This document shows positions 1-50,661 of a stretch of DNA of 50,661 bases, piece by piece. The position numbers were made by a program, and so were the translations under genes. Source of the DNA: Candidatus Eiseniibacteriota bacterium (lineage in GTDB: Bacteria; Eisenbacteria; RBG-16-71-46). Position 1 is the stretch's first letter. Every line of letters starts with the position of its first letter. A model generated the notes under the pieces. It had not been told where the DNA came from and searched no databases. It saw only the letters and a list, made by a program, of their open reading frames with translations. The stretch is taken from positions 1 to 50,661 of the forward strand of contig CAVQXP010000005.1 in NCBI GenBank assembly GCA_963717935.1, written 5' to 3'.

Positions 1-66
1 GTCGCGCGCGCCCACGAGGTCGCGGGCGATGGCGGGGGCCGGACGGTGCCAACGGATCAGCGTCAT
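1..66 (-). CDS. Probable Hsp20/alpha-crystallin family protein, N-terminus only (runs off window)
   Basis: Hand translation [22 protein letters not shown] after an AAGGAG RBS; resembles the 'MTLVRW.P.RDL' start of bacterial Hsp20 proteins. Only 22 codons visible. Confidence 0.6.
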
Positions 67-148
67 CTCGGTGTCTCCTTCATCGGTGGCGGCCGGGTTG
101 CGGGTGCGGCGCAGGAATGCGCCGCGGGGTCGAACGCCAGTACACAAG

Positions 149-163
149 GCATCCCGCGTGCCA
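149..163 (-). promoter_or_regulatory. Putative sigma54 (-24/-12) promoter
   Basis: Minus strand TGGCACGCGGGATGC: GG-N10-GC spacing, close to consensus TGGCAC-N5-TTGC, ~85 bp upstream of the hsp20-like start. Confidence 0.5.
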
Positions 164-174
164 CCCGCGCACGC

Positions 175-221
175 GCGGCGGAACCCGCGGGTTTTCAGGG
201 AAACTCCGCGAGTTCCGCCGC
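175..221. repeat. Long imperfect inverted repeat/hairpin
   Basis: GCGGCGGAAC-C-CGCGG-GTTT ... AAAC-T-CCGCG-A-GTTCCGCCGC. Confidence 0.6.
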
Positions 222-388
222 ACCGCGGGAATCGCTCGCCCACGCGGCCCGTCCCACGATGGAACGTGGACGTTCCGGGGCGAAACGCGGCGTTTCGTTC
301 CGCGCCGGCCCGGCAGCCGGGCCCAAGGCACGTGCGGCGACCGCCCGTGGGGGCGGTCGCCGCCGGACGGCCCGGTTCCCGCCGCGGG

Positions 389-837
389 TCAGCGCTCCGG
401 CAGGTAGCCCGCCTTCTCCTCGCCCACGAGCAGCTCGTCCTTCGTGTAGATGAAGGCCTCGCGCCGGTAGTCCGCCAGCTCGTAGTCCTTCTCGAGGAAG
501 ATGGCGTCCTCGGGGCAGGCCTCCTCGCACATGCCGCAGAAGATGCAGCGCAGCATGTTGATCTCGTAGCGCTCGGCGTAGCGCTCGCCGTGCGAGCACG
601 GGTGCGTCCGGGTCGTTCTCCGCGGCCTTCGACGAAGATGGCGTCCGCCGGGCAGGCGACCGCGCACAGCTCGCAGCCCACGCAGCGCTCGAGCCCGTCC
701 TCGTGCCGCGCCAGGATGTGCAGCCCCCGGAAGCGCGGGAACATCACCAGCTTCTCGTTCGGGTACTGCAGGGTCACCGGCTTCTTGAAGAACTGCCCGA
801 GGGTGACACCGAGCCCGGTCGCCAGTTCCTTGATCAT
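389..837 (-). CDS. nuoI: NADH-quinone oxidoreductase subunit I (frameshifted near 600-630)
   Basis: N-part [26 protein letters not shown]...[14 protein letters not shown] (AGGAG RBS); C-part [24 protein letters not shown]...YTKDELL in another frame. Two 4Fe-4S motifs. Confidence 0.9.
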
Positions 838-939
838 GCCACGGACTCCTCGCAGGCCATGCTGGCGTTCGCTAGCGGACCGACCCGCAGGATAGCCGGC
901 GGCCGCGCGCGCGCGCAACCGCGCGGGCCTCCGCCTCCC

Positions 940-1494
940 CTACAGCTTCGGCAGCGTGATGCCCTGCTGGGCCTGGTACTTGCCGGCCTTGTCCTTGTAC
1001 GAGACCTCGCAGGGCGAGTCGCTCTCGAAGAAGAGCACCTGGGCGATGCCCTCGTTGGCGTAGACCCTCGCCGGCAGCGGCGTGGTGTTGCTGATCTCGA
1101 GCGTCACGAAGCCCTCCCACTCGGGCTCGAAGGGCGTGACGTTCGTGATGATGCCGCAGCGGGCGTACGTGCTCTTCCCCAGGCACACCGTGATCACGTT
1201 GCGCGGGATGCGGAAGTACTCGACGCTGCGGCCGAGCGCGAAGGAGTTGGGCGGGATGAGGGCGATCGGTCCCTTGAAGTCCACCATCGAGTCCGGGTCC
1301 AGGTGCTTCGGGTCCACGATGGTCGAGTTGACGTTCGTGAAGATCTTGAACTCGTCGGCGATGCGCAGGTCGTAGCCGTAGGACGAGACCCCGTAGGAGA
1401 TGGCGCCGGAGCGGACCTGCTTCTCCTCGAACGGCTCGATCATGCGGTGCTCGCGGCACATCTTGCGGATCCAGTGGTCGGGACGGATGGACAT
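940..1494 (-). CDS. dcd: dCTP deaminase
   Basis: [12 protein letters not shown]...[13 protein letters not shown]...[23 protein letters not shown]...[21 protein letters not shown]. Confidence 0.95.
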
Positions 1495-1496
1495 CC

Positions 1497-2070
1497 TCAT
1501 TCCTCCGCAGGGTTGAAGCGGCCCAGCATCCGGACCGCGTGGACGAGTTCGGGCAGCAGCAGCCGCTTGAGCGCCAGTTCCACCGCGGCGCGCGAGCCAG
1601 GCAGCAGGACGACGAGCCGGCCGCGCGCGATGAAGGCCTCGGCGCGCGAGAGCCAGGCAGCCGTGCCGACCTGCCCTGCCGAGAGCGCGCGGAACCGCTC
1701 GCCGAAACCAGGCACGCCCCGCTCGGCGAGCGGCGCCAGCGCCTCGGGCGTGCAGTCGCGCGGACCGAGCCCGGTGCCGCCGGTGACGATGAGCGACGTC
1801 CACGCTGGCGCCCGCCAGCGCGGCGCGGGCGGCGCGCCGCAGGGCGGCCGGTTCGTCCTTCACCCAGGCGCGGGTCATCACGCGATGACCGGCCCGCGTC
1901 ACCAGGCGCTCGATCAGCGCCCCGGCCGTGTCCTCGCGGCCGCGGCGCGTGTCACTGGCCGTGATGACGGCGCAGCCCACGGGACGCGGGGCGCCGCGGC
2001 TCTGGTGGGCGGCGGGACGCCGCGGCTCGCGCGGCGCTCTGCGACGCGGCGCATCGTCGGCGCCCGCCAC
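1497..2070 (-). CDS. moaB: Molybdenum cofactor biosynthesis protein MoaB/Mog (frameshift ~1795; start uncertain)
   Basis: [12 protein letters not shown]...EDTAG...VKDE then [17 protein letters not shown]...[11 protein letters not shown]...AAWLSRA...[13 protein letters not shown] split over two frames. Confidence 0.8.
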
Positions 2071-2759
2071 TCGCGCGCCAGTCCCGCAGCGGCCGCGGTC
2101 AGCCCGAAGTGCTCGAGCCACGGCCCCGCCTCGGCGAGCCGGTGCTCCTCGAGTTCGGTCGAGCGGCGGCTCCCAGCGGCGCCCGAACCGGCCGGCAGCG
2201 CCGGCCCGGCCTCGCGCCAGGGCCGCCAGTTCGGCGAGGCTCCAGGACCTCGGGGCCCGCCACCTCGTACCATCCCTCCCACGGGCACGCGGCCCGCCAG
2301 GGCGCCGGTCCAGCGTCTCGACGACGTCGCGCCTCGGCCACCGGGTTGAGCAGCTTCGCGCCCCGCGCGGCAGGGCCGGGCCCGAGCGCCAGCCTGGCGC
2401 CACAGCGGGCTGTCGGGCCCAGCAGCGGCCCCAGGCGCAGGACCAGCACCGGCAGCCCGCAGGCCCGCGCAGCCTCCTCCAGCGCCCAGCACTCGCGCAG
2501 GCGCGGGCGACGCGCGTCCGGGTGCGTGCCGAGGCGCGTGCCACGAGCAGGCGGTCCGGCGCAGCGGCCGCGCGCGCGCCGCCAGCCAGGCCCGCAGGTC
2601 GGGGACGGGCTGCATCGGGCGACGGGGCAGACGAACAGCGTCGTCCGGCCCGCGCGGCGGCCGGGCGTGTGCCCCACCGCGTGCCCGCGCGCCGCCAGTG
2701 CGCGCAGCAGGCGGTCGCGCCGCGCTCCCGGGCGGCGGCGGCGACGGGACGAGGATCAC
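2070..2759 (-). CDS. Probable NAD(P)-binding/atypical SDR-like protein, multiply frameshifted
   Basis: Fragments ...[46 protein letters not shown] in different frames resemble the NmrA/epimerase C-terminal region. Confidence 0.4.
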
Positions 2760-3233
2760 GCGAACTCCCCCAGCGCCTCGGCCATCTGCCGCCGGTGCGA
2801 GAGGTCGTGGTCGCCCCAGTAGCGCACCATCTCGGCCAGCGCGTAGGGCCCGCGCATCGCGTGGACGCCGACCCGCTCCCAGTCCGCGCGGCCGAGCGGC
2901 GCGAGCCGCGCGAGCAGCGCGCGCCGGGCCTCCGCCCACTCCTCCAGCACGACCGCGGGGGACTGCTCGTTGTAGGCTCGGGCGGCCTCCCAGCCGGTCA
3001 TGTCCACGTCCGGGCAGCTCCGGGCTGCGCTCGACGAGCATCCGTCCGAGCCGCGGCAGGAAGACGTCGCGGTCGGCGTCGCGCAGGTGGCAGAGCGACT
3101 CGAGCGCCGACCAGCGGCCGGGCGCCGGGCGACGGCGCCAGGGCGCCTCGGCGGCGTGCTCGAGCCGGCCGGCCACCCAGTCGGGGCTCTCCGTGAGCAC
3201 CGCCAGCAACTGCCCCCACTCGAGGAAGCTCAT
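2756..3233 (-). CDS. DinB family protein (frameshift ~3012)
   Basis: [21 protein letters not shown]...PELP plus ...RVGVH...[13 protein letters not shown]; DinB histidine triad. Confidence 0.8.
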
Positions 3234-3829
3234 GGGCCCGCGCTGGCGCGCGGTGATGCCCCAGGTCGCTGCCGGCGAACGGGGTGCGGGCCGCGAAGCC
3301 GCGCTCCAGGTACGAGCGCGCCGAGCGCCACGTAGTGCTCGTAGCCGCGGCGCATGCCCGCGCGGTGCGCGTCGCTCACCTGGCCCGCGACCTTCGCCGG
3401 CATCCCCAGCGCGATGCTCCCGGGCGGGATGACCTGCCTCTCGCGCACCAGCGCACCGGCGCCGATGAGCGAGCCGGCGCCGATGCGCGCGCCGGTCAGC
3501 ACCACCGCGCCCATCCCGATGAGGCAATCGTCCTCGATCACGCAGCCGTGGATGATGGCCCCGTGCCCGATGGTGACGCGCGCGCCGATGAGCGCCGGGC
3601 TGCCCTCGTCCATGTGCACGACGCTGTTGTCCTGGATGTTCGAGTCCTCGCCCACCTCGATGCGGTCCACGTCGCCACGCAGCACGGCGTTGAACCAGAC
3701 GCTCGAGCGGGCGCCCAGCGTCACGTCGCCCACGACCACCGCGCCGGGGGCGATGAAGGCGGTGGGGTGCAGCCGCAGACGCGCGGCCCATTCCCCCGGC
3801 GCCCGGGTCCCGTGCTTCGGGTCACTCAT
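3230..3829 (-). CDS. Gamma carbonic anhydrase family (YrdA-like hexapeptide repeat) protein
   Basis: SVWFNAVLRGD...SNIQDNSVVH...VTIGHGAIIHGC; C-terminus may be frameshifted. Confidence 0.9.
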   Translation of the reverse strand: MSDPKHGTRAPGEWAARLRLHPTAFIAPGAVVVGDVTLGARSSVWFNAVLRGDVDRIEVGEDSNIQDNSVVHMDEGSPALIGARVTIGHGAIIHGCVIEDDCLIGMGAVVLTGARIGAGSLIGAGALVRERQVIPPGSIALGMPAKVAGQVSDAHRAGMRRGYEHYVALGALVPGARLRGPHPVRRQRPGASPRASAGP

Positions 3830-4479
3830 GCGAACCTACCTCCTTCGCCCACGTAGGGGTTGCCGGCGCGCTCCCGGCCGAGGGTCGTCGCCGGCCCGTG
3901 CCCGGGATGCACGTGCAGCGCATCACCGAGCGGGAAGAGCCTCGTGCGGATGGAGCGCTCCAGCTCCTCGAAGGAGCCGCCGGGCAGGTCGGTGCGCCCG
4001 ACCGAGCCCGCGAAGAGCGTGTCCCCCACCCACAGATCGTCCCCGCCGCGGAAACAGACGCCGCCGGGCGAGTGCCCCGGCGTGTGGATCACCTCGAGCG
4101 GTCTCCTCGCCCAGGGCGAGACGCTGCCCGTCGGCGAGGTCGTGCACCGGCTCCGGCGCGCGCGCCGCCGGGAATCCGAAGACCGCCGCCCTGTTCGCTC
4201 AGGCGATCGAGCAGCGGGCGGTCCGCCGGGATGCAGCCAGTACTCTCCGCCCAGCGCCTCCTGGACCGCGCGCATGCCGCAGACGTGGTCGTAGTGCGCG
4301 TGGGTGCCGAGCAGGTGGCGCACCGTCAGCGGCCCGGGCTGCTCCCGCACCCAGCGGATCACGGCCTCCGGCTCGAAGCCCGCGTCCACGACCGCGCAGT
4401 CGCGAGCGCGCTCGCAGACGAGCACGTAGGTGGCGTTGTCGAGCGGCCCGAGGCGAAGGACGTGGTGCCGGAGCGCCAT
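3826..4479 (-). CDS. MBL-fold metallo-hydrolase (glyoxalase II/YcbL-like); internal compensating frameshifts
   Basis: THAHYDH, HTPGHSPG, GDTLFAGSVGRTDLPGG, PGHGPATT motifs. Confidence 0.9.
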   Translation of the reverse strand: MALRHHVLRLGPLDNATYVLVCERARDCAVVDAGFEPEAVIRWVREQPGPLTVRHLLGTHAHYDHVCGMRAVQEALGGEYWLHPGGPPAARSPERTGRRSSDSRRRARRSRCTTSPTGSVSPWARRPLEVIHTPGHSPGGVCFRGGDDLWVGDTLFAGSVGRTDLPGGSFEELERSIRTRLFPLGDALHVHPGHGPATTLGRERAGNPYVGEGGRFA

Positions 4480-4480
4480 G

Positions 4481-5638
4481 TCAGATGACGTTCGCCTCGG
4501 CCGTCGTCTTCCGCTCGGCGAAACGCTCCAGCCGCAGCGGCGAGAGGTCGAGGCTCGGCTTGCCGTCCACGATCCACTCGGTGATGAGCTGGCCCACCGC
4601 CGGCGCGTGCATGAAGCCGTGCCCGCTGAAGCCGTTCGCGAGCATCAGCCCCTCGACGTTCCGCGGCGGGCCCAGCACCGAGTTGTGGTCGGGCGTGGTC
4701 TCGTACAGTCCGGCCCAGCCGTTCGAGACCTCGGCCACCTCGAGCGCGGGCACGCGGTGCATGGCCGGCTCCACGATGCGCTCGAGCAGGTCCCAGTTCA
4801 CGCTCAGGTTGAAGCCCTCGGGCTCCTCGGGGTTGGCATAGCCGAGCAGCAGGCCCCCGCTCTCGCGGTGCATGTAGACGCCGGACTTCATGTCCACGAT
4901 CATGGGCAGGTCCTCGCGCACCATGGGCAGCGGCTCGGTGGTGAAGCAGTGCCGCCGGACGGCCTTCACGGGTAGGTCCACGCCGGCCCAGGCCGCGACC
5001 TCCGCCGCGTGCGGCCCCGCCGCGTTCACGACCATCGGAGTGCTGATCGTGCCGCTCGCGGTACGCACGCCGGTGACCCGGGCCCCATCCATCACCAACC
5101 CCTGCGCCGGATCACCGAAGTGGAACACCGCGCCCAGCCGCCGGGCCTGCGAGACGTACGACTGCGTGACCTCGTGCGGGTTGCCGAGGCCGTCGTCCAG
5201 GCAGAAGGTCGCGCCCAGCAGGTCCTCGATGTTGAGTTCGGGCACGATCTCCCGCGCGTCCTCGGGGCTGAGCGTCTGCACGGGAAGCCCGAGCGAGCGC
5301 TGCATCTCGGCCTGGCGCTGGAACGTGGTCCACGACTCGGCGTCGGCGAGCAGGAACAGGTAGCCGACCGGGAAGAACACCGGATCGGTCTCCATCTCTT
5401 CGCTGAAGGTCTTGAAGCGCGCGATGGACATCATCGAGATACGCACGTTGAGCGGGGTCGAGAACTGTGCCCGGATGCCGCCCGCCGCCTTCGAGGTCGA
5501 GCCGGCGCCCGCGAAGGGCTCCTTCTCGACCACCACCACGTCCTTCACGCCCCGCCGCCCCAGCTCGTAGGCGATCGAAGCACCGATGCAGCCAGCCCCG
5601 ATGATGACGACCGGGGCCGTGGCCGGCAGCCCACTCAT
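4481..5638 (-). CDS. FAD-dependent oxidoreductase (DAO/sarcosine oxidase beta family)
   Basis: VVIIGAGCIG, GSTSKAAGGIRAQF, WAGLYETTPDH, GFSGHGFMHAPAVG. Confidence 0.9.
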   Translation of the reverse strand: MSGLPATAPVVIIGAGCIGASIAYELGRRGVKDVVVVEKEPFAGAGSTSKAAGGIRAQFSTPLNVRISMMSIARFKTFSEEMETDPVFFPVGYLFLLADAESWTTFQRQAEMQRSLGLPVQTLSPEDAREIVPELNIEDLLGATFCLDDGLGNPHEVTQSYVSQARRLGAVFHFGDPAQGLVMDGARVTGVRTASGTISTPMVVNAAGPHAAEVAAWAGVDLPVKAVRRHCFTTEPLPMVREDLPMIVDMKSGVYMHRESGGLLLGYANPEEPEGFNLSVNWDLLERIVEPAMHRVPALEVAEVSNGWAGLYETTPDHNSVLGPPRNVEGLMLANGFSGHGFMHAPAVGQLITEWIVDGKPSLDLSPLRLERFAERKTTAEANVI

Positions 5639-5851
5639 GCGACCCTCCGATAGAGACGCTGCAGTCGCAGCGCGTCCTCTTCCATGGCCGGGGTCTCGCA
5701 CATCACCCGGCCCGAGGCGTGGACCTCGCGCAGCGCGCGCAACAGGTCACGCCAGCGAAACTTCGACTTCATCAGCGGTACGTGGCGGCGCTCACCGCCC
5801 GGGCCGTGGAGTCGGGAGCGGGATGCCCGTCGTGCCGAACCGCGGGCTCAC
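5635..5851 (-). pseudogene. nfo: Endonuclease IV (AP endonuclease 2, TIM barrel) remnant with large internal deletion
   Basis: N-terminus VSPRFGTTGIPLPTPRPG joined out of frame to C-terminus HGPGGERRHVPLMKSKFRWRDLLRALREVHASGRVMCETPAMEEDALRLQRLYRRVA*; stop overlaps the next ATG (ATGA). Family assignment is from recalled motifs. Confidence 0.7.
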
Positions 5852-6049
5852 CCCGCCCACCACGCACCCGCGCGCAGGCCGCCGGGGAGTCTAGGCCACG
5901 CGCGCGTCGAAGGCGAGTCGGGCGGGGTATCCGAAAGGCCCTCCCGGCGGTCCCTGCACCGTTCGTCGCCGGTCCTGCGCACACGACCCCCGCATGGCGG
6001 AAGGCCGGCTGCGCGCGAGCGCCGCCGGCCTCCATGCCCGCACGGGAGA

Positions 6050-6829
6050 TCAGCGCTTCGGCGTCGCCAGCCGGTCACGCGCGAGCTGCGCCTCCCCGGA
6101 CAGCGGAAAACCCTTCACCAGATCCTCGAGCGCCTTGCGGGCCTGCGGCGCCTGACCCAGTTTCTCCCGGCACAGGGCGAGCTTCCAGAGCCCGGCGGGC
6201 ACGCGGTCACCCTGCGGGTAGAGCTCTTTGATTCGCTCGTACTCGACGGCTGCGCTGTCGAAGTACGCCTGGGCGAAGAGACACTCCCCCACCCCGTACT
6301 GGGCGTTGTCCGCCAGGTCCGCAGCCGGGAATCGCTGGGCGTACTCCCGGAAGCCCTGGAGAGCGAGCGGGTAGCGCCCCTGGGTCAGGTCCTGCGCCGC
6401 CTGCTCGTAGAGCTGGTCGGGATCCTGCCCCGCCGCCGTGGGGGGTTGTGGGGCGCGCTGCTGGATCTGGTTGAAGCGCCCCATCACCTCGTCGAGCTTG
6501 CCCTCGAGCCGCCCCATCTGCTCGAACAGATCCTGGGTCGTGCTGCCGCTCGAGGCTCGCGTGCTGAGCAGGATGTCCCGCTGCTCGGACATCTCGCGCC
6601 GCAGGTCCCCCAGCAGGCGATACGAGACCGAATCGCGCACCTGAAGCGTATCCACCTGGGTGCGCAGGCTGTCGAGACCCGACTGGATCAGGACGAGTTG
6701 CGGGGCGACACAACCCGCCAGGGGCAGGACGAGCCCCAGCAGCACGCCGGCGGCCAGCGCGCCGCCCGTCAGCGGATGGGCCGGCGGGCGGCACAGGCCG
6801 CCCGCCGACGCGAAGCTCCGCCGGATCAT
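6050..6829 (-). CDS. cpoB: Tol-Pal system protein CpoB/YbgF (lipoprotein, coiled coil + TPR)
   Basis: LAGC lipobox, coiled coil, LYEQA...F...FP...LADNAQY.VGEC TPR; follows pal. Confidence 0.85.
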   Translation of the reverse strand: MIRRSFASAGGLCRPPAHPLTGGALAAGVLLGLVLPLAGCVAPQLVLIQSGLDSLRTQVDTLQVRDSVSYRLLGDLRREMSEQRDILLSTRASSGSTTQDLFEQMGRLEGKLDEVMGRFNQIQQRAPQPPTAAGQDPDQLYEQAAQDLTQGRYPLALQGFREYAQRFPAADLADNAQYGVGECLFAQAYFDSAAVEYERIKELYPQGDRVPAGLWKLALCREKLGQAPQARKALEDLVKGFPLSGEAQLARDRLATPKR

Positions 6830-7350
6830 CGAAGCACGAAGTGAGCGCGTCGGTTCTGGGCCCACGCGGACTCGTCGTGGCCCTCGGCGAACGGCCGCTC
6901 CTTGCCGTACGAGAGAGACTGGATGCGCGCGGCCGGCACCCCCGCGTTCACCAGGTAGTCACGTGCCGCGTTCGCGCGCTTCTCGCCCAGCGCCTGGTTG
7001 TACTCGACCGTCCCGCGCTCGTCACAGTGGCCCTCGAGCGTGACGCTCACGTCCGCATGGTCGCGCAGCAGCCTGGCGGCCCCGTCCAACGCCGCCTTGG
7101 CGTCCGCGCGCAACGCGTACGAGTCCAGGTCGAAGAACACGTCCGTGAAGTCGCCCGCCGTCACGGTGGGCACCGGGACCGGGGTCTCGGGCGTCGGCGT
7201 GGGTGTGGGGACCGGGGTCGCGGGCTGCACGACCGGCGGCGCCGGCGCCGGCGTGGGCGGCGCTTCCGCGGCCTTCTTGGCGCAGCCCGCCGCGAACAGG
7301 GCGGCGAGCCCCACCGCCACCACGAAGAGCAGTGCAGGGGTCTTTCTCAT
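6826..7350 (-). CDS. pal: Peptidoglycan-associated lipoprotein Pal
   Basis: AAGC lipobox; VFFDLDSY...EGHCDERGTVEYNQALGEKRA...SYGKERP...WAQNRRAHF. Confidence 0.95.
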   Translation of the reverse strand: MRKTPALLFVVAVGLAALFAAGCAKKAAEAPPTPAPAPPVVQPATPVPTPTPTPETPVPVPTVTAGDFTDVFFDLDSYALRADAKAALDGAARLLRDHADVSVTLEGHCDERGTVEYNQALGEKRANAARDYLVNAGVPAARIQSLSYGKERPFAEGHDESAWAQNRRAHFVLR

Positions 7351-8657
7351 GGTCTTCCTCCGGGGTTTGAGTCTGGAACGTTCGTCGGGACAGCCGCGGC
7401 CGTTCGGCTCGCGGACGGGGACCACGACGGCGACATGGCCGTACGCCCACCGGTATCGAGCATCCGCGGGGGACGCCCGTCGAGGTCCGAGATGAACAGA
7501 GCATAGACGCCCGAGCGATTCGAGGCGAACACCAGATGCCTGCCGTCCGGGGACCAGCGCGGATTCTCGTTGCTGCCACCGCCCACCACGAGCCGGGCGT
7601 TCGTGCCGTTGGCGCCACAGACGTAGAGGTCGAAGCCCGCGGGAGTGCGGCTCACGAAGGCGATCAGGTCCCCGCGCGGCGACCAGGCCGGCGAGTCCGT
7701 GTAACCCACGTCGAACGTCAGGCGGCGGACATTGCCCCCGTCGCGGTCCATCACGTAGACCTGCGGCGAGCCACTGCGATCCGAGGTGAAGGCGATCTCC
7801 CGCCCGGTAGGCGACCAGCACGGCGAGGTGTCGATGGCACGGTTGTCGGTGAGCCGCCGCGGCGAGCCACCGCGCGCGTCCAGCACGTAGATCTCGGAGT
7901 TCCCGTCCTTGCTGAGCGTGCAGGCGATCTCGCGGCCGTCGGGCGAATAGGCGGGGCTGGTGTTGAGACCCGGACGCGCCGAGACCTGGTAGAGCCTGCC
8001 GCCCGCCGGCGGAGACGACGTAGAGGTGCGGGCGAGCCGCCGTCACGATAGGTACTGAACGTCAGGAGCGAGCCGTCCGGGGACCACGACGGCGAGAGCG
8101 CGATGGAGCGGTCCGCCGTCAGCGCCCGGGCCCCGGCGCCGTCCAGGTCCATGACCCAGAGCTCCTTGTTCCGGCCCTCGGGCACGATGAAGGCGATGCG
8201 CGTGCGGGCCACACCGGGCTCGCCCGTGAACTGGAGCACGATGTCGTCGGCGAACTGGTGCACGAGCGCGCGCCAGTCGGCGACCGGCCCGCGGTAGACC
8301 TTCGACAGGATCGGACGCCGGGCCGGAAAGTCGCGGACCTCACCCTCGAGCGTGACCTGCCCGTTCGCCCACCTTCCAGCGTCCGCTGGTCACGGCCTGC
8401 ACGTCGAAGGGCGACTGCCCCGACCACGCGCGCGCGATCAGGAACACGGCTGACCGCTCGAGGTCGTCGGCCAGCACCTCGTCGGCCTGGCGCGCGGCAG
8501 GCGCACCGGCGGGCAGGCGGCCGGCCACGAGCGCCTCGCAGTAGAGCTGCGTGCGGCGCCCGCCGCCGGCGATGTCGATGCGCACCTCGCGGGTCTGCGC
8601 GCGCACACCGGGAGCCGCCAGCACGGCCAGCAGCACGATCAGGGGCAGGCGCCTCAT
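7347..8657 (-). CDS. tolB: TolB (several frameshifts)
   Basis: Signal peptide and VLADDLERS; HQFADDIVLQFTGEPGVARTRIAF; PD40 repeats SPSWSPDG, SPCWSPTG, SPAWSPRG, NPRWSPDG over three ORF pieces. Confidence 0.9.
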
Positions 8658-9310
8658 GGCCTGGCGTACTCGAAGCCGAAATGAATCCCGAGGTCCGAGC
8701 CCGGGAAGCCCAGCGGCAGCGGGGGCAACGGGTCGCTCAGGGTCACGGCCCGCAGCGAGGCGCGGTCGAAGAACTCGATGCCGCTGCCACTCTCGAGCCG
8801 GATGGCCGAGACACCGCCACCCCGGCCGACGCGGAAGTAGACCACGGCGCGCACCGGGCGGCCGCTCTCGAGACCCGCCGGCGGCGCCCAGCTCTGCGCC
8901 ACCTTGTTGCGGATCAGCATGAGGTAGTAGGTGAACTCGAAGTCGCGTGCGTCCGCGGCGAGACCACCGCTCAGGCCCGCGCTCCCCACCCGCGCGTACG
9001 GCAGCAACGACCCCGAGGCCGGCGGCGCCGCCTCCTCGCGTGCGGGCTCGGCCCGCCTGGCGGGCTTCCTGGGCGGCACCAGCTTCACGCCCTCGAGGTT
9101 CTCGGGCTGGATGTCCGGAGCCTTCATGGCCGCCTTCTCCCCGGGCGCCGGGGACGGCACGCCCCGCGGCAGCGCCCCCGGCTCGATCAGTGCGACCTGC
9201 ACCACGTCGGGCCCCGCCACGATCAGGGGCTCGCCCTGGCGCACGGCGAACACCACCGCCAGGAACGCAACGTGGACCATGGCCGAGCCGGCCAGGGCGC
9301 CCCGCGTCAC
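8654..9310 (-). CDS. TolA/TonB family energy transducer (TM with SxxxH, short Pro-rich linker, TonB_C domain)
   Basis: GSAMVHVAF TM motif; FTYYL..IRNKV..SW...F.V.R.G...SGSG..FFDRASLRAV...PLPPLP. Confidence 0.85.
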   Translation of the reverse strand: MTRGALAGSAMVHVAFLAVVFAVRQGEPLIVAGPDVVQVALIEPGALPRGVPSPAPGEKAAMKAPDIQPENLEGVKLVPPRKPARRAEPAREEAAPPASGSLLPYARVGSAGLSGGLAADARDFEFTYYLMLIRNKVAQSWAPPAGLESGRPVRAVVYFRVGRGGGVSAIRLESGSGIEFFDRASLRAVTLSDPLPPLPLGFPGSDLGIHFGFEYARP

Positions 9311-9714
9311 CGGCGGAGCTCCGGGGCCGGCGGCTGGGTCACGAGCCCGAGCGAGGCCACCCCCGCGCGCCTCATGCGCGCGATCAGATCCACGATGGTC
9401 CCGTACGGCACGCCATGGTCCGCCTTCAGGAACACCGGACGCCGGGAAGCGCCGGCCCGGGCCAGCGCTTCCTCGAAGCGGGCCACGGGCACCACCGAGT
9501 TCCCCACCGCCACCGTGCGGTCGGCCCGCACGCTCACGATCAGCCCCTCGCGGACGTCCAGCCCGCGGGTGGCGACGCGCGGCAGATCGATCTCGAGCCC
9601 TCCCTGCAGGAACGGCGCGGTCACCATGAAGATGATGAGCAGCACCAGCACGACATCCACGAACGGCGTGACGTTGATGTCGGCCATCGGCACGCGCGGG
9701 ACGGCGCTCTTCAC
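9307..9714 (-). CDS. tolR: TolR/ExbD
   Basis: MADINVTPFVDVVLVLLIIFMVTAP...VFLKADHGVPYG; GTG start overlaps the tolQ stop. Confidence 0.9.
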   Translation of the reverse strand: MKSAVPRVPMADINVTPFVDVVLVLLIIFMVTAPFLQGGLEIDLPRVATRGLDVREGLIVSVRADRTVAVGNSVVPVARFEEALARAGASRRPVFLKADHGVPYGTIVDLIARMRRAGVASLGLVTQPPAPELRR

Positions 9715-10401
9715 GCGACCGGACCTCCCGTCCGCCGGTCGAGATACTCGGTCACGAAGGTCGCGCTGTTGCTGCTGATGACGCGCAATCGCGTCGAGCA
9801 GGTGGTTGTAGCCCACCACCGCGGGGATGGCCGCTGCCAGCCCCGCCACCGTGGTGATGAGCGCTTCGGCGATCCCGGGCGCCACCACGACCAACGAGGC
9901 GGAACCCTGCGCGCCGATGCTGAGGAAGGCGCTCATCACCCCCCACACCGTGCCCGTGAGCCCGATGAAGGGCGATACACTGCCGGCCGTGGCCAGGAAC
10001 CCCACGTGGCGCTCCAGCCGCGCCAGCTCGTCGCCCGCGGCGCGCTCCATGGCACGCTGGGCCCGCTCGTAGCGCGAAGTGGGCGTGGATCCGGCTCCGG
10101 CCGGCTCCGCGAGCGCCCGCTCACCGACGCGGGTCAGCCGGCCCAGCACGCTGGCCGGATGGGACTCCACGGGCGGGTCTTGCCCGCGTGCCGCGCGAAA
10201 CGCGCCCAGGAACTCGCGGTCCGCGCGCTGCACGCGCAGGTAGAGCCGCAGCCGCTCCACGATGATGGCCCAGGTGTAGACCGAGATCCCGAGCAGCAGC
10301 AGCAGGATGAACTTGGCGAACAAGCCGGAGGCAGCGACGAGAGCGGGTACCGACGCACGCAGTCCGACGCTGGCCTGCAGGATGAAGACACCCAATGCCA
10401 T
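9711..10401 (-). CDS. tolQ: TolQ/ExbB (1-nt frameshift ~9796)
   Basis: FLATAGSVSPFIGLTGTVWGVM...VVAPGIAEALITTVAGLAAAIPAV; the true C-terminus TRLRVISSNSATFVTEYLDRRTGGPVA* lies in the shifted frame. Confidence 0.9.
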
Positions 10402-10496
10402 AGGCCTCACGCTCCCTGTGAAGGTGGGTCGGGTGGAGAACCCGACCGCCAACCGCCGCCGCGGCCTTCCGGGCCGCGAACCAGTCTGGCATCCGT

Positions 10497-10525
10497 AAGC
10501 TAGCATACGCGATGGGGCCTCTCAA
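10497..10525 (-). promoter_or_regulatory. Putative sigma70 promoter for the tol-pal operon
   Basis: TTGAGA-17-TAGCTT with TG extension. Confidence 0.5.
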
Positions 10526-10808
10526 GACCCGGAGCGGGCCCGGACGGCACCGTAGAAGGAGGTCGCGCAGAGGTGGAACCGGGCACGGATGCGGACGGAG
10601 ACCGCTCCAACCGAGGGCCGAGACCGGGTGTCACCTCCGCCACGAGATGTCCCGGCGTGGTCTGAAGAAGTTCAAGCGCGTGCAAAGAACTCGGCGCTCG
10701 CGTGCACCGCGCGACTCAGAGGGAGTAAAGTCGCTTGGCTGAGGCATCCACGGTCGGACCGGCCCGCCCCCGGCCCACCTCACGGGAACACGCGAAAGGA
10801 AGGACCGG

Positions 10809-11312
10809 TTGAGACGTTTCCTCATCCCCCTGGTGCTGTCGCTGGCCCTCGTCGGCATCGCCCTCGGGTGGCAGTCCTTCACGCCGGCCCGGGCGCCGCG
10901 CGGCGCCGCGCAGCCCTTCGCCGTCCGGACCCTCGACGGCCGGACCCTGCGCCTCGCCGAGCTGCGCGGCCGCCCGGTCATCCTCGACTTCTGGGCGACC
11001 TGGTGCGCCCCCTGCCGGGCCAGCATGCCGCAGCTGAGCGCGATGCAGGACCGCTACGGCAGCCGTGGCCTCGTCATCGTGGGGCTCTCGGTGGACGACG
11101 ACGGGCAGCCCCAGGCGGTGCGGCGCTTCGCGGAGCGCCTGGACCTGCGCTTCCCGGTGGCGATGGCGAGTGAGGGCATGCTCGACGACTACGGCCCCAT
11201 CCGCTCCATCCCGACCACCATCTTCATCGACCGGCGCGGTAGCATCGTGCGCCGCGTGGTCGGCTACGTGGACGAGGAGACACTCGAGGGGTTCATCCGC
11301 GAGATCCTCTAG
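10809..11312 (+). CDS. TlpA/ResA-like membrane-anchored thiol-disulfide oxidoreductase
   Basis: N-terminal TM; VILDFWATWCAPC; SIPTTIFIDRRG; AAGGA RBS with TTG start. Confidence 0.9.
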   Translation: MRRFLIPLVLSLALVGIALGWQSFTPARAPRGAAQPFAVRTLDGRTLRLAELRGRPVILDFWATWCAPCRASMPQLSAMQDRYGSRGLVIVGLSVDDDGQPQAVRRFAERLDLRFPVAMASEGMLDDYGPIRSIPTTIFIDRRGSIVRRVVGYVDEETLEGFIREIL

Positions 11313-11384
11313 CGCGCTCCGGTCGGGTCGGCGCGACCCGCTGAAGCAGCGAAGCCACGCCGACTGCGCGTGGCCTCGTGAGTG

Positions 11385-11469
<85 letters not shown>

Positions 11470-11490
11470 ACTCGAGTTCCTGAGGGGTCC

Positions 11491-11871
11491 TCAGCGGCCG
11501 CCAGCCGGGGCGCCGGGCGAGGGCGTCGTGGCCGGCGCCGGAGCGCTCCCGCCACCACCGGACTGCGGCATCTGGGCCGGAGCGTTCTCGGCCGCCCTGC
11601 GGGCCTCCTGGTTGATCAGGCTCCTCGCTCGCGTGGAACTGATGTTCGAGCTCATCAGCGCCAGCACCAGCGAGGTGGCGAAGAAGAGGCCCCCGAGCAC
11701 CATGGTGGCGCGCGTCATGAAATCGGTGGCCCCGCGGCCGCCGAACACGGTCTGGGCCGAGCCTCCGAAGGCACCGCCCGCGAGTCCACCGCCCTTGCCG
11801 GACTGCACGAGCACGACAGCGACGAGGGCCACACAGATCAGCAGGTGGAAGAAGATCAGGAAGATGTACAT
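11491..11871 (-). CDS. secG: Preprotein translocase subunit SecG
   Basis: VVLVQSGKGGGLAGGAFGGSAQTVFGGRGATDFMTRAT. Confidence 0.95.
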   Translation of the reverse strand: MYIFLIFFHLLICVALVAVVLVQSGKGGGLAGGAFGGSAQTVFGGRGATDFMTRATMVLGGLFFATSLVLALMSSNISSTRARSLINQEARRAAENAPAQMPQSGGGGSAPAPATTPSPGAPAGGR

Positions 11872-11946
11872 GGCATCCTCGGGGACACGTTTCCGCCGCG
11901 GAGCGCAAACCACCGCCCCGGTCCGCAGCATCCGAAGCAGCGAGAG

Positions 11947-11975
11947 AGACTAGCAATCACCCCTGCGCCCGTCAA
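11947..11975 (-). promoter_or_regulatory. Putative sigma70 promoter for secG-tRNA-Leu
   Basis: TTGACG-17-TAGTCT with TG extension. Confidence 0.6.
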
Positions 11976-12004
11976 ACGACCGGGCTGGATCGCGGCACGA
12001 CCGG

Positions 12005-12781
12005 CTAGGATGCCGCGGCGATGATGCGCCAGAACGAGGCCGCTTCGAGGGCGGCCCCGCCCACGAGCGCCCCGTCCAGTTCCTCGTCCGCGAACATGGC
12101 CGCTGCGTTGGCCGCGTTCACGCTGCCTCCGTACAGGATGCTGATGCGGGCGCCCGTGCCCGTCCCCACGACCCGGTCCAGCGTGGCGCGCAGCACCTGG
12201 TGCGCCTCGCGGGCCTGCTCGACCGTGGCGACGCGGCCCGTGCCGATCGCCCAGACGGGCTCGTAGGCAACCACCGTAGCCAGCGCCTGAGCAGCGTCGA
12301 GCCCCTCGTAGGCGACCCTCGCCTGGCGCACGAGCACCTCGGCCGTGCGCTCCGCCTCGCGCTCGGCCAGGGTCTCCCCCATGCAGACGATTGGCGTCAG
12401 ACCGTCACGCTGGGCCGAACGCAGCTTCTGCGCCACGAGCGCATCGTCCTCGCCCATCCCGTGGCGGCGTTCGGAGTGCCCGACGATCACGAAGCGGCAG
12501 CCGAGCGCGGCCAGCATCGCCCCCGACACCTCGCCCGTGAAGGCCCCGTGGGTGGCCGGATGGAGGTTCTGCCCACCAAGGTAAAACGGGCTGCCCTTCA
12601 GCGCCTCCCCCACCGCGTGCAGCGCGGGGAACGGCGGACAGAGGGCCACCGCGCACCCGGGGCTCGCACCGCCCGCCAGCGCGACCAGCTCGCGGGCCAG
12701 GGCGGACGCCTCGGGCGCCGTCTTGTGCATCTTCCAGTTCCCGGCGACGAGCCGGGGCCGCCGCGGCCAGGGCCCGGGCAT
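12005..12781 (-). CDS. tpiA: Triosephosphate isomerase
   Basis: AGNWKMH, GAFTGEVS, GHSERR, AYEPVWAIGTG, YGGSV. Confidence 0.97.
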   Translation of the reverse strand: MPGPWPRRPRLVAGNWKMHKTAPEASALARELVALAGGASPGCAVALCPPFPALHAVGEALKGSPFYLGGQNLHPATHGAFTGEVSGAMLAALGCRFVIVGHSERRHGMGEDDALVAQKLRSAQRDGLTPIVCMGETLAEREAERTAEVLVRQARVAYEGLDAAQALATVVAYEPVWAIGTGRVATVEQAREAHQVLRATLDRVVGTGTGARISILYGGSVNAANAAAMFADEELDGALVGGAALEAASFWRIIAAAS

Positions 12782-13980
12782 CAGACGCCGTCCAGGGCGG
12801 CCACGCCGGGCAGCACCTTGCCCTCGAGGAACTCGAGGGAGGCGCCACCACCGGTGGACAGGTGACTGAACTTCTCCGCCAGGCCGGCCTGCTGGATGGC
12901 GGCGACCGAATCGCCACCGCCCACGACCGTGACCGCGCCGTGAGCGGTGAGTTCGGCCATCGCCCGGGCCACGCCCAGCGTGCCCCCGGCAAAGGCCGGG
13001 ACCTCGAAGATCCCCATCGGGCCGTTCCAGACCACGGTCTTCGCGCCCTTGAGCTTCGCCGCGAAGAGCTTCACCGACTCCGGTCCGATGTCCACGCCCA
13101 TCTCTTCGGGGCCCAGACGATCGAGCGGGACCACGCGCCCGGGTGCGCTGCCGTCCGCCGCGGTCGAGACCACGCAGTCCACCGGCAGCACCAGATCCAC
13201 CCCGCGGGCCTTCGCCTGCTCGAGCACGGCCTTCGCCATGTCGAGCCGGTCGTCCTCGACCAGCGACTTCCCGGTCGGGCGCCCCTGCGCCTTGAGGAAC
13301 GTGAACATCATCGCTCCACCCACCAGCAACCGGTCCACCTTGCCCAGCAGTTGCGTGAGCACGTCGATCTTGCCCGAGATCTTCGCACCGCCCAGCACCG
13401 CGACGAACGGCCGCTGCGGGCTCTCGAGCGTCCGTCCCAGGTACTCGAGCTCCTTCTGCATGAGGAACCCGGCCACGGCCGGGCGCAGGAAGTGCGTCAC
13501 GCCCTCGGTCGAGCCGTGCGCGCGGTGCGCCGTGCCGAAGGCGTCGTTCACGTACAGCTCGCCCAGCGCGGCCAGCCGCTGCGCGAAGCCGGCGTCGTTC
13601 GCCTCCTCCTCGGGGTGGAAGCGCAGGTTCTCGAGCAACAGCACCTGGCCGTCCTGGAGCGAGCGGGCCAGGGCCTCCACCTCGGGCCCCACGCAGTCCG
13701 GGGCGAACGCCACCGGCTGGCGGAGCAGACGCTCGAGGTGCGCGGCCACGGGCTTGAGACTGCTCTTGGTGTCCGGCCCGCCCTTGGGCCGCCCGAGGTG
13801 CGACATCAGGATGACGCGCGCCTTCTGCTCGATCAGGTAGCGGATCGTCGGCAGCGCCGCCACGATGCGCGAGTCGTCGCCGACCTGGCCGTCCTTGACC
13901 GGCACGTTGAAGTCCACGCGCACCAGGACACGCTTGCCGGCCGGCCGCAGGTCCTTGAGCCCCTTCTTGACGTCGCCCAT
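12781..13980 (-). CDS. pgk: Phosphoglycerate kinase
   Basis: VRVDFNVP, SHLGRP, LLENLRF, NDAFGTAHR, WNGPMG, STGGGASLEFLEG. Confidence 0.98.
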   Translation of the reverse strand: MGDVKKGLKDLRPAGKRVLVRVDFNVPVKDGQVGDDSRIVAALPTIRYLIEQKARVILMSHLGRPKGGPDTKSSLKPVAAHLERLLRQPVAFAPDCVGPEVEALARSLQDGQVLLLENLRFHPEEEANDAGFAQRLAALGELYVNDAFGTAHRAHGSTEGVTHFLRPAVAGFLMQKELEYLGRTLESPQRPFVAVLGGAKISGKIDVLTQLLGKVDRLLVGGAMMFTFLKAQGRPTGKSLVEDDRLDMAKAVLEQAKARGVDLVLPVDCVVSTAADGSAPGRVVPLDRLGPEEMGVDIGPESVKLFAAKLKGAKTVVWNGPMGIFEVPAFAGGTLGVARAMAELTAHGAVTVVGGGDSVAAIQQAGLAEKFSHLSTGGGASLEFLEGKVLPGVAALDGV

Positions 13981-13990
13981 GGCCCCTCCC

Positions 13991-14989
13991 CTACGCCATC
14001 ATCAGCAGGGCGTCCACGACGCGCTGCGAGAAGCCCCACTCGTTGTCGTACCAGGAGAGGACCTTGACCAGGTTCCCGCCCATGACGTTCGTGGAGAGCG
14101 AGTCGAAGACACTGCTGTGCGGGTTGCCGATCACGTCGGTGGAGACGATGGGGTCGGTGCAGAACTCGAGGATGCCCTTCATCGGCCCCTCGGCCGCCGC
14201 CTTCATCGCGGCGTTGATCTCGTCCTTCGTCGTGCTCCTGCGAACCTCCACGACGAGGTCCACGAGCGAGCCATCCGGGGTCGGCACGCGGACCGCGAGG
14301 CCGTCCAGCTTGCCCTTGAGCTCCGGCAGGACCTCGCCGATGGCCTTCGCCGCGCCCGTCGAGGTCGGGATCATGCTCATCGCCGCCGCGCGCGCGCGCC
14401 GCAGGTCCTTGTGCGGCAGGTCGAGGATCTTCTGGTCGTTGGTGTAGGCATGGATCGTGGTCATGAAGCCGCGCTCGATGCCGGCGAGGTCGTTCAACAC
14501 CTTCGCGACCGGCGCCAGGCAGTTCGTCGTGCACGACCCGATGCTCACGACCTGGTGCTTCGTCTTGTCGAAGAGCTTGTCGTTGACACCGATGACGAAG
14601 GTCAGGTCGCCGCCCTTGGTCGGCGCCGACACCACCACGTTGCGGGCGCCCGCGGCCAGATGCAGCGACGCGCCGGCCCTGTCCGTGAACTTGCCCGTGG
14701 CCTCGAGCACGACGTCCACGCCCAGCGCCTTCCACGGCAGCTTGGCCGGGTCCTTCTCCGCCAGCACCTGGATCTTCCTGCCCGCCACCTCGAGGCTGCC
14801 CTCCACGACCTTGCCGGCCTTCGGCCAGACGCGGTGCACCGAGTCGTACTTCAGGAGGTGCGCGAGCGTCGGAGCGTCGGTGATGTCGTTGACCGCCACG
14901 AACTCGATGGGGACACCGCGGTCCACGGCTGCACGCACCACCAGACGACCGATCCGGCCGAAGCCACTGATCCCGACCCGAACTGCCAT
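13991..14989 (-). CDS. gap: Glyceraldehyde-3-phosphate dehydrogenase type I
   Basis: [45 protein letters not shown]. Confidence 0.98.
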
Positions 14990-15059
14990 GTTCGTTCCTC
15001 CTCCTGTGGCTCGAGACGAATCTCGATGGTTCCTCAGAGACGGCCGGCGCCGGTCGGCG

Positions 15060-16097
15060 TCAGCCGAAGAAGACCCGCGCGGTTTCGAGCAACTCCGCGG
15101 GCACGGTGCGCGGGCCCTGTCGCACCACGGTCAGATCCACGGACGTGATGCGCCCGCCCTGCAGGCTCACCATGCGCCCGTACTCGCCCTTGACGGCCAG
15201 ATCCACCGCGGCCACGCCCATGCGGGAGCCCAGCAGGCGGTCGAACGGGGTGGGCGTGCCGCCCCGCTGCACGAACCCGAGGATGACGGTGCGCGTCTCG
15301 GTCTCGAGCCGCGCCTCGATCTCGCGCGCCAGCAATTCGCCCACCCCGCCGTAGCGCGGCCGGCCGAACGCATCCATGTGCTGTGGGATCTCGAGCGTCT
15401 TCCCGTCCGGGTCGGGCTCGAAGAGCGCCCCCTCGGCCACCACCACGATGCTGAAGAAGCGGCCGCGCGCCTGCCGGTGACGGATGTAGTTGCAGACCTC
15501 GTGCACGCTGGTGGGGCTCTCCGGGGCCACCACGACGTCGGCGCCCCCCGCTATGCCTCCGCACACCGCGATCCAGCCCGCGCTGCGCCCCATCACCTCG
15601 AGCACGATCACCCGGTCGTGAGACTCCGCCGTGGTGTGAAGCGCGTCCACGGCGTCCACGACATGGCGCAGCGCGGTGTCGAAGCCGAAGGAGTAGTCCG
15701 TCTCCGGCACGTCGTTGTCGATGGTCTTGGGAACACCGATGATGGGCACGCCCGCTTCCCACAGCCGCGCGGCGGCGGACAGGGTACCGTCGCCCCCGCA
15801 CACGAGCAACCCGTCCAGTTCGTGCAGGGCCAGGGCGTCCTTCACGGCCTGCACGCCACCCTCCTCGCGGAACGGGTCGGTGCGGGACGTGCCGAGGATC
15901 GTGCCTCCCCGCGGCAGGATGCCCTTGATGGCCGGCAGGTCGAGGTCGCGGGCCCTGGACTTGAAGAGCCCCAGCCAGCCATCCTCGAAGCCCACCATCT
16001 GGCCCTGGTAGGTGCGCACCACGCGCACGACGGCTGCCCGGATGAGCGCGTTGAGCCCCGGACAGTCGCCACCGCCGGTCAGGATGCCCAGACGCAT
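15060..16097 (-). CDS. pfkA: 6-phosphofructokinase (PfkA family, group III-like)
   Basis: [43 protein letters not shown]. Confidence 0.95.
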
Positions 16098-16166
16098 GCC
16101 GACACTCCAGCCCCGGAGAGATTCATCGGTCAGGGACGATTAAGGATGGAACGGCGAAACACGGCG

Positions 16167-16195
16167 AATATGCCCGATGGTTCGGGGGGGGTCAA
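16167..16195 (-). promoter_or_regulatory. Putative sigma70 promoter for pfk-gap-pgk-tpi
   Basis: TTGACC-17-CATATT. Confidence 0.5.
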
Positions 16196-16314
16196 GGACG
16201 GCCGGGCACACGATCGAAAGGAAGCCGGTGGAAGGCTACGCCGCGGCAGGGCGACAGAGCCGCCCGTCGGCTCGAATCGGCCGGGAGGCGGAAGCGCCCG
16301 CCGGGCCGCCGGCG

Positions 16315-17781
16315 TCACTCCGTCGTGTAACGCAGCCGGTAGTCCCCCACGCCAAGCTCGTCCACGAACAGGAAGACGAGCCGCTTGCGGCGCACGCGGC
16401 CGGCGGCGGCGGGGTCCGCGTCGGGAGGCAGTCCGATCGGGCCCTCGTAGATCCAGAACTCGAAGGGGCGCTGGTCGCCACCGGGGCCCTTCGCGTTGAC
16501 GTCACCGATCGCACGGTCTTCGTTCGCGATGATCTGCGTGATGATCAGGTCCACGGTCTGGTCCCCCGTGGGGATCACCTGGTCCACGACCTCGCTCGGC
16601 TCGCCGTAGCGGATGTAGACCCGTCCCATGTCGGAGAACATCCCCTTGCCGAGACCGGGCCGGGTGTAGACCCGGTTCGCGTGGGCCACCCGCCGGAGGA
16701 ACGTCGTCCGGGCCTCGTTCTCACGGGTCTCGGGAGCGGGATCGCGCAGCGCCCAGAAGTCGTCGAGATAGCGTTCCTGCTCCCCGGGGGAGAGCAGCGC
16801 GAAGGCCTCCTCGTCCTCGGCTCCCAGCAGGAAGTGCACGTCGTCCTGGACCTCCCGCGGGTTTCGCAGCCACGAGTCGGGCTGCCAGGCCATGTCGAAG
16901 CGGGCGCGCCTCACGAGCGGGGCCGCATCCCCTTCCTGCCAGACCCGCAACTCCAGATCGTAGCCACCAGCCGGCGCCGTCGAGAGGTCCACCGCCACAC
17001 CGCCCTGGAGCACGCGCGTCGCGGCCGCGGTGCTCTCCCGCGTCGCGATCGCCCGTCCCCCACCGTCGAGGACGCGAGCCGTCCAGTGCCAGGGCCGTTC
17101 CGCACCCGACCGCGCCACGAAGGCCGCTCGCAACTCCGATGCGAAGAGCCCGTACAGCCGCTCCGGGTCGGGCAGCAGGGTTCGTCCACCCCGTTCGAAC
17201 ACCGTCGCTCGCCCGCCCACGCGCTCCGTCCAGAGGAACTCGATGTCGGAGAGGTCGCGCCCATCCACGGGCGCAGCCACGCGCACCTCGCCCTCGACGC
17301 GAGCCGCGGAGCTCGCCCACCCGAGGACCCCGCGCTTGCGCGAGAGCACGTCGTCCACGCGCACGAACAGGCGGTGGCTTCCCGGCCGCGTCGGGAACCG
17401 CAGCCCGATCACCTTGCCGAAGCCCCCCGTCGAATCCACCGGTTCGATGGCGAACTCCTGCGTCTGCTCCTGGGTTCCCGCCCCGCCGAAGGCACCACGG
17501 AGCCGCGCGGTCACGCGCAACCGGGCCACCCCCTGGGCGTCCCGCATCAGCGCCGCCAGCGTGCCGTTCGGGACCCGCACATAGACCTCGAGCGACGTGC
17601 CGGAGGAATCCGGGAACGCCGCGGCATCCACGGTGAAGCCCTTGCGCCCGCCCACACGCCAGGGCAGCGGCCCCTCGTCCGGGCCTGCGGCCCCGGCCGG
17701 GCCGGCCACGCTCAGGGCCAGCATGGACGCCAAGGCAAGACGCGCCCCCGACAGGGAGCGCGTCCGGTACGGCTTCGTCAT
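16315..17781 (-). CDS. GWxTD-domain exported protein
   Basis: Signal peptide; FW..RDP.PET.ENE....F..RV.HAN..Y...GMFSDMGRVYIRYGEP...FEFWIY...FLFVD..G.GDYRL, the GWxTD-domain pattern with a variant core motif. Confidence 0.8.
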   Translation of the reverse strand: MTKPYRTRSLSGARLALASMLALSVAGPAGAAGPDEGPLPWRVGGRKGFTVDAAAFPDSSGTSLEVYVRVPNGTLAALMRDAQGVARLRVTARLRGAFGGAGTQEQTQEFAIEPVDSTGGFGKVIGLRFPTRPGSHRLFVRVDDVLSRKRGVLGWASSAARVEGEVRVAAPVDGRDLSDIEFLWTERVGGRATVFERGGRTLLPDPERLYGLFASELRAAFVARSGAERPWHWTARVLDGGGRAIATRESTAAATRVLQGGVAVDLSTAPAGGYDLELRVWQEGDAAPLVRRARFDMAWQPDSWLRNPREVQDDVHFLLGAEDEEAFALLSPGEQERYLDDFWALRDPAPETRENEARTTFLRRVAHANRVYTRPGLGKGMFSDMGRVYIRYGEPSEVVDQVIPTGDQTVDLIITQIIANEDRAIGDVNAKGPGGDQRPFEFWIYEGPIGLPPDADPAAAGRVRRKRLVFLFVDELGVGDYRLRYTTE

Positions 17782-17806
17782 CAGACTGTCTCGCGACGTC
17801 CAGCGA

Positions 17807-18760
17807 TCAGAACAGGAACGTGAGCGAGAAGCGGTGGACACTGCCCAGGTCCTTCATGTCCGTATAGGCGTAGTCCAGGTCGGCCATGCCAGCCACGGAG
17901 ACCGGCACGTGGAACCCGACCCCGCCGGCGATGCCCTCGGAATCGTAGTTGAAGTTGTAGCCGCCCCGCAGGAACAGGTACTTGCGGAACGAGTACTCCG
18001 CCCCCATGTTGAGCCGCTCCGAGTTGTCCGGCGGGTGCGAGAACTCCAGCGACCCGATCAGCTTCTGGTCACCCCGCTGCATCAGCATCGCCGAGGTGCC
18101 GACCCGGAAGATGGACGGCATCCGCGCCGAGCGGTCGATGAAGCTGATCTGCGAGCCGATGTTCGAGATCGCCATGCCGATGCGCATCCCCAGCGTGCCC
18201 ACGTCGTACAGCGTGCCCACATCGAAGGCCATGGTCGACTGGGTGTACTCAGCCAGCCCCTCGCTGATGAAGTTGCCGGTGACACCGGCACTGAACTTGT
18301 CCGTGAACGAGCGCGCGTAGGTCAGCCCGACGCTCATCATGCCGGCATCGAACGTCCTGCCCGTGCCGATCAGGGGATCCGGCTGGTAGGCCGTCGTCTC
18401 CACCATGGGCTGCATGGAGAGCGAGCGCGCGTGGATCGCAAAGGCACCGGGGATCCGGCGCATGTGGAAGACATAGCCGATCTGGTCGAAAGAAAGCTCG
18501 GCCGGCCAGTTCGCATGATTCAGCGAGAGCTCGGACTTGTCCGGCTCGATCCGCGCGATGCCTGCGGCGTTCCAGTAGACGGAGGTGGCGTCGTCCGCCA
18601 CCCCGACGAAGGCCCCGCCCATGGCCGCCGCCCGGGCACCGACGGCGATCTTGAGGAACTGACCGTCGAACGTCCCGACCTTCTCGAAGATGTTAGCCGC
18701 GCCTGCCCAACAGGGGATGAGCAGCCCCGCCAGGCCCAGCGCCGCGATGACCTTTCTCAC
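17807..18760 (-). CDS. PorV/PorQ family outer-membrane beta-barrel
   Basis: KVGT..GQFLKIAVGARAAAMGGAFVGVADDATSVYWNAAGIA N-terminal hatch; amphipathic strands; C-terminal HRFSLTFLF. Confidence 0.85.
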   Translation of the reverse strand: MRKVIAALGLAGLLIPCWAGAANIFEKVGTFDGQFLKIAVGARAAAMGGAFVGVADDATSVYWNAAGIARIEPDKSELSLNHANWPAELSFDQIGYVFHMRRIPGAFAIHARSLSMQPMVETTAYQPDPLIGTGRTFDAGMMSVGLTYARSFTDKFSAGVTGNFISEGLAEYTQSTMAFDVGTLYDVGTLGMRIGMAISNIGSQISFIDRSARMPSIFRVGTSAMLMQRGDQKLIGSLEFSHPPDNSERLNMGAEYSFRKYLFLRGGYNFNYDSEGIAGGVGFHVPVSVAGMADLDYAYTDMKDLGSVHRFSLTFLF

Positions 18761-18787
18761 TGCGATCCTCCTCTCTCGCTCCCGCGC

Positions 18788-21760
18788 CTAGCGGATGACC
18801 ACGAACTTGCCACGCTGTATGCCACCGTCCGACTCGACGGTGAAGAGATAGATGCCACTGACGATATCCTGCCCGTTGCGCGAGATCAGGTTCCAGCGAG
18901 CCTGACCGTCGTTGGGATTGTCCTGCTGCCGATTGTACCCCGGCACCGTCGTGCCGCCCGGACCCGGGAGCGCCGTGCGGATGGATTCGTTGACCGCATC
19001 CTCCGACCCGAGCGTCTGCACCAGGTCGCCCGAGACCGTGAAGATCTTGATGGTCCACCTCCCGCGCGGCAACCCCATGAAGTCGACGTGCGTGCCGGTG
19101 GGATCCGATCCGTTGGGCGTCAGGTCCCAGGACGAGGGGCGGTCCGCGATGCTCCGGTAGCCCCGGTACGGGTTCGGCACGACCCAGGCCACCTTCCCTT
19201 CGCGCACCGAGCTCTGAGGCACCACGCCGTCGGACTCCGTCGCCGAGCGGCGCCCCGACAACTCGATCGCCGTCCTGCCGAAACCGGTCGAATCAAAGGC
19301 CGCCACCGAGTAGAAGTAGACGAACCCGTTCTTGACCTCCCGGTCCACGAACCGATAGCGGCCCACCGGGTAGCGCATGCGATGCTCCCGGTTGAGCGGG
19401 TCATCGCAGAACTGCCGCCCGAGGATGCAACCGAAGACCTCGTCGCAGTCACCCGCGCGGTCCAGCGCGCAGCCGATGTCCGACACGTGGATGATCTGGC
19501 CACTCTGCCGGTCCCACAGGTCATCCAGCCGCAAGCAGATGTCCACCGTGGCGGTGTCGATGCAGCCGCTCGGGCAGTGCTCGGACCCCACCGGGTAGTT
19601 GTAGTTGGGCACGAACAGACTCGGGCAGTTCTTGGGGGTGGAATCCGTCTCCGACGTGAATTCGTAGTTCCGCTGGATCAGCCCATCGAGACCGTAATAG
19701 TGGAACTGGCGGAACTCGCCCAGCAGCGACCAGTCGTTGTCGCTCGGCCCCGCCGAACCCACCGGCCGCTGCCAGTTGGCCGCCTTCCACACCCGGTAGC
19801 CGCGGAAATCGAGCCAGCCCGACTTGGGGTCCGGCGTGACCTCCGAGATGTTGTCCCAGGCGAGCGTCACCTGGCCGTCGCCCGCCGGGATGATGCGGGA
19901 TTGATTGTCGGAGTAGTTGTACTGGGCCGCCACGTTCAGATTCGGGTTCGGCGGCGGAGCGTCGGCGTTCCAGGTGCGGTGGAACATGCCGAGTTTCTTG
20001 CGATTGTCGTAGGCTCCGGTGCAGTAGTCGCAGTCGAAGTCGAACCAGTCCACGGGATTCGTGAAGGTCACGGTACGCGACACCTGGTCGTGGCAGTCGG
20101 CGGCCGTGATCGCCCCCTGACCCGCGGTCGGGTGGACCGGCGTCTCGCGGCCGTGGCCGTTCGTGAGCCAGGGCCAGTCGGAACGCTGCTCGTAGATGCC
20201 CTCGTAGGCCACCTGGATGGCGTAGGCGTTGTCGAGCGACGGGTACTTGGAGAGCAGCGCGCCCGACCCGCCCGAGAACCGGTCGCCCAGGAACTGCTGG
20301 TAGTCGGCGGCGAACCTGTTGGCGAGATCCCTGGTCCCACGCGCCACGGTGAACGCGACGGTGACCTGGATGCGCCCGCCGTCGGGCACGGCGAACCACG
20401 GTCCGCAGGACCAGTAAGCCAAGTAGTCGCCCTTCTCCTCGCCCAGGGGCTGATTGATGAGGCCGTCCTCACCGATGTTCGTGCCAGCCGCGCCCGACAT
20501 GAACTCGTAGCGCTGCTGGTCGTTGCGCGGCATGCCCCCACCCGCATACGGCGTAATGCCCGTGAACGAGCGGAACGCCAGGAAGCCCACCCTGCTCGGG
20601 CCCGTGACTCCCAACGGATCGATGCTGTGATCCACCAGCAGGAAGCTCGGGATGCCGGTGGTGAGGTTCAGGTCCCCGTTGTCGTCCACGACCGAAAAGC
20701 CGTTGATGCGGATGTCGTAGTGGGTGCACAAGGACGAGTCGTCCGGGACCCCGTCCGGCGTGCCTCTCACCCTCATGGTCGAGTCCTGGAGCCGCTTGTC
20801 CGACGCGGGCGTCATGTGCGGCAGCACGCAACTCGGGAAGCCGGACAGGTCCTGGTCGTCCGCCCAGTAGCTGGAGGCCACCATCGGACCGCAGTCCATG
20901 TCCACCAGGCCGCCCACGACGAGGCTGTCGAGGACGTGGCCAGAAACGTTGGTGAGGTTGTATTGGACGATGTTGAAGTCCGTGAACCCCGGGATCGAGT
21001 AGGCCCAGGCCATCTGCTGGACTTCGATGCCGAGGGGGACGTGCTTCTCGGCCGCCGTGGCGTTGATCGCCTGCGGCGTGTCGTCACGCATCACGCAGGT
21101 GAAGGTCTGCTGCCCGATGGCTCCGTAGTCCTCGTCGATGCTGCCGTCGAGATCGTTGTCGTACCCGTCCAGGAAGTCCTCGTCGATGCGGGGGTCCCCC
21201 GTCACAGGATCCACGTCCAGGTCATCGTTGTTGAACCGCGCGCCGTTCAGTTTCCCATCGTAGGCCCGGTACATCTTGTCCACCGGGTCGAGCGTCGGCG
21301 GGCGCCACTCGGTGATGGCGCTCACGCGACGGATCGCATTCGGGTCCGTGGCCAGAGGATTCACCGCGCCCACCGCGAGGCCACTGAGGTTCAGGTATTC
21401 GATGCCCGAGGCACCCGGCCACTGCGCGGACGGGTCGTTGGAGACATTGGTCCACGGGTTCCCGAAGACCCCGAAGTTGGTGATCTTCATGAAGACGTTG
21501 CCCACGACGAGCACCGCCCCCGGACCGAAGATGTCGGGGATGTCGGATGGGCGCGCGACTTCCGAGCCCTCGACCGGGAAGTACTCCGGCATGGCCGCCT
21601 TGAACTCGGCCTCCGTCATTCCCTCCGGCGTTCCGTCGAGCGTGCCCTTGCGGAAGAACCGGGGGCCCTGCTCGTCCTGCGCGGTCGCAGCGGTCGCGGC
21701 GAGCAGCAGCAACAGGCCCGCTGCCACGCACAGCCGTCCACGCCAAGCAATCGTTCTCAT
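18788..21760 (-). CDS. Large secreted protein with T9SS-like C-terminal sorting domain (alternative start 21790)
   Basis: Signal peptide (..LLLLAATAATAQ); Asp-rich DNDLDGSIDED; FN3-like PxxP..GDGQVTLAWDN...DFRGYRVWK; C-terminal VVPNPY...F.GLP...IKIFTVSGDLV...WNLISRNGQDIVSGIYLF.V....GKFVVIR. Confidence 0.75.
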   Translation of the reverse strand: MRTIAWRGRLCVAAGLLLLLAATAATAQDEQGPRFFRKGTLDGTPEGMTEAEFKAAMPEYFPVEGSEVARPSDIPDIFGPGAVLVVGNVFMKITNFGVFGNPWTNVSNDPSAQWPGASGIEYLNLSGLAVGAVNPLATDPNAIRRVSAITEWRPPTLDPVDKMYRAYDGKLNGARFNNDDLDVDPVTGDPRIDEDFLDGYDNDLDGSIDEDYGAIGQQTFTCVMRDDTPQAINATAAEKHVPLGIEVQQMAWAYSIPGFTDFNIVQYNLTNVSGHVLDSLVVGGLVDMDCGPMVASSYWADDQDLSGFPSCVLPHMTPASDKRLQDSTMRVRGTPDGVPDDSSLCTHYDIRINGFSVVDDNGDLNLTTGIPSFLLVDHSIDPLGVTGPSRVGFLAFRSFTGITPYAGGGMPRNDQQRYEFMSGAAGTNIGEDGLINQPLGEEKGDYLAYWSCGPWFAVPDGGRIQVTVAFTVARGTRDLANRFAADYQQFLGDRFSGGSGALLSKYPSLDNAYAIQVAYEGIYEQRSDWPWLTNGHGRETPVHPTAGQGAITAADCHDQVSRTVTFTNPVDWFDFDCDYCTGAYDNRKKLGMFHRTWNADAPPPNPNLNVAAQYNYSDNQSRIIPAGDGQVTLAWDNISEVTPDPKSGWLDFRGYRVWKAANWQRPVGSAGPSDNDWSLLGEFRQFHYYGLDGLIQRNYEFTSETDSTPKNCPSLFVPNYNYPVGSEHCPSGCIDTATVDICLRLDDLWDRQSGQIIHVSDIGCALDRAGDCDEVFGCILGRQFCDDPLNREHRMRYPVGRYRFVDREVKNGFVYFYSVAAFDSTGFGRTAIELSGRRSATESDGVVPQSSVREGKVAWVVPNPYRGYRSIADRPSSWDLTPNGSDPTGTHVDFMGLPRGRWTIKIFTVSGDLVQTLGSEDAVNESIRTALPGPGGTTVPGYNRQQDNPNDGQARWNLISRNGQDIVSGIYLFTVESDGGIQRGKFVVIR

Positions 21761-21792
21761 GTTCCCTCGCTGCCTGATCGGCTGGTCCATGG

Positions 21793-24609
21793 CTAGAAGG
21801 TGATGCTCGCGCCGAGCCGCACGCTCCGGCCTTCTTCGTAAACGCGCGGATCCCGGACCGGCACCCAGTCCAACAGGTTATCGCCGTTCATGTCCTGCAG
21901 GTAGGCGCCGCCGGACCGTCCCGTCTCCGTGAAGTAGATCAAGTAATCGTCGCCCGCCCCGTTCACGTACGGGTTGAGGCCGTTCAACCCCCCGAGGTTG
22001 GCGATGTTCTTCGAGTTCAGCACGTTCCTGGCGTCGAAGAACAGCGTCACGTTCTGGCCCCACACCTTGTAATACTTGTCGCCGTCGATGGTGAGCCGCG
22101 CGGACGAGGGCAGCCGTCTCGAGTTGTCCAGCGCAGGATCCGGGCGGCGATCGTTGCGGAAGGACGGCGTGAACGGGAAGCCCGAGCCGTACAGCCACAG
22201 CATGCGGAAGCCCCACTTGCCAGGGTCACGCACCACCGTCTGCACCGAGAGCGTATGCCGCTGGTCCCAGTCCAGGGGTTGCTCGGAGATGGGCAGATAG
22301 AGCCGGCCGCCGTTGAAGAACTGCAGCGCGGTGTTTGGGTCCGAGGCCACGCCGGTCGCAAGCTGGAAGGTGTAGTTCACCTCGGCCGAGAACTTGTGGC
22401 TGAAGCTCTTGATGAGGCTCGTCTCGAAACCCCGCGAGCTGGCGTAGTCACCGTTGAAGTAGACGTTGACCAGGTTGCCGTACTCGTCGCGCTCCTGCCT
22501 CACGGTGATCAGCCCGTAGATGTCCTTGAAGAACACCGAGAACTGGCCCGAGATGTCGCGCGAGAACAGGTGCTGCACGCCCGCCTGGTAGGAGATGTTG
22601 GTCTCGGGCTCCAGGTCCGGGTTGCCACGCACTGCCACGCTGGTCTGCAGGCCGCGGTTCTCGAAGATGAACTGGCGCGCCGGAGTCTGGAAGGTCCACC
22701 CGTAGTGGAACGAGAGCACGTCCTTGTCCGAAACCGGGTAGGCGATGCCGAGGCGCGGGCTGAACTGCTGCTTGTAGCGCTTGCCGCTCTGCAGGTCCTT
22801 GTTGGCGACCTGCAGGCCCGGCGAGAACAAGTCGTAGCGCAGGCCCGCGTTGAGCACGAGCCCCTCGAACTCCCAGCGGTCCTGCACGAACGCGGCGCCT
22901 TCGGGGTTGTAGTTGATGAATTCGGAGCGGGCGCCTCCTGGAAGTCCGTTGGCTTCCGAGTTCGGCAGCGTCAGGGCCAGGTTCGACACCTGGTTGTACT
23001 TGGCCTCGACGCCGGTCTTGACGGTGTGCTGCTTCCAGCGCCGGGTCGAGTAGTCGCTCTTGACGTTCCAGGTGGTCTGGCTGCGCTTGGAATAGAAGGG
23101 CCGGTCGCCGTGCGTCGCGAAGAACGGGTTGTTCTCTGTTCCGTACTGGATGTTACCGCTCCAATAGAAGGGGCTCTGGATCCAGTATTCCCACGGCTGC
23201 TTGCCCCCGACCGAGTTGAGCGTGTTGAAGTTCAGGTTCGCCACGCGGGTGGACCACACCGCCTTGTCCGAGATCTGGTCCGTCCAGACCAAGGTCTGCT
23301 GGTTGAACCGGTCGTCCGTCGTCGCGACATGGTCGGGCATGTTGACGTACTGGTACGAGGAGTCCTTCTGCGTGGGGCTCCACGTGCCGTAGCGGGGCAC
23401 GTAGGTGTCGGGCTGGCCCACGACCTCGGTCGTGTCGTAGTTCACCTGTACATAGCCCTCGCGGCTCCACATGTGGTCGTAGGGCGTGTTGACGGTCCGG
23501 TTGTTGATGGTCTCGAAGGTGACCTTGTTCTTGGGGTTCACCCGGTAGGCCAACTTGAAGTTCGTGTTGACCTGGTTGAACTGCCGGTTGCCCAGCTGGA
23601 CGAAGTCGATGAACGTGCGGCGCGGGTGGCTCATGCTGCTCTTCAGGTACGTATCCGAGAAGCTGCCCTCGTAGGTCGCGAAGTAGGTCAGGTTCTTGAT
23701 CGGGGTCGGACCACCGAAACCGAAGGTGAAACGGTCGAAGTTGTCGAAGGTCCGCCTCGCGTCGCCGAAGCGGTCGGTATCCCAGCGCACCTCACCGCCG
23801 AAGCGCTCGGTGCCTTCCTTCGTGCTGACGATCACCACGCCCGAGAGCGCGTTGCCGAATTCGGCATCGAAGCCGCCTGAGAGCACGTCGGTGCCGGCCA
23901 CGGCCAGCGTGGCGATGTTGGCGCCGCGTCCGAAGAGCGGGTCCGACGCCTCGACACCGTCGAACTGGAATTTCACCTCGCCGCCGCGCCCCCCACGGAA
24001 GTGGAGCTCCCCACCGAACGCCACGATGCCGGCCTTCACCGCCACCGCCTCGCGCAGGTTGTCCACCGGGATCTCCTTGAGCTTGTCCGCGGTGATGGTC
24101 TGCTTGGTGGTCGAGGACTTCGTGTCGATGCGCTTCTGCGCGCTGATCTCGATGGTCTCGAGCTCCTTGACGATCTTCTGATCGCCGAAGGCGAAGTTCA
24201 GCGTGGCGGTGGCCCCGGCGCTCACCACGACCGTCTGCTTCTGCGCGTCGTAGCCGGTGGCGATGGCGCGGACCTCGGTCGGGCCCACCGGGACGCCGAC
24301 GATGACGTAGTTGCCGTTGTCGTCGGCCTGGGTGCCCTGCCTCGTCGCGGGAACGGTCACGTTGGCGAAGGGAATCGCCTCGCCGCGGGCCGTCACCCGG
24401 CCCTCGATCCTGCCGAACGCCGACGCCGCAGGTGCCGTCTTCGGGGCAACCCTTGGCGCGGCCGTAGCCCTCGGAGCGGCCCTCGGAGTCGCCGGCCTCA
24501 CCGGGGGATTGGTCTGCTGTGCGATTGCGGGGACCGACAGGGCAAAGACCAGCACAAGCGCCGAGCCCGCTCGGATCAAACGCCTGCCATCAGAGAACAT
24601 GCGACTCAA
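21793..24609 (-). CDS. TonB-dependent receptor with N-terminal carboxypeptidase-regulatory-like domain
   Basis: GRIEGRVT...IPFANV...G...DDNGNY.I.GVPVG; TonB-box-like LETIEISA; plug LHFRGGR..EV.FQFDG...SGGFDAEFGNALSGVV; FSPRLGIAYP, GNPDLEPE; C-terminal Phe. Confidence 0.92.
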   Translation of the reverse strand: MSRMFSDGRRLIRAGSALVLVFALSVPAIAQQTNPPVRPATPRAAPRATAAPRVAPKTAPAASAFGRIEGRVTARGEAIPFANVTVPATRQGTQADDNGNYVIVGVPVGPTEVRAIATGYDAQKQTVVVSAGATATLNFAFGDQKIVKELETIEISAQKRIDTKSSTTKQTITADKLKEIPVDNLREAVAVKAGIVAFGGELHFRGGRGGEVKFQFDGVEASDPLFGRGANIATLAVAGTDVLSGGFDAEFGNALSGVVIVSTKEGTERFGGEVRWDTDRFGDARRTFDNFDRFTFGFGGPTPIKNLTYFATYEGSFSDTYLKSSMSHPRRTFIDFVQLGNRQFNQVNTNFKLAYRVNPKNKVTFETINNRTVNTPYDHMWSREGYVQVNYDTTEVVGQPDTYVPRYGTWSPTQKDSSYQYVNMPDHVATTDDRFNQQTLVWTDQISDKAVWSTRVANLNFNTLNSVGGKQPWEYWIQSPFYWSGNIQYGTENNPFFATHGDRPFYSKRSQTTWNVKSDYSTRRWKQHTVKTGVEAKYNQVSNLALTLPNSEANGLPGGARSEFINYNPEGAAFVQDRWEFEGLVLNAGLRYDLFSPGLQVANKDLQSGKRYKQQFSPRLGIAYPVSDKDVLSFHYGWTFQTPARQFIFENRGLQTSVAVRGNPDLEPETNISYQAGVQHLFSRDISGQFSVFFKDIYGLITVRQERDEYGNLVNVYFNGDYASSRGFETSLIKSFSHKFSAEVNYTFQLATGVASDPNTALQFFNGGRLYLPISEQPLDWDQRHTLSVQTVVRDPGKWGFRMLWLYGSGFPFTPSFRNDRRPDPALDNSRRLPSSARLTIDGDKYYKVWGQNVTLFFDARNVLNSKNIANLGGLNGLNPYVNGAGDDYLIYFTETGRSGGAYLQDMNGDNLLDWVPVRDPRVYEEGRSVRLGASITF

Positions 24610-24662
24610 CCTCTCAGGTGCGCAGCGACACGGTCAGTGGGTCCAGACCAAACGAACGATGG

Positions 24663-24691
24663 ACGATGCCAAGCCAAGGTCACGCTGTCAA
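24663..24691 (-). promoter_or_regulatory. Putative sigma70 promoter upstream of the TonB-dependent receptor
   Basis: TTGACA-17-CATCGT with TG extension; a second candidate TTGACA-18-GATAGT at 24888-24917. Confidence 0.45.
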
Positions 24692-24964
24692 CGCAATTCC
24701 GGCGACGGAGCCTTCCATCCACTGGAATCATCTGGGGGCTCGCCTGAGTCCGGACGCGCGAAGGACGCGCCACACGCAGGCGGAGATCACGATCGGAGTC
24801 GGCAGATCGAGTGGTGGTTCGGTTCGGCGGGATCGGCACCTGTGGAAATACCGCCGGACGGCGGTGCCCTACGCCCAGTACAGCGGGACTATCCCGCCGA
24901 CCCGGGGGGGTTGTCAAGAGTTCTTTCAGCCCGCCCCCGGTCCCCCCCTGCAGTCCCCGCACGC

Positions 24965-26593
24965 TCAGAAGGCCCACCGCAACATGCTGGCCAGCTGCTG
25001 GCGGCTCGCGCGCGGCTCGGCCGGAGTGCCGTAGTCGGCCCGCAGCCATTCGATCGCATAGCCGGCCTCGAAGGTCCAAGTGGCTCCGGCTGGCCGGATT
25101 CCGAGCCCCAGGGTCATGGTCTGAGCGAGATTCTCGTTCTGCTGGGTGTACTCGTCGAGGTCTTCCCAGCGATACGCGTAGCCGACGCGCCCGGTCAGCA
25201 CCCGGGTGCACCGGTACTCGAATCCAGTCCGGAGGTCCCAGCCCTTCCGCAGCGGGCCCTGCCCGCTCAGCGTCTGCTCCGCCAGGCCCTGCAGCCGGTG
25301 GTACTCGACACCCCACAACCCGCGCCCACCCGGCAACCGCATCGCCAGCCCGCCGCCGGCCTCCCAGGTGCGCTCCTCGGCCTGGTTGTAGGCCACGCTG
25401 TCCGGGAGCATGAGGGAGTCGGCGTTCGAACGGTAGGTGACGATGTTCCGGAAGTAGTTGAACGACGTGAGGTCGTCGATACCTGGAGGCGTGATCAGGA
25501 TCCTGCGGTAGCCGGTCGCCAGCCCGCCACCCAGTTCGAACGGCCCGCGCGTCCAGCGCAACCGCGTGCGCAGGGCCCGTCCGCGCTCTTCACGCTCCAG
25601 GAGCTTGCCCCGCCCCACGAGCGGGTCGGCGCCCACGCCGGCGGAGATGCTGAAGAACCAGCTCTCCTCGGACCGTGAACGCCAATCGCGGCCATCCACG
25701 CCCCACTCCAGGCTGCGCCCCAGGCGTCCGACCAGCGTGGCCTGGCTGGTGTGGTAGGGACGCTTCTCATCGCTCTGCGCGAAACGACGGGGCGCTTCAT
25801 TCTCTCCGTGGATGCTGTTCTGGACGATATCCATGTTCACCGCGGCCTTGAAGGCCCGGCCACGGTCGTAGGCCACGCCCAGCCCGCCGCCCGTGCTGCG
25901 GACCGTGAAATCGGTAGCCGTGAAGAACTCGGGCGGGTCCAGCTCCGGGCCGGTCTGGTCGATGTACTGCCCCTCCGAGTTCTCCAGCAGGCTGCGGTAC
26001 TGGTTCACCGAGGTCTCGCCGGAATAGAAGAGTCGCACGGAGTAGAGCCAGCGGCTCGACTTGAGGTAGGGCACGCGCCCCATCAGCACGGGCATGATCG
26101 TCGGCTGGTTGAGAGTGTTGCGCCGTTCGACCGTCTCCGAGAAGACCTGATCCGTGCGCAGGGACCCGAGATCGCCCGCGATGCCGTATGCCGACGTGCC
26201 GCCCGTGCGGCGCCACATCTCGTAGGCGATCCGGCCCTCCCGCGCCGCGCGGTCCTGCCGCTCGAGGGTGCTGGTGCCGCTCGGGAGATTGTGCACCCTC
26301 GAGAACGAGGAGGTCGCCGGGTACAACTCGGCCGTGTTGGTGCTGTCCGCTTCGAGGATGCCCAGGGGGCTGGCCGCGAAGTCCCACAGCGTGATGGCGG
26401 TGTGGGGGTCGTCCCCCACGAACGTCATCCGGCCCATGCCCAGCAGGCGCGGGCTGCGCTCGATGGCATCGAGGGAGAAGCCGAGTGCGTCGCGTGCCAC
26501 GTCGTAGAACTGCGCATACACGGGCACCGCGAGGGCCGCGAGGAGGAGAATCGAAGTGATCGCGCTCAGCAGAACCCTGCGCCTGGGGCTCAT
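24965..26593 (-). CDS. Hypothetical outer-membrane beta-barrel protein
   Basis: Signal peptide ending VYA; SPRLLGMG (FadL/PorV-like hatch motif); many alternating strands; C-terminal LRWAF beta-signal. Confidence 0.75.
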   Translation of the reverse strand: MSPRRRVLLSAITSILLLAALAVPVYAQFYDVARDALGFSLDAIERSPRLLGMGRMTFVGDDPHTAITLWDFAASPLGILEADSTNTAELYPATSSFSRVHNLPSGTSTLERQDRAAREGRIAYEMWRRTGGTSAYGIAGDLGSLRTDQVFSETVERRNTLNQPTIMPVLMGRVPYLKSSRWLYSVRLFYSGETSVNQYRSLLENSEGQYIDQTGPELDPPEFFTATDFTVRSTGGGLGVAYDRGRAFKAAVNMDIVQNSIHGENEAPRRFAQSDEKRPYHTSQATLVGRLGRSLEWGVDGRDWRSRSEESWFFSISAGVGADPLVGRGKLLEREERGRALRTRLRWTRGPFELGGGLATGYRRILITPPGIDDLTSFNYFRNIVTYRSNADSLMLPDSVAYNQAEERTWEAGGGLAMRLPGGRGLWGVEYHRLQGLAEQTLSGQGPLRKGWDLRTGFEYRCTRVLTGRVGYAYRWEDLDEYTQQNENLAQTMTLGLGIRPAGATWTFEAGYAIEWLRADYGTPAEPRASRQQLASMLRWAF

Positions 26594-26716
26594 GAAAACT
26601 CCTTTCCGGCTGGTCCGGGTCAGAATGGTCCATTCACCGTGCGGAGGAGGACTCTCTCCCGCCTGCCGGGGCGAAAGTGCGCGCGGTCAACGAGGTGCGC
26701 ATGCACGGACCGCACG

Positions 26717-26745
26717 ATACTAGGAACTGGTCACGAACGTGTCAA
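26717..26745 (-). promoter_or_regulatory. Putative strong sigma70 promoter for the outer-membrane cluster
   Basis: TTGACA-17-TAGTAT. Confidence 0.65.
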
Positions 26746-27416
26746 CCGCGGAGCCGGGGCGCAGTTCGGCGCACCCGGGCCCGGCCCACCCGGGACGCGG
26801 CCCCGCCGGGCGCCGAGACACACGGATGCCCCTCGAGGAACCAGCGCCAGTCCCGGTCGAGCGCCACCCGGATCCCGACGCGCGGCCCCCGGGCGATGCG
26901 ATGGCCGCCGCGCCGCGGCGGCAGGTCCGAGAGCCAGAGCGGCCCACCCACCAGATCGACGCCGTCGTGCGCGCGAGTGAGCCCGAGCGCGCGAGCCACG
27001 TTGCCGGGCCCCCGCGCCAACCGGGTGGTGGCGCCCGTGCCGCGCCGCTCGCGCATGAGACCGCTGCCGTCCACCGGCTCCAACGCCCGCACCAGGACGG
27101 CCGAGGCCTTCCCGGCGGTCCCGGTCACCAGGTTCAGGCAGTGGTGCATGCCGTAGGTGAAGTAGACGTAGGCGTGACCGGCCTCGCCGAACATGGCGGC
27201 GTTGCGCGGCGTGCGGCCGCGGCGGGCGTGGCTCGCGGGGTCGTCCGCGCCGCGGTAGGCCTCGGCCTCGACGACGAGGCCGGAAACACGCCCCCGGGGC
27301 GAGTCGTGCACCAGCAGGCGGCCGAGCACGGCGCGGGCGACGACGACCGGATCGCGGGCATAGAAGGCCCGCGGCAGCGGCCTGCCGCGGGCCTTGCCCG
27401 AGGCCGCCTTCCTCAA
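26742..27416 (-). CDS. mpg: DNA-3-methyladenine glycosylase (MPG/AAG family)
   Basis: FY.RD...VAR..LG, VEAEAY.G.DDPASH, AYVYFTYGMHHCLN, AVLVRALEP, GPGN, PRVGI. Confidence 0.93.
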   Translation of the reverse strand: MRKAASGKARGRPLPRAFYARDPVVVARAVLGRLLVHDSPRGRVSGLVVEAEAYRGADDPASHARRGRTPRNAAMFGEAGHAYVYFTYGMHHCLNLVTGTAGKASAVLVRALEPVDGSGLMRERRGTGATTRLARGPGNVARALGLTRAHDGVDLVGGPLWLSDLPPRRGGHRIARGPRVGIRVALDRDWRWFLEGHPCVSAPGGAASRVGRARVRRTAPRLRG

Positions 27417-28783
27417 TGCCCGGCCACCGCCCCGGTCACTCCCAGGCGCCCGAGGGGCTCCATGAAGACGGCGCGGATCTGCTCCAGGCGCTCGGGGCTG
27501 CGGGCCTCGAAGCGCACCACCAGCACCGGCTGCGTGTTCGAGGCGCGCACCAGGCCCCAGCCGTCGCCGAACTCGACGCGGACGCCGTCGATGTCGATCA
27601 CCCGGTAGCGCCCCGAGAACTCGCGCTTGAGCTCCTCCACCACGGCGAACTTGCGCTCCTCCGGGCAGGCGAGCCGGATCTCCGGCGTGGCGAAGTAGCG
27701 CGGGATCGAATTCACCAGCTCATCGAACGTCTTCCCCGTCGCGGCGACGTAGCGCAGCAGGCGCCCCGCGGCGAAGAGCGCGTCGTCGAAGCCGAAATAG
27801 CCCTCGCTGAAGAACATGTGCCCGGACATCTCGCCGGCCAGGGGCGCACCGGTCTCGTGCAGGCGGCTCTTGAGCAGCGAGTGCCCCGTCTTCCACATCT
27901 CGGGCTTCCCCCCGTGGGCCTCGATGTCCTCCTTCAGGCCCTGGCTGCACTTGACGTCGAAGATGATCCTCGCCCCCGGCACGCGCGTGAGCACGTCGCG
28001 CGCGAGCAGCGCCAGGATCTGATCGCCCCAGACGATGCGCCCGCGCGAGTCCACCGCGCCGATCCGGTCGGCGTCGCCGTCGAAGCCGATGCCGAAGTCC
28101 GCCCCGCGCTTCTGCACCTCGGCCTGCAGGGAGACGAGCAGCGCCGGGACCGTGGGGTCCGGCAGGTGGTTCGGGAAGCTGCCGTCCAGCTCGGCGAAGA
28201 GCGGGAACACGCGGTGCCCCATCCGCTCGAAGGTCTCCGGCACCACCGTCCCGGCGCAGCCGTTGCCGCAGTCCATCACGACCGTGAGGCCCTTCGGGCT
28301 CTGCAGCCGCTCGACCAGCATGGCGCGATACTCGTCCAGCACCGGCCGGTCGGCAGCGGAACCGGCTCCGCTCTCGAGGTCCCCGCGCTCGATCAGGGCG
28401 CGCATCTCCTGGATCTCGGCCCCGTAGAGCGGGAGCTTGCCCTTGGTCATCTTGAAGCCGTTGAACTCGGGGGGGTTGTGGCTGCCGGTGATCTGCATGC
28501 CCCCGTCCAGCGAGCGGGACGCCACCGCGTAGTAGAGCGCGGGCGTGGGCACCACGCCGACCCGTTCGACCTCGAGCCCGCTCGCGACCATGCCCCGCTC
28601 GGCACGGGCGGCCAGCCGCACGCTGCTCGGCCGCACGTCCCGGCCCAGAGCGACGCGCCTGCCTCCCGCGCGACGGGTCAGCGTGCCGAAGGCGCGGCCG
28701 ACCGCCTCGGCGGCTTCATCGGTGAGCTCGGTCTCGTGCAACCCGCGGATGTCGTACTCGCGGAAGATGTACGCCGGGATCAT
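27413..28783 (-). CDS. Phosphomannomutase/phosphoglucomutase (AlgC-like)
   Basis: IFREYDIRG, ITGSHNP, FDGDADR, GEMSGH, RASNTQP. Confidence 0.95.
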   Translation of the reverse strand: MIPAYIFREYDIRGLHETELTDEAAEAVGRAFGTLTRRAGGRRVALGRDVRPSSVRLAARAERGMVASGLEVERVGVVPTPALYYAVASRSLDGGMQITGSHNPPEFNGFKMTKGKLPLYGAEIQEMRALIERGDLESGAGSAADRPVLDEYRAMLVERLQSPKGLTVVMDCGNGCAGTVVPETFERMGHRVFPLFAELDGSFPNHLPDPTVPALLVSLQAEVQKRGADFGIGFDGDADRIGAVDSRGRIVWGDQILALLARDVLTRVPGARIIFDVKCSQGLKEDIEAHGGKPEMWKTGHSLLKSRLHETGAPLAGEMSGHMFFSEGYFGFDDALFAAGRLLRYVAATGKTFDELVNSIPRYFATPEIRLACPEERKFAVVEELKREFSGRYRVIDIDGVRVEFGDGWGLVRASNTQPVLVVRFEARSPERLEQIRAVFMEPLGRLGVTGAVAGH

Positions 28784-29882
28784 CTAGGAGTCCTTCCTCT
28801 TGAGATAGGCGTCGATGAAGGGGTCCAGCTCGCCGTCGAGCACCGCGTGCACGTCCCCCATCTTCAACTCGGTGCGGTGGTCGTTCACCATGGTGTAGGG
28901 CTGCAGCACGTAGGAGCGGATCTGGCTCCCGAAATCGATCTCCTTCTTGCCCGCGGAGAGCGACGCGGTCTTCAGGCGCTCCTGCTCCCGGTAGTGCACG
29001 AAGAGCCGCGAGCGCAGCATGCGCATCGCGAACTCGCGGTTGCGGTGCTGGCTGCGCTCGGCCTGCGACTGCGTCACGACCCCCGTGGGCAGGTGGGTGA
29101 TGCGCACCGCCGACTCGGTCTTGTTCACGTGCTGGCCGCCCGCCCCGCTGGCCCGGAAGGTGTCCACCCGCAGGTCGCCGGGCTGGATGTCCACCGTGAT
29201 CGTGTCATCCACCATCGGATAGACGAAGACCGAGGCGAACGACGTGTGGCGCCGCTGCGCCGCGTCGAACGGCGAGATGCGCACCAGCCGGTGCACGCCG
29301 CTCTCGCCCTTGAGGTAGCCGTAGGCGAGCTCTCCGGTGATCTCGACGGTCGCATCCTTCAGCCCGGCCTCGTCCCCGGGCTGCAGGTCGAGGATGCTGG
29401 TCGCGAAGCCGTGCCGCTCGGCCCAGCGCATGTACATGCGGAAGAGCATCTCGGCCCAGTCCTGCGACTCGGTCCCGCCGGCGCCGGGATGGATGGAGAC
29501 CAGCGCGCCCAGGCGGTCGTACTCCCCCGACAGCAGGCTGCGCGTCTGGAGCTCGGCGATGAGCTTCGCCAGCTTGTCGGCCTCGGCATCGACCTCGGCG
29601 AGCAGCGCCGGATCGGTCTCGCCGAGCTCGAGCAGCTCCTCCAGGTGCCTCAGCTCGGCGTCGGGCCTGCTCCAGTCTTCGACCGTGCGCTTGGCCTGCT
29701 TGAGGGCGGCGACGGTCTTCTGCGCGATCTCGGGCCGGTCCCAGAAGCCGGGCTCGGCCATGCGGGCCTCGGACTCGCCCACCTCGCGCGCGCGCGCCTC
29801 GACGTCAAAGATACCTCCGCAGGTCGTGCAGCGTGGCGCGAGCCTGCTGCAGACGGGTGCGCACTTCGGCGACGGTCAACAT
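28784..29882 (-). CDS. prfB: Peptide chain release factor 2 (programmed +1 frameshift at 29804-29810)
   Basis: MLTVAEVR...LRRYL then GGAGG-TAT-CTT-TGA-C slippery site; downstream GAGGTESQDW, SPF, GGQ. Confidence 0.97.
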
Positions 29883-29885
29883 GGC

Positions 29886-30539
29886 TTATCCCCTCTCCGC
29901 GTGGGCGGCGCGCAGCGCGGCGACCGCCGCCCGCGCCACCCGCGCCAGGTCCTCGATGCTCCCTGCGTTGTCGAGCGTCACGTCCGCCGCCGCGCCGAAC
30001 GCCTCGTCGGTCCGTTGCGCCGTGAGCCGGCCTCGCGCCTCCGCCTCCGTCCAGCCGCGGCCGCGCACGAGCCGCCGCACCTGCTCCGCCTGTGGGGCGG
30101 TGACGGCGATCACCGCGTCGCAGCCGCGCTCCAGCCCCCATTCCAGCAGCAGCGCCGCGTCCAGCACGACCAGGCCGCGCGCACCACGCGCGCGCAGCTC
30201 CTTCAGCCGCTCCTCGAGGCGCGCGACGAGCCGCGGGTGGACCAGCCGGTCCAGCCGGGCGCGCGCCGCCGGGTCGCGGAACACGCTCGCCGCGACCCGT
30301 TCGCGGTCGAGCCGGCCGTCCGGCCGGTAGATGTCGTCCCCGTACTCGCGGGCGAGCGCGGCCCGCACCTCGGGATCCTGGTCGGTGACCTCGTGACCCA
30401 CGAGGTCGGCCTCGATCACGGTCGCGCCGTCCGCGGCCAGGGCGTTCGCCACCGCGCTCTTGCCGCTTCCCGCACGGCCGACGAGCCCGACGATGAACAG
30501 CCCGTCGCCCACGGGCACGCGGCGAACCCTAGTGGACAT
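29886..30539 (-). CDS. coaE: Dephospho-CoA kinase
   Basis: IVGLVGRAGSGKS, LDR..VA..VF.D, LVHP, DAALLLE. Confidence 0.9.
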   Translation of the reverse strand: MSTRVRRVPVGDGLFIVGLVGRAGSGKSAVANALAADGATVIEADLVGHEVTDQDPEVRAALAREYGDDIYRPDGRLDRERVAASVFRDPAARARLDRLVHPRLVARLEERLKELRARGARGLVVLDAALLLEWGLERGCDAVIAVTAPQAEQVRRLVRGRGWTEAEARGRLTAQRTDEAFGAAADVTLDNAGSIEDLARVARAAVAALRAAHAERG

Positions 30540-33403
30540 CGAACCAGGTCGGGCCAACGCCCACCGAGACCTCCAGCGGCACCCGGAGCGGGAAGCAACC
30601 CTGCATCTCGGCGCGGGTCAGCGCCGCGACCGACTCGGCGTCCGCGGCCGGGCACTCGAGCAGGAGTTCATCGTGCACTTGCAGCAGCAATCTAGCCGAG
30701 GGCCTCTGGCGCTTCAAGGCGGCGCACACCCGGATCATCGCGAGCTTCATCAGGTCGGCCGCCGAGCCCTGGATGGGCGTGTTGATCGCGGCGCGCTCCG
30801 CCAGCGAGCGCTGCCCGCCGTTGGGGCTGTCGAGGTCGGGCAGGTAGCGCCGCCGGCCCAGCAGCGTCTGCACCCAGCCACGCGCGCGCGCCTGCTCGAC
30901 CGTGCCGTCGAGGAACTCGCGCACGCGCGCGTAGACCCCGAAATAGTCGCGGATGAAGTCCTCGGCCTCGGCCAGCCCGATGCCCATCTGCCGGGCCAGG
31001 CTGCGCGCCCCCATGCCGTACATGACGCCGAAGTTCACGATCTTGGCCCGGGCCCGCAGCGCCGGGTCCAGCTCGCCCTCCGGCACGCCGAAGATGCGTC
31101 GCGCCGTGCTGGCGTGCACGTCCGCCCCGCTCTGGAACGCCTCGATCAGCGCCGGGTCCTCCGAGAGATGCGCCATCACGCGCAGCTCGATCTGCGAATA
31201 ATCGGCGCCCACCAGCAGAGCGCCCGCGGGCGCGACGAAGGCCCGCCGGATGGCGCGGCCCTGCGGCGTGCGGAAGGGGATGTTCTGCAGGTTGGGGTCG
31301 CTCGAGGAGAGCCGCCCCGTGGCCGCCACCGCCTGGTGGAACGTGGTGTGCACGCGGCCGTCGGGCCGCTGGGCACCCGGCGCCGCCGGGTCGGCCGGTG
31401 CCCGGTCCACCACCATGGGCAGCGCGTCGAGGTAGGTGGACTTGAGCTTGGTGAGCGCCCGGTATTCGAGCAGGAGCTTCGGGAACGGGTGCTCCGCGGC
31501 CAGTTCCTCGAGCACGCCCTGGTCGGTCGAGAAGCCGGTCTTCGTGCGCCGGCCGGCTTTCAGCTTGAGCTTCTCGAACAGCACGCGCGCGACCTGCGGT
31601 CCGCTGTTGAGGTTGATGCGTTCGTCGGCCAGCACGTAGAGCGCCGCTTCGAGCCGGGCGATGTCCTCGGCGGCGCGGCCCGACATCTCGGCCAGCACCC
31701 CGCGGTCGAGCGCGATCCCCGAGCGCTCCATCTCGAGGAGCACCGGGATGAGCGGGTGCTCGATCCGGGTGTAGAGCTCCCACTGCTCGCGCGACTCGAG
31801 TTGGGCGCGGAGCGCCGCTTCCAGCCTCCAGAGCGCCGCAGCCGCCGGTGCCGCGCCGGCCCGCACGGCCGCCGGCGCGAGCGCCTGGGGCGCCGGCCGT
31901 GGCCGGCCCCGCGCCGCCAGGCGGATCGAACTCGGGCAGGCGCTCGCCGAGGAAGTCGCGCGCCAGCGCCGCCAGCGAGTGGTCGCGCTCCGGATCGCAG
32001 AGGAACGAACCGATGTGGACGTCGAAGGCCAGCCCGCCGAGCCCGAGCCCGGCGCCTTCGAGCAGGTGGCAGTCGGCCTTGAGGTCGTGGCCCACCTTCG
32101 GGACCGTCGGGTCGGCGAGCGCCGGCGCCAGCCACTCGCGCACCTTCGCGAGCGGCAGGTTGGGGCCCGAGTCGTGGGCCAGCGGGACGTAGCAGGCGGT
32201 CCCGTCGCGCGCCGCGAGCGCCAGCCCCACCAGCCGCGCGGTCCGCGGCTCCGCGCCGTCCGCGAACGGCAGCAGCGCCAGGCCGTGCAGCGAGCGGGCC
32301 CGCACCTCGTGCAACTCCCGCGTCCAGGCCTCGAGCAGCGCCACCTCGCCCCCCGCTTCGACGTCCTCGCCCGAGCCCCAGAGATCGAGCGTGGCCTGCC
32401 CGCCCGCGGACGGCGCGGCGGCCGGGGGCACCCGTGGCGGCGCGAGCGTGACACCCTCGGCCGGCGTCTCGCTCACCGTGCCCCGCCGCTCGGGCGGCCG
32501 CGCCGGCGCGAGCGCGCCCGCGTCGGCATCCGCCACGCCCAGGCTCTGCGCCACCGCCTCGAGCCGGCGGACCTCGTAGCGCTTCGCGAACTCGAGCAGC
32601 GCGTCACGCCGCACCGGGCCGCAGCGCAGGTCCTCCCAGGAGTACGGCAGGTCGAGGTCGGCGCGCACCGTCGCCAGCTCGCGCGACAGGAAGGCCAGCT
32701 CGCGGTTCGCCTCCAGCTTCGCCTTGAGCGCGGGCTTCTTCACTTCGGCCAGCCGCGCGTACAGCGCGTCGAGCGAGCCGAACCGGCGCATCAGCTCCTT
32801 CGCGGTCTTCTCCCCCACGCCCGGCACGCCCGGGATGTTGTCGCTCGCATCGCCCATCAGCGCGAGCATGTCGCGGATGTGCTCGGGCCCCACCTCCCAC
32901 TTGGCGCGCACCGCGTCGGCATCCACCCACTCGTAGGCCTCGCGCGCCTGCGGCACCAGCACGCGCACCGGCCCGCCCACGACCTGGAGCATGTCCTTGT
33001 CGCCGGTGACGAGCACGACCTCGAGCCCGTCGCGCGCGCCGCGCGCGGCCAGCGTGGCCATGACGTCGTCGGCCTCCATGCCCGGGATCTCGATCACGGG
33101 CAGTCCCAGCGCCTGCGCCAGCGTCTCGATCGGATCGAGCTGGGCGAGCAGGTCCTCGGGCGTGGGCTTGCGCTGCGCCTTGTAGGCGGGGAACCGCTCG
33201 TGACGCCAGGTCGGCCCCGGCCCGTCCCAGGCCAGCGCCCAGTGGTCGGGCTTCTCCTCGCGCCGGATCTTCAGCACGGTGTTGGCGAAGCCGAAGATGG
33301 CGGAGGTGTTCTCGTTCCTCGAGTTGACGAGCGGCCGCGAGATGAACGCGTAGTAGGCCCGGTACGCGAGCCCCATCGCGTCGAGGACGAAGAGACGGGC
33401 CAC
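30529..33403 (-). CDS. polA: DNA polymerase I (frameshift ~31920)
   Basis: 5'-3' exonuclease LDAMGLAYRAYYA...EADDV...GDASDNIPGVPGVGEKTA; polymerase TGRLSSSDPNLQNIP, ADYSQIELR, RAKIVNFGVMYG, LQVHDEL, split over two ORFs. Confidence 0.95.
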
Positions 33404-33405
33404 GG

Positions 33406-33555
33406 TCAGGCCGCCTTCGCGCCCTCGAGCAGCCGCTCGAGGAGCCCGTCGAGGGAGGACCGCGCGAACGACGGGTCGTCGGTCACGCGCCGGCAGAGCT
33501 CGCGGTGGGTCTCGGCAACGCCCCGGAGAAACGCGACGATCTCGCTGTGGTTCAT
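33406..33555 (-). CDS. Small hypothetical protein (49 aa)
   Basis: MNHSEIVAFLRGVAETHRELCRRVTDDPSFARSSLDGLLERLLEGAKAA; GGGGG RBS; stop 2 nt before polA start; TATAGT -10 at ~33607-33612. Confidence 0.55.
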   Translation of the reverse strand: MNHSEIVAFLRGVAETHRELCRRVTDDPSFARSSLDGLLERLLEGAKAA

Positions 33556-33632
33556 GCGGAGTCCCCCGGCACAGGGCCAGACCCGTGAGCGGCCATCCGG
33601 CGTGCGACTATACGCGCGGGCGGCAGGTGCTT

Positions 33633-34247
33633 CTAGCGGGCGCCCCCGCGGTACAGACCGTGCCGGGCGACGTAGGCGGCGACCGCGTCGGGCACGAGGT
33701 AGCGCAGCGAGCGTCCGGCGCGAGCGCGGCCCCGCAGGGCGCTCGAGGAGATGCCCACGAGCGGGTTGTCGAGCAGGACGACGCGGCCGCGGGCGCGGGC
33801 CGGGGCGAGCGGGCGCCCGGTGCCCCGCGCGGGTCCCGCCGGGCCGGGGCGAGCGGCCACGACCAGCGTGGCAAGCCGGATGATCTCCCCGGGCTCGTGC
33901 CAGATGGGGAAGTCCGCGAGGCTGTCCGCCCCCATCAGCAGGTAGAAGCGCGCGCCCGGCTGGCGGGCATGGAAGTGCCGCAGCGTGTCCACGGTGAACG
34001 AGGGGCCCGCGCGACGCGCCTCGAGATCGGAGACCGTGAAGGCCGGGTTGCCCCGCACCGCGAGCCGCGTCATGGCGAGCCGGAGCGCGGCGTCCGTGAG
34101 CCGGCGGCCGCGCTTGTGGGGCGGCGTGCCGGCGGGCACGAACACGACGCGGTCGAGCCGCAGCCGCACCCGCGCCCATTCGGCCAGCACGAGATGGCCG
34201 AGGTGGGGCGGGTCGAACGTCCCGCCAAAGAGGCCGATACGGCGCAT
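33633..34247 (-). CDS. nadD: Nicotinate-nucleotide adenylyltransferase
   Basis: GLFGGTFDPPHLGH, PPHK, SFTVDTL, GADS, ISSS. Confidence 0.95.
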   Translation of the reverse strand: MRRIGLFGGTFDPPHLGHLVLAEWARVRLRLDRVVFVPAGTPPHKRGRRLTDAALRLAMTRLAVRGNPAFTVSDLEARRAGPSFTVDTLRHFHARQPGARFYLLMGADSLADFPIWHEPGEIIRLATLVVAARPGPAGPARGTGRPLAPARARGRVVLLDNPLVGISSSALRGRARAGRSLRYLVPDAVAAYVARHGLYRGGAR

Positions 34248-34250
34248 GCG

Positions 34251-35048
34251 CTACTTCTTCTTCGGCGCGTGCCGCTCGAGGCGCGCGAGTTCCTTTGCGG
34301 CGCGCTGGGCCACGGTCCGGCCGGCGAAGCGCGACTCGAGGTCACGCAACGCGGCCAGGGCCTCTTCGCGCTTGCCATCCTGCGCGTCGGCCAGGGCGAG
34401 GCCCAGACTCGCGTTCGCCGCGAACGCGGTATCAGGGTACTCGTCGAGCACGCGCTGGAAGTAGATGCGGGCCGGCCCCGTGCGACGGAGCTTGAGGTAG
34501 AGGTTGCCCGCCCGGTCGAGCTTGTCCGCCAGCCGCTCGCGCGCCAGCTGGCGCCGCGTCTCGGCCTCGGGGTTCTGCCAGTGCCCCGGGTACGCGCGCA
34601 GGTAGCTCTCCCACTGTTCGAGGGCCTTCTGCGTGTATTCCTGGTCGAAGGCGGGGCCGCGGGACTGTCCCCAGAGCGCTTCGCCCAAGCGGAACGAGGC
34701 GGCGGCCGCGGAATCGCTCTCGGGGTAGTCGCGCAGGAGCCGCTCGAACTGGCTCTGGGCCTCGCCCCACTCCTTGATGCGCAGGTAGGACTCGCCCAGC
34801 AGCTCGATGGCCTGGTCCACGTCCCCGCCGCCCGCGTTGTTGGCCACGTAGCTCTTCAACAGCTCGAGCGCGACGTTGTACTCGTGCCGCTCGAGCGCGC
34901 GGCGCCCCTTGGCCAGGCGCTCCGGCTCGGAATGGACCGCGGGGACCGTGCTCGCCCCGCAGCCGGCGAGGAGCCCGGCGAGCACGCCGAGGGCGAGGGG
35001 AAGCAGCAGCCGGCGCGCCCGGCGAAGCTCCGTCAGGGCGGGCCTCAC
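34251..35048 (-). CDS. bamD: Outer membrane protein assembly factor BamD (TPR lipoprotein)
   Basis: LAGC lipobox; DQEYTQKA...YP...LADK...LY.K...A..YF..V..YPDT; bamD-nadD order. Confidence 0.8.
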   Translation of the reverse strand: MRPALTELRRARRLLLPLALGVLAGLLAGCGASTVPAVHSEPERLAKGRRALERHEYNVALELLKSYVANNAGGGDVDQAIELLGESYLRIKEWGEAQSQFERLLRDYPESDSAAAASFRLGEALWGQSRGPAFDQEYTQKALEQWESYLRAYPGHWQNPEAETRRQLARERLADKLDRAGNLYLKLRRTGPARIYFQRVLDEYPDTAFAANASLGLALADAQDGKREEALAALRDLESRFAGRTVAQRAAKELARLERHAPKKK

Positions 35049-35794
35049 GGGCGGTTCTGGAAGAAGAGCGCCACCAGCCCGGCGACGACGGCGACCACGA
35101 CCACGGGCTCGAAGACCTTGCCCACGTTCCGCGTGGGCACCGTGCCCTTCAAGTCGCCGTACCGGTCATCCTCGACCAGGTTGACCCGGTCACTCGGGAA
35201 GGCGTCCAACAGGTTGTAGGAGACGCCGGACGACCACAGCACGTTGGCGCTGCGCGGATCGCGCAGGGTGAGCGCTCCCTCGACCAGGGCCTGGCGCTCG
35301 ATCTTCACGCGCCCCGAGAAGGGCAGCCAGCCCACCAGCCTCAGGTAGGTGACCCGCGCGGTGGCGAGCTGGTACTCGAGCAACGGGTCGCCGGCGGGCG
35401 AGTACGCCGCCAGGCTGTCATCCGGCAGGATGGTGCGCCGCACGGTGGCCGTCGCGCCGCGCCGCGCCAACTCGCGCAGCACCGCCTGCTCGATCACGAA
35501 GTTGAGCGGGTGGCTCGCGGCCGGTGCCAGCACCACGTGGGCGCCGGTGTCGATGGGAGCCGAGCGCAGGCCACGTTCGAAGGCGATGTTGGCGACCAGG
35601 CTCACGACCTGGAGGTTGGTCGCCGGCACGCGCGGCCCGCGGGGGCGCACGATGGGAGTGATCTCGGTGTCGGCGGTCGTGAAGGTCGTGTCGATGCCCG
35701 GCTTGGGCCCGGCTGCGTACGTGAACTTCTTCGCCTCCGCGGGGGAGCCGAACACCAACAGGCCGACCAGGGCGGCTGCAAGTCCTGCACGCAT
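35045..35794 (-). CDS. Hypothetical exported protein with C-terminal hydrophobic tail
   Basis: Signal peptide ending AEA; C-terminal EPVVVVAVVAGLVALFFQNRP; overlaps rimO and bamD. Confidence 0.75.
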   Translation of the reverse strand: MRAGLAAALVGLLVFGSPAEAKKFTYAAGPKPGIDTTFTTADTEITPIVRPRGPRVPATNLQVVSLVANIAFERGLRSAPIDTGAHVVLAPAASHPLNFVIEQAVLRELARRGATATVRRTILPDDSLAAYSPAGDPLLEYQLATARVTYLRLVGWLPFSGRVKIERQALVEGALTLRDPRSANVLWSSGVSYNLLDAFPSDRVNLVEDDRYGDLKGTVPTRNVGKVFEPVVVVAVVAGLVALFFQNRP

Positions 35795-37170
35795 CAGGCG
35801 GTTCCTTTCACCAGTTGTAGGAAGGGTCCAGCGGCCTCGGCCCGCGCGAACAGGTCGTACGCCGCCGCTCCCGTCACGCGGACCTCGACGAGGGCCCCGG
35901 GCACCAGCCCGTCGCCTTCTACCACCACGCCCCCGTCCACTTCAAACGCCGAGCCCGCAGTCCTGGCGGCATACTGATTCCGCCCGGCCGGGCCGTCAAT
36001 CATGACCGTGAGCCTCTCTCCCACCCGGTCGGCGTTCCGGGCCCGGGCCAGCCGCTGCTGGAGCGCGAGCAGGCGCGCCCGCCGGGCCCGTCGCACCGTG
36101 AGCGGCACGCGCGGCGTCATGTCCCAGGCCGCCGTCCCCGGCTCGCGCTCGTAGGGGAAGACCACGAGGTGATCGAAGGGCTCCTCCTCCACGTAACGGC
36201 ACAGCTCCTCGAACTGCTCGTCGGTCTCGCCCGGGAACCCCACGATGAAGGTGGTGCGCAGGCTGACCCCGGGGATGCCCGCCCGGATGCGCCGGACCAG
36301 CGCCCGGGTGGCCGGCCCGGTAATCCCGCGGGCCATGGCCCGCAGCGGGCCCGTGGCGACGTGCTGCAGCGGAAGGTCAACGTAGGGCACGACGCGCGCG
36401 GCCTTCGCCCAGACTTCGATGAGGCGGTCCGTCCAGCGGCGCGGATAGGTGTACTGCACCCGGATCCAGGTGAGGCCCGCGACCTGGTCGAGGGCCTCGA
36501 TCAGGTCGGCGAGCGCGGGCTGGCCGGGCAGGTCGGCGCCATAGGCCGTGGTGTCCTGCCCGATCACGTTCAGTTCGCGCACGCCCCCGGCGGCCAGGCG
36601 CGCGGCCTCGCTCACCAGGTCCTCGACCGTCCGGCTGCGCTGCGGACCGCGCAACTGCGGGATCACGCAGAAGGTGCAGCGCTGGTCGCAGCCCTCGGAG
36701 ATCTTGAGGTAGGCGATGTGCCGCGGCGTCGAGAGCGGGCGCGGCCCGCGCGGCTCGAGCGCGCCGCCGGGATGATCGAGCAGGACCGGGCGGGCGTCCC
36801 CGCCGTCCAGCAGATGGGCCGCCACGCGTGCCACCTCGCTCCACTGCCCCGTGCCCAGCACCGCGTCCACCGCGGGGAAGTCCTCCAGCAGCGCGGCCCC
36901 GGCGCGCTGGGCGAGGCAGCCGGCCACGATGATCCGCCGCAGCCGCCCCTGGCCCTTGCACGCGACGATCTCCTCGATGGCGGCCCTGGACTCGCGCACC
37001 GCGCTCTGCAGGAAGCCGCAGGTGTTGATCACCACGACCTCGGCCTCGGCGGGATCGGCCACGGTGCGGAAGCCGGCCTGCACCAGCAACCCGAGCATGT
37101 GCTCGGAGTCCACCGTGTTCTTGGGGCAACCGAGCGTGACGAAGGCCAGCGTGCGCGGAGCCGTCGTCAC
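35794..37170 (-). CDS. rimO: Ribosomal protein S12 methylthiotransferase
   Basis: TLGCPKNTVDSE, INTCGF, AYLKISEGCDQRCTFCVIP, IVGFPGET, C-terminal TRAM; GTG start overlaps the ftsK stop. Confidence 0.93.
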   Translation of the reverse strand: MTTAPRTLAFVTLGCPKNTVDSEHMLGLLVQAGFRTVADPAEAEVVVINTCGFLQSAVRESRAAIEEIVACKGQGRLRRIIVAGCLAQRAGAALLEDFPAVDAVLGTGQWSEVARVAAHLLDGGDARPVLLDHPGGALEPRGPRPLSTPRHIAYLKISEGCDQRCTFCVIPQLRGPQRSRTVEDLVSEAARLAAGGVRELNVIGQDTTAYGADLPGQPALADLIEALDQVAGLTWIRVQYTYPRRWTDRLIEVWAKAARVVPYVDLPLQHVATGPLRAMARGITGPATRALVRRIRAGIPGVSLRTTFIVGFPGETDEQFEELCRYVEEEPFDHLVVFPYEREPGTAAWDMTPRVPLTVRRARRARLLALQQRLARARNADRVGERLTVMIDGPAGRNQYAARTAGSAFEVDGGVVVEGDGLVPGALVEVRVTGAAAYDLFARAEAAGPFLQLVKGTA

Positions 37171-39458
37171 TCGAGGTTGTCCTCGAGCCAGCGTTCGTCC
37201 ACGAGCACGTCGCGGGCCTTGCTGCCCTGGAAGGGCCCGACCACCCCGAGCTGCTCGAGCTGGTCCATGAGCCGGCCGGCGCGCGAGTAGCCCACCTTGA
37301 GGCGGCGCTGCAGCAGCGAGGTCGAGCCCTGCTGATGGGTGACCACCAGGCGGGCGGCCTCGCGGATGAGTTCGTCGTCGAACGTGGCCGCCTCGCCCTC
37401 CTCGCCCTCCTCGGACTCCGCCGCCGCCATGTCGGTCGCCATCACGGCGGGCGTGCCGGGCACCGCCTTGGCCTTCCAGAAGTCCACGACCCGCGTGGTG
37501 TCCTCTTCGGAGATGTACGCTCCGTGGATGCGGTAGGGCTCGGGCCGGCCCGCGGGCATGAAGAGCATGTCGCCGTTGCCCAGCAGGTTCTCGGCGCCGT
37601 TGGCGTCGAGCACGGTGCGCGAGTCGGTCTTCGAGGCCACCTGGAAAGCCATCCGCGAGGGGAAGTTCGCCTTGATCACCCCGGTGATGACGTCCACCGA
37701 CGGCCGCTGCGTGGCCAGCAGCAGGTGGATGCCCACGGCGCGCGCCATCTGGGCGAGGCGCGCCACCGGCTCCTCGATCTCCTGCGGCGCGGTGAGCATC
37801 AGGTCCGCCAGTTCGTCCACGACCACGACCAGGTACGGGAGCTTCTGGGGTGGGACGTCCTTGTCGCGCCGCTCGTCGAACTCCGCGGGGACGAGCCCCG
37901 CCTCGACCTTCTCGTTGTAGCCCGCGATGTTCCGCGCGCCGCACTTGGCCATGAGCTTGTAGCGCTTCTCCATCTCGCCCACCGCGCTGCGCAGCGCCTG
38001 GCTGGCCTTCTTGGCCTCTGTCAGGACCGGGAAGACCAGGTGCGGGATGCCGTTGTAGAGCGAGAGCTCGAGCATCTTGGGGTCCACCATGACGAAGCGC
38101 AGGGTCTCGGGGCCGTGCTGGAAGAGCAGACCCGTGATGATCGCGTTCAGACAGACGCTCTTGCCCGACCCGGTCGCGCCCGCCACCAGCAGGTGGGGCA
38201 TCCTGGTCAGGTCGGCGACGAACGGCTGGCCCACGACGTCGACGCCCAGCGGGATCTTGAGCGCCGCCGTGCTCGCTTCGTACTGGGCCGACGAGAGCAC
38301 CTCACGCAGATACACCGTGCGGCGGCGGCGGTTCGGGATCTCGACCCCCACGGCGGCCTTGCCGGGGATGGGCGCCAGGATGCGGATGCGCTGGGCCCGC
38401 AGCGCCATGGCCAGGTCGTCCTCGCGCGAGACGATCTGGCTGACCTTGACCCCGGGCGCGGGCTCGAACTCGAAGGTCGTCACGACCGGCCCCGGGTGGA
38501 TCTCGGTGACGTGACCCAGCACGTCGAAGTCCGCCAGCTTGGAGGTCAACAGGTTGGCCTCGACCGTGAGGTCCTCCGTGGTGACGATGTCCTCGATCTG
38601 CAACGGCATCTCGAGCAGGCTGAGCGAGGGGAACGCCTCGGTGGGCACCTCGCGCGGCTTCTCGTCCCCCACGGCCGGGGTGGGCCTGGGTTTCGCCTCC
38701 TTCGGCTTCGGCCGGGCGTCGATCTTCAGGCCGACCGGTGGCGGCAGGTCGAGCTGGTCAAGGGGTGCCGCCGGCGGCGCCGGCTGGGAGATGCGCGGCC
38801 GGGCCGGGGCCTCCTCCCGCGCCTTCGCCTCCTTCGCGCCCGCCGGCTTCGGCGGGCTGACCTTCGGCTTCGCCTTCTGCTCGCGGGCGCGCGCCTCGCG
38901 CCACTGGCCCCAGGCCGTGCCGAGCCCCACGGCCGGGTCCACCACGGCGCGCCGCGCGAGCCGCGCGAGCCAGTGGAAGCCCAGTTCGCTGGCCACCAGC
39001 ACGCTCACGCAGAAGAGGGTCCCGGCCACGATCCACGAGCCCACCTCGCCCAGCGCCGAGCGCAGGGCGAGCGCGCCTGCGAAGCCCCACGAGCCCACCC
39101 AGACCGTGCGGTCGAGATCGCCCAGACCCAGGAGCGTGCAGACCTCGAAGAGGATCAGCGCACCGATGAGCGAGGAGATGACGAGCGGGCCCGCCTTGTT
39201 GCCGCGCACCCGGTTCCAGGCCCAGCACGCGCTCAGGAGCGGCACGCCGTAGGCGGCGAAACGCCCGAAGGTCCAGACCAGGAGCGTGGCGAGCGCGGCC
39301 CCCACCGGGCCGCAGGCGTTCGGGGGCTTCCACAGGCTCTGGCCCAGCAGCGGGGCCCGCCAGGTGGCCACGCTCATGAGCGAGAGCACGGCGAAGGCCG
39401 CCAGCAGGAGGCCGACGATCCTGAGCTGCAGCCGGGCGGAGAGGGTCTTGGAAGCCAT
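37167..39458 (-). CDS. ftsK: DNA translocase FtsK
   Basis: 4-TM N-terminus; PGPVVT.FE, MPHLLVAGATGSGKS, DELADLM, ATQRPSVDVITG; gamma domain STSLLQRRLKVGYSRAGRLMD. Confidence 0.97.
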   Translation of the reverse strand: MASKTLSARLQLRIVGLLLAAFAVLSLMSVATWRAPLLGQSLWKPPNACGPVGAALATLLVWTFGRFAAYGVPLLSACWAWNRVRGNKAGPLVISSLIGALILFEVCTLLGLGDLDRTVWVGSWGFAGALALRSALGEVGSWIVAGTLFCVSVLVASELGFHWLARLARRAVVDPAVGLGTAWGQWREARAREQKAKPKVSPPKPAGAKEAKAREEAPARPRISQPAPPAAPLDQLDLPPPVGLKIDARPKPKEAKPRPTPAVGDEKPREVPTEAFPSLSLLEMPLQIEDIVTTEDLTVEANLLTSKLADFDVLGHVTEIHPGPVVTTFEFEPAPGVKVSQIVSREDDLAMALRAQRIRILAPIPGKAAVGVEIPNRRRRTVYLREVLSSAQYEASTAALKIPLGVDVVGQPFVADLTRMPHLLVAGATGSGKSVCLNAIITGLLFQHGPETLRFVMVDPKMLELSLYNGIPHLVFPVLTEAKKASQALRSAVGEMEKRYKLMAKCGARNIAGYNEKVEAGLVPAEFDERRDKDVPPQKLPYLVVVVDELADLMLTAPQEIEEPVARLAQMARAVGIHLLLATQRPSVDVITGVIKANFPSRMAFQVASKTDSRTVLDANGAENLLGNGDMLFMPAGRPEPYRIHGAYISEEDTTRVVDFWKAKAVPGTPAVMATDMAAAESEEGEEGEAATFDDELIREAARLVVTHQQGSTSLLQRRLKVGYSRAGRLMDQLEQLGVVGPFQGSKARDVLVDERWLEDNLE

Positions 39459-39741
39459 GCGCGTCAGAGAGCCTCCCTGCCTGGGAAAGGGCGCCTCGCG
39501 GACTGACCGCAGGCGAAGGCTTGCGCCCCGCAGCAGGCCGGCGACAGGGACGCCGCGCCCGCATGCCCGCCTCCCTGGCGGGCCACGGCTGGCTATGATG
39601 CATCAGGCGGGGGAATCGGGCAATGTCCGGCCGACCGGCCCGCAGGAGCCCCGCGCCGCGCCCTGCCACGGGCGGGCGGGATCCACCGCCGCGCCGGCCC
39701 GGCAGCCCGCAGCCGGCCCGCCCGGGAGACGGCGCCGCGCC

Positions 39742-40284
39742 CTACCTTTCCCTCGCCTCCAGCAACACCACCAACTGCCACAGGCGCGGCAGGCGCAGGT
39801 GCTTCGTGAGGTGGCCGGGGAACACGCGCCAGGCGCGCACGCGGAAGCGGGCCGCGAACTCCCACGGGTACCAGCCGGAGCGGTGGGTCTCGTAGGGCTG
39901 GCCCGGGACCTCCTGCGGGCGGAAGCCCCAGGGCGTGGCGACGAGCACGCGACGTGCGCGGCGCGTGAGCGCCTCGAGCAGCACCCACGCCTCGGCCTTC
40001 TCCAGGTGCTCGATCGCGTCGACGAAGAGCGCCAGGTCGTAGCGCGGCGCGTCCGCGGGGAGCAGGCGCTCGAGCTGGCGCAGGTCACCGAGGTAGACGT
40101 GATCGTAGACCGGATAGCGCGGCGGGTTGGCGTCCACCGCGTCCAGGCGCGCGGGGGCCGCGTATTCGCGCGTCAGCACGCCGTACTTGCCGTAGCCCGC
40201 GCCCAGGTCGAGCACGCTCGCCGGCTGCTCGCGGGCGATGAGGTCCACGATCCAGGGGATCTGCCAGTGCTCGGAGGTCGGCAT
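39742..40284 (-). CDS. Class I SAM-dependent methyltransferase
   Basis: SVLDLGAGYGKYG motif I; DAIEHL; start uncertain. Confidence 0.75.
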   Translation of the reverse strand: MPTSEHWQIPWIVDLIAREQPASVLDLGAGYGKYGVLTREYAAPARLDAVDANPPRYPVYDHVYLGDLRQLERLLPADAPRYDLALFVDAIEHLEKAEAWVLLEALTRRARRVLVATPWGFRPQEVPGQPYETHRSGWYPWEFAARFRVRAWRVFPGHLTKHLRLPRLWQLVVLLEARER

Positions 40285-40359
40285 GACGGGGTGCCTCGGG
40301 CTGACCGGTGCGGCGCGGCGCGCAGAGCGCGGGCACCCTAGCACACGCCCCGCGCGACG

Positions 40360-40959
40360 TCAGGTGCCGGAGCCGCCCTCCAGGCGCGTCCAGGTCCTGC
40401 CCTCGTGGCCGAAGCGGAACGCGGCGGGGTGCAGCATCTCGGCCAGGGTCTCGAGGGCCTCGGCGACCTGCGGCCCCGGGCGCCCGAAGAGCGCCGCTCC
40501 GTCCGCCACGTGGGCCCGGCCCTCGCGCGCCGCGCGCGACGTCCGCCAGCCGGGCTGCGACGGGAGCGAGCGGACCGCGGCCAGCGCGGCCGGCAGATCC
40601 AGCCCGGCCGGCGCGAGGACGATGACGTCCGGGTCGGCGCGCTCGAGCTCCTCCGCCGCCAGCGCGCGCGGCCAGGCCCCGGGCGCGCCCAGGACGTCCT
40701 CGCCCCCGGCCAGCGCGACGAGCTCCGAGATCCAGCCGGCGGCGGCGACGGGCGGGTCCAGCCCCACGAGGCAGGCCACGCGCGGGCGCCGGGGTTGCTG
40801 CGCCGCGCGCAGCGCGACGGCCTCGATCCGGGTCCGCAGGCGCGTGATCAACTGCACGCCCCGTTCGGGCACGCCGAGCGAGTCGGCCACGCGGCGCAGA
40901 TCGGGCCAGAGGTCGGCCAGCGCGCTGGGCTCGGTCGGGACGGGACGCACAGGGGGCAT
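40360..40959 (-). CDS. Cobalamin/Fe ABC substrate-binding-like protein, apparently lacking the N-lobe
   Basis: RPRVACL..LDP..AA.GWI.ELV..AGG...ADPDVIVLAP.G...ADG..LF.RPGP matches the C-half of BtuF-like proteins; no signal peptide. Confidence 0.65.
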   Translation of the reverse strand: MPPVRPVPTEPSALADLWPDLRRVADSLGVPERGVQLITRLRTRIEAVALRAAQQPRRPRVACLVGLDPPVAAAGWISELVALAGGEDVLGAPGAWPRALAAEELERADPDVIVLAPAGLDLPAALAAVRSLPSQPGWRTSRAAREGRAHVADGAALFGRPGPQVAEALETLAEMLHPAAFRFGHEGRTWTRLEGGSGT

Positions 40960-41091
40960 GGGACCTCGGCGGGTGGCGGGCACCCGGCGGGCGGGCTCGG
41001 GGATGTGGGATCGGCACTCGGTCACTGGCAGCTCTTCCTACACCGCGCCGCGCCAGCCGGTTCGCCGCTTGTCGCCCCGGCGTTTCCGCGG

Positions 41092-41120
41092 TTGCTCACC
41101 CACCGGGCCTCGGTTACATT
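41092..41120 (+). promoter_or_regulatory. Putative sigma70 promoter for hppA
   Basis: TTGCTC-17-TACATT, ~170 bp upstream of the start. Confidence 0.5.
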
Positions 41121-41290
41121 GCGCCGTCCTTCCGTCCCTGGCTGACCCGTGCATCGCGGGCGAGCCGGGCGGGAGCGCCGAATCGCTCCACCGACCGGGC
41201 GACGCTCGAGCGCTGACCCTTGCGCCTCCCTGCCGGTGAAACCCCCTCCGGCGCATGCCGGGTGGCTCAAGTCCAGCCGAAGGAGCGTTC

Positions 41291-43762
<2,472 letters not shown>

Positions 43763-43784
43763 CGCCGGCCGGCCCGTCACACCG

Positions 43785-43822
43785 ACGCCCGCGGGGCCCC
43801 GAGCCCCGCGGGCGTTCCGTTT
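43785..43822 (+). terminator. GC-rich stem-loop after hppA
   Basis: ACGCCCGCGGGGC-cccga-GCCCCGCGGGCGT followed by TCCGTTT. Confidence 0.65.
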
Positions 43823-43853
43823 GCGTGCCGCGGCCCGCCCGACCCCGCCCCTG

Positions 43854-43882
43854 CCGGTGGCCCCAAGAATGGGGATACTCCA
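43854..43882 (+). repeat. Orphan copy of the IS3 right end (IRR)
   Basis: CCGGTGGCCCCAAGAATGGGGATACTCCA matches 45482-45510 at 27/29 positions, same orientation, ends in CA. Confidence 0.85.
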
Positions 43883-43895
43883 CGTCCGCGGGCGA

Positions 43896-44216
43896 CTACC
43901 GCACTACCACACGCCTCCTATTGAACATCTGATCACCAGCGCTGTCCGGAAGCACGAGCCGCTCGTCTTGAAAGCCGACGGGTCGCAAGTACACGTTGAT
44001 ATACACCTCGCCGCCTCACTCTATCGTCCCTCGTGATGCAAATACGGCTACGTGCGCGCTCTCATGCGACTCAAACGTCCCCACAAGCGTGTCTCCCTTG
44101 GCAGTGACCACCACGATCCGGTGGGGTCCAAGACCAACTCGCGCGTCGAAGAAGTAGACTAGCCTCGTCGAATCGGCCACGACCGACGACGTGGCAAAGT
44201 CCGCCGGTCTTGTCGG
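43896..44216 (-). pseudogene. 5'-truncated unknown ORF with internal TGA
   Basis: PTRPADFATSS...RGTIE-TGA-GGEVYINVYLRPVGF...VVVR* in a single frame; cut by the IS left end. Confidence 0.4.
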
Positions 44217-44282
44217 TGGAGTGTCCCCCGTTCCTGAGGCCACGGATTATGGCAGGATGCCCCGGTCCCCGGAGGATCCTGC

Positions 44283-44552
44283 ATGCGCAAGAGCCGGTTC
44301 ACGGAAGCCCAGATCGTCGCCATCGTGCGTGAGAGTGAACGCGAGGACGTGACGGTCGGCCAGGTGGCGAAGAAGCACGGCATCACCGAGACCACGCTGT
44401 TCCGGTGGCGCAAGCGCTTCAGCGGGCTCGATGCTAGCCAGGCGGCCGAGCTGCGGCGGCTGCAGCACGAGAACGCCCGATTGAAGAAGCTGGTGGCCGA
44501 GCGCGACCTGGATATCGAGATCCTCAAGGAGATCAACTCCCGAAAATGGTGA
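44283..44552 (+). CDS. IS3 transposase OrfA (HTH)
   Basis: MRKSRFTEAQIV...VAKKHGITETTLFRWRKRF...LRRLQHENARLKKLVAE. Confidence 0.92.
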   Translation: MRKSRFTEAQIVAIVRESEREDVTVGQVAKKHGITETTLFRWRKRFSGLDASQAAELRRLQHENARLKKLVAERDLDIEILKEINSRKW

Positions 44553-45481
44553 GCGCACGGGCTCGCCGCGAACAGGTGGACTACGCCGTGGGACGAGGGC
44601 GATCAGTCCGCCGCGCCTGTGCGCTGCTGCAAGTGAGTCGGTCGGCCCTGGGCTACGTCAGCACGCTGCCGGCCCGGGATGCCGAGCTGGCGGGGAAGCT
44701 GGAGCAGATTTCGGCGGCCCATGCGGCCTATGGCCACCGGTTTGCCTGGGCGCTGCTGCGCCGGGCGGGCACGCCGGTGAACAAGAAGCGGGTGCGCCGG
44801 GTCTGGCGGGTGCTGGGACTGCACGTGCGCAAGAAGCGACGTCGGAAGATCCGCACTGGCCAGCCGCGTGTCCTCGCGCCGACCGGAGCGAACCAGGTCT
44901 GGGCCTACGACTTTGTGCACGACACCTGTGCAAACGGGCAGACGTTGAAGGCGCTGACCGTGGTGGACGAGTGGACCCGGGAGTGCCATGCGATCGAGGT
45001 GGGCTCGTCGCTCACGGCGGAACGGGTGATCGCGGTGCTCGAGCGGTTGTTCGTGCAGTACGGAGCGCCGCAGGTCCTGCGCAGTGACAACGGACCCGAG
45101 TTCATCGCCCGGGCGCTGCGGATCTGGGCGTTGTTCCACCACAGCGAGACGGCGACGATCGACCCGGGCAAGCCGTGGCAGAACGGCAGCGTCGAGAGCT
45201 TCAACGGGACGTTCCGGCGCGAGTGCCTCGATGCCGAGGAGTTCGCGCATCTGCGCGAGGGACGCATCCTGATCGAGCAGTGGCGGTGGGAGTACAATAC
45301 GCAGCGGCCGCACAGCAGCCTGGGCTATCGAACGCCGGCCGAGGTCGGCGCCGAGGCCCGCGCAGCCCTGAAGTCTGAGTCGCGGGCGATCGAGATCTCG
45401 GATCCTGGGGCAACCTTGGAAGCCGCGGTCGAAGACGAACCGGTCGAAGTTCACCCCATCACGCCGGGAACCCTGTCATGA
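44546..45481 (+). CDS. IS3 transposase OrfB (DDE/rve), in -1 frame at AAAATGGTGA
   Basis: WAYDF, VVDEWTRE, RSDNGPEF, PWQNGSVESFNG, YNTQRPHSSLGY. Confidence 0.95.
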   Translation: MVSARARREQVDYAVGRGRSVRRACALLQVSRSALGYVSTLPARDAELAGKLEQISAAHAAYGHRFAWALLRRAGTPVNKKRVRRVWRVLGLHVRKKRRRKIRTGQPRVLAPTGANQVWAYDFVHDTCANGQTLKALTVVDEWTRECHAIEVGSSLTAERVIAVLERLFVQYGAPQVLRSDNGPEFIARALRIWALFHHSETATIDPGKPWQNGSVESFNGTFRRECLDAEEFAHLREGRILIEQWRWEYNTQRPHSSLGYRTPAEVGAEARAALKSESRAIEISDPGATLEAAVEDEPVEVHPITPGTLS

Positions 45482-45510
45482 CCGGTGGCCCGAAGAATGG
45501 GGACACTCCA

Positions 45511-45778
45511 GGATGCCTAGTCCACCTATGAGCAACACCCACTCCCCACGTTGACCTCTCAGCCGTCGCCCCACGACAATTGTCCGCACTACGGCGACGG
45601 CCAGCCACGCCGGACCAAGGCATAGCCCGACGCACGCGAGTGGCCAGAACACAACATTCGGCACTGCCGACGCCGGCGCACCAGCATTAATGACTGCAAT
45701 CGCCACCTGGTACGCCAAGTTCGCCCATCAGGACCCACCCGGCCCGCCTGAAACTCCCCCAGAACCACGCTTGCTCAT
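45511..45778 (-). pseudogene. Small membrane protein fragment, IS-truncated, internal TGA at 45728-45730
   Basis: MSKRGSGG...GS*WANLAYQVAIAVINAG...WPLACVGLCLGPAWLAVAVV...WVLLIGGLGI, ending at the IS. Confidence 0.4.
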
Positions 45779-45940
45779 GCGTCTCCAGATTCCGCTCTTG
45801 CAGTTTCACTTCGTCTTCTCCCCGCAGCTCGTACACGGATACGGCTCGCGCCATTCTGGAGGGCGACGGCCTTGCGACGGCGATCCGGACCGAGATTCTC
45901 GACCCTATCTACGATCTGCTGGAATGGGGAGCCAAGTTCT

Positions 45941-46591
45941 TCAGTCTGGATCAGATGGCCGGGTGCCTCTGACCTGCCCGCTCAGGTCCACGAAGATCGG
46001 TTCGCTCCACACATCTTGAAGCTGATTGGAGATCAGCCCGCCCTTTCTCACCCGGAGTCGGATCTCGATGTCCGCGGCGTTCTTTGAGATCGTCTTGAAG
46101 CGGGCGATGGCCCCCGGTGCAAACGTCTTTTCCTTCGCAAGGTCAAAGAGCTCGGTTGGCGCGAACTTGATCTCCCGCCATTCTTCTTCCGCCTTCACCT
46201 TCACGCCGATCTCCGTGACTTTCCGGGGGGCGGCCACAAATTGTCCGAGATTCTCTTCGCCCCGAATTCTCCGAAACTTCTCTGTAAAACCATCCGCATG
46301 GGTCTGGGACGGAAAGGCCACAAAGTAATTCCACCAGTACCGACCCCAGCCGACTTCCTCTTCAGCCAGGACGCAACCTTCCGCGTCCCAATAGGCTCTC
46401 CGGAATGCAGCGATCAGCCGTTCGGAATCGACGGACAGCCCCGCGCGTCCGATGTACGTGATCGGAAATGTGACCTGCAGAATTTCGTACTGATTCTGCG
46501 GAAGGGAGGAGTCCGAAAGACCCGCTGACGCCCCTGAAGAAACGCAGAAGAGAAGTTCGGCCCAGAAACTCAAAACGAGAAATCTCGCCAT
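45941..46591 (-). CDS. Hypothetical exported protein (more AT-rich than flanks)
   Basis: Signal-peptide-like MARFLVLSFWAELLFCVSSGASA; starts 8 nt after the stop of the upstream ORF; no recognised domain. Confidence 0.55.
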   Translation of the reverse strand: MARFLVLSFWAELLFCVSSGASAGLSDSSLPQNQYEILQVTFPITYIGRAGLSVDSERLIAAFRRAYWDAEGCVLAEEEVGWGRYWWNYFVAFPSQTHADGFTEKFRRIRGEENLGQFVAAPRKVTEIGVKVKAEEEWREIKFAPTELFDLAKEKTFAPGAIARFKTISKNAADIEIRLRVRKGGLISNQLQDVWSEPIFVDLSGQVRGTRPSDPD

Positions 46592-46599
46592 AGCGCGCT

Positions 46600-47052
46600 T
46601 CAAAACCCCATCCCGGGCCAGCCCGGCCAATTGCGTGCTCTTGCCGATTGCGTGGTGTCAGCCGGTTGGCTCAGGAATTGGTATCCGTCTCGCCGCCCGG
46701 GCACGTAGACCGGCGTATCGAGGGTCTGGGCAAACCTGAGAAAGGCCACATCGAGTCCTTGGGCGTTCAAGCCCGCACCCACACCGATCCCCGCCTCCCA
46801 GCCCGGCAGACCGCTGGCTCCTCCGTTCAACAAGTAATTCGGAGTCGGAACGGAAGAGGACGCCCCCCCTCCGAACCCCATGTACCCGTGGGCGCTTATC
46901 TCTGTATCCGTTGTCACTCCTGGACCGTCGGAAGGATACCGAAAGGGGTTTGGGCAGTGTCTCGCCGGCCATGCGTGGAGGGCGGATAATCCGAAGCTCG
47001 CCGAGCCGCGGCCGACAAGCCGTCGGTCTGGGAGCCATGATTCAGCGCCCAT
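46600..47052 (-). CDS. Hypothetical Gly-rich ORF, possibly the C-terminal fragment of a larger protein
   Basis: ISAHGYMGFGGGASSSV...WEAGIGVGAGLNA; start and N-terminus doubtful. Confidence 0.35.
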   Translation of the reverse strand: MGAESWLPDRRLVGRGSASFGLSALHAWPARHCPNPFRYPSDGPGVTTDTEISAHGYMGFGGGASSSVPTPNYLLNGGASGLPGWEAGIGVGAGLNAQGLDVAFLRFAQTLDTPVYVPGRRDGYQFLSQPADTTQSARARNWPGWPGMGF

Positions 47053-47229
47053 GGTCTGCGCGTGGCTTTAGACGGAAGCATACTCCGCAGGCCGCTGCGC
47101 ACGGAAGCGCGATTCCGCGCGCCGCGCCTCATGCACGCGTCCGAACTGAGTTGAGCCACTCTCCCACTGGAGCAAGTCGCCCTCCAGCCCGCAACCCGCC
47201 TCCTGTACGAGACACGGGCCGATCATGTT

Positions 47230-47525
47230 GCTCCGCCGGAGACATCGGCACTCCGTTACCGGCGGACGGACGTCCGCCCGCGGGACTCGCTGAGAAGTAC
47301 GTCGCCTACTTCCACGGCCCGCTCGCACGGGCACGGGCGCACACCCTCGAGATCGCGCGAAGCCTCGCCGACGCGGATTTGGAGCGCGAGACGAAAGGTG
47401 ACCCGCCAGCGCCCCGACGCGACCGTGAACTCGATGGCCGTACGCTGGGCGCTCTACCAGATACTCAATCATCTGGCTGCTCACTACGGGCAGGTGAACC
47501 TGGTGAGGCACCTGCGGCGGGAGGG
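47230..47525 (+). pseudogene. DinB/DUF664-family remnant (5'-truncated, frameshifted)
   Basis: PLPADGRPPAGLAEK...LARARAHT...LADADLER then, in another frame, VRWALYQILNHLAAHYGQVNLVRHL. Confidence 0.6.
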
Positions 47526-47569
47526 CGCGGGCGGAACGCCGGCCGCCGGGTGAGCCGCGCGGCCCCGCG

Positions 47570-48796
47570 CTACTCGGCCAGCGCTCTCCCCCGCGTCTCG
47601 GGCAGGGCGACCACGGCGGCGAGCACCACTAGGTAGCCCGCGGCCGCGAAGCCGCCGATCGCGGCGCCCAGGGAGAACCGCGCGCTCAGGAACCCGACCA
47701 GCGCCGGGAACAGCGCGCCGACGCCGCGGCCGAAGCTGTACGCGAACCCCATGCCCGAGCCGCGCACCGAACCGGGGAACAGCTCAGCGAAGAACGCTCC
47801 CACCCCGCTGAAGTTCCCCGACACGAAGAAGCCCAGCGGGAATCCGAGGAACAGCATCGCGGTGTCACCGATCGGGGCGAACGTGTAGGTCACCGCGATC
47901 AGCAGCGAACCGGCTGCGAACACGATGAAGCCTGGCCTGCGACCCAGGCGGTCGGAGAGCCAGGCCGCCGTGAGGTAGCCCGCGAAGGAGCCGGCCACGA
48001 TCACCACCAGGTAACCGCCAGTGTCGAGCACCGAGAGCCCGCGCACCGTCTTGAGGTAGGTCGGCAGCCAGGTCGTGATCGCGTAGTAGCCGCCCTGCAT
48101 GCCGGTGGCCATCAGGCTCGCGAGCACGGTCGTGCGCAGCAGCCCCGGCGCGAAGATCCGCAGGAACCGTGCGCCCGACGTCGCCGGCCCGGCGCCGGTC
48201 GCGACCCTCGCCGGCTCCCGCACGCGGCGGCGGACGTAGAGGATCAGCAACGCCGGCAGGATCCCGGTCCAGAACAGCGCGCGCCAGGCAAGCGCGGCGG
48301 GCAGCACGGAGAAGTAGAAGGCGTAGAGGATCGCCGCGGCGCCCCAGCCCAGGGCCCAGCCGCTCTGCACCGTGCCGACCGCCCTGCCGCGGTGCTGGGG
48401 CCGGATCATCTCGCCGACCAGGGCAGCACCCACTGCCCACTCGCCCCCAAAGCCAAGGCCCTGCAGGCTGCGGAGCACGAGCAACTGCTCGAACGAGTGC
48501 GTGAAGCCGGAGAGGAACGTGAAGCAGGCGAACCAGGCGATCGTGACCTGGAGCATCCGCACCCGGCCCACGCGGTCGGACAGCGCACCCGCGAGCCAGC
48601 CCCCGGCGGCCGAGAACAGCAGGGTCGAGGTGGCGATCAGCCCGGCCTCGGTCCGGGTCATGCCCCAGGCACTCATCAGGGCGGGGATGGCGAAGGTGTA
48701 GATCATGAAGTCGAAGGCATCCACCGACCAGCCGCCGCCGGCGGCGACCATCGCCGACCGCTCGGGTGCCGTGAGTTCTCGCCACCACCGGATCAT
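47570..48796 (-). CDS. MFS transporter (sialate/carboxylate:H+ symporter-like)
   Basis: GW..DAFDF, GALSDRVGR, RSLQGLGFGGEW, SDRLGRR, AELFP..VRG. Confidence 0.92.
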   Translation of the reverse strand: MIRWWRELTAPERSAMVAAGGGWSVDAFDFMIYTFAIPALMSAWGMTRTEAGLIATSTLLFSAAGGWLAGALSDRVGRVRMLQVTIAWFACFTFLSGFTHSFEQLLVLRSLQGLGFGGEWAVGAALVGEMIRPQHRGRAVGTVQSGWALGWGAAAILYAFYFSVLPAALAWRALFWTGILPALLILYVRRRVREPARVATGAGPATSGARFLRIFAPGLLRTTVLASLMATGMQGGYYAITTWLPTYLKTVRGLSVLDTGGYLVVIVAGSFAGYLTAAWLSDRLGRRPGFIVFAAGSLLIAVTYTFAPIGDTAMLFLGFPLGFFVSGNFSGVGAFFAELFPGSVRGSGMGFAYSFGRGVGALFPALVGFLSARFSLGAAIGGFAAAGYLVVLAAVVALPETRGRALAE

Positions 48797-48824
48797 GGCT
48801 GCCTCCCGCTGCGCCGGCCCGGGC

Positions 48825-49994
48825 TCATGTCTCCCCCGCGAACTCCTCGATGCGCGCCAGGCCTGCGGTGAACAGGTCGGGCTCGGGGATCAGGCTGAGC
48901 ACCAGGTAGCCCTCGCCGTCGAAGTCGTAGAAGTGCCCGGGATGCACCACCACGTCGCGGGCCAGCAGCCCGAGCGCCCACTCCTCCTCGCTGCGCTGGC
49001 GGGGAACCCGCAGCACCGCGCCCCAACCACCCTCGGCCGCGAGCACGCCCAGCTCCGGGCGGCGCGCGACCAGGCCGTCGAGCCGCGCGAGGTTCTGCGC
49101 GAGCCGCGCGCGCACGCGCCGCTGGAACGGCCCGCGCGCCGCGAGCAGCGTCGGCAGCGCCACCTGCACCGGAGTCGAGACCGAGAGGAACAGGTCCGCG
49201 ATCCACTCGAGCCCGCGCAGGGCCTCGGCGCGCGCCGGCCCCGGGCCGCCCGCCACGATCCAGCCCAGCTTCATCTGCGGCATCCCGCAGACCTTGGAGA
49301 GCCCGCTCAGCACGAAGGTCGGCACGCGCGCCGCGCCCACCAGGCTCGGCAGCGGCGCGACGCGGCCCGGGCGCGGGAAGTCGCCGAAGACCTCGTCCGC
49401 GAGCAGCGCCGCCCCGTGGCGCTCGCAGAGCGTCTCGAGCAGCGCGCGCTCGTCCGCGTCGAGGCACGAGCCGGTCGGGTGGTTGGGCTGCACCACGATC
49501 ACGCCGCGCACGTCGTCGGCGAAGGCCTGCTCGAGCGAGTGCCGATCGAGGTGCCAGGCGCCGTCGTAGGCCAGCCGGTAGGGCCGCAGGCTCACGCCTT
49601 CGAGCGCGGCGAGCGGCTCGAAGAGCGGGTAGGACGGCGCGGGCACCAGGAACACCCCGCCCGGGTCGGCGAGCAGGCGGAACAGGTGCGCGTAGGACTC
49701 GCTCGTGCTCGCCGTCAGCACGAGGTGCTCGGGCGACACGGCCGCGCCCCGCTCCGCGTAGTAGCCCGCCACCGCCTCGCGCGCCGCCCGGCTGCCGCGC
49801 GGGTCGGGCTCGTAGCGGGCGCCCTCGGCCCGCGCCAGCGCCGCCAGTTCGTCGGGGCCCGCGCCGCCCAGCCCGACGCGCGTCGGGTTCGTCTCGGACA
49901 GGTCGAGCAGCCGCGCACCCGCAGCGCGGCGCTCCTCGAGGAGCCGGGCCCAGGCGTTGGGCTCGAGATCGTGCGGCACGCGGCGCGAGAGCAT
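48825..49994 (-). CDS. PLP-dependent aminotransferase class I/II
   Basis: PSYPLF, QPNHPTG, ADEVF, SGLSKVCGMPQMKLGW. Confidence 0.9.
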   Translation of the reverse strand: MLSRRVPHDLEPNAWARLLEERRAAGARLLDLSETNPTRVGLGGAGPDELAALARAEGARYEPDPRGSRAAREAVAGYYAERGAAVSPEHLVLTASTSESYAHLFRLLADPGGVFLVPAPSYPLFEPLAALEGVSLRPYRLAYDGAWHLDRHSLEQAFADDVRGVIVVQPNHPTGSCLDADERALLETLCERHGAALLADEVFGDFPRPGRVAPLPSLVGAARVPTFVLSGLSKVCGMPQMKLGWIVAGGPGPARAEALRGLEWIADLFLSVSTPVQVALPTLLAARGPFQRRVRARLAQNLARLDGLVARRPELGVLAAEGGWGAVLRVPRQRSEEEWALGLLARDVVVHPGHFYDFDGEGYLVLSLIPEPDLFTAGLARIEEFAGET

Positions 49995-50086
49995 GGGCGG
50001 ACGGTAGGGGCCGCGCGGCCCGCAGGCAAACGGCCCCGGCCGGGGGGCCGGGGCCGCGTGCGACCGCTCGAGCTGCGGCGTGCGCC

Positions 50087-50661
50087 CTACGTGCCCTCGC
50101 TCCACGAGCGCAGGTAGCGCTCCTGCTCGGGGGTGAGCACGTCGATGTCGATGCCCATGGTCTTGAGCTTCAACCGCGCGACCTCCATGTCGATGGGCCG
50201 CGGCACCACGTACACGTCCCGGCCCAGCGTCTTCGCCTTCTTCTTCAGGTACTCGAGCGTGAGCGCCTGGTTCGCGAACGACATGTCCATCACCATCGCC
50301 GGGTGGCCTTCGGCCGCCGCCAGGTTGATGAGCCGCCCTTCGGCCAGCAGGCAGACCTTCTTGCCGCCCTTGAGCGTGAACTCCTCGACGAACGGCCGCA
50401 GGGTGCGCCGCTTCGAGGCCATGCGCTCGAGCGCCGGGATGTCGATCTCGACGTTGAAGTGCCCGCTGTTCGCCACGATCGCGCCGTCCTTCATGGCGGC
50501 GAAGTGCTCGCGGCGCAGCACCGACTTGTTGCCCGTCACGGTGATGAACAGGTCACCGCGCGGGGCCGCCTCGGCCATCGAGACCACCTGGTAGCCGTCC
50601 ATCTGGGCCTCGATCGCCCGGACCGGGTTGATCTCCGTCACGAGCACCGTGGCGCCGACAT
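50087..50661 (-). CDS. ahcY: Adenosylhomocysteinase, C-terminal part (runs off window)
   Basis: MKDGAIVANSGHFNVEID, LAEGRLINLAAAEGHP..VMDMSFANQAL, LTPEQERYL.SW.EGT. Confidence 0.95.
   Translation of the reverse strand, partial: VGATVLVTEINPVRAIEAQMDGYQVVSMAEAAPRGDLFITVTGNKSVLRREHFAAMKDGAIVANSGHFNVEIDIPALERMASKRRTLRPFVEEFTLKGGKKVCLLAEGRLINLAAAEGHPAMVMDMSFANQALTLEYLKKKAKTLGRDVYVVPRPIDMEVARLKLKTMGIDIDVLTPEQERYLRSWSEGT

Follow-up and report, generated by a model that had tools for sequence, protein, structure and literature searches.

A conserved five-gene outer-membrane locus in Candidatus Eisenbacteria, possibly a TonB-driven importer with a surface partner held on a PorV-like barrel

The window, a 50,661-nt stretch of contig CAVQXP010000005.1, comes from the metagenome-assembled genome of an uncultured Candidatus Eisenbacteria member. 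Between pfk and mpg it carries five minus-strand ORFs encoding an outer-membrane barrel, a TonB-dependent transporter, a large secreted protein, a PorV/PorQ-family barrel and a GWxTD-domain protein (Table 1). The GC content at codon position 3 (0.88-0.92 in each ORF) is like that of the neighbouring housekeeping genes, so all five are coding. Four of them are closely packed: the transporter and the 1000-aa gene are 2 nt apart (32 nt when translation begins at the second Met, as it does in the 990-aa form in the database), 27 nt separate the 1000-aa gene from the PorV-like gene, and the PorV-like and GWxTD genes overlap by 35 nt or, counting from the GWxTD ATG, lie 25 nt apart. The 542-aa barrel gene does not share this packing, since it lies 355 nt upstream of the transporter. 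Pfam and NCBIfam profile searches detected no recognisable enzyme or catalytic domain in the five proteins, and no SusD-like protein and no lipobox occur among them; glycoside hydrolases and regulators were not seen in the gene neighbourhood. An earlier note, made from the letters of the DNA, had described five co-oriented genes at this place, tight spacing of four of them and the lack of a SusD-like protein or enzyme, and was right on each. The first barrel gene stands off behind a promoter-like site of its own.

Table 1 Features of the locus in window coordinates
Feature	Position	Strand	Basis or remark
mpg, flank of the five-gene set	26742-27416		
Promoter-like site upstream of 542-aa barrel gene	26745-26717	-	
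542-aa outer-membrane barrel gene	24965-26593	-	ORF
Spacer, 355 nt, 542-aa barrel gene to transporter	24610..24964	-	sigma-70-like site inside
Sigma-70-like site upstream of transporter	24917-24888	-	10/12 matches
TonB-dependent transporter, 938 aa	21793-24609	-	Pfam matches
Secreted protein, 1000 aa	18788-21790	-	ORF, without Pfam family
Variant CTD of 1000-aa protein, residues ~862-1000	18788..19207	-	CTD profile alignment
PorV/PorQ-family barrel, 317 aa	17807-18760	-	NF033709
GWxTD-domain protein, 508 aa (488 aa from ATG at 17781)	16315-17841	-	TIGR04514
Promoter-like site upstream of pfk	16195-16167	-	
pfk, flank of the five-gene set	15060-16097		

Three promoter-like sites were found on the minus strand, compared with 0.6 +/- 0.9 in shuffled sequences. 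The sigma-70-like one in the spacer leaves a leader of about 290 nt before the transporter gene, which folds no better than shuffles (z 0.68), and Rfam yielded nothing between positions 16000 and 27000 beyond one chance-level hit; neither analysis revealed a riboswitch or regulator pointing to a substrate. Every junction from the GWxTD gene to the 542-aa barrel gene is bridged by contigs of a single metatranscriptome library (X5) that are 88-99% like the window, and the spacer upstream of the transporter is itself spanned by an RNA-library contig. The transporter/1000-aa junction is also bridged in two further RNA libraries, giving three libraries from two or three studies; contigs of this kind can prove neither a single transcript nor even transcription.

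The transporter, which likely starts at the ATG at 24600, consists of a signal peptide, a Pro/Ala-rich linker, a CarboxypepD_reg extension, a TonB-box-like motif, a plug and a 22-strand-type barrel. It matches PF00593 (TonB_dep_Rec_b-barrel, 89.6 bits), PF13620 (CarboxypepD_reg, 51.9), PF13715 (46.6) and PF07715 (Plug, 24.6). All 14 aligned orthologues, eight of them from deep families, retain the terminal Phe and the TonB-box-like stretch that lies between extension and plug; the plug is likewise retained across deep families. By the SusC/RagA model TIGR04056 the receptor is not a member of that family, with no match at E<=0.01; PDB sequences gave no match at 1e-3. The genome contains three clear transporters, two of which adjoin a PorV-like barrel.

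The 1000-aa protein belongs to no Pfam family. Its signal peptide is followed by a supersandwich domain (residues ~85-530), a beta-rich middle and a long variant of the type A C-terminal domain (CTD) of type IX secretion (T9SS). This supersandwich is galactose-mutarotase-like, with Asp-rich loops resembling calcium sites. An AF2 model (pLDDT 63 overall, 70-90 at about residues 230-530) gave VIA Z scores of 17.7 to a GH94 N-domain (5nz7_A; rmsd 3.5; 265 aligned residues), 16.5 to a glucoamylase N-domain (1lf6_A) and about 12 to galactose mutarotases, with a Foldseek E of 3.5e-6; such likeness, drawn from an only moderately confident model, shows a fold and not a function. This fold is characteristic of the modules with which glycoside phosphorylases and glucoamylases bind carbohydrate. 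The family comprises 3312 cluster representatives at E<=1e-3, falling to 320 at 1e-30, and the named entries among the matches listed read "hypothetical protein".

The variant CTD combines type A-like core strands with two insertions. Its profile aligns with that of 33 canonical CTDs of the same genome (hhalign 92.3%, E 5.6e-7), but it stays below the threshold of the curated T9SS model TIGR04183 (16 bits against a cut-off of 23), and the protein is not among the 45 CTD hits recorded across the genome; the T9SS-type CTD claimed in the earlier note is backed by the genome's own type A domains and not by the curated model. It is the best-conserved region of the protein, with 31 of 139 columns invariant (22%, and 28% in insertion 1) against 12% in the remainder. 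Three other proteins of the genome share this CTD, two of them adjoining a second PorV-like barrel. Judging by these alignments, the tail is a diverged and unusually conserved type A sorting domain, and its conservation is more in keeping with a binding domain that is retained than with a signal that is discarded.

The 317-aa barrel is, as had been suggested, a member of the PorV/PorQ family (NF033709, 202.5 bits against a cut-off of 90). It falls below the equivalog cut-offs for PorQ (91.5/220 bits), PorV (82.3/250) and PorV2 (55.1/325), and is matched by Flavobacterium johnsoniae PorV (6h3i_F) at E 1.6e-5. It is not a lipoprotein and ends in Phe. With 77% mean column identity over 15 orthologues it is the best conserved of the five gene products; at E<=1e-30 it is matched in 119 of 121 genomes of the phylum, and at >=50% identity in 17 of 18 sampled families among the matches listed.

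Pairs of a CTD-bearing secreted protein and a PorV/PorQ-family barrel are known from the attachment complex of the Porphyromonas gingivalis T9SS, where an uncleaved CTD is held by the cognate barrel in PorZ-PorQ and PorU-PorV, as presented in PMC10202324, with further precedent for such retention outlined in PMC9143113. In Eisenbacteria the barrel passes the family model and the CTD is conserved as if retained. The differences are a barrel that scores too low for the PorV and PorQ equivalog models, a cargo with no relation to PorZ or PorU, a setting that also includes a transporter, a porin-like barrel and a GWxTD protein, and the presence in the genome of a separate PorU with a PorV-family neighbour. 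Type B CTD cargo of F. johnsoniae and P. gingivalis likewise adjoins a cargo-specific PorP/SprF-like barrel thought to anchor it, according to the accounts in PMC9143113 and PMC10202324. The tail described here is type A-like and its barrel of the PorV/PorQ and not the PorP/SprF family, and no transporter belongs to those pairs.

The 542-aa protein is an outer-membrane barrel with a Sec signal peptide, a C-terminal Phe and about 18 strands (AF2 pLDDT 85.3, pTM 0.80; 18 long strands by DSSP), for which Pfam and NCBIfam gave no match or family name. Its VIA Z of 18.3 to OccD2 (3sy9_A; rmsd 4.0; 282 aligned) is tied with those to many 16-18-strand porins and BAM-associated barrels. By profile, orthologues occur in 16 of 20 deep-family loci, in 14 of them directly upstream of the transporter. 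The GWxTD protein (TIGR04514, 67.4 bits against a cut-off of 28; PF20094, 28.3 bits) has a Sec signal peptide without lipobox, and the name-giving motif reads GMFSD in its orthologue group (17 aligned). A profile search at E<=1 gave no solved relative. In the Atlas the nearest clusters consist of GWxTD proteins and are most frequent in Gemmatimonadota and Krumholzibacteriota; the two other GWxTD genes of the genome sit in different contexts.

The near-ubiquity and very high conservation of the PorV-like barrel, together with the placement of the module among core metabolic genes, would also suit a housekeeping complex of envelope biogenesis, for instance an accessory in the assembly of outer-membrane proteins, lipid, LPS or exopolysaccharide, with the PorV/FadL-type barrel as a structural subunit. 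FadL-type BamG, which binds a surface lipoprotein in the Bacteroidota BAM as described in PMC12578637, offers a parallel, and the 542-aa barrel has BAM-associated barrels among its tied fold matches. Those matches are shared equally with ordinary porins, the 542-aa barrel has no detectable homology to the PorV-like one (hhalign 1.7%), the five proteins contain no BamA, Lpt, Wza or other biogenesis domain, and a plugged TonB-dependent transporter is a transport device; we regard this as the least probable of the explanations weighed.

Conserved synteny was found within Eisenbacteria, the one phylum from which all module synteny is drawn. Among 20 loci from relatives, 13 have all five genes in order, as do 34 of 59 named Eisenbacteria contigs, two sets that overlap by at least five identical contigs; a further 23 of the 59 carry contiguous subsets of the module that end at contig ends. 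In closer relatives the flanks pmm, mpg and often pfk are syntenic too, so part of this conservation is plain vertical inheritance. In the deep families, where pfk, mpg and pmm come and go, 17 of 20 loci preserve the order of the four-gene core. One deep-family locus, L147, has the transporter, PorV-like barrel and GWxTD genes without the 1000-aa gene, so the barrel may do more than hold that protein. The genome also has a second module, which unites a transporter with a PorV-like barrel and with proteins that carry the long variant CTD of the first. It is anciently diverged, its PorV-like protein being 35% and its transporter 25-34% identical to those of the first, and its order is kept in 13 of 14 fetched loci, the 14th ending at a contig end.

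This recurrence bears on whether the five proteins share a machine at all. The 1000-aa protein and the PorV/PorQ-like barrel could instead be a pair for surface display that is complete in itself, with the protein serving as an adhesin, a glycan binder or a coat protein anchored by an uncleaved CTD, while the transporter, 18-strand barrel and GWxTD protein act separately and are merely co-transcribed envelope genes. PorZ/PorQ-type pairing works without a transporter in the account of PMC10202324, genes like the 1000-aa one also lie away from any transporter or PorV-like gene (loci L033, L039, L046 and L055 and the copies in G106), and in close relatives the housekeeping flanks are equally syntenic. 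Against it stand the trio repeated in the diverged second module, the 2-32 nt between transporter and large gene with the bridging contigs of three RNA libraries, and a four-gene order that outlasts changes of flank; we consider such a loose neighbourhood conceivable but rather unlikely.

A route to the surface for CTD proteins probably exists in this organism, as besides a PorU (487 bits, cut-off 420) with a PorV-family gene next to it, the genome encodes SprA-like pieces, paralogues of PorV and 35 CTD proteins of the ordinary kind that exceed the cut-off. The T9SS genes proposed as a check were found only in part: searches of this genome, run without a positive control, did not detect GldL, GldM (GldM_1st) or GldN, and GldM was found in 0 of 61 phylum genomes, so the host T9SS may not work as in Bacteroidota. 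This leaves room for an export or surface-assembly machine, an option the earlier note had allowed for, in which an Oar-type, TonB-energised barrel helps move the 1000-aa or another CTD protein out and the PorV-like barrel collects it, as a TonB-driven branch of type IX-like secretion in a phylum where the GldLM motor was not found. The transporter has the architecture (PF13620 extension, plug with TonB box, barrel) of Oar, needed for PopC secretion in Myxococcus xanthus (PMC6434023), and the invariant core at L147 consists of the transporter, PorV-like barrel and GWxTD genes. The Eisenbacteria module differs in lacking a PopC-like protease and in that the protein encoded next to the transporter brings a T9SS-type export signal of its own. 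The SprA-like translocon gene, PorU and the PorU-adjacent PorV already account for export of CTD proteins, the CarboxypepD_reg extension is frequent in importers too, SusC being an example, and Oar/PopC is to our knowledge a single case so far; export by this transporter appears improbable.

Among the closest known systems are SusC/SusD and RagA/RagB of Bacteroidota, in which a CarboxypepD_reg-extended TonB barrel also directly adjoins a large surface-destined partner with a binding fold in one operon-like unit. In Eisenbacteria the partner does not belong to the SusD lipoprotein family (a search of 61 phylum genomes, in which the positive control gave a hit, found SusD_RagB in none), but has a T9SS-type CTD and a PorV-like barrel of its own, and the transporter fails TIGR04056 and has no glycoside hydrolases or regulators nearby.

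We favour, with a probability of about 0.45, reading the five genes as one TonB-driven importer whose T9SS-exported surface binding partner is held on its own PorV-like barrel. The 1000-aa protein would be exported by Sec and cross the outer membrane through a T9SS-type translocon by means of its CTD, which would stay uncut and bound to the dedicated neighbouring barrel, as PorZ on PorQ or PorU on PorV. The supersandwich domain, thereby displayed beside the transporter, may capture a ligand, most likely a glycan or calcium-associated polymer, and pass it to the transporter, which TonB would open through the TonB box. The 18-strand barrel may be an accessory diffusion channel or structural partner, and the GWxTD protein an accessory periplasmic or surface-associated factor. 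The sequences establish gene content, protein families, fold, CTD homology and conservation, gene order, the paralogous trio and presence in RNA libraries; all protein contacts, surface retention, direction of import and ligand are what we infer. The SusD-independent capture unit envisaged in the earlier note is supported in part: its conserved gene set, PorV/PorQ-family barrel, CTD homology and lack of SusD were borne out, and corrections concern the curated CTD model, the gldLMN genes and the distance of the first barrel gene. No paper found in the literature searches describes such a module. Its single copy and near-universal presence in the phylum are more suggestive of a core function than of a locus for one particular nutrient.

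The 50.7-kb window is an entire contig of a genome (G000) of 3.0 Mb that was assembled in five contigs and is 93% complete. Its G+C content is ~70%, and third-codon-position G+C is 0.88-0.92 in all five ORFs of the module, which equals that of the neighbouring housekeeping genes. The tight packing described in the earlier note was recovered: the genes for the transporter, the large protein, the PorV-like barrel and the GWxTD protein lie 2 to ~30 nt apart or overlap, and the gene for the 542-aa barrel sits 355 nt upstream of the transporter. Three sigma-70-like sites were detected on the minus strand, against 0.6 ± 0.9 in shuffled sequences; two of them precede the 542-aa barrel gene and the transporter gene, and the third precedes pfk. 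As read from the ORF sequences, each of the five proteins starts with a Sec-type signal peptide that lacks a lipobox, and all three barrels end in a terminal Phe. The leader of the transporter gene gave no Rfam match and folds with an energy no better than that of shuffles, and an Rfam scan of positions 16000-27000 found no riboswitch, with IRES_Bip as the single match, at chance level (E 0.12). The untranslated sequence thus gives no clue to the substrate, and the neighbourhood of the module contains no regulator or enzyme either. An ExbB/TolQ-ExbD/TolR cluster is located ~6 kb downstream, past pfk-gap-pgk-tpi-secG, and may represent either Tol-Pal or a Ton system.

Positions of the module, of neighbouring features and of related loci in the same genome (window positions unless contig C4 is named)
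Feature	Coordinates	Strand	Remarks
542-aa barrel	24965-26593	minus	ORF; first in transcription order
938-aa TonB-dependent transporter	21793-24609	minus	ORF; second
1000-aa large protein	18788-21790	minus	ORF; third
317-aa PorV/PorQ-family protein	17807-18760	minus	ORF; fourth
GWxTD protein	16315-17841	minus	ORF; fifth
pfk	15060-16097		flanking gene
mpg	26742-27416		flanking gene
Transporter leader	24600-24890	minus	~290 nt, from promoter-like site to transporter start
ExbB/TolQ-ExbD/TolR cluster	6053-10506	minus	ExbB/TolQ, ExbD/TolR, TonB_2-type C-terminal domain, 105-aa ORF, YfiO/TPR
IS3-type transposase ORF pair	44283-45478		HTH_Tnp_1, then rve
Lower-GC stretch holding the IS3-type pair	42000-48000		G+C 0.65-0.67 vs ~0.72 elsewhere
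Module B (locus L130)	C4: ~990000-1008000		order: CTD protein, transporter, PorV-like barrel, NHL-repeat protein, CTD protein, 601-aa protein, canonical-CTD protein
Module B transporter	C4:997078-999872		split over overlapping frames
SprA-like gene	C4:1327017-1333288 (L138:5017-11288)		~6.3 kb; split over overlapping frames
Another GWxTD locus (L135)	C4:1729000-1736000		GWxTD gene head-to-head with M6-type metalloprotease gene, then NlpC/P60 gene and PopA-like porin gene
PorU gene with PorV-family gene directly after	C4:1845348-1849961

The second gene encodes a TonB-dependent transporter, with a plug (PF07715, 24.6 bits; cut-off 23.9) and a 22-strand barrel domain (PF00593, 89.6 bits; cut-off 27). 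Between the N-terminal extension and the plug, all 14 aligned orthologues carry an E-x-I/V-x-V-x-A/G-type stretch, a consensus which we take to be that of a TonB box, and all 14 keep the terminal Phe. The transporter showed no match to the SusC/RagA signature TIGR04056 at E ≤ 0.01, its counterpart in module B, an anciently diverged second set of such genes, reached no more than 31 bits where the cut-off is 368, and a sequence search of the PDB returned no match. The extension itself is a CarboxypepD_reg domain (PF13620, 51.9 bits, residues 68-140), the feature by which the Oar subclass is defined (PMC6434023). G000 encodes three clear TonB-dependent transporters, two of which lie beside a PorV-like barrel. 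In line with the earlier note, none of the five proteins has a SusD domain; beyond the window, a scan of 61 genomes of the phylum gave no match to SusD_RagB (PF07980), with the control B. thetaiotaomicron matched. A genome flagged as unpublished (G026) is counted in this tally and in the phylum tallies for GldM and the PorV-like barrel, and no conclusion depends on it.

The label 'PorV-like' was borne out at the level of family. The 317-aa protein passes the PorV/PorQ family model NF033709 with 202.5 bits (202.2 in the genome scan; cut-off 90), and it aligns with the solved PorV of F. johnsoniae (6h3i_F) over residues 8-221 at E 1.6e-5. It stays below all three equivalog models, namely PorV (NF033710, 82.3 of 250 bits), PorQ (NF033711, 91.5 of 220) and PorV2 (55.1 of 325). 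By these profile scores the protein is a third kind inside the PorV/PorQ family, neither PorV nor PorQ. The 542-aa protein is modelled with good confidence (pLDDT 85, pTM 0.80) as a barrel of ~18 strands, whose fold match to OccD2 (Z 18.3) is tied with those to many unrelated barrels (Z 16-18), including porins and BAM-associated ones. It matched no family in Pfam or NCBIfam, and a loose Pfam scan (E up to 1) gave noise. A second barrel of FadL/PorV type was considered for it and rejected on sequence (hhalign 1.7% against the PorV-like barrel).

The large protein belongs to no Pfam family, the loose scan again giving noise, and its named database relatives are labelled 'hypothetical protein'. 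A search of 1.84 billion proteins with its profile recovered 3312 cluster representatives at E ≤ 1e-3 and, at the stricter limit of 1e-30, 320. The structural model has a pLDDT of 63 overall, 70-90 over residues ~230-530 and lower before that. Residues ~85-530 form a galactose-mutarotase-like supersandwich that matched the N-domains of GH94, GH15 and GH65 enzymes (VIA Z 17.7, 16.5 and 16.4; 240-265 residues aligned, rmsd 3.0-3.8; Foldseek E 3.5e-6). The best match was the N-domain of a GH94 phosphorylase (Z 17.7, rmsd 3.5, 265 residues aligned), and a glucoamylase followed with Z 16.5. These fold matches reach only the N-domains of the enzymes, without their catalytic domains; for the rest of the large protein, no Pfam match was obtained and residues 540-860 are modelled at low confidence. 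Invariant Asp-rich loops (D211, D213, D215, D219, E220 and D221) look, in our reading, like calcium sites.

The type IX sorting domain (CTD) ascribed to the large protein in the earlier note stands as a matter of homology, and falls short as a match to the type A model TIGR04183 (16 bits, cut-off 23). The genome-wide list for this model holds 45 matches at E ≤ 0.01, 35 of them above the cut-off, and the tail of the large protein is not among them. A profile of this tail (residues ~862-1000, hereafter the variant CTD) did align with a profile of 33 canonical CTDs from the same genome (hhalign 92.3%, E 5.6e-7, 78 columns), and the alignment extends to the last residue, at the extreme C terminus. 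The variant CTD corresponds to a type A core with two insertions, the first of which is conserved as strongly as the core. It is also the best-kept part of the large protein, with 31 of 139 columns invariant (22%) compared with 12% in the two other regions. Ordinary CTDs are described as cleaved signals (PMC11285876), so the unusual conservation of this one suggests that it keeps a lasting partner.

Candidates for such a partner have precedents. PorU is reported to keep its CTD and to sit on PorV, as PorZ does on PorQ, and a CTD may be shielded from cleavage by its cognate PorV-like barrel (PMC10202324); type B cargo, for its part, is described as anchored by adjacent PorP-like barrels (PMC9143113). 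The reading that we prefer, with a probability of about 0.45 and hence slightly short of an even chance, builds on these. The CTD of the large protein would direct its export via the type IX translocon, and the dedicated PorV-like barrel would then keep this carbohydrate-binding-type protein on the surface beside the TonB-dependent importer. This arrangement would fill the role of the SusD lipoprotein of Bacteroidota; in the 61 genomes of this phylum that were searched, no SusD was found.

Candidatus Eisenbacteria is an uncultured phylum of the FCB group, and nearly all relatives of the large protein in named genome contigs are labelled with its name. Two loci that carry the module are labelled Candidatus Limnocylindria and Verrucomicrobiia (L073 and L102); their proteins are 52-57% identical to the query, and on this ground they are probably mis-binned Eisenbacteria contigs. 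Around relatives of the large protein, all five genes were found in order in 13 of 20 fetched loci; in three others either the core was present and no 542-aa gene was detected, or a contig end cut the locus, and four were paralogue loci without the module. Among 59 named contigs, the five genes were in order in 34 and contiguous subsets ended by the contig in 23, and of the remaining two, one has the large gene alone and the other a different gene order. The synteny of transporter, CTD protein, PorV-like barrel and GWxTD gene foreseen in the earlier note is thus conserved inside the phylum, and it reaches its deep families, where 17 of 20 loci keep the four genes in order (two with an extra copy of the large gene). 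Two of the other three are cut by contig ends and one lacks the large gene. A profile of the 542-aa barrel located its gene in 16 of the 20 deep-family loci, and in 14 it immediately precedes the transporter. The first set of 20 loci and the 59 contigs share some genomes and are closely related, and their conserved order also takes in pmm, mpg and often pfk; by themselves these two sets do not prove a functional link, and the deep families are the stronger evidence.

Three long open frames were inspected as possible fusions of the large and PorV-like genes. In two of them the genes proved to lie in different frames. In the third (L162:2850-3200, genome G128), the large protein lacks the last CTD strand and the stop and runs in frame into a PorV-like gene with its signal peptide, and this single case, which we leave out of the evidence, is probably a deletion or an assembly artefact and not a working fusion.

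The best support that we found for a working relation comes from module B in the same genome. Its transporter is 25-34% and its PorV-like barrel 35% identical to those of the first module, and it encodes two paralogous proteins with a long variant CTD that are weakly alike to the N-terminal part of the large protein. Two of the three further stretches of G000 that carry a variant CTD lie here. Of 14 loci fetched from three families, 13 preserve the gene order of module B and the fourteenth is cut by a contig end; module B includes neither a GWxTD gene nor a 542-aa barrel gene. An old duplication thus kept the trio of transporter, PorV-like barrel and long-tailed protein, which argues for a working relation of the three. 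The same observation speaks against the view that the large protein and the barrel are a display pair that merely adjoins an unrelated transporter, a view compatible with synteny in a set of related genomes and one that we regard as unlikely.

In sequence, the PorV-like barrel is the best conserved part of the module, followed by the transporter, the CTD of the large protein and, last, the rest of the large protein, the GWxTD protein and the 542-aa barrel. Matches at E ≤ 1e-30 were present in 119 of 121 genomes of the phylum and, among the matches listed at at least 50% identity, in 17 of 18 sampled families, the last (f9) having a weaker match only. The deep-family locus without a large gene (L147, genome G106) retains the 542-aa barrel, the transporter, the PorV-like barrel and the GWxTD gene, and the two relatives of the large gene in this genome (~860-870 aa) are on other contigs. 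This locus, the single-copy and near-universal occurrence of the module and the extreme degree to which the barrel is conserved all caution that the barrel may do more than hold one protein. A further alternative is an envelope-biogenesis complex, modelled on BamG, which is described as a FadL-type subunit (PMC12578637); we consider it very unlikely.

The GWxTD protein passes TIGR04514 (67.4 bits, cut-off 28) and PF20094 (28.3 bits, cut-off 26.9). The literal motif is missing and reads GMFSD in 17 aligned orthologues, where only G380 and D384 of the motif are invariant, together with G386 and R387 just after it. Its profile found no solved relative in the PDB, an Atlas search returned clusters of GWxTD proteins only, and no paper naming the domain was found in the literature search. 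The other GWxTD locus listed in the table has a different context, so GWxTD proteins do not accompany PorV-like barrels everywhere.

Contigs 88-99% like the stretch were found in four metatranscriptomic libraries from three studies. Library X5 has single contigs over 17607-19787, 20674-22290 and 22569-25225, which between them span all gene junctions of the module, starting with the GWxTD gene and reaching the 542-aa barrel gene across the 355-nt spacer; in libraries X18 and X20, contigs run from the transporter gene into that of the large protein. Such contigs do not demonstrate one common transcript and could stem from carried-over DNA, so they are only consistent with co-transcription. Depth differences between the module and its flanks were left unused, since contigs cannot rank genes.

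Export of the large protein by way of its CTD would call for type IX machinery, and the genes named for it in the earlier note were found in part. PorU is present (487 bits, cut-off 420), PorV-family genes above the cut-off occur in five places of G000, and an SprA-like gene is represented by pieces of 129, 111, 74.5, 63.6 and 37 bits at one locus, none of which reaches the cut-off of 200 bits and which are distributed among three overlapping frames; SprA_N passes its Pfam cut-off. The splits in this gene and in the module B transporter are apparent frameshifts, perhaps indel errors of a long-read assembly, and real pseudogenes are possible too. GldL, GldM, GldM_1st and GldN had no match in the 93% complete G000, nor GldM in any of 61 genomes across the phylum; as the GldL, GldM and GldN models matched in no control genome either, these components are to be read as not found and not as absent. 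GldK reached 89 bits only, against 350, and the match comes from a stand-alone gene of FGE-sulfatase type; no gldKLMN-type operon was found beside it, its neighbours being on the other strand.

The presence of PorU, SprA-like and CTD genes without detected GldLMN raises the question of what powers type IX-like export here. One answer would draw on the architecture that the transporter shares with Oar, a protein required for secretion of PopC (PMC6434023). An Oar-like export role in place of import is, in our estimate, decidedly unlikely, and the missing GldLM keeps it worth holding. Since the GldLM motor is not detectable in the phylum, we also considered a TonB-energised surface-assembly device, in which Oar-type and PorV-like barrels would export and dock long-CTD proteins and TonB-ExbBD would replace the rotary motor. 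We give it little credence; if true, it would reveal that type IX-like secretion can be powered in another, or an ancestral, manner.

In the portions of the literature that our search returned, neither the module nor GWxTD proteins are described, nor is a PorV-family barrel combined with a TonB-dependent transporter or type IX secretion in Eisenbacteria, in keeping with the earlier note, which knew of no functional characterisation of such a module; the listed titles and abstracts on Candidatus Eisenbacteria pointed to survey treatment only. On the reading that we prefer, surface capture beside an importer, two known designs are joined in one conserved gene set: a transporter with its surface partner, and type IX cargo on a barrel of PorV/PorQ type. 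Should the contacts prove real, then outside Bacteroidota a capture protein would be brought to the surface through secretion followed by docking on a barrel, and not by lipoprotein export. This would give a first function to a clade of the PorV/PorQ family, to an unnamed family of several thousand clusters, to GWxTD proteins and to the porin-like barrel, and it would provide a way into the physiology of this uncultured phylum of soils and sediments, which has very few TonB-dependent transporters.
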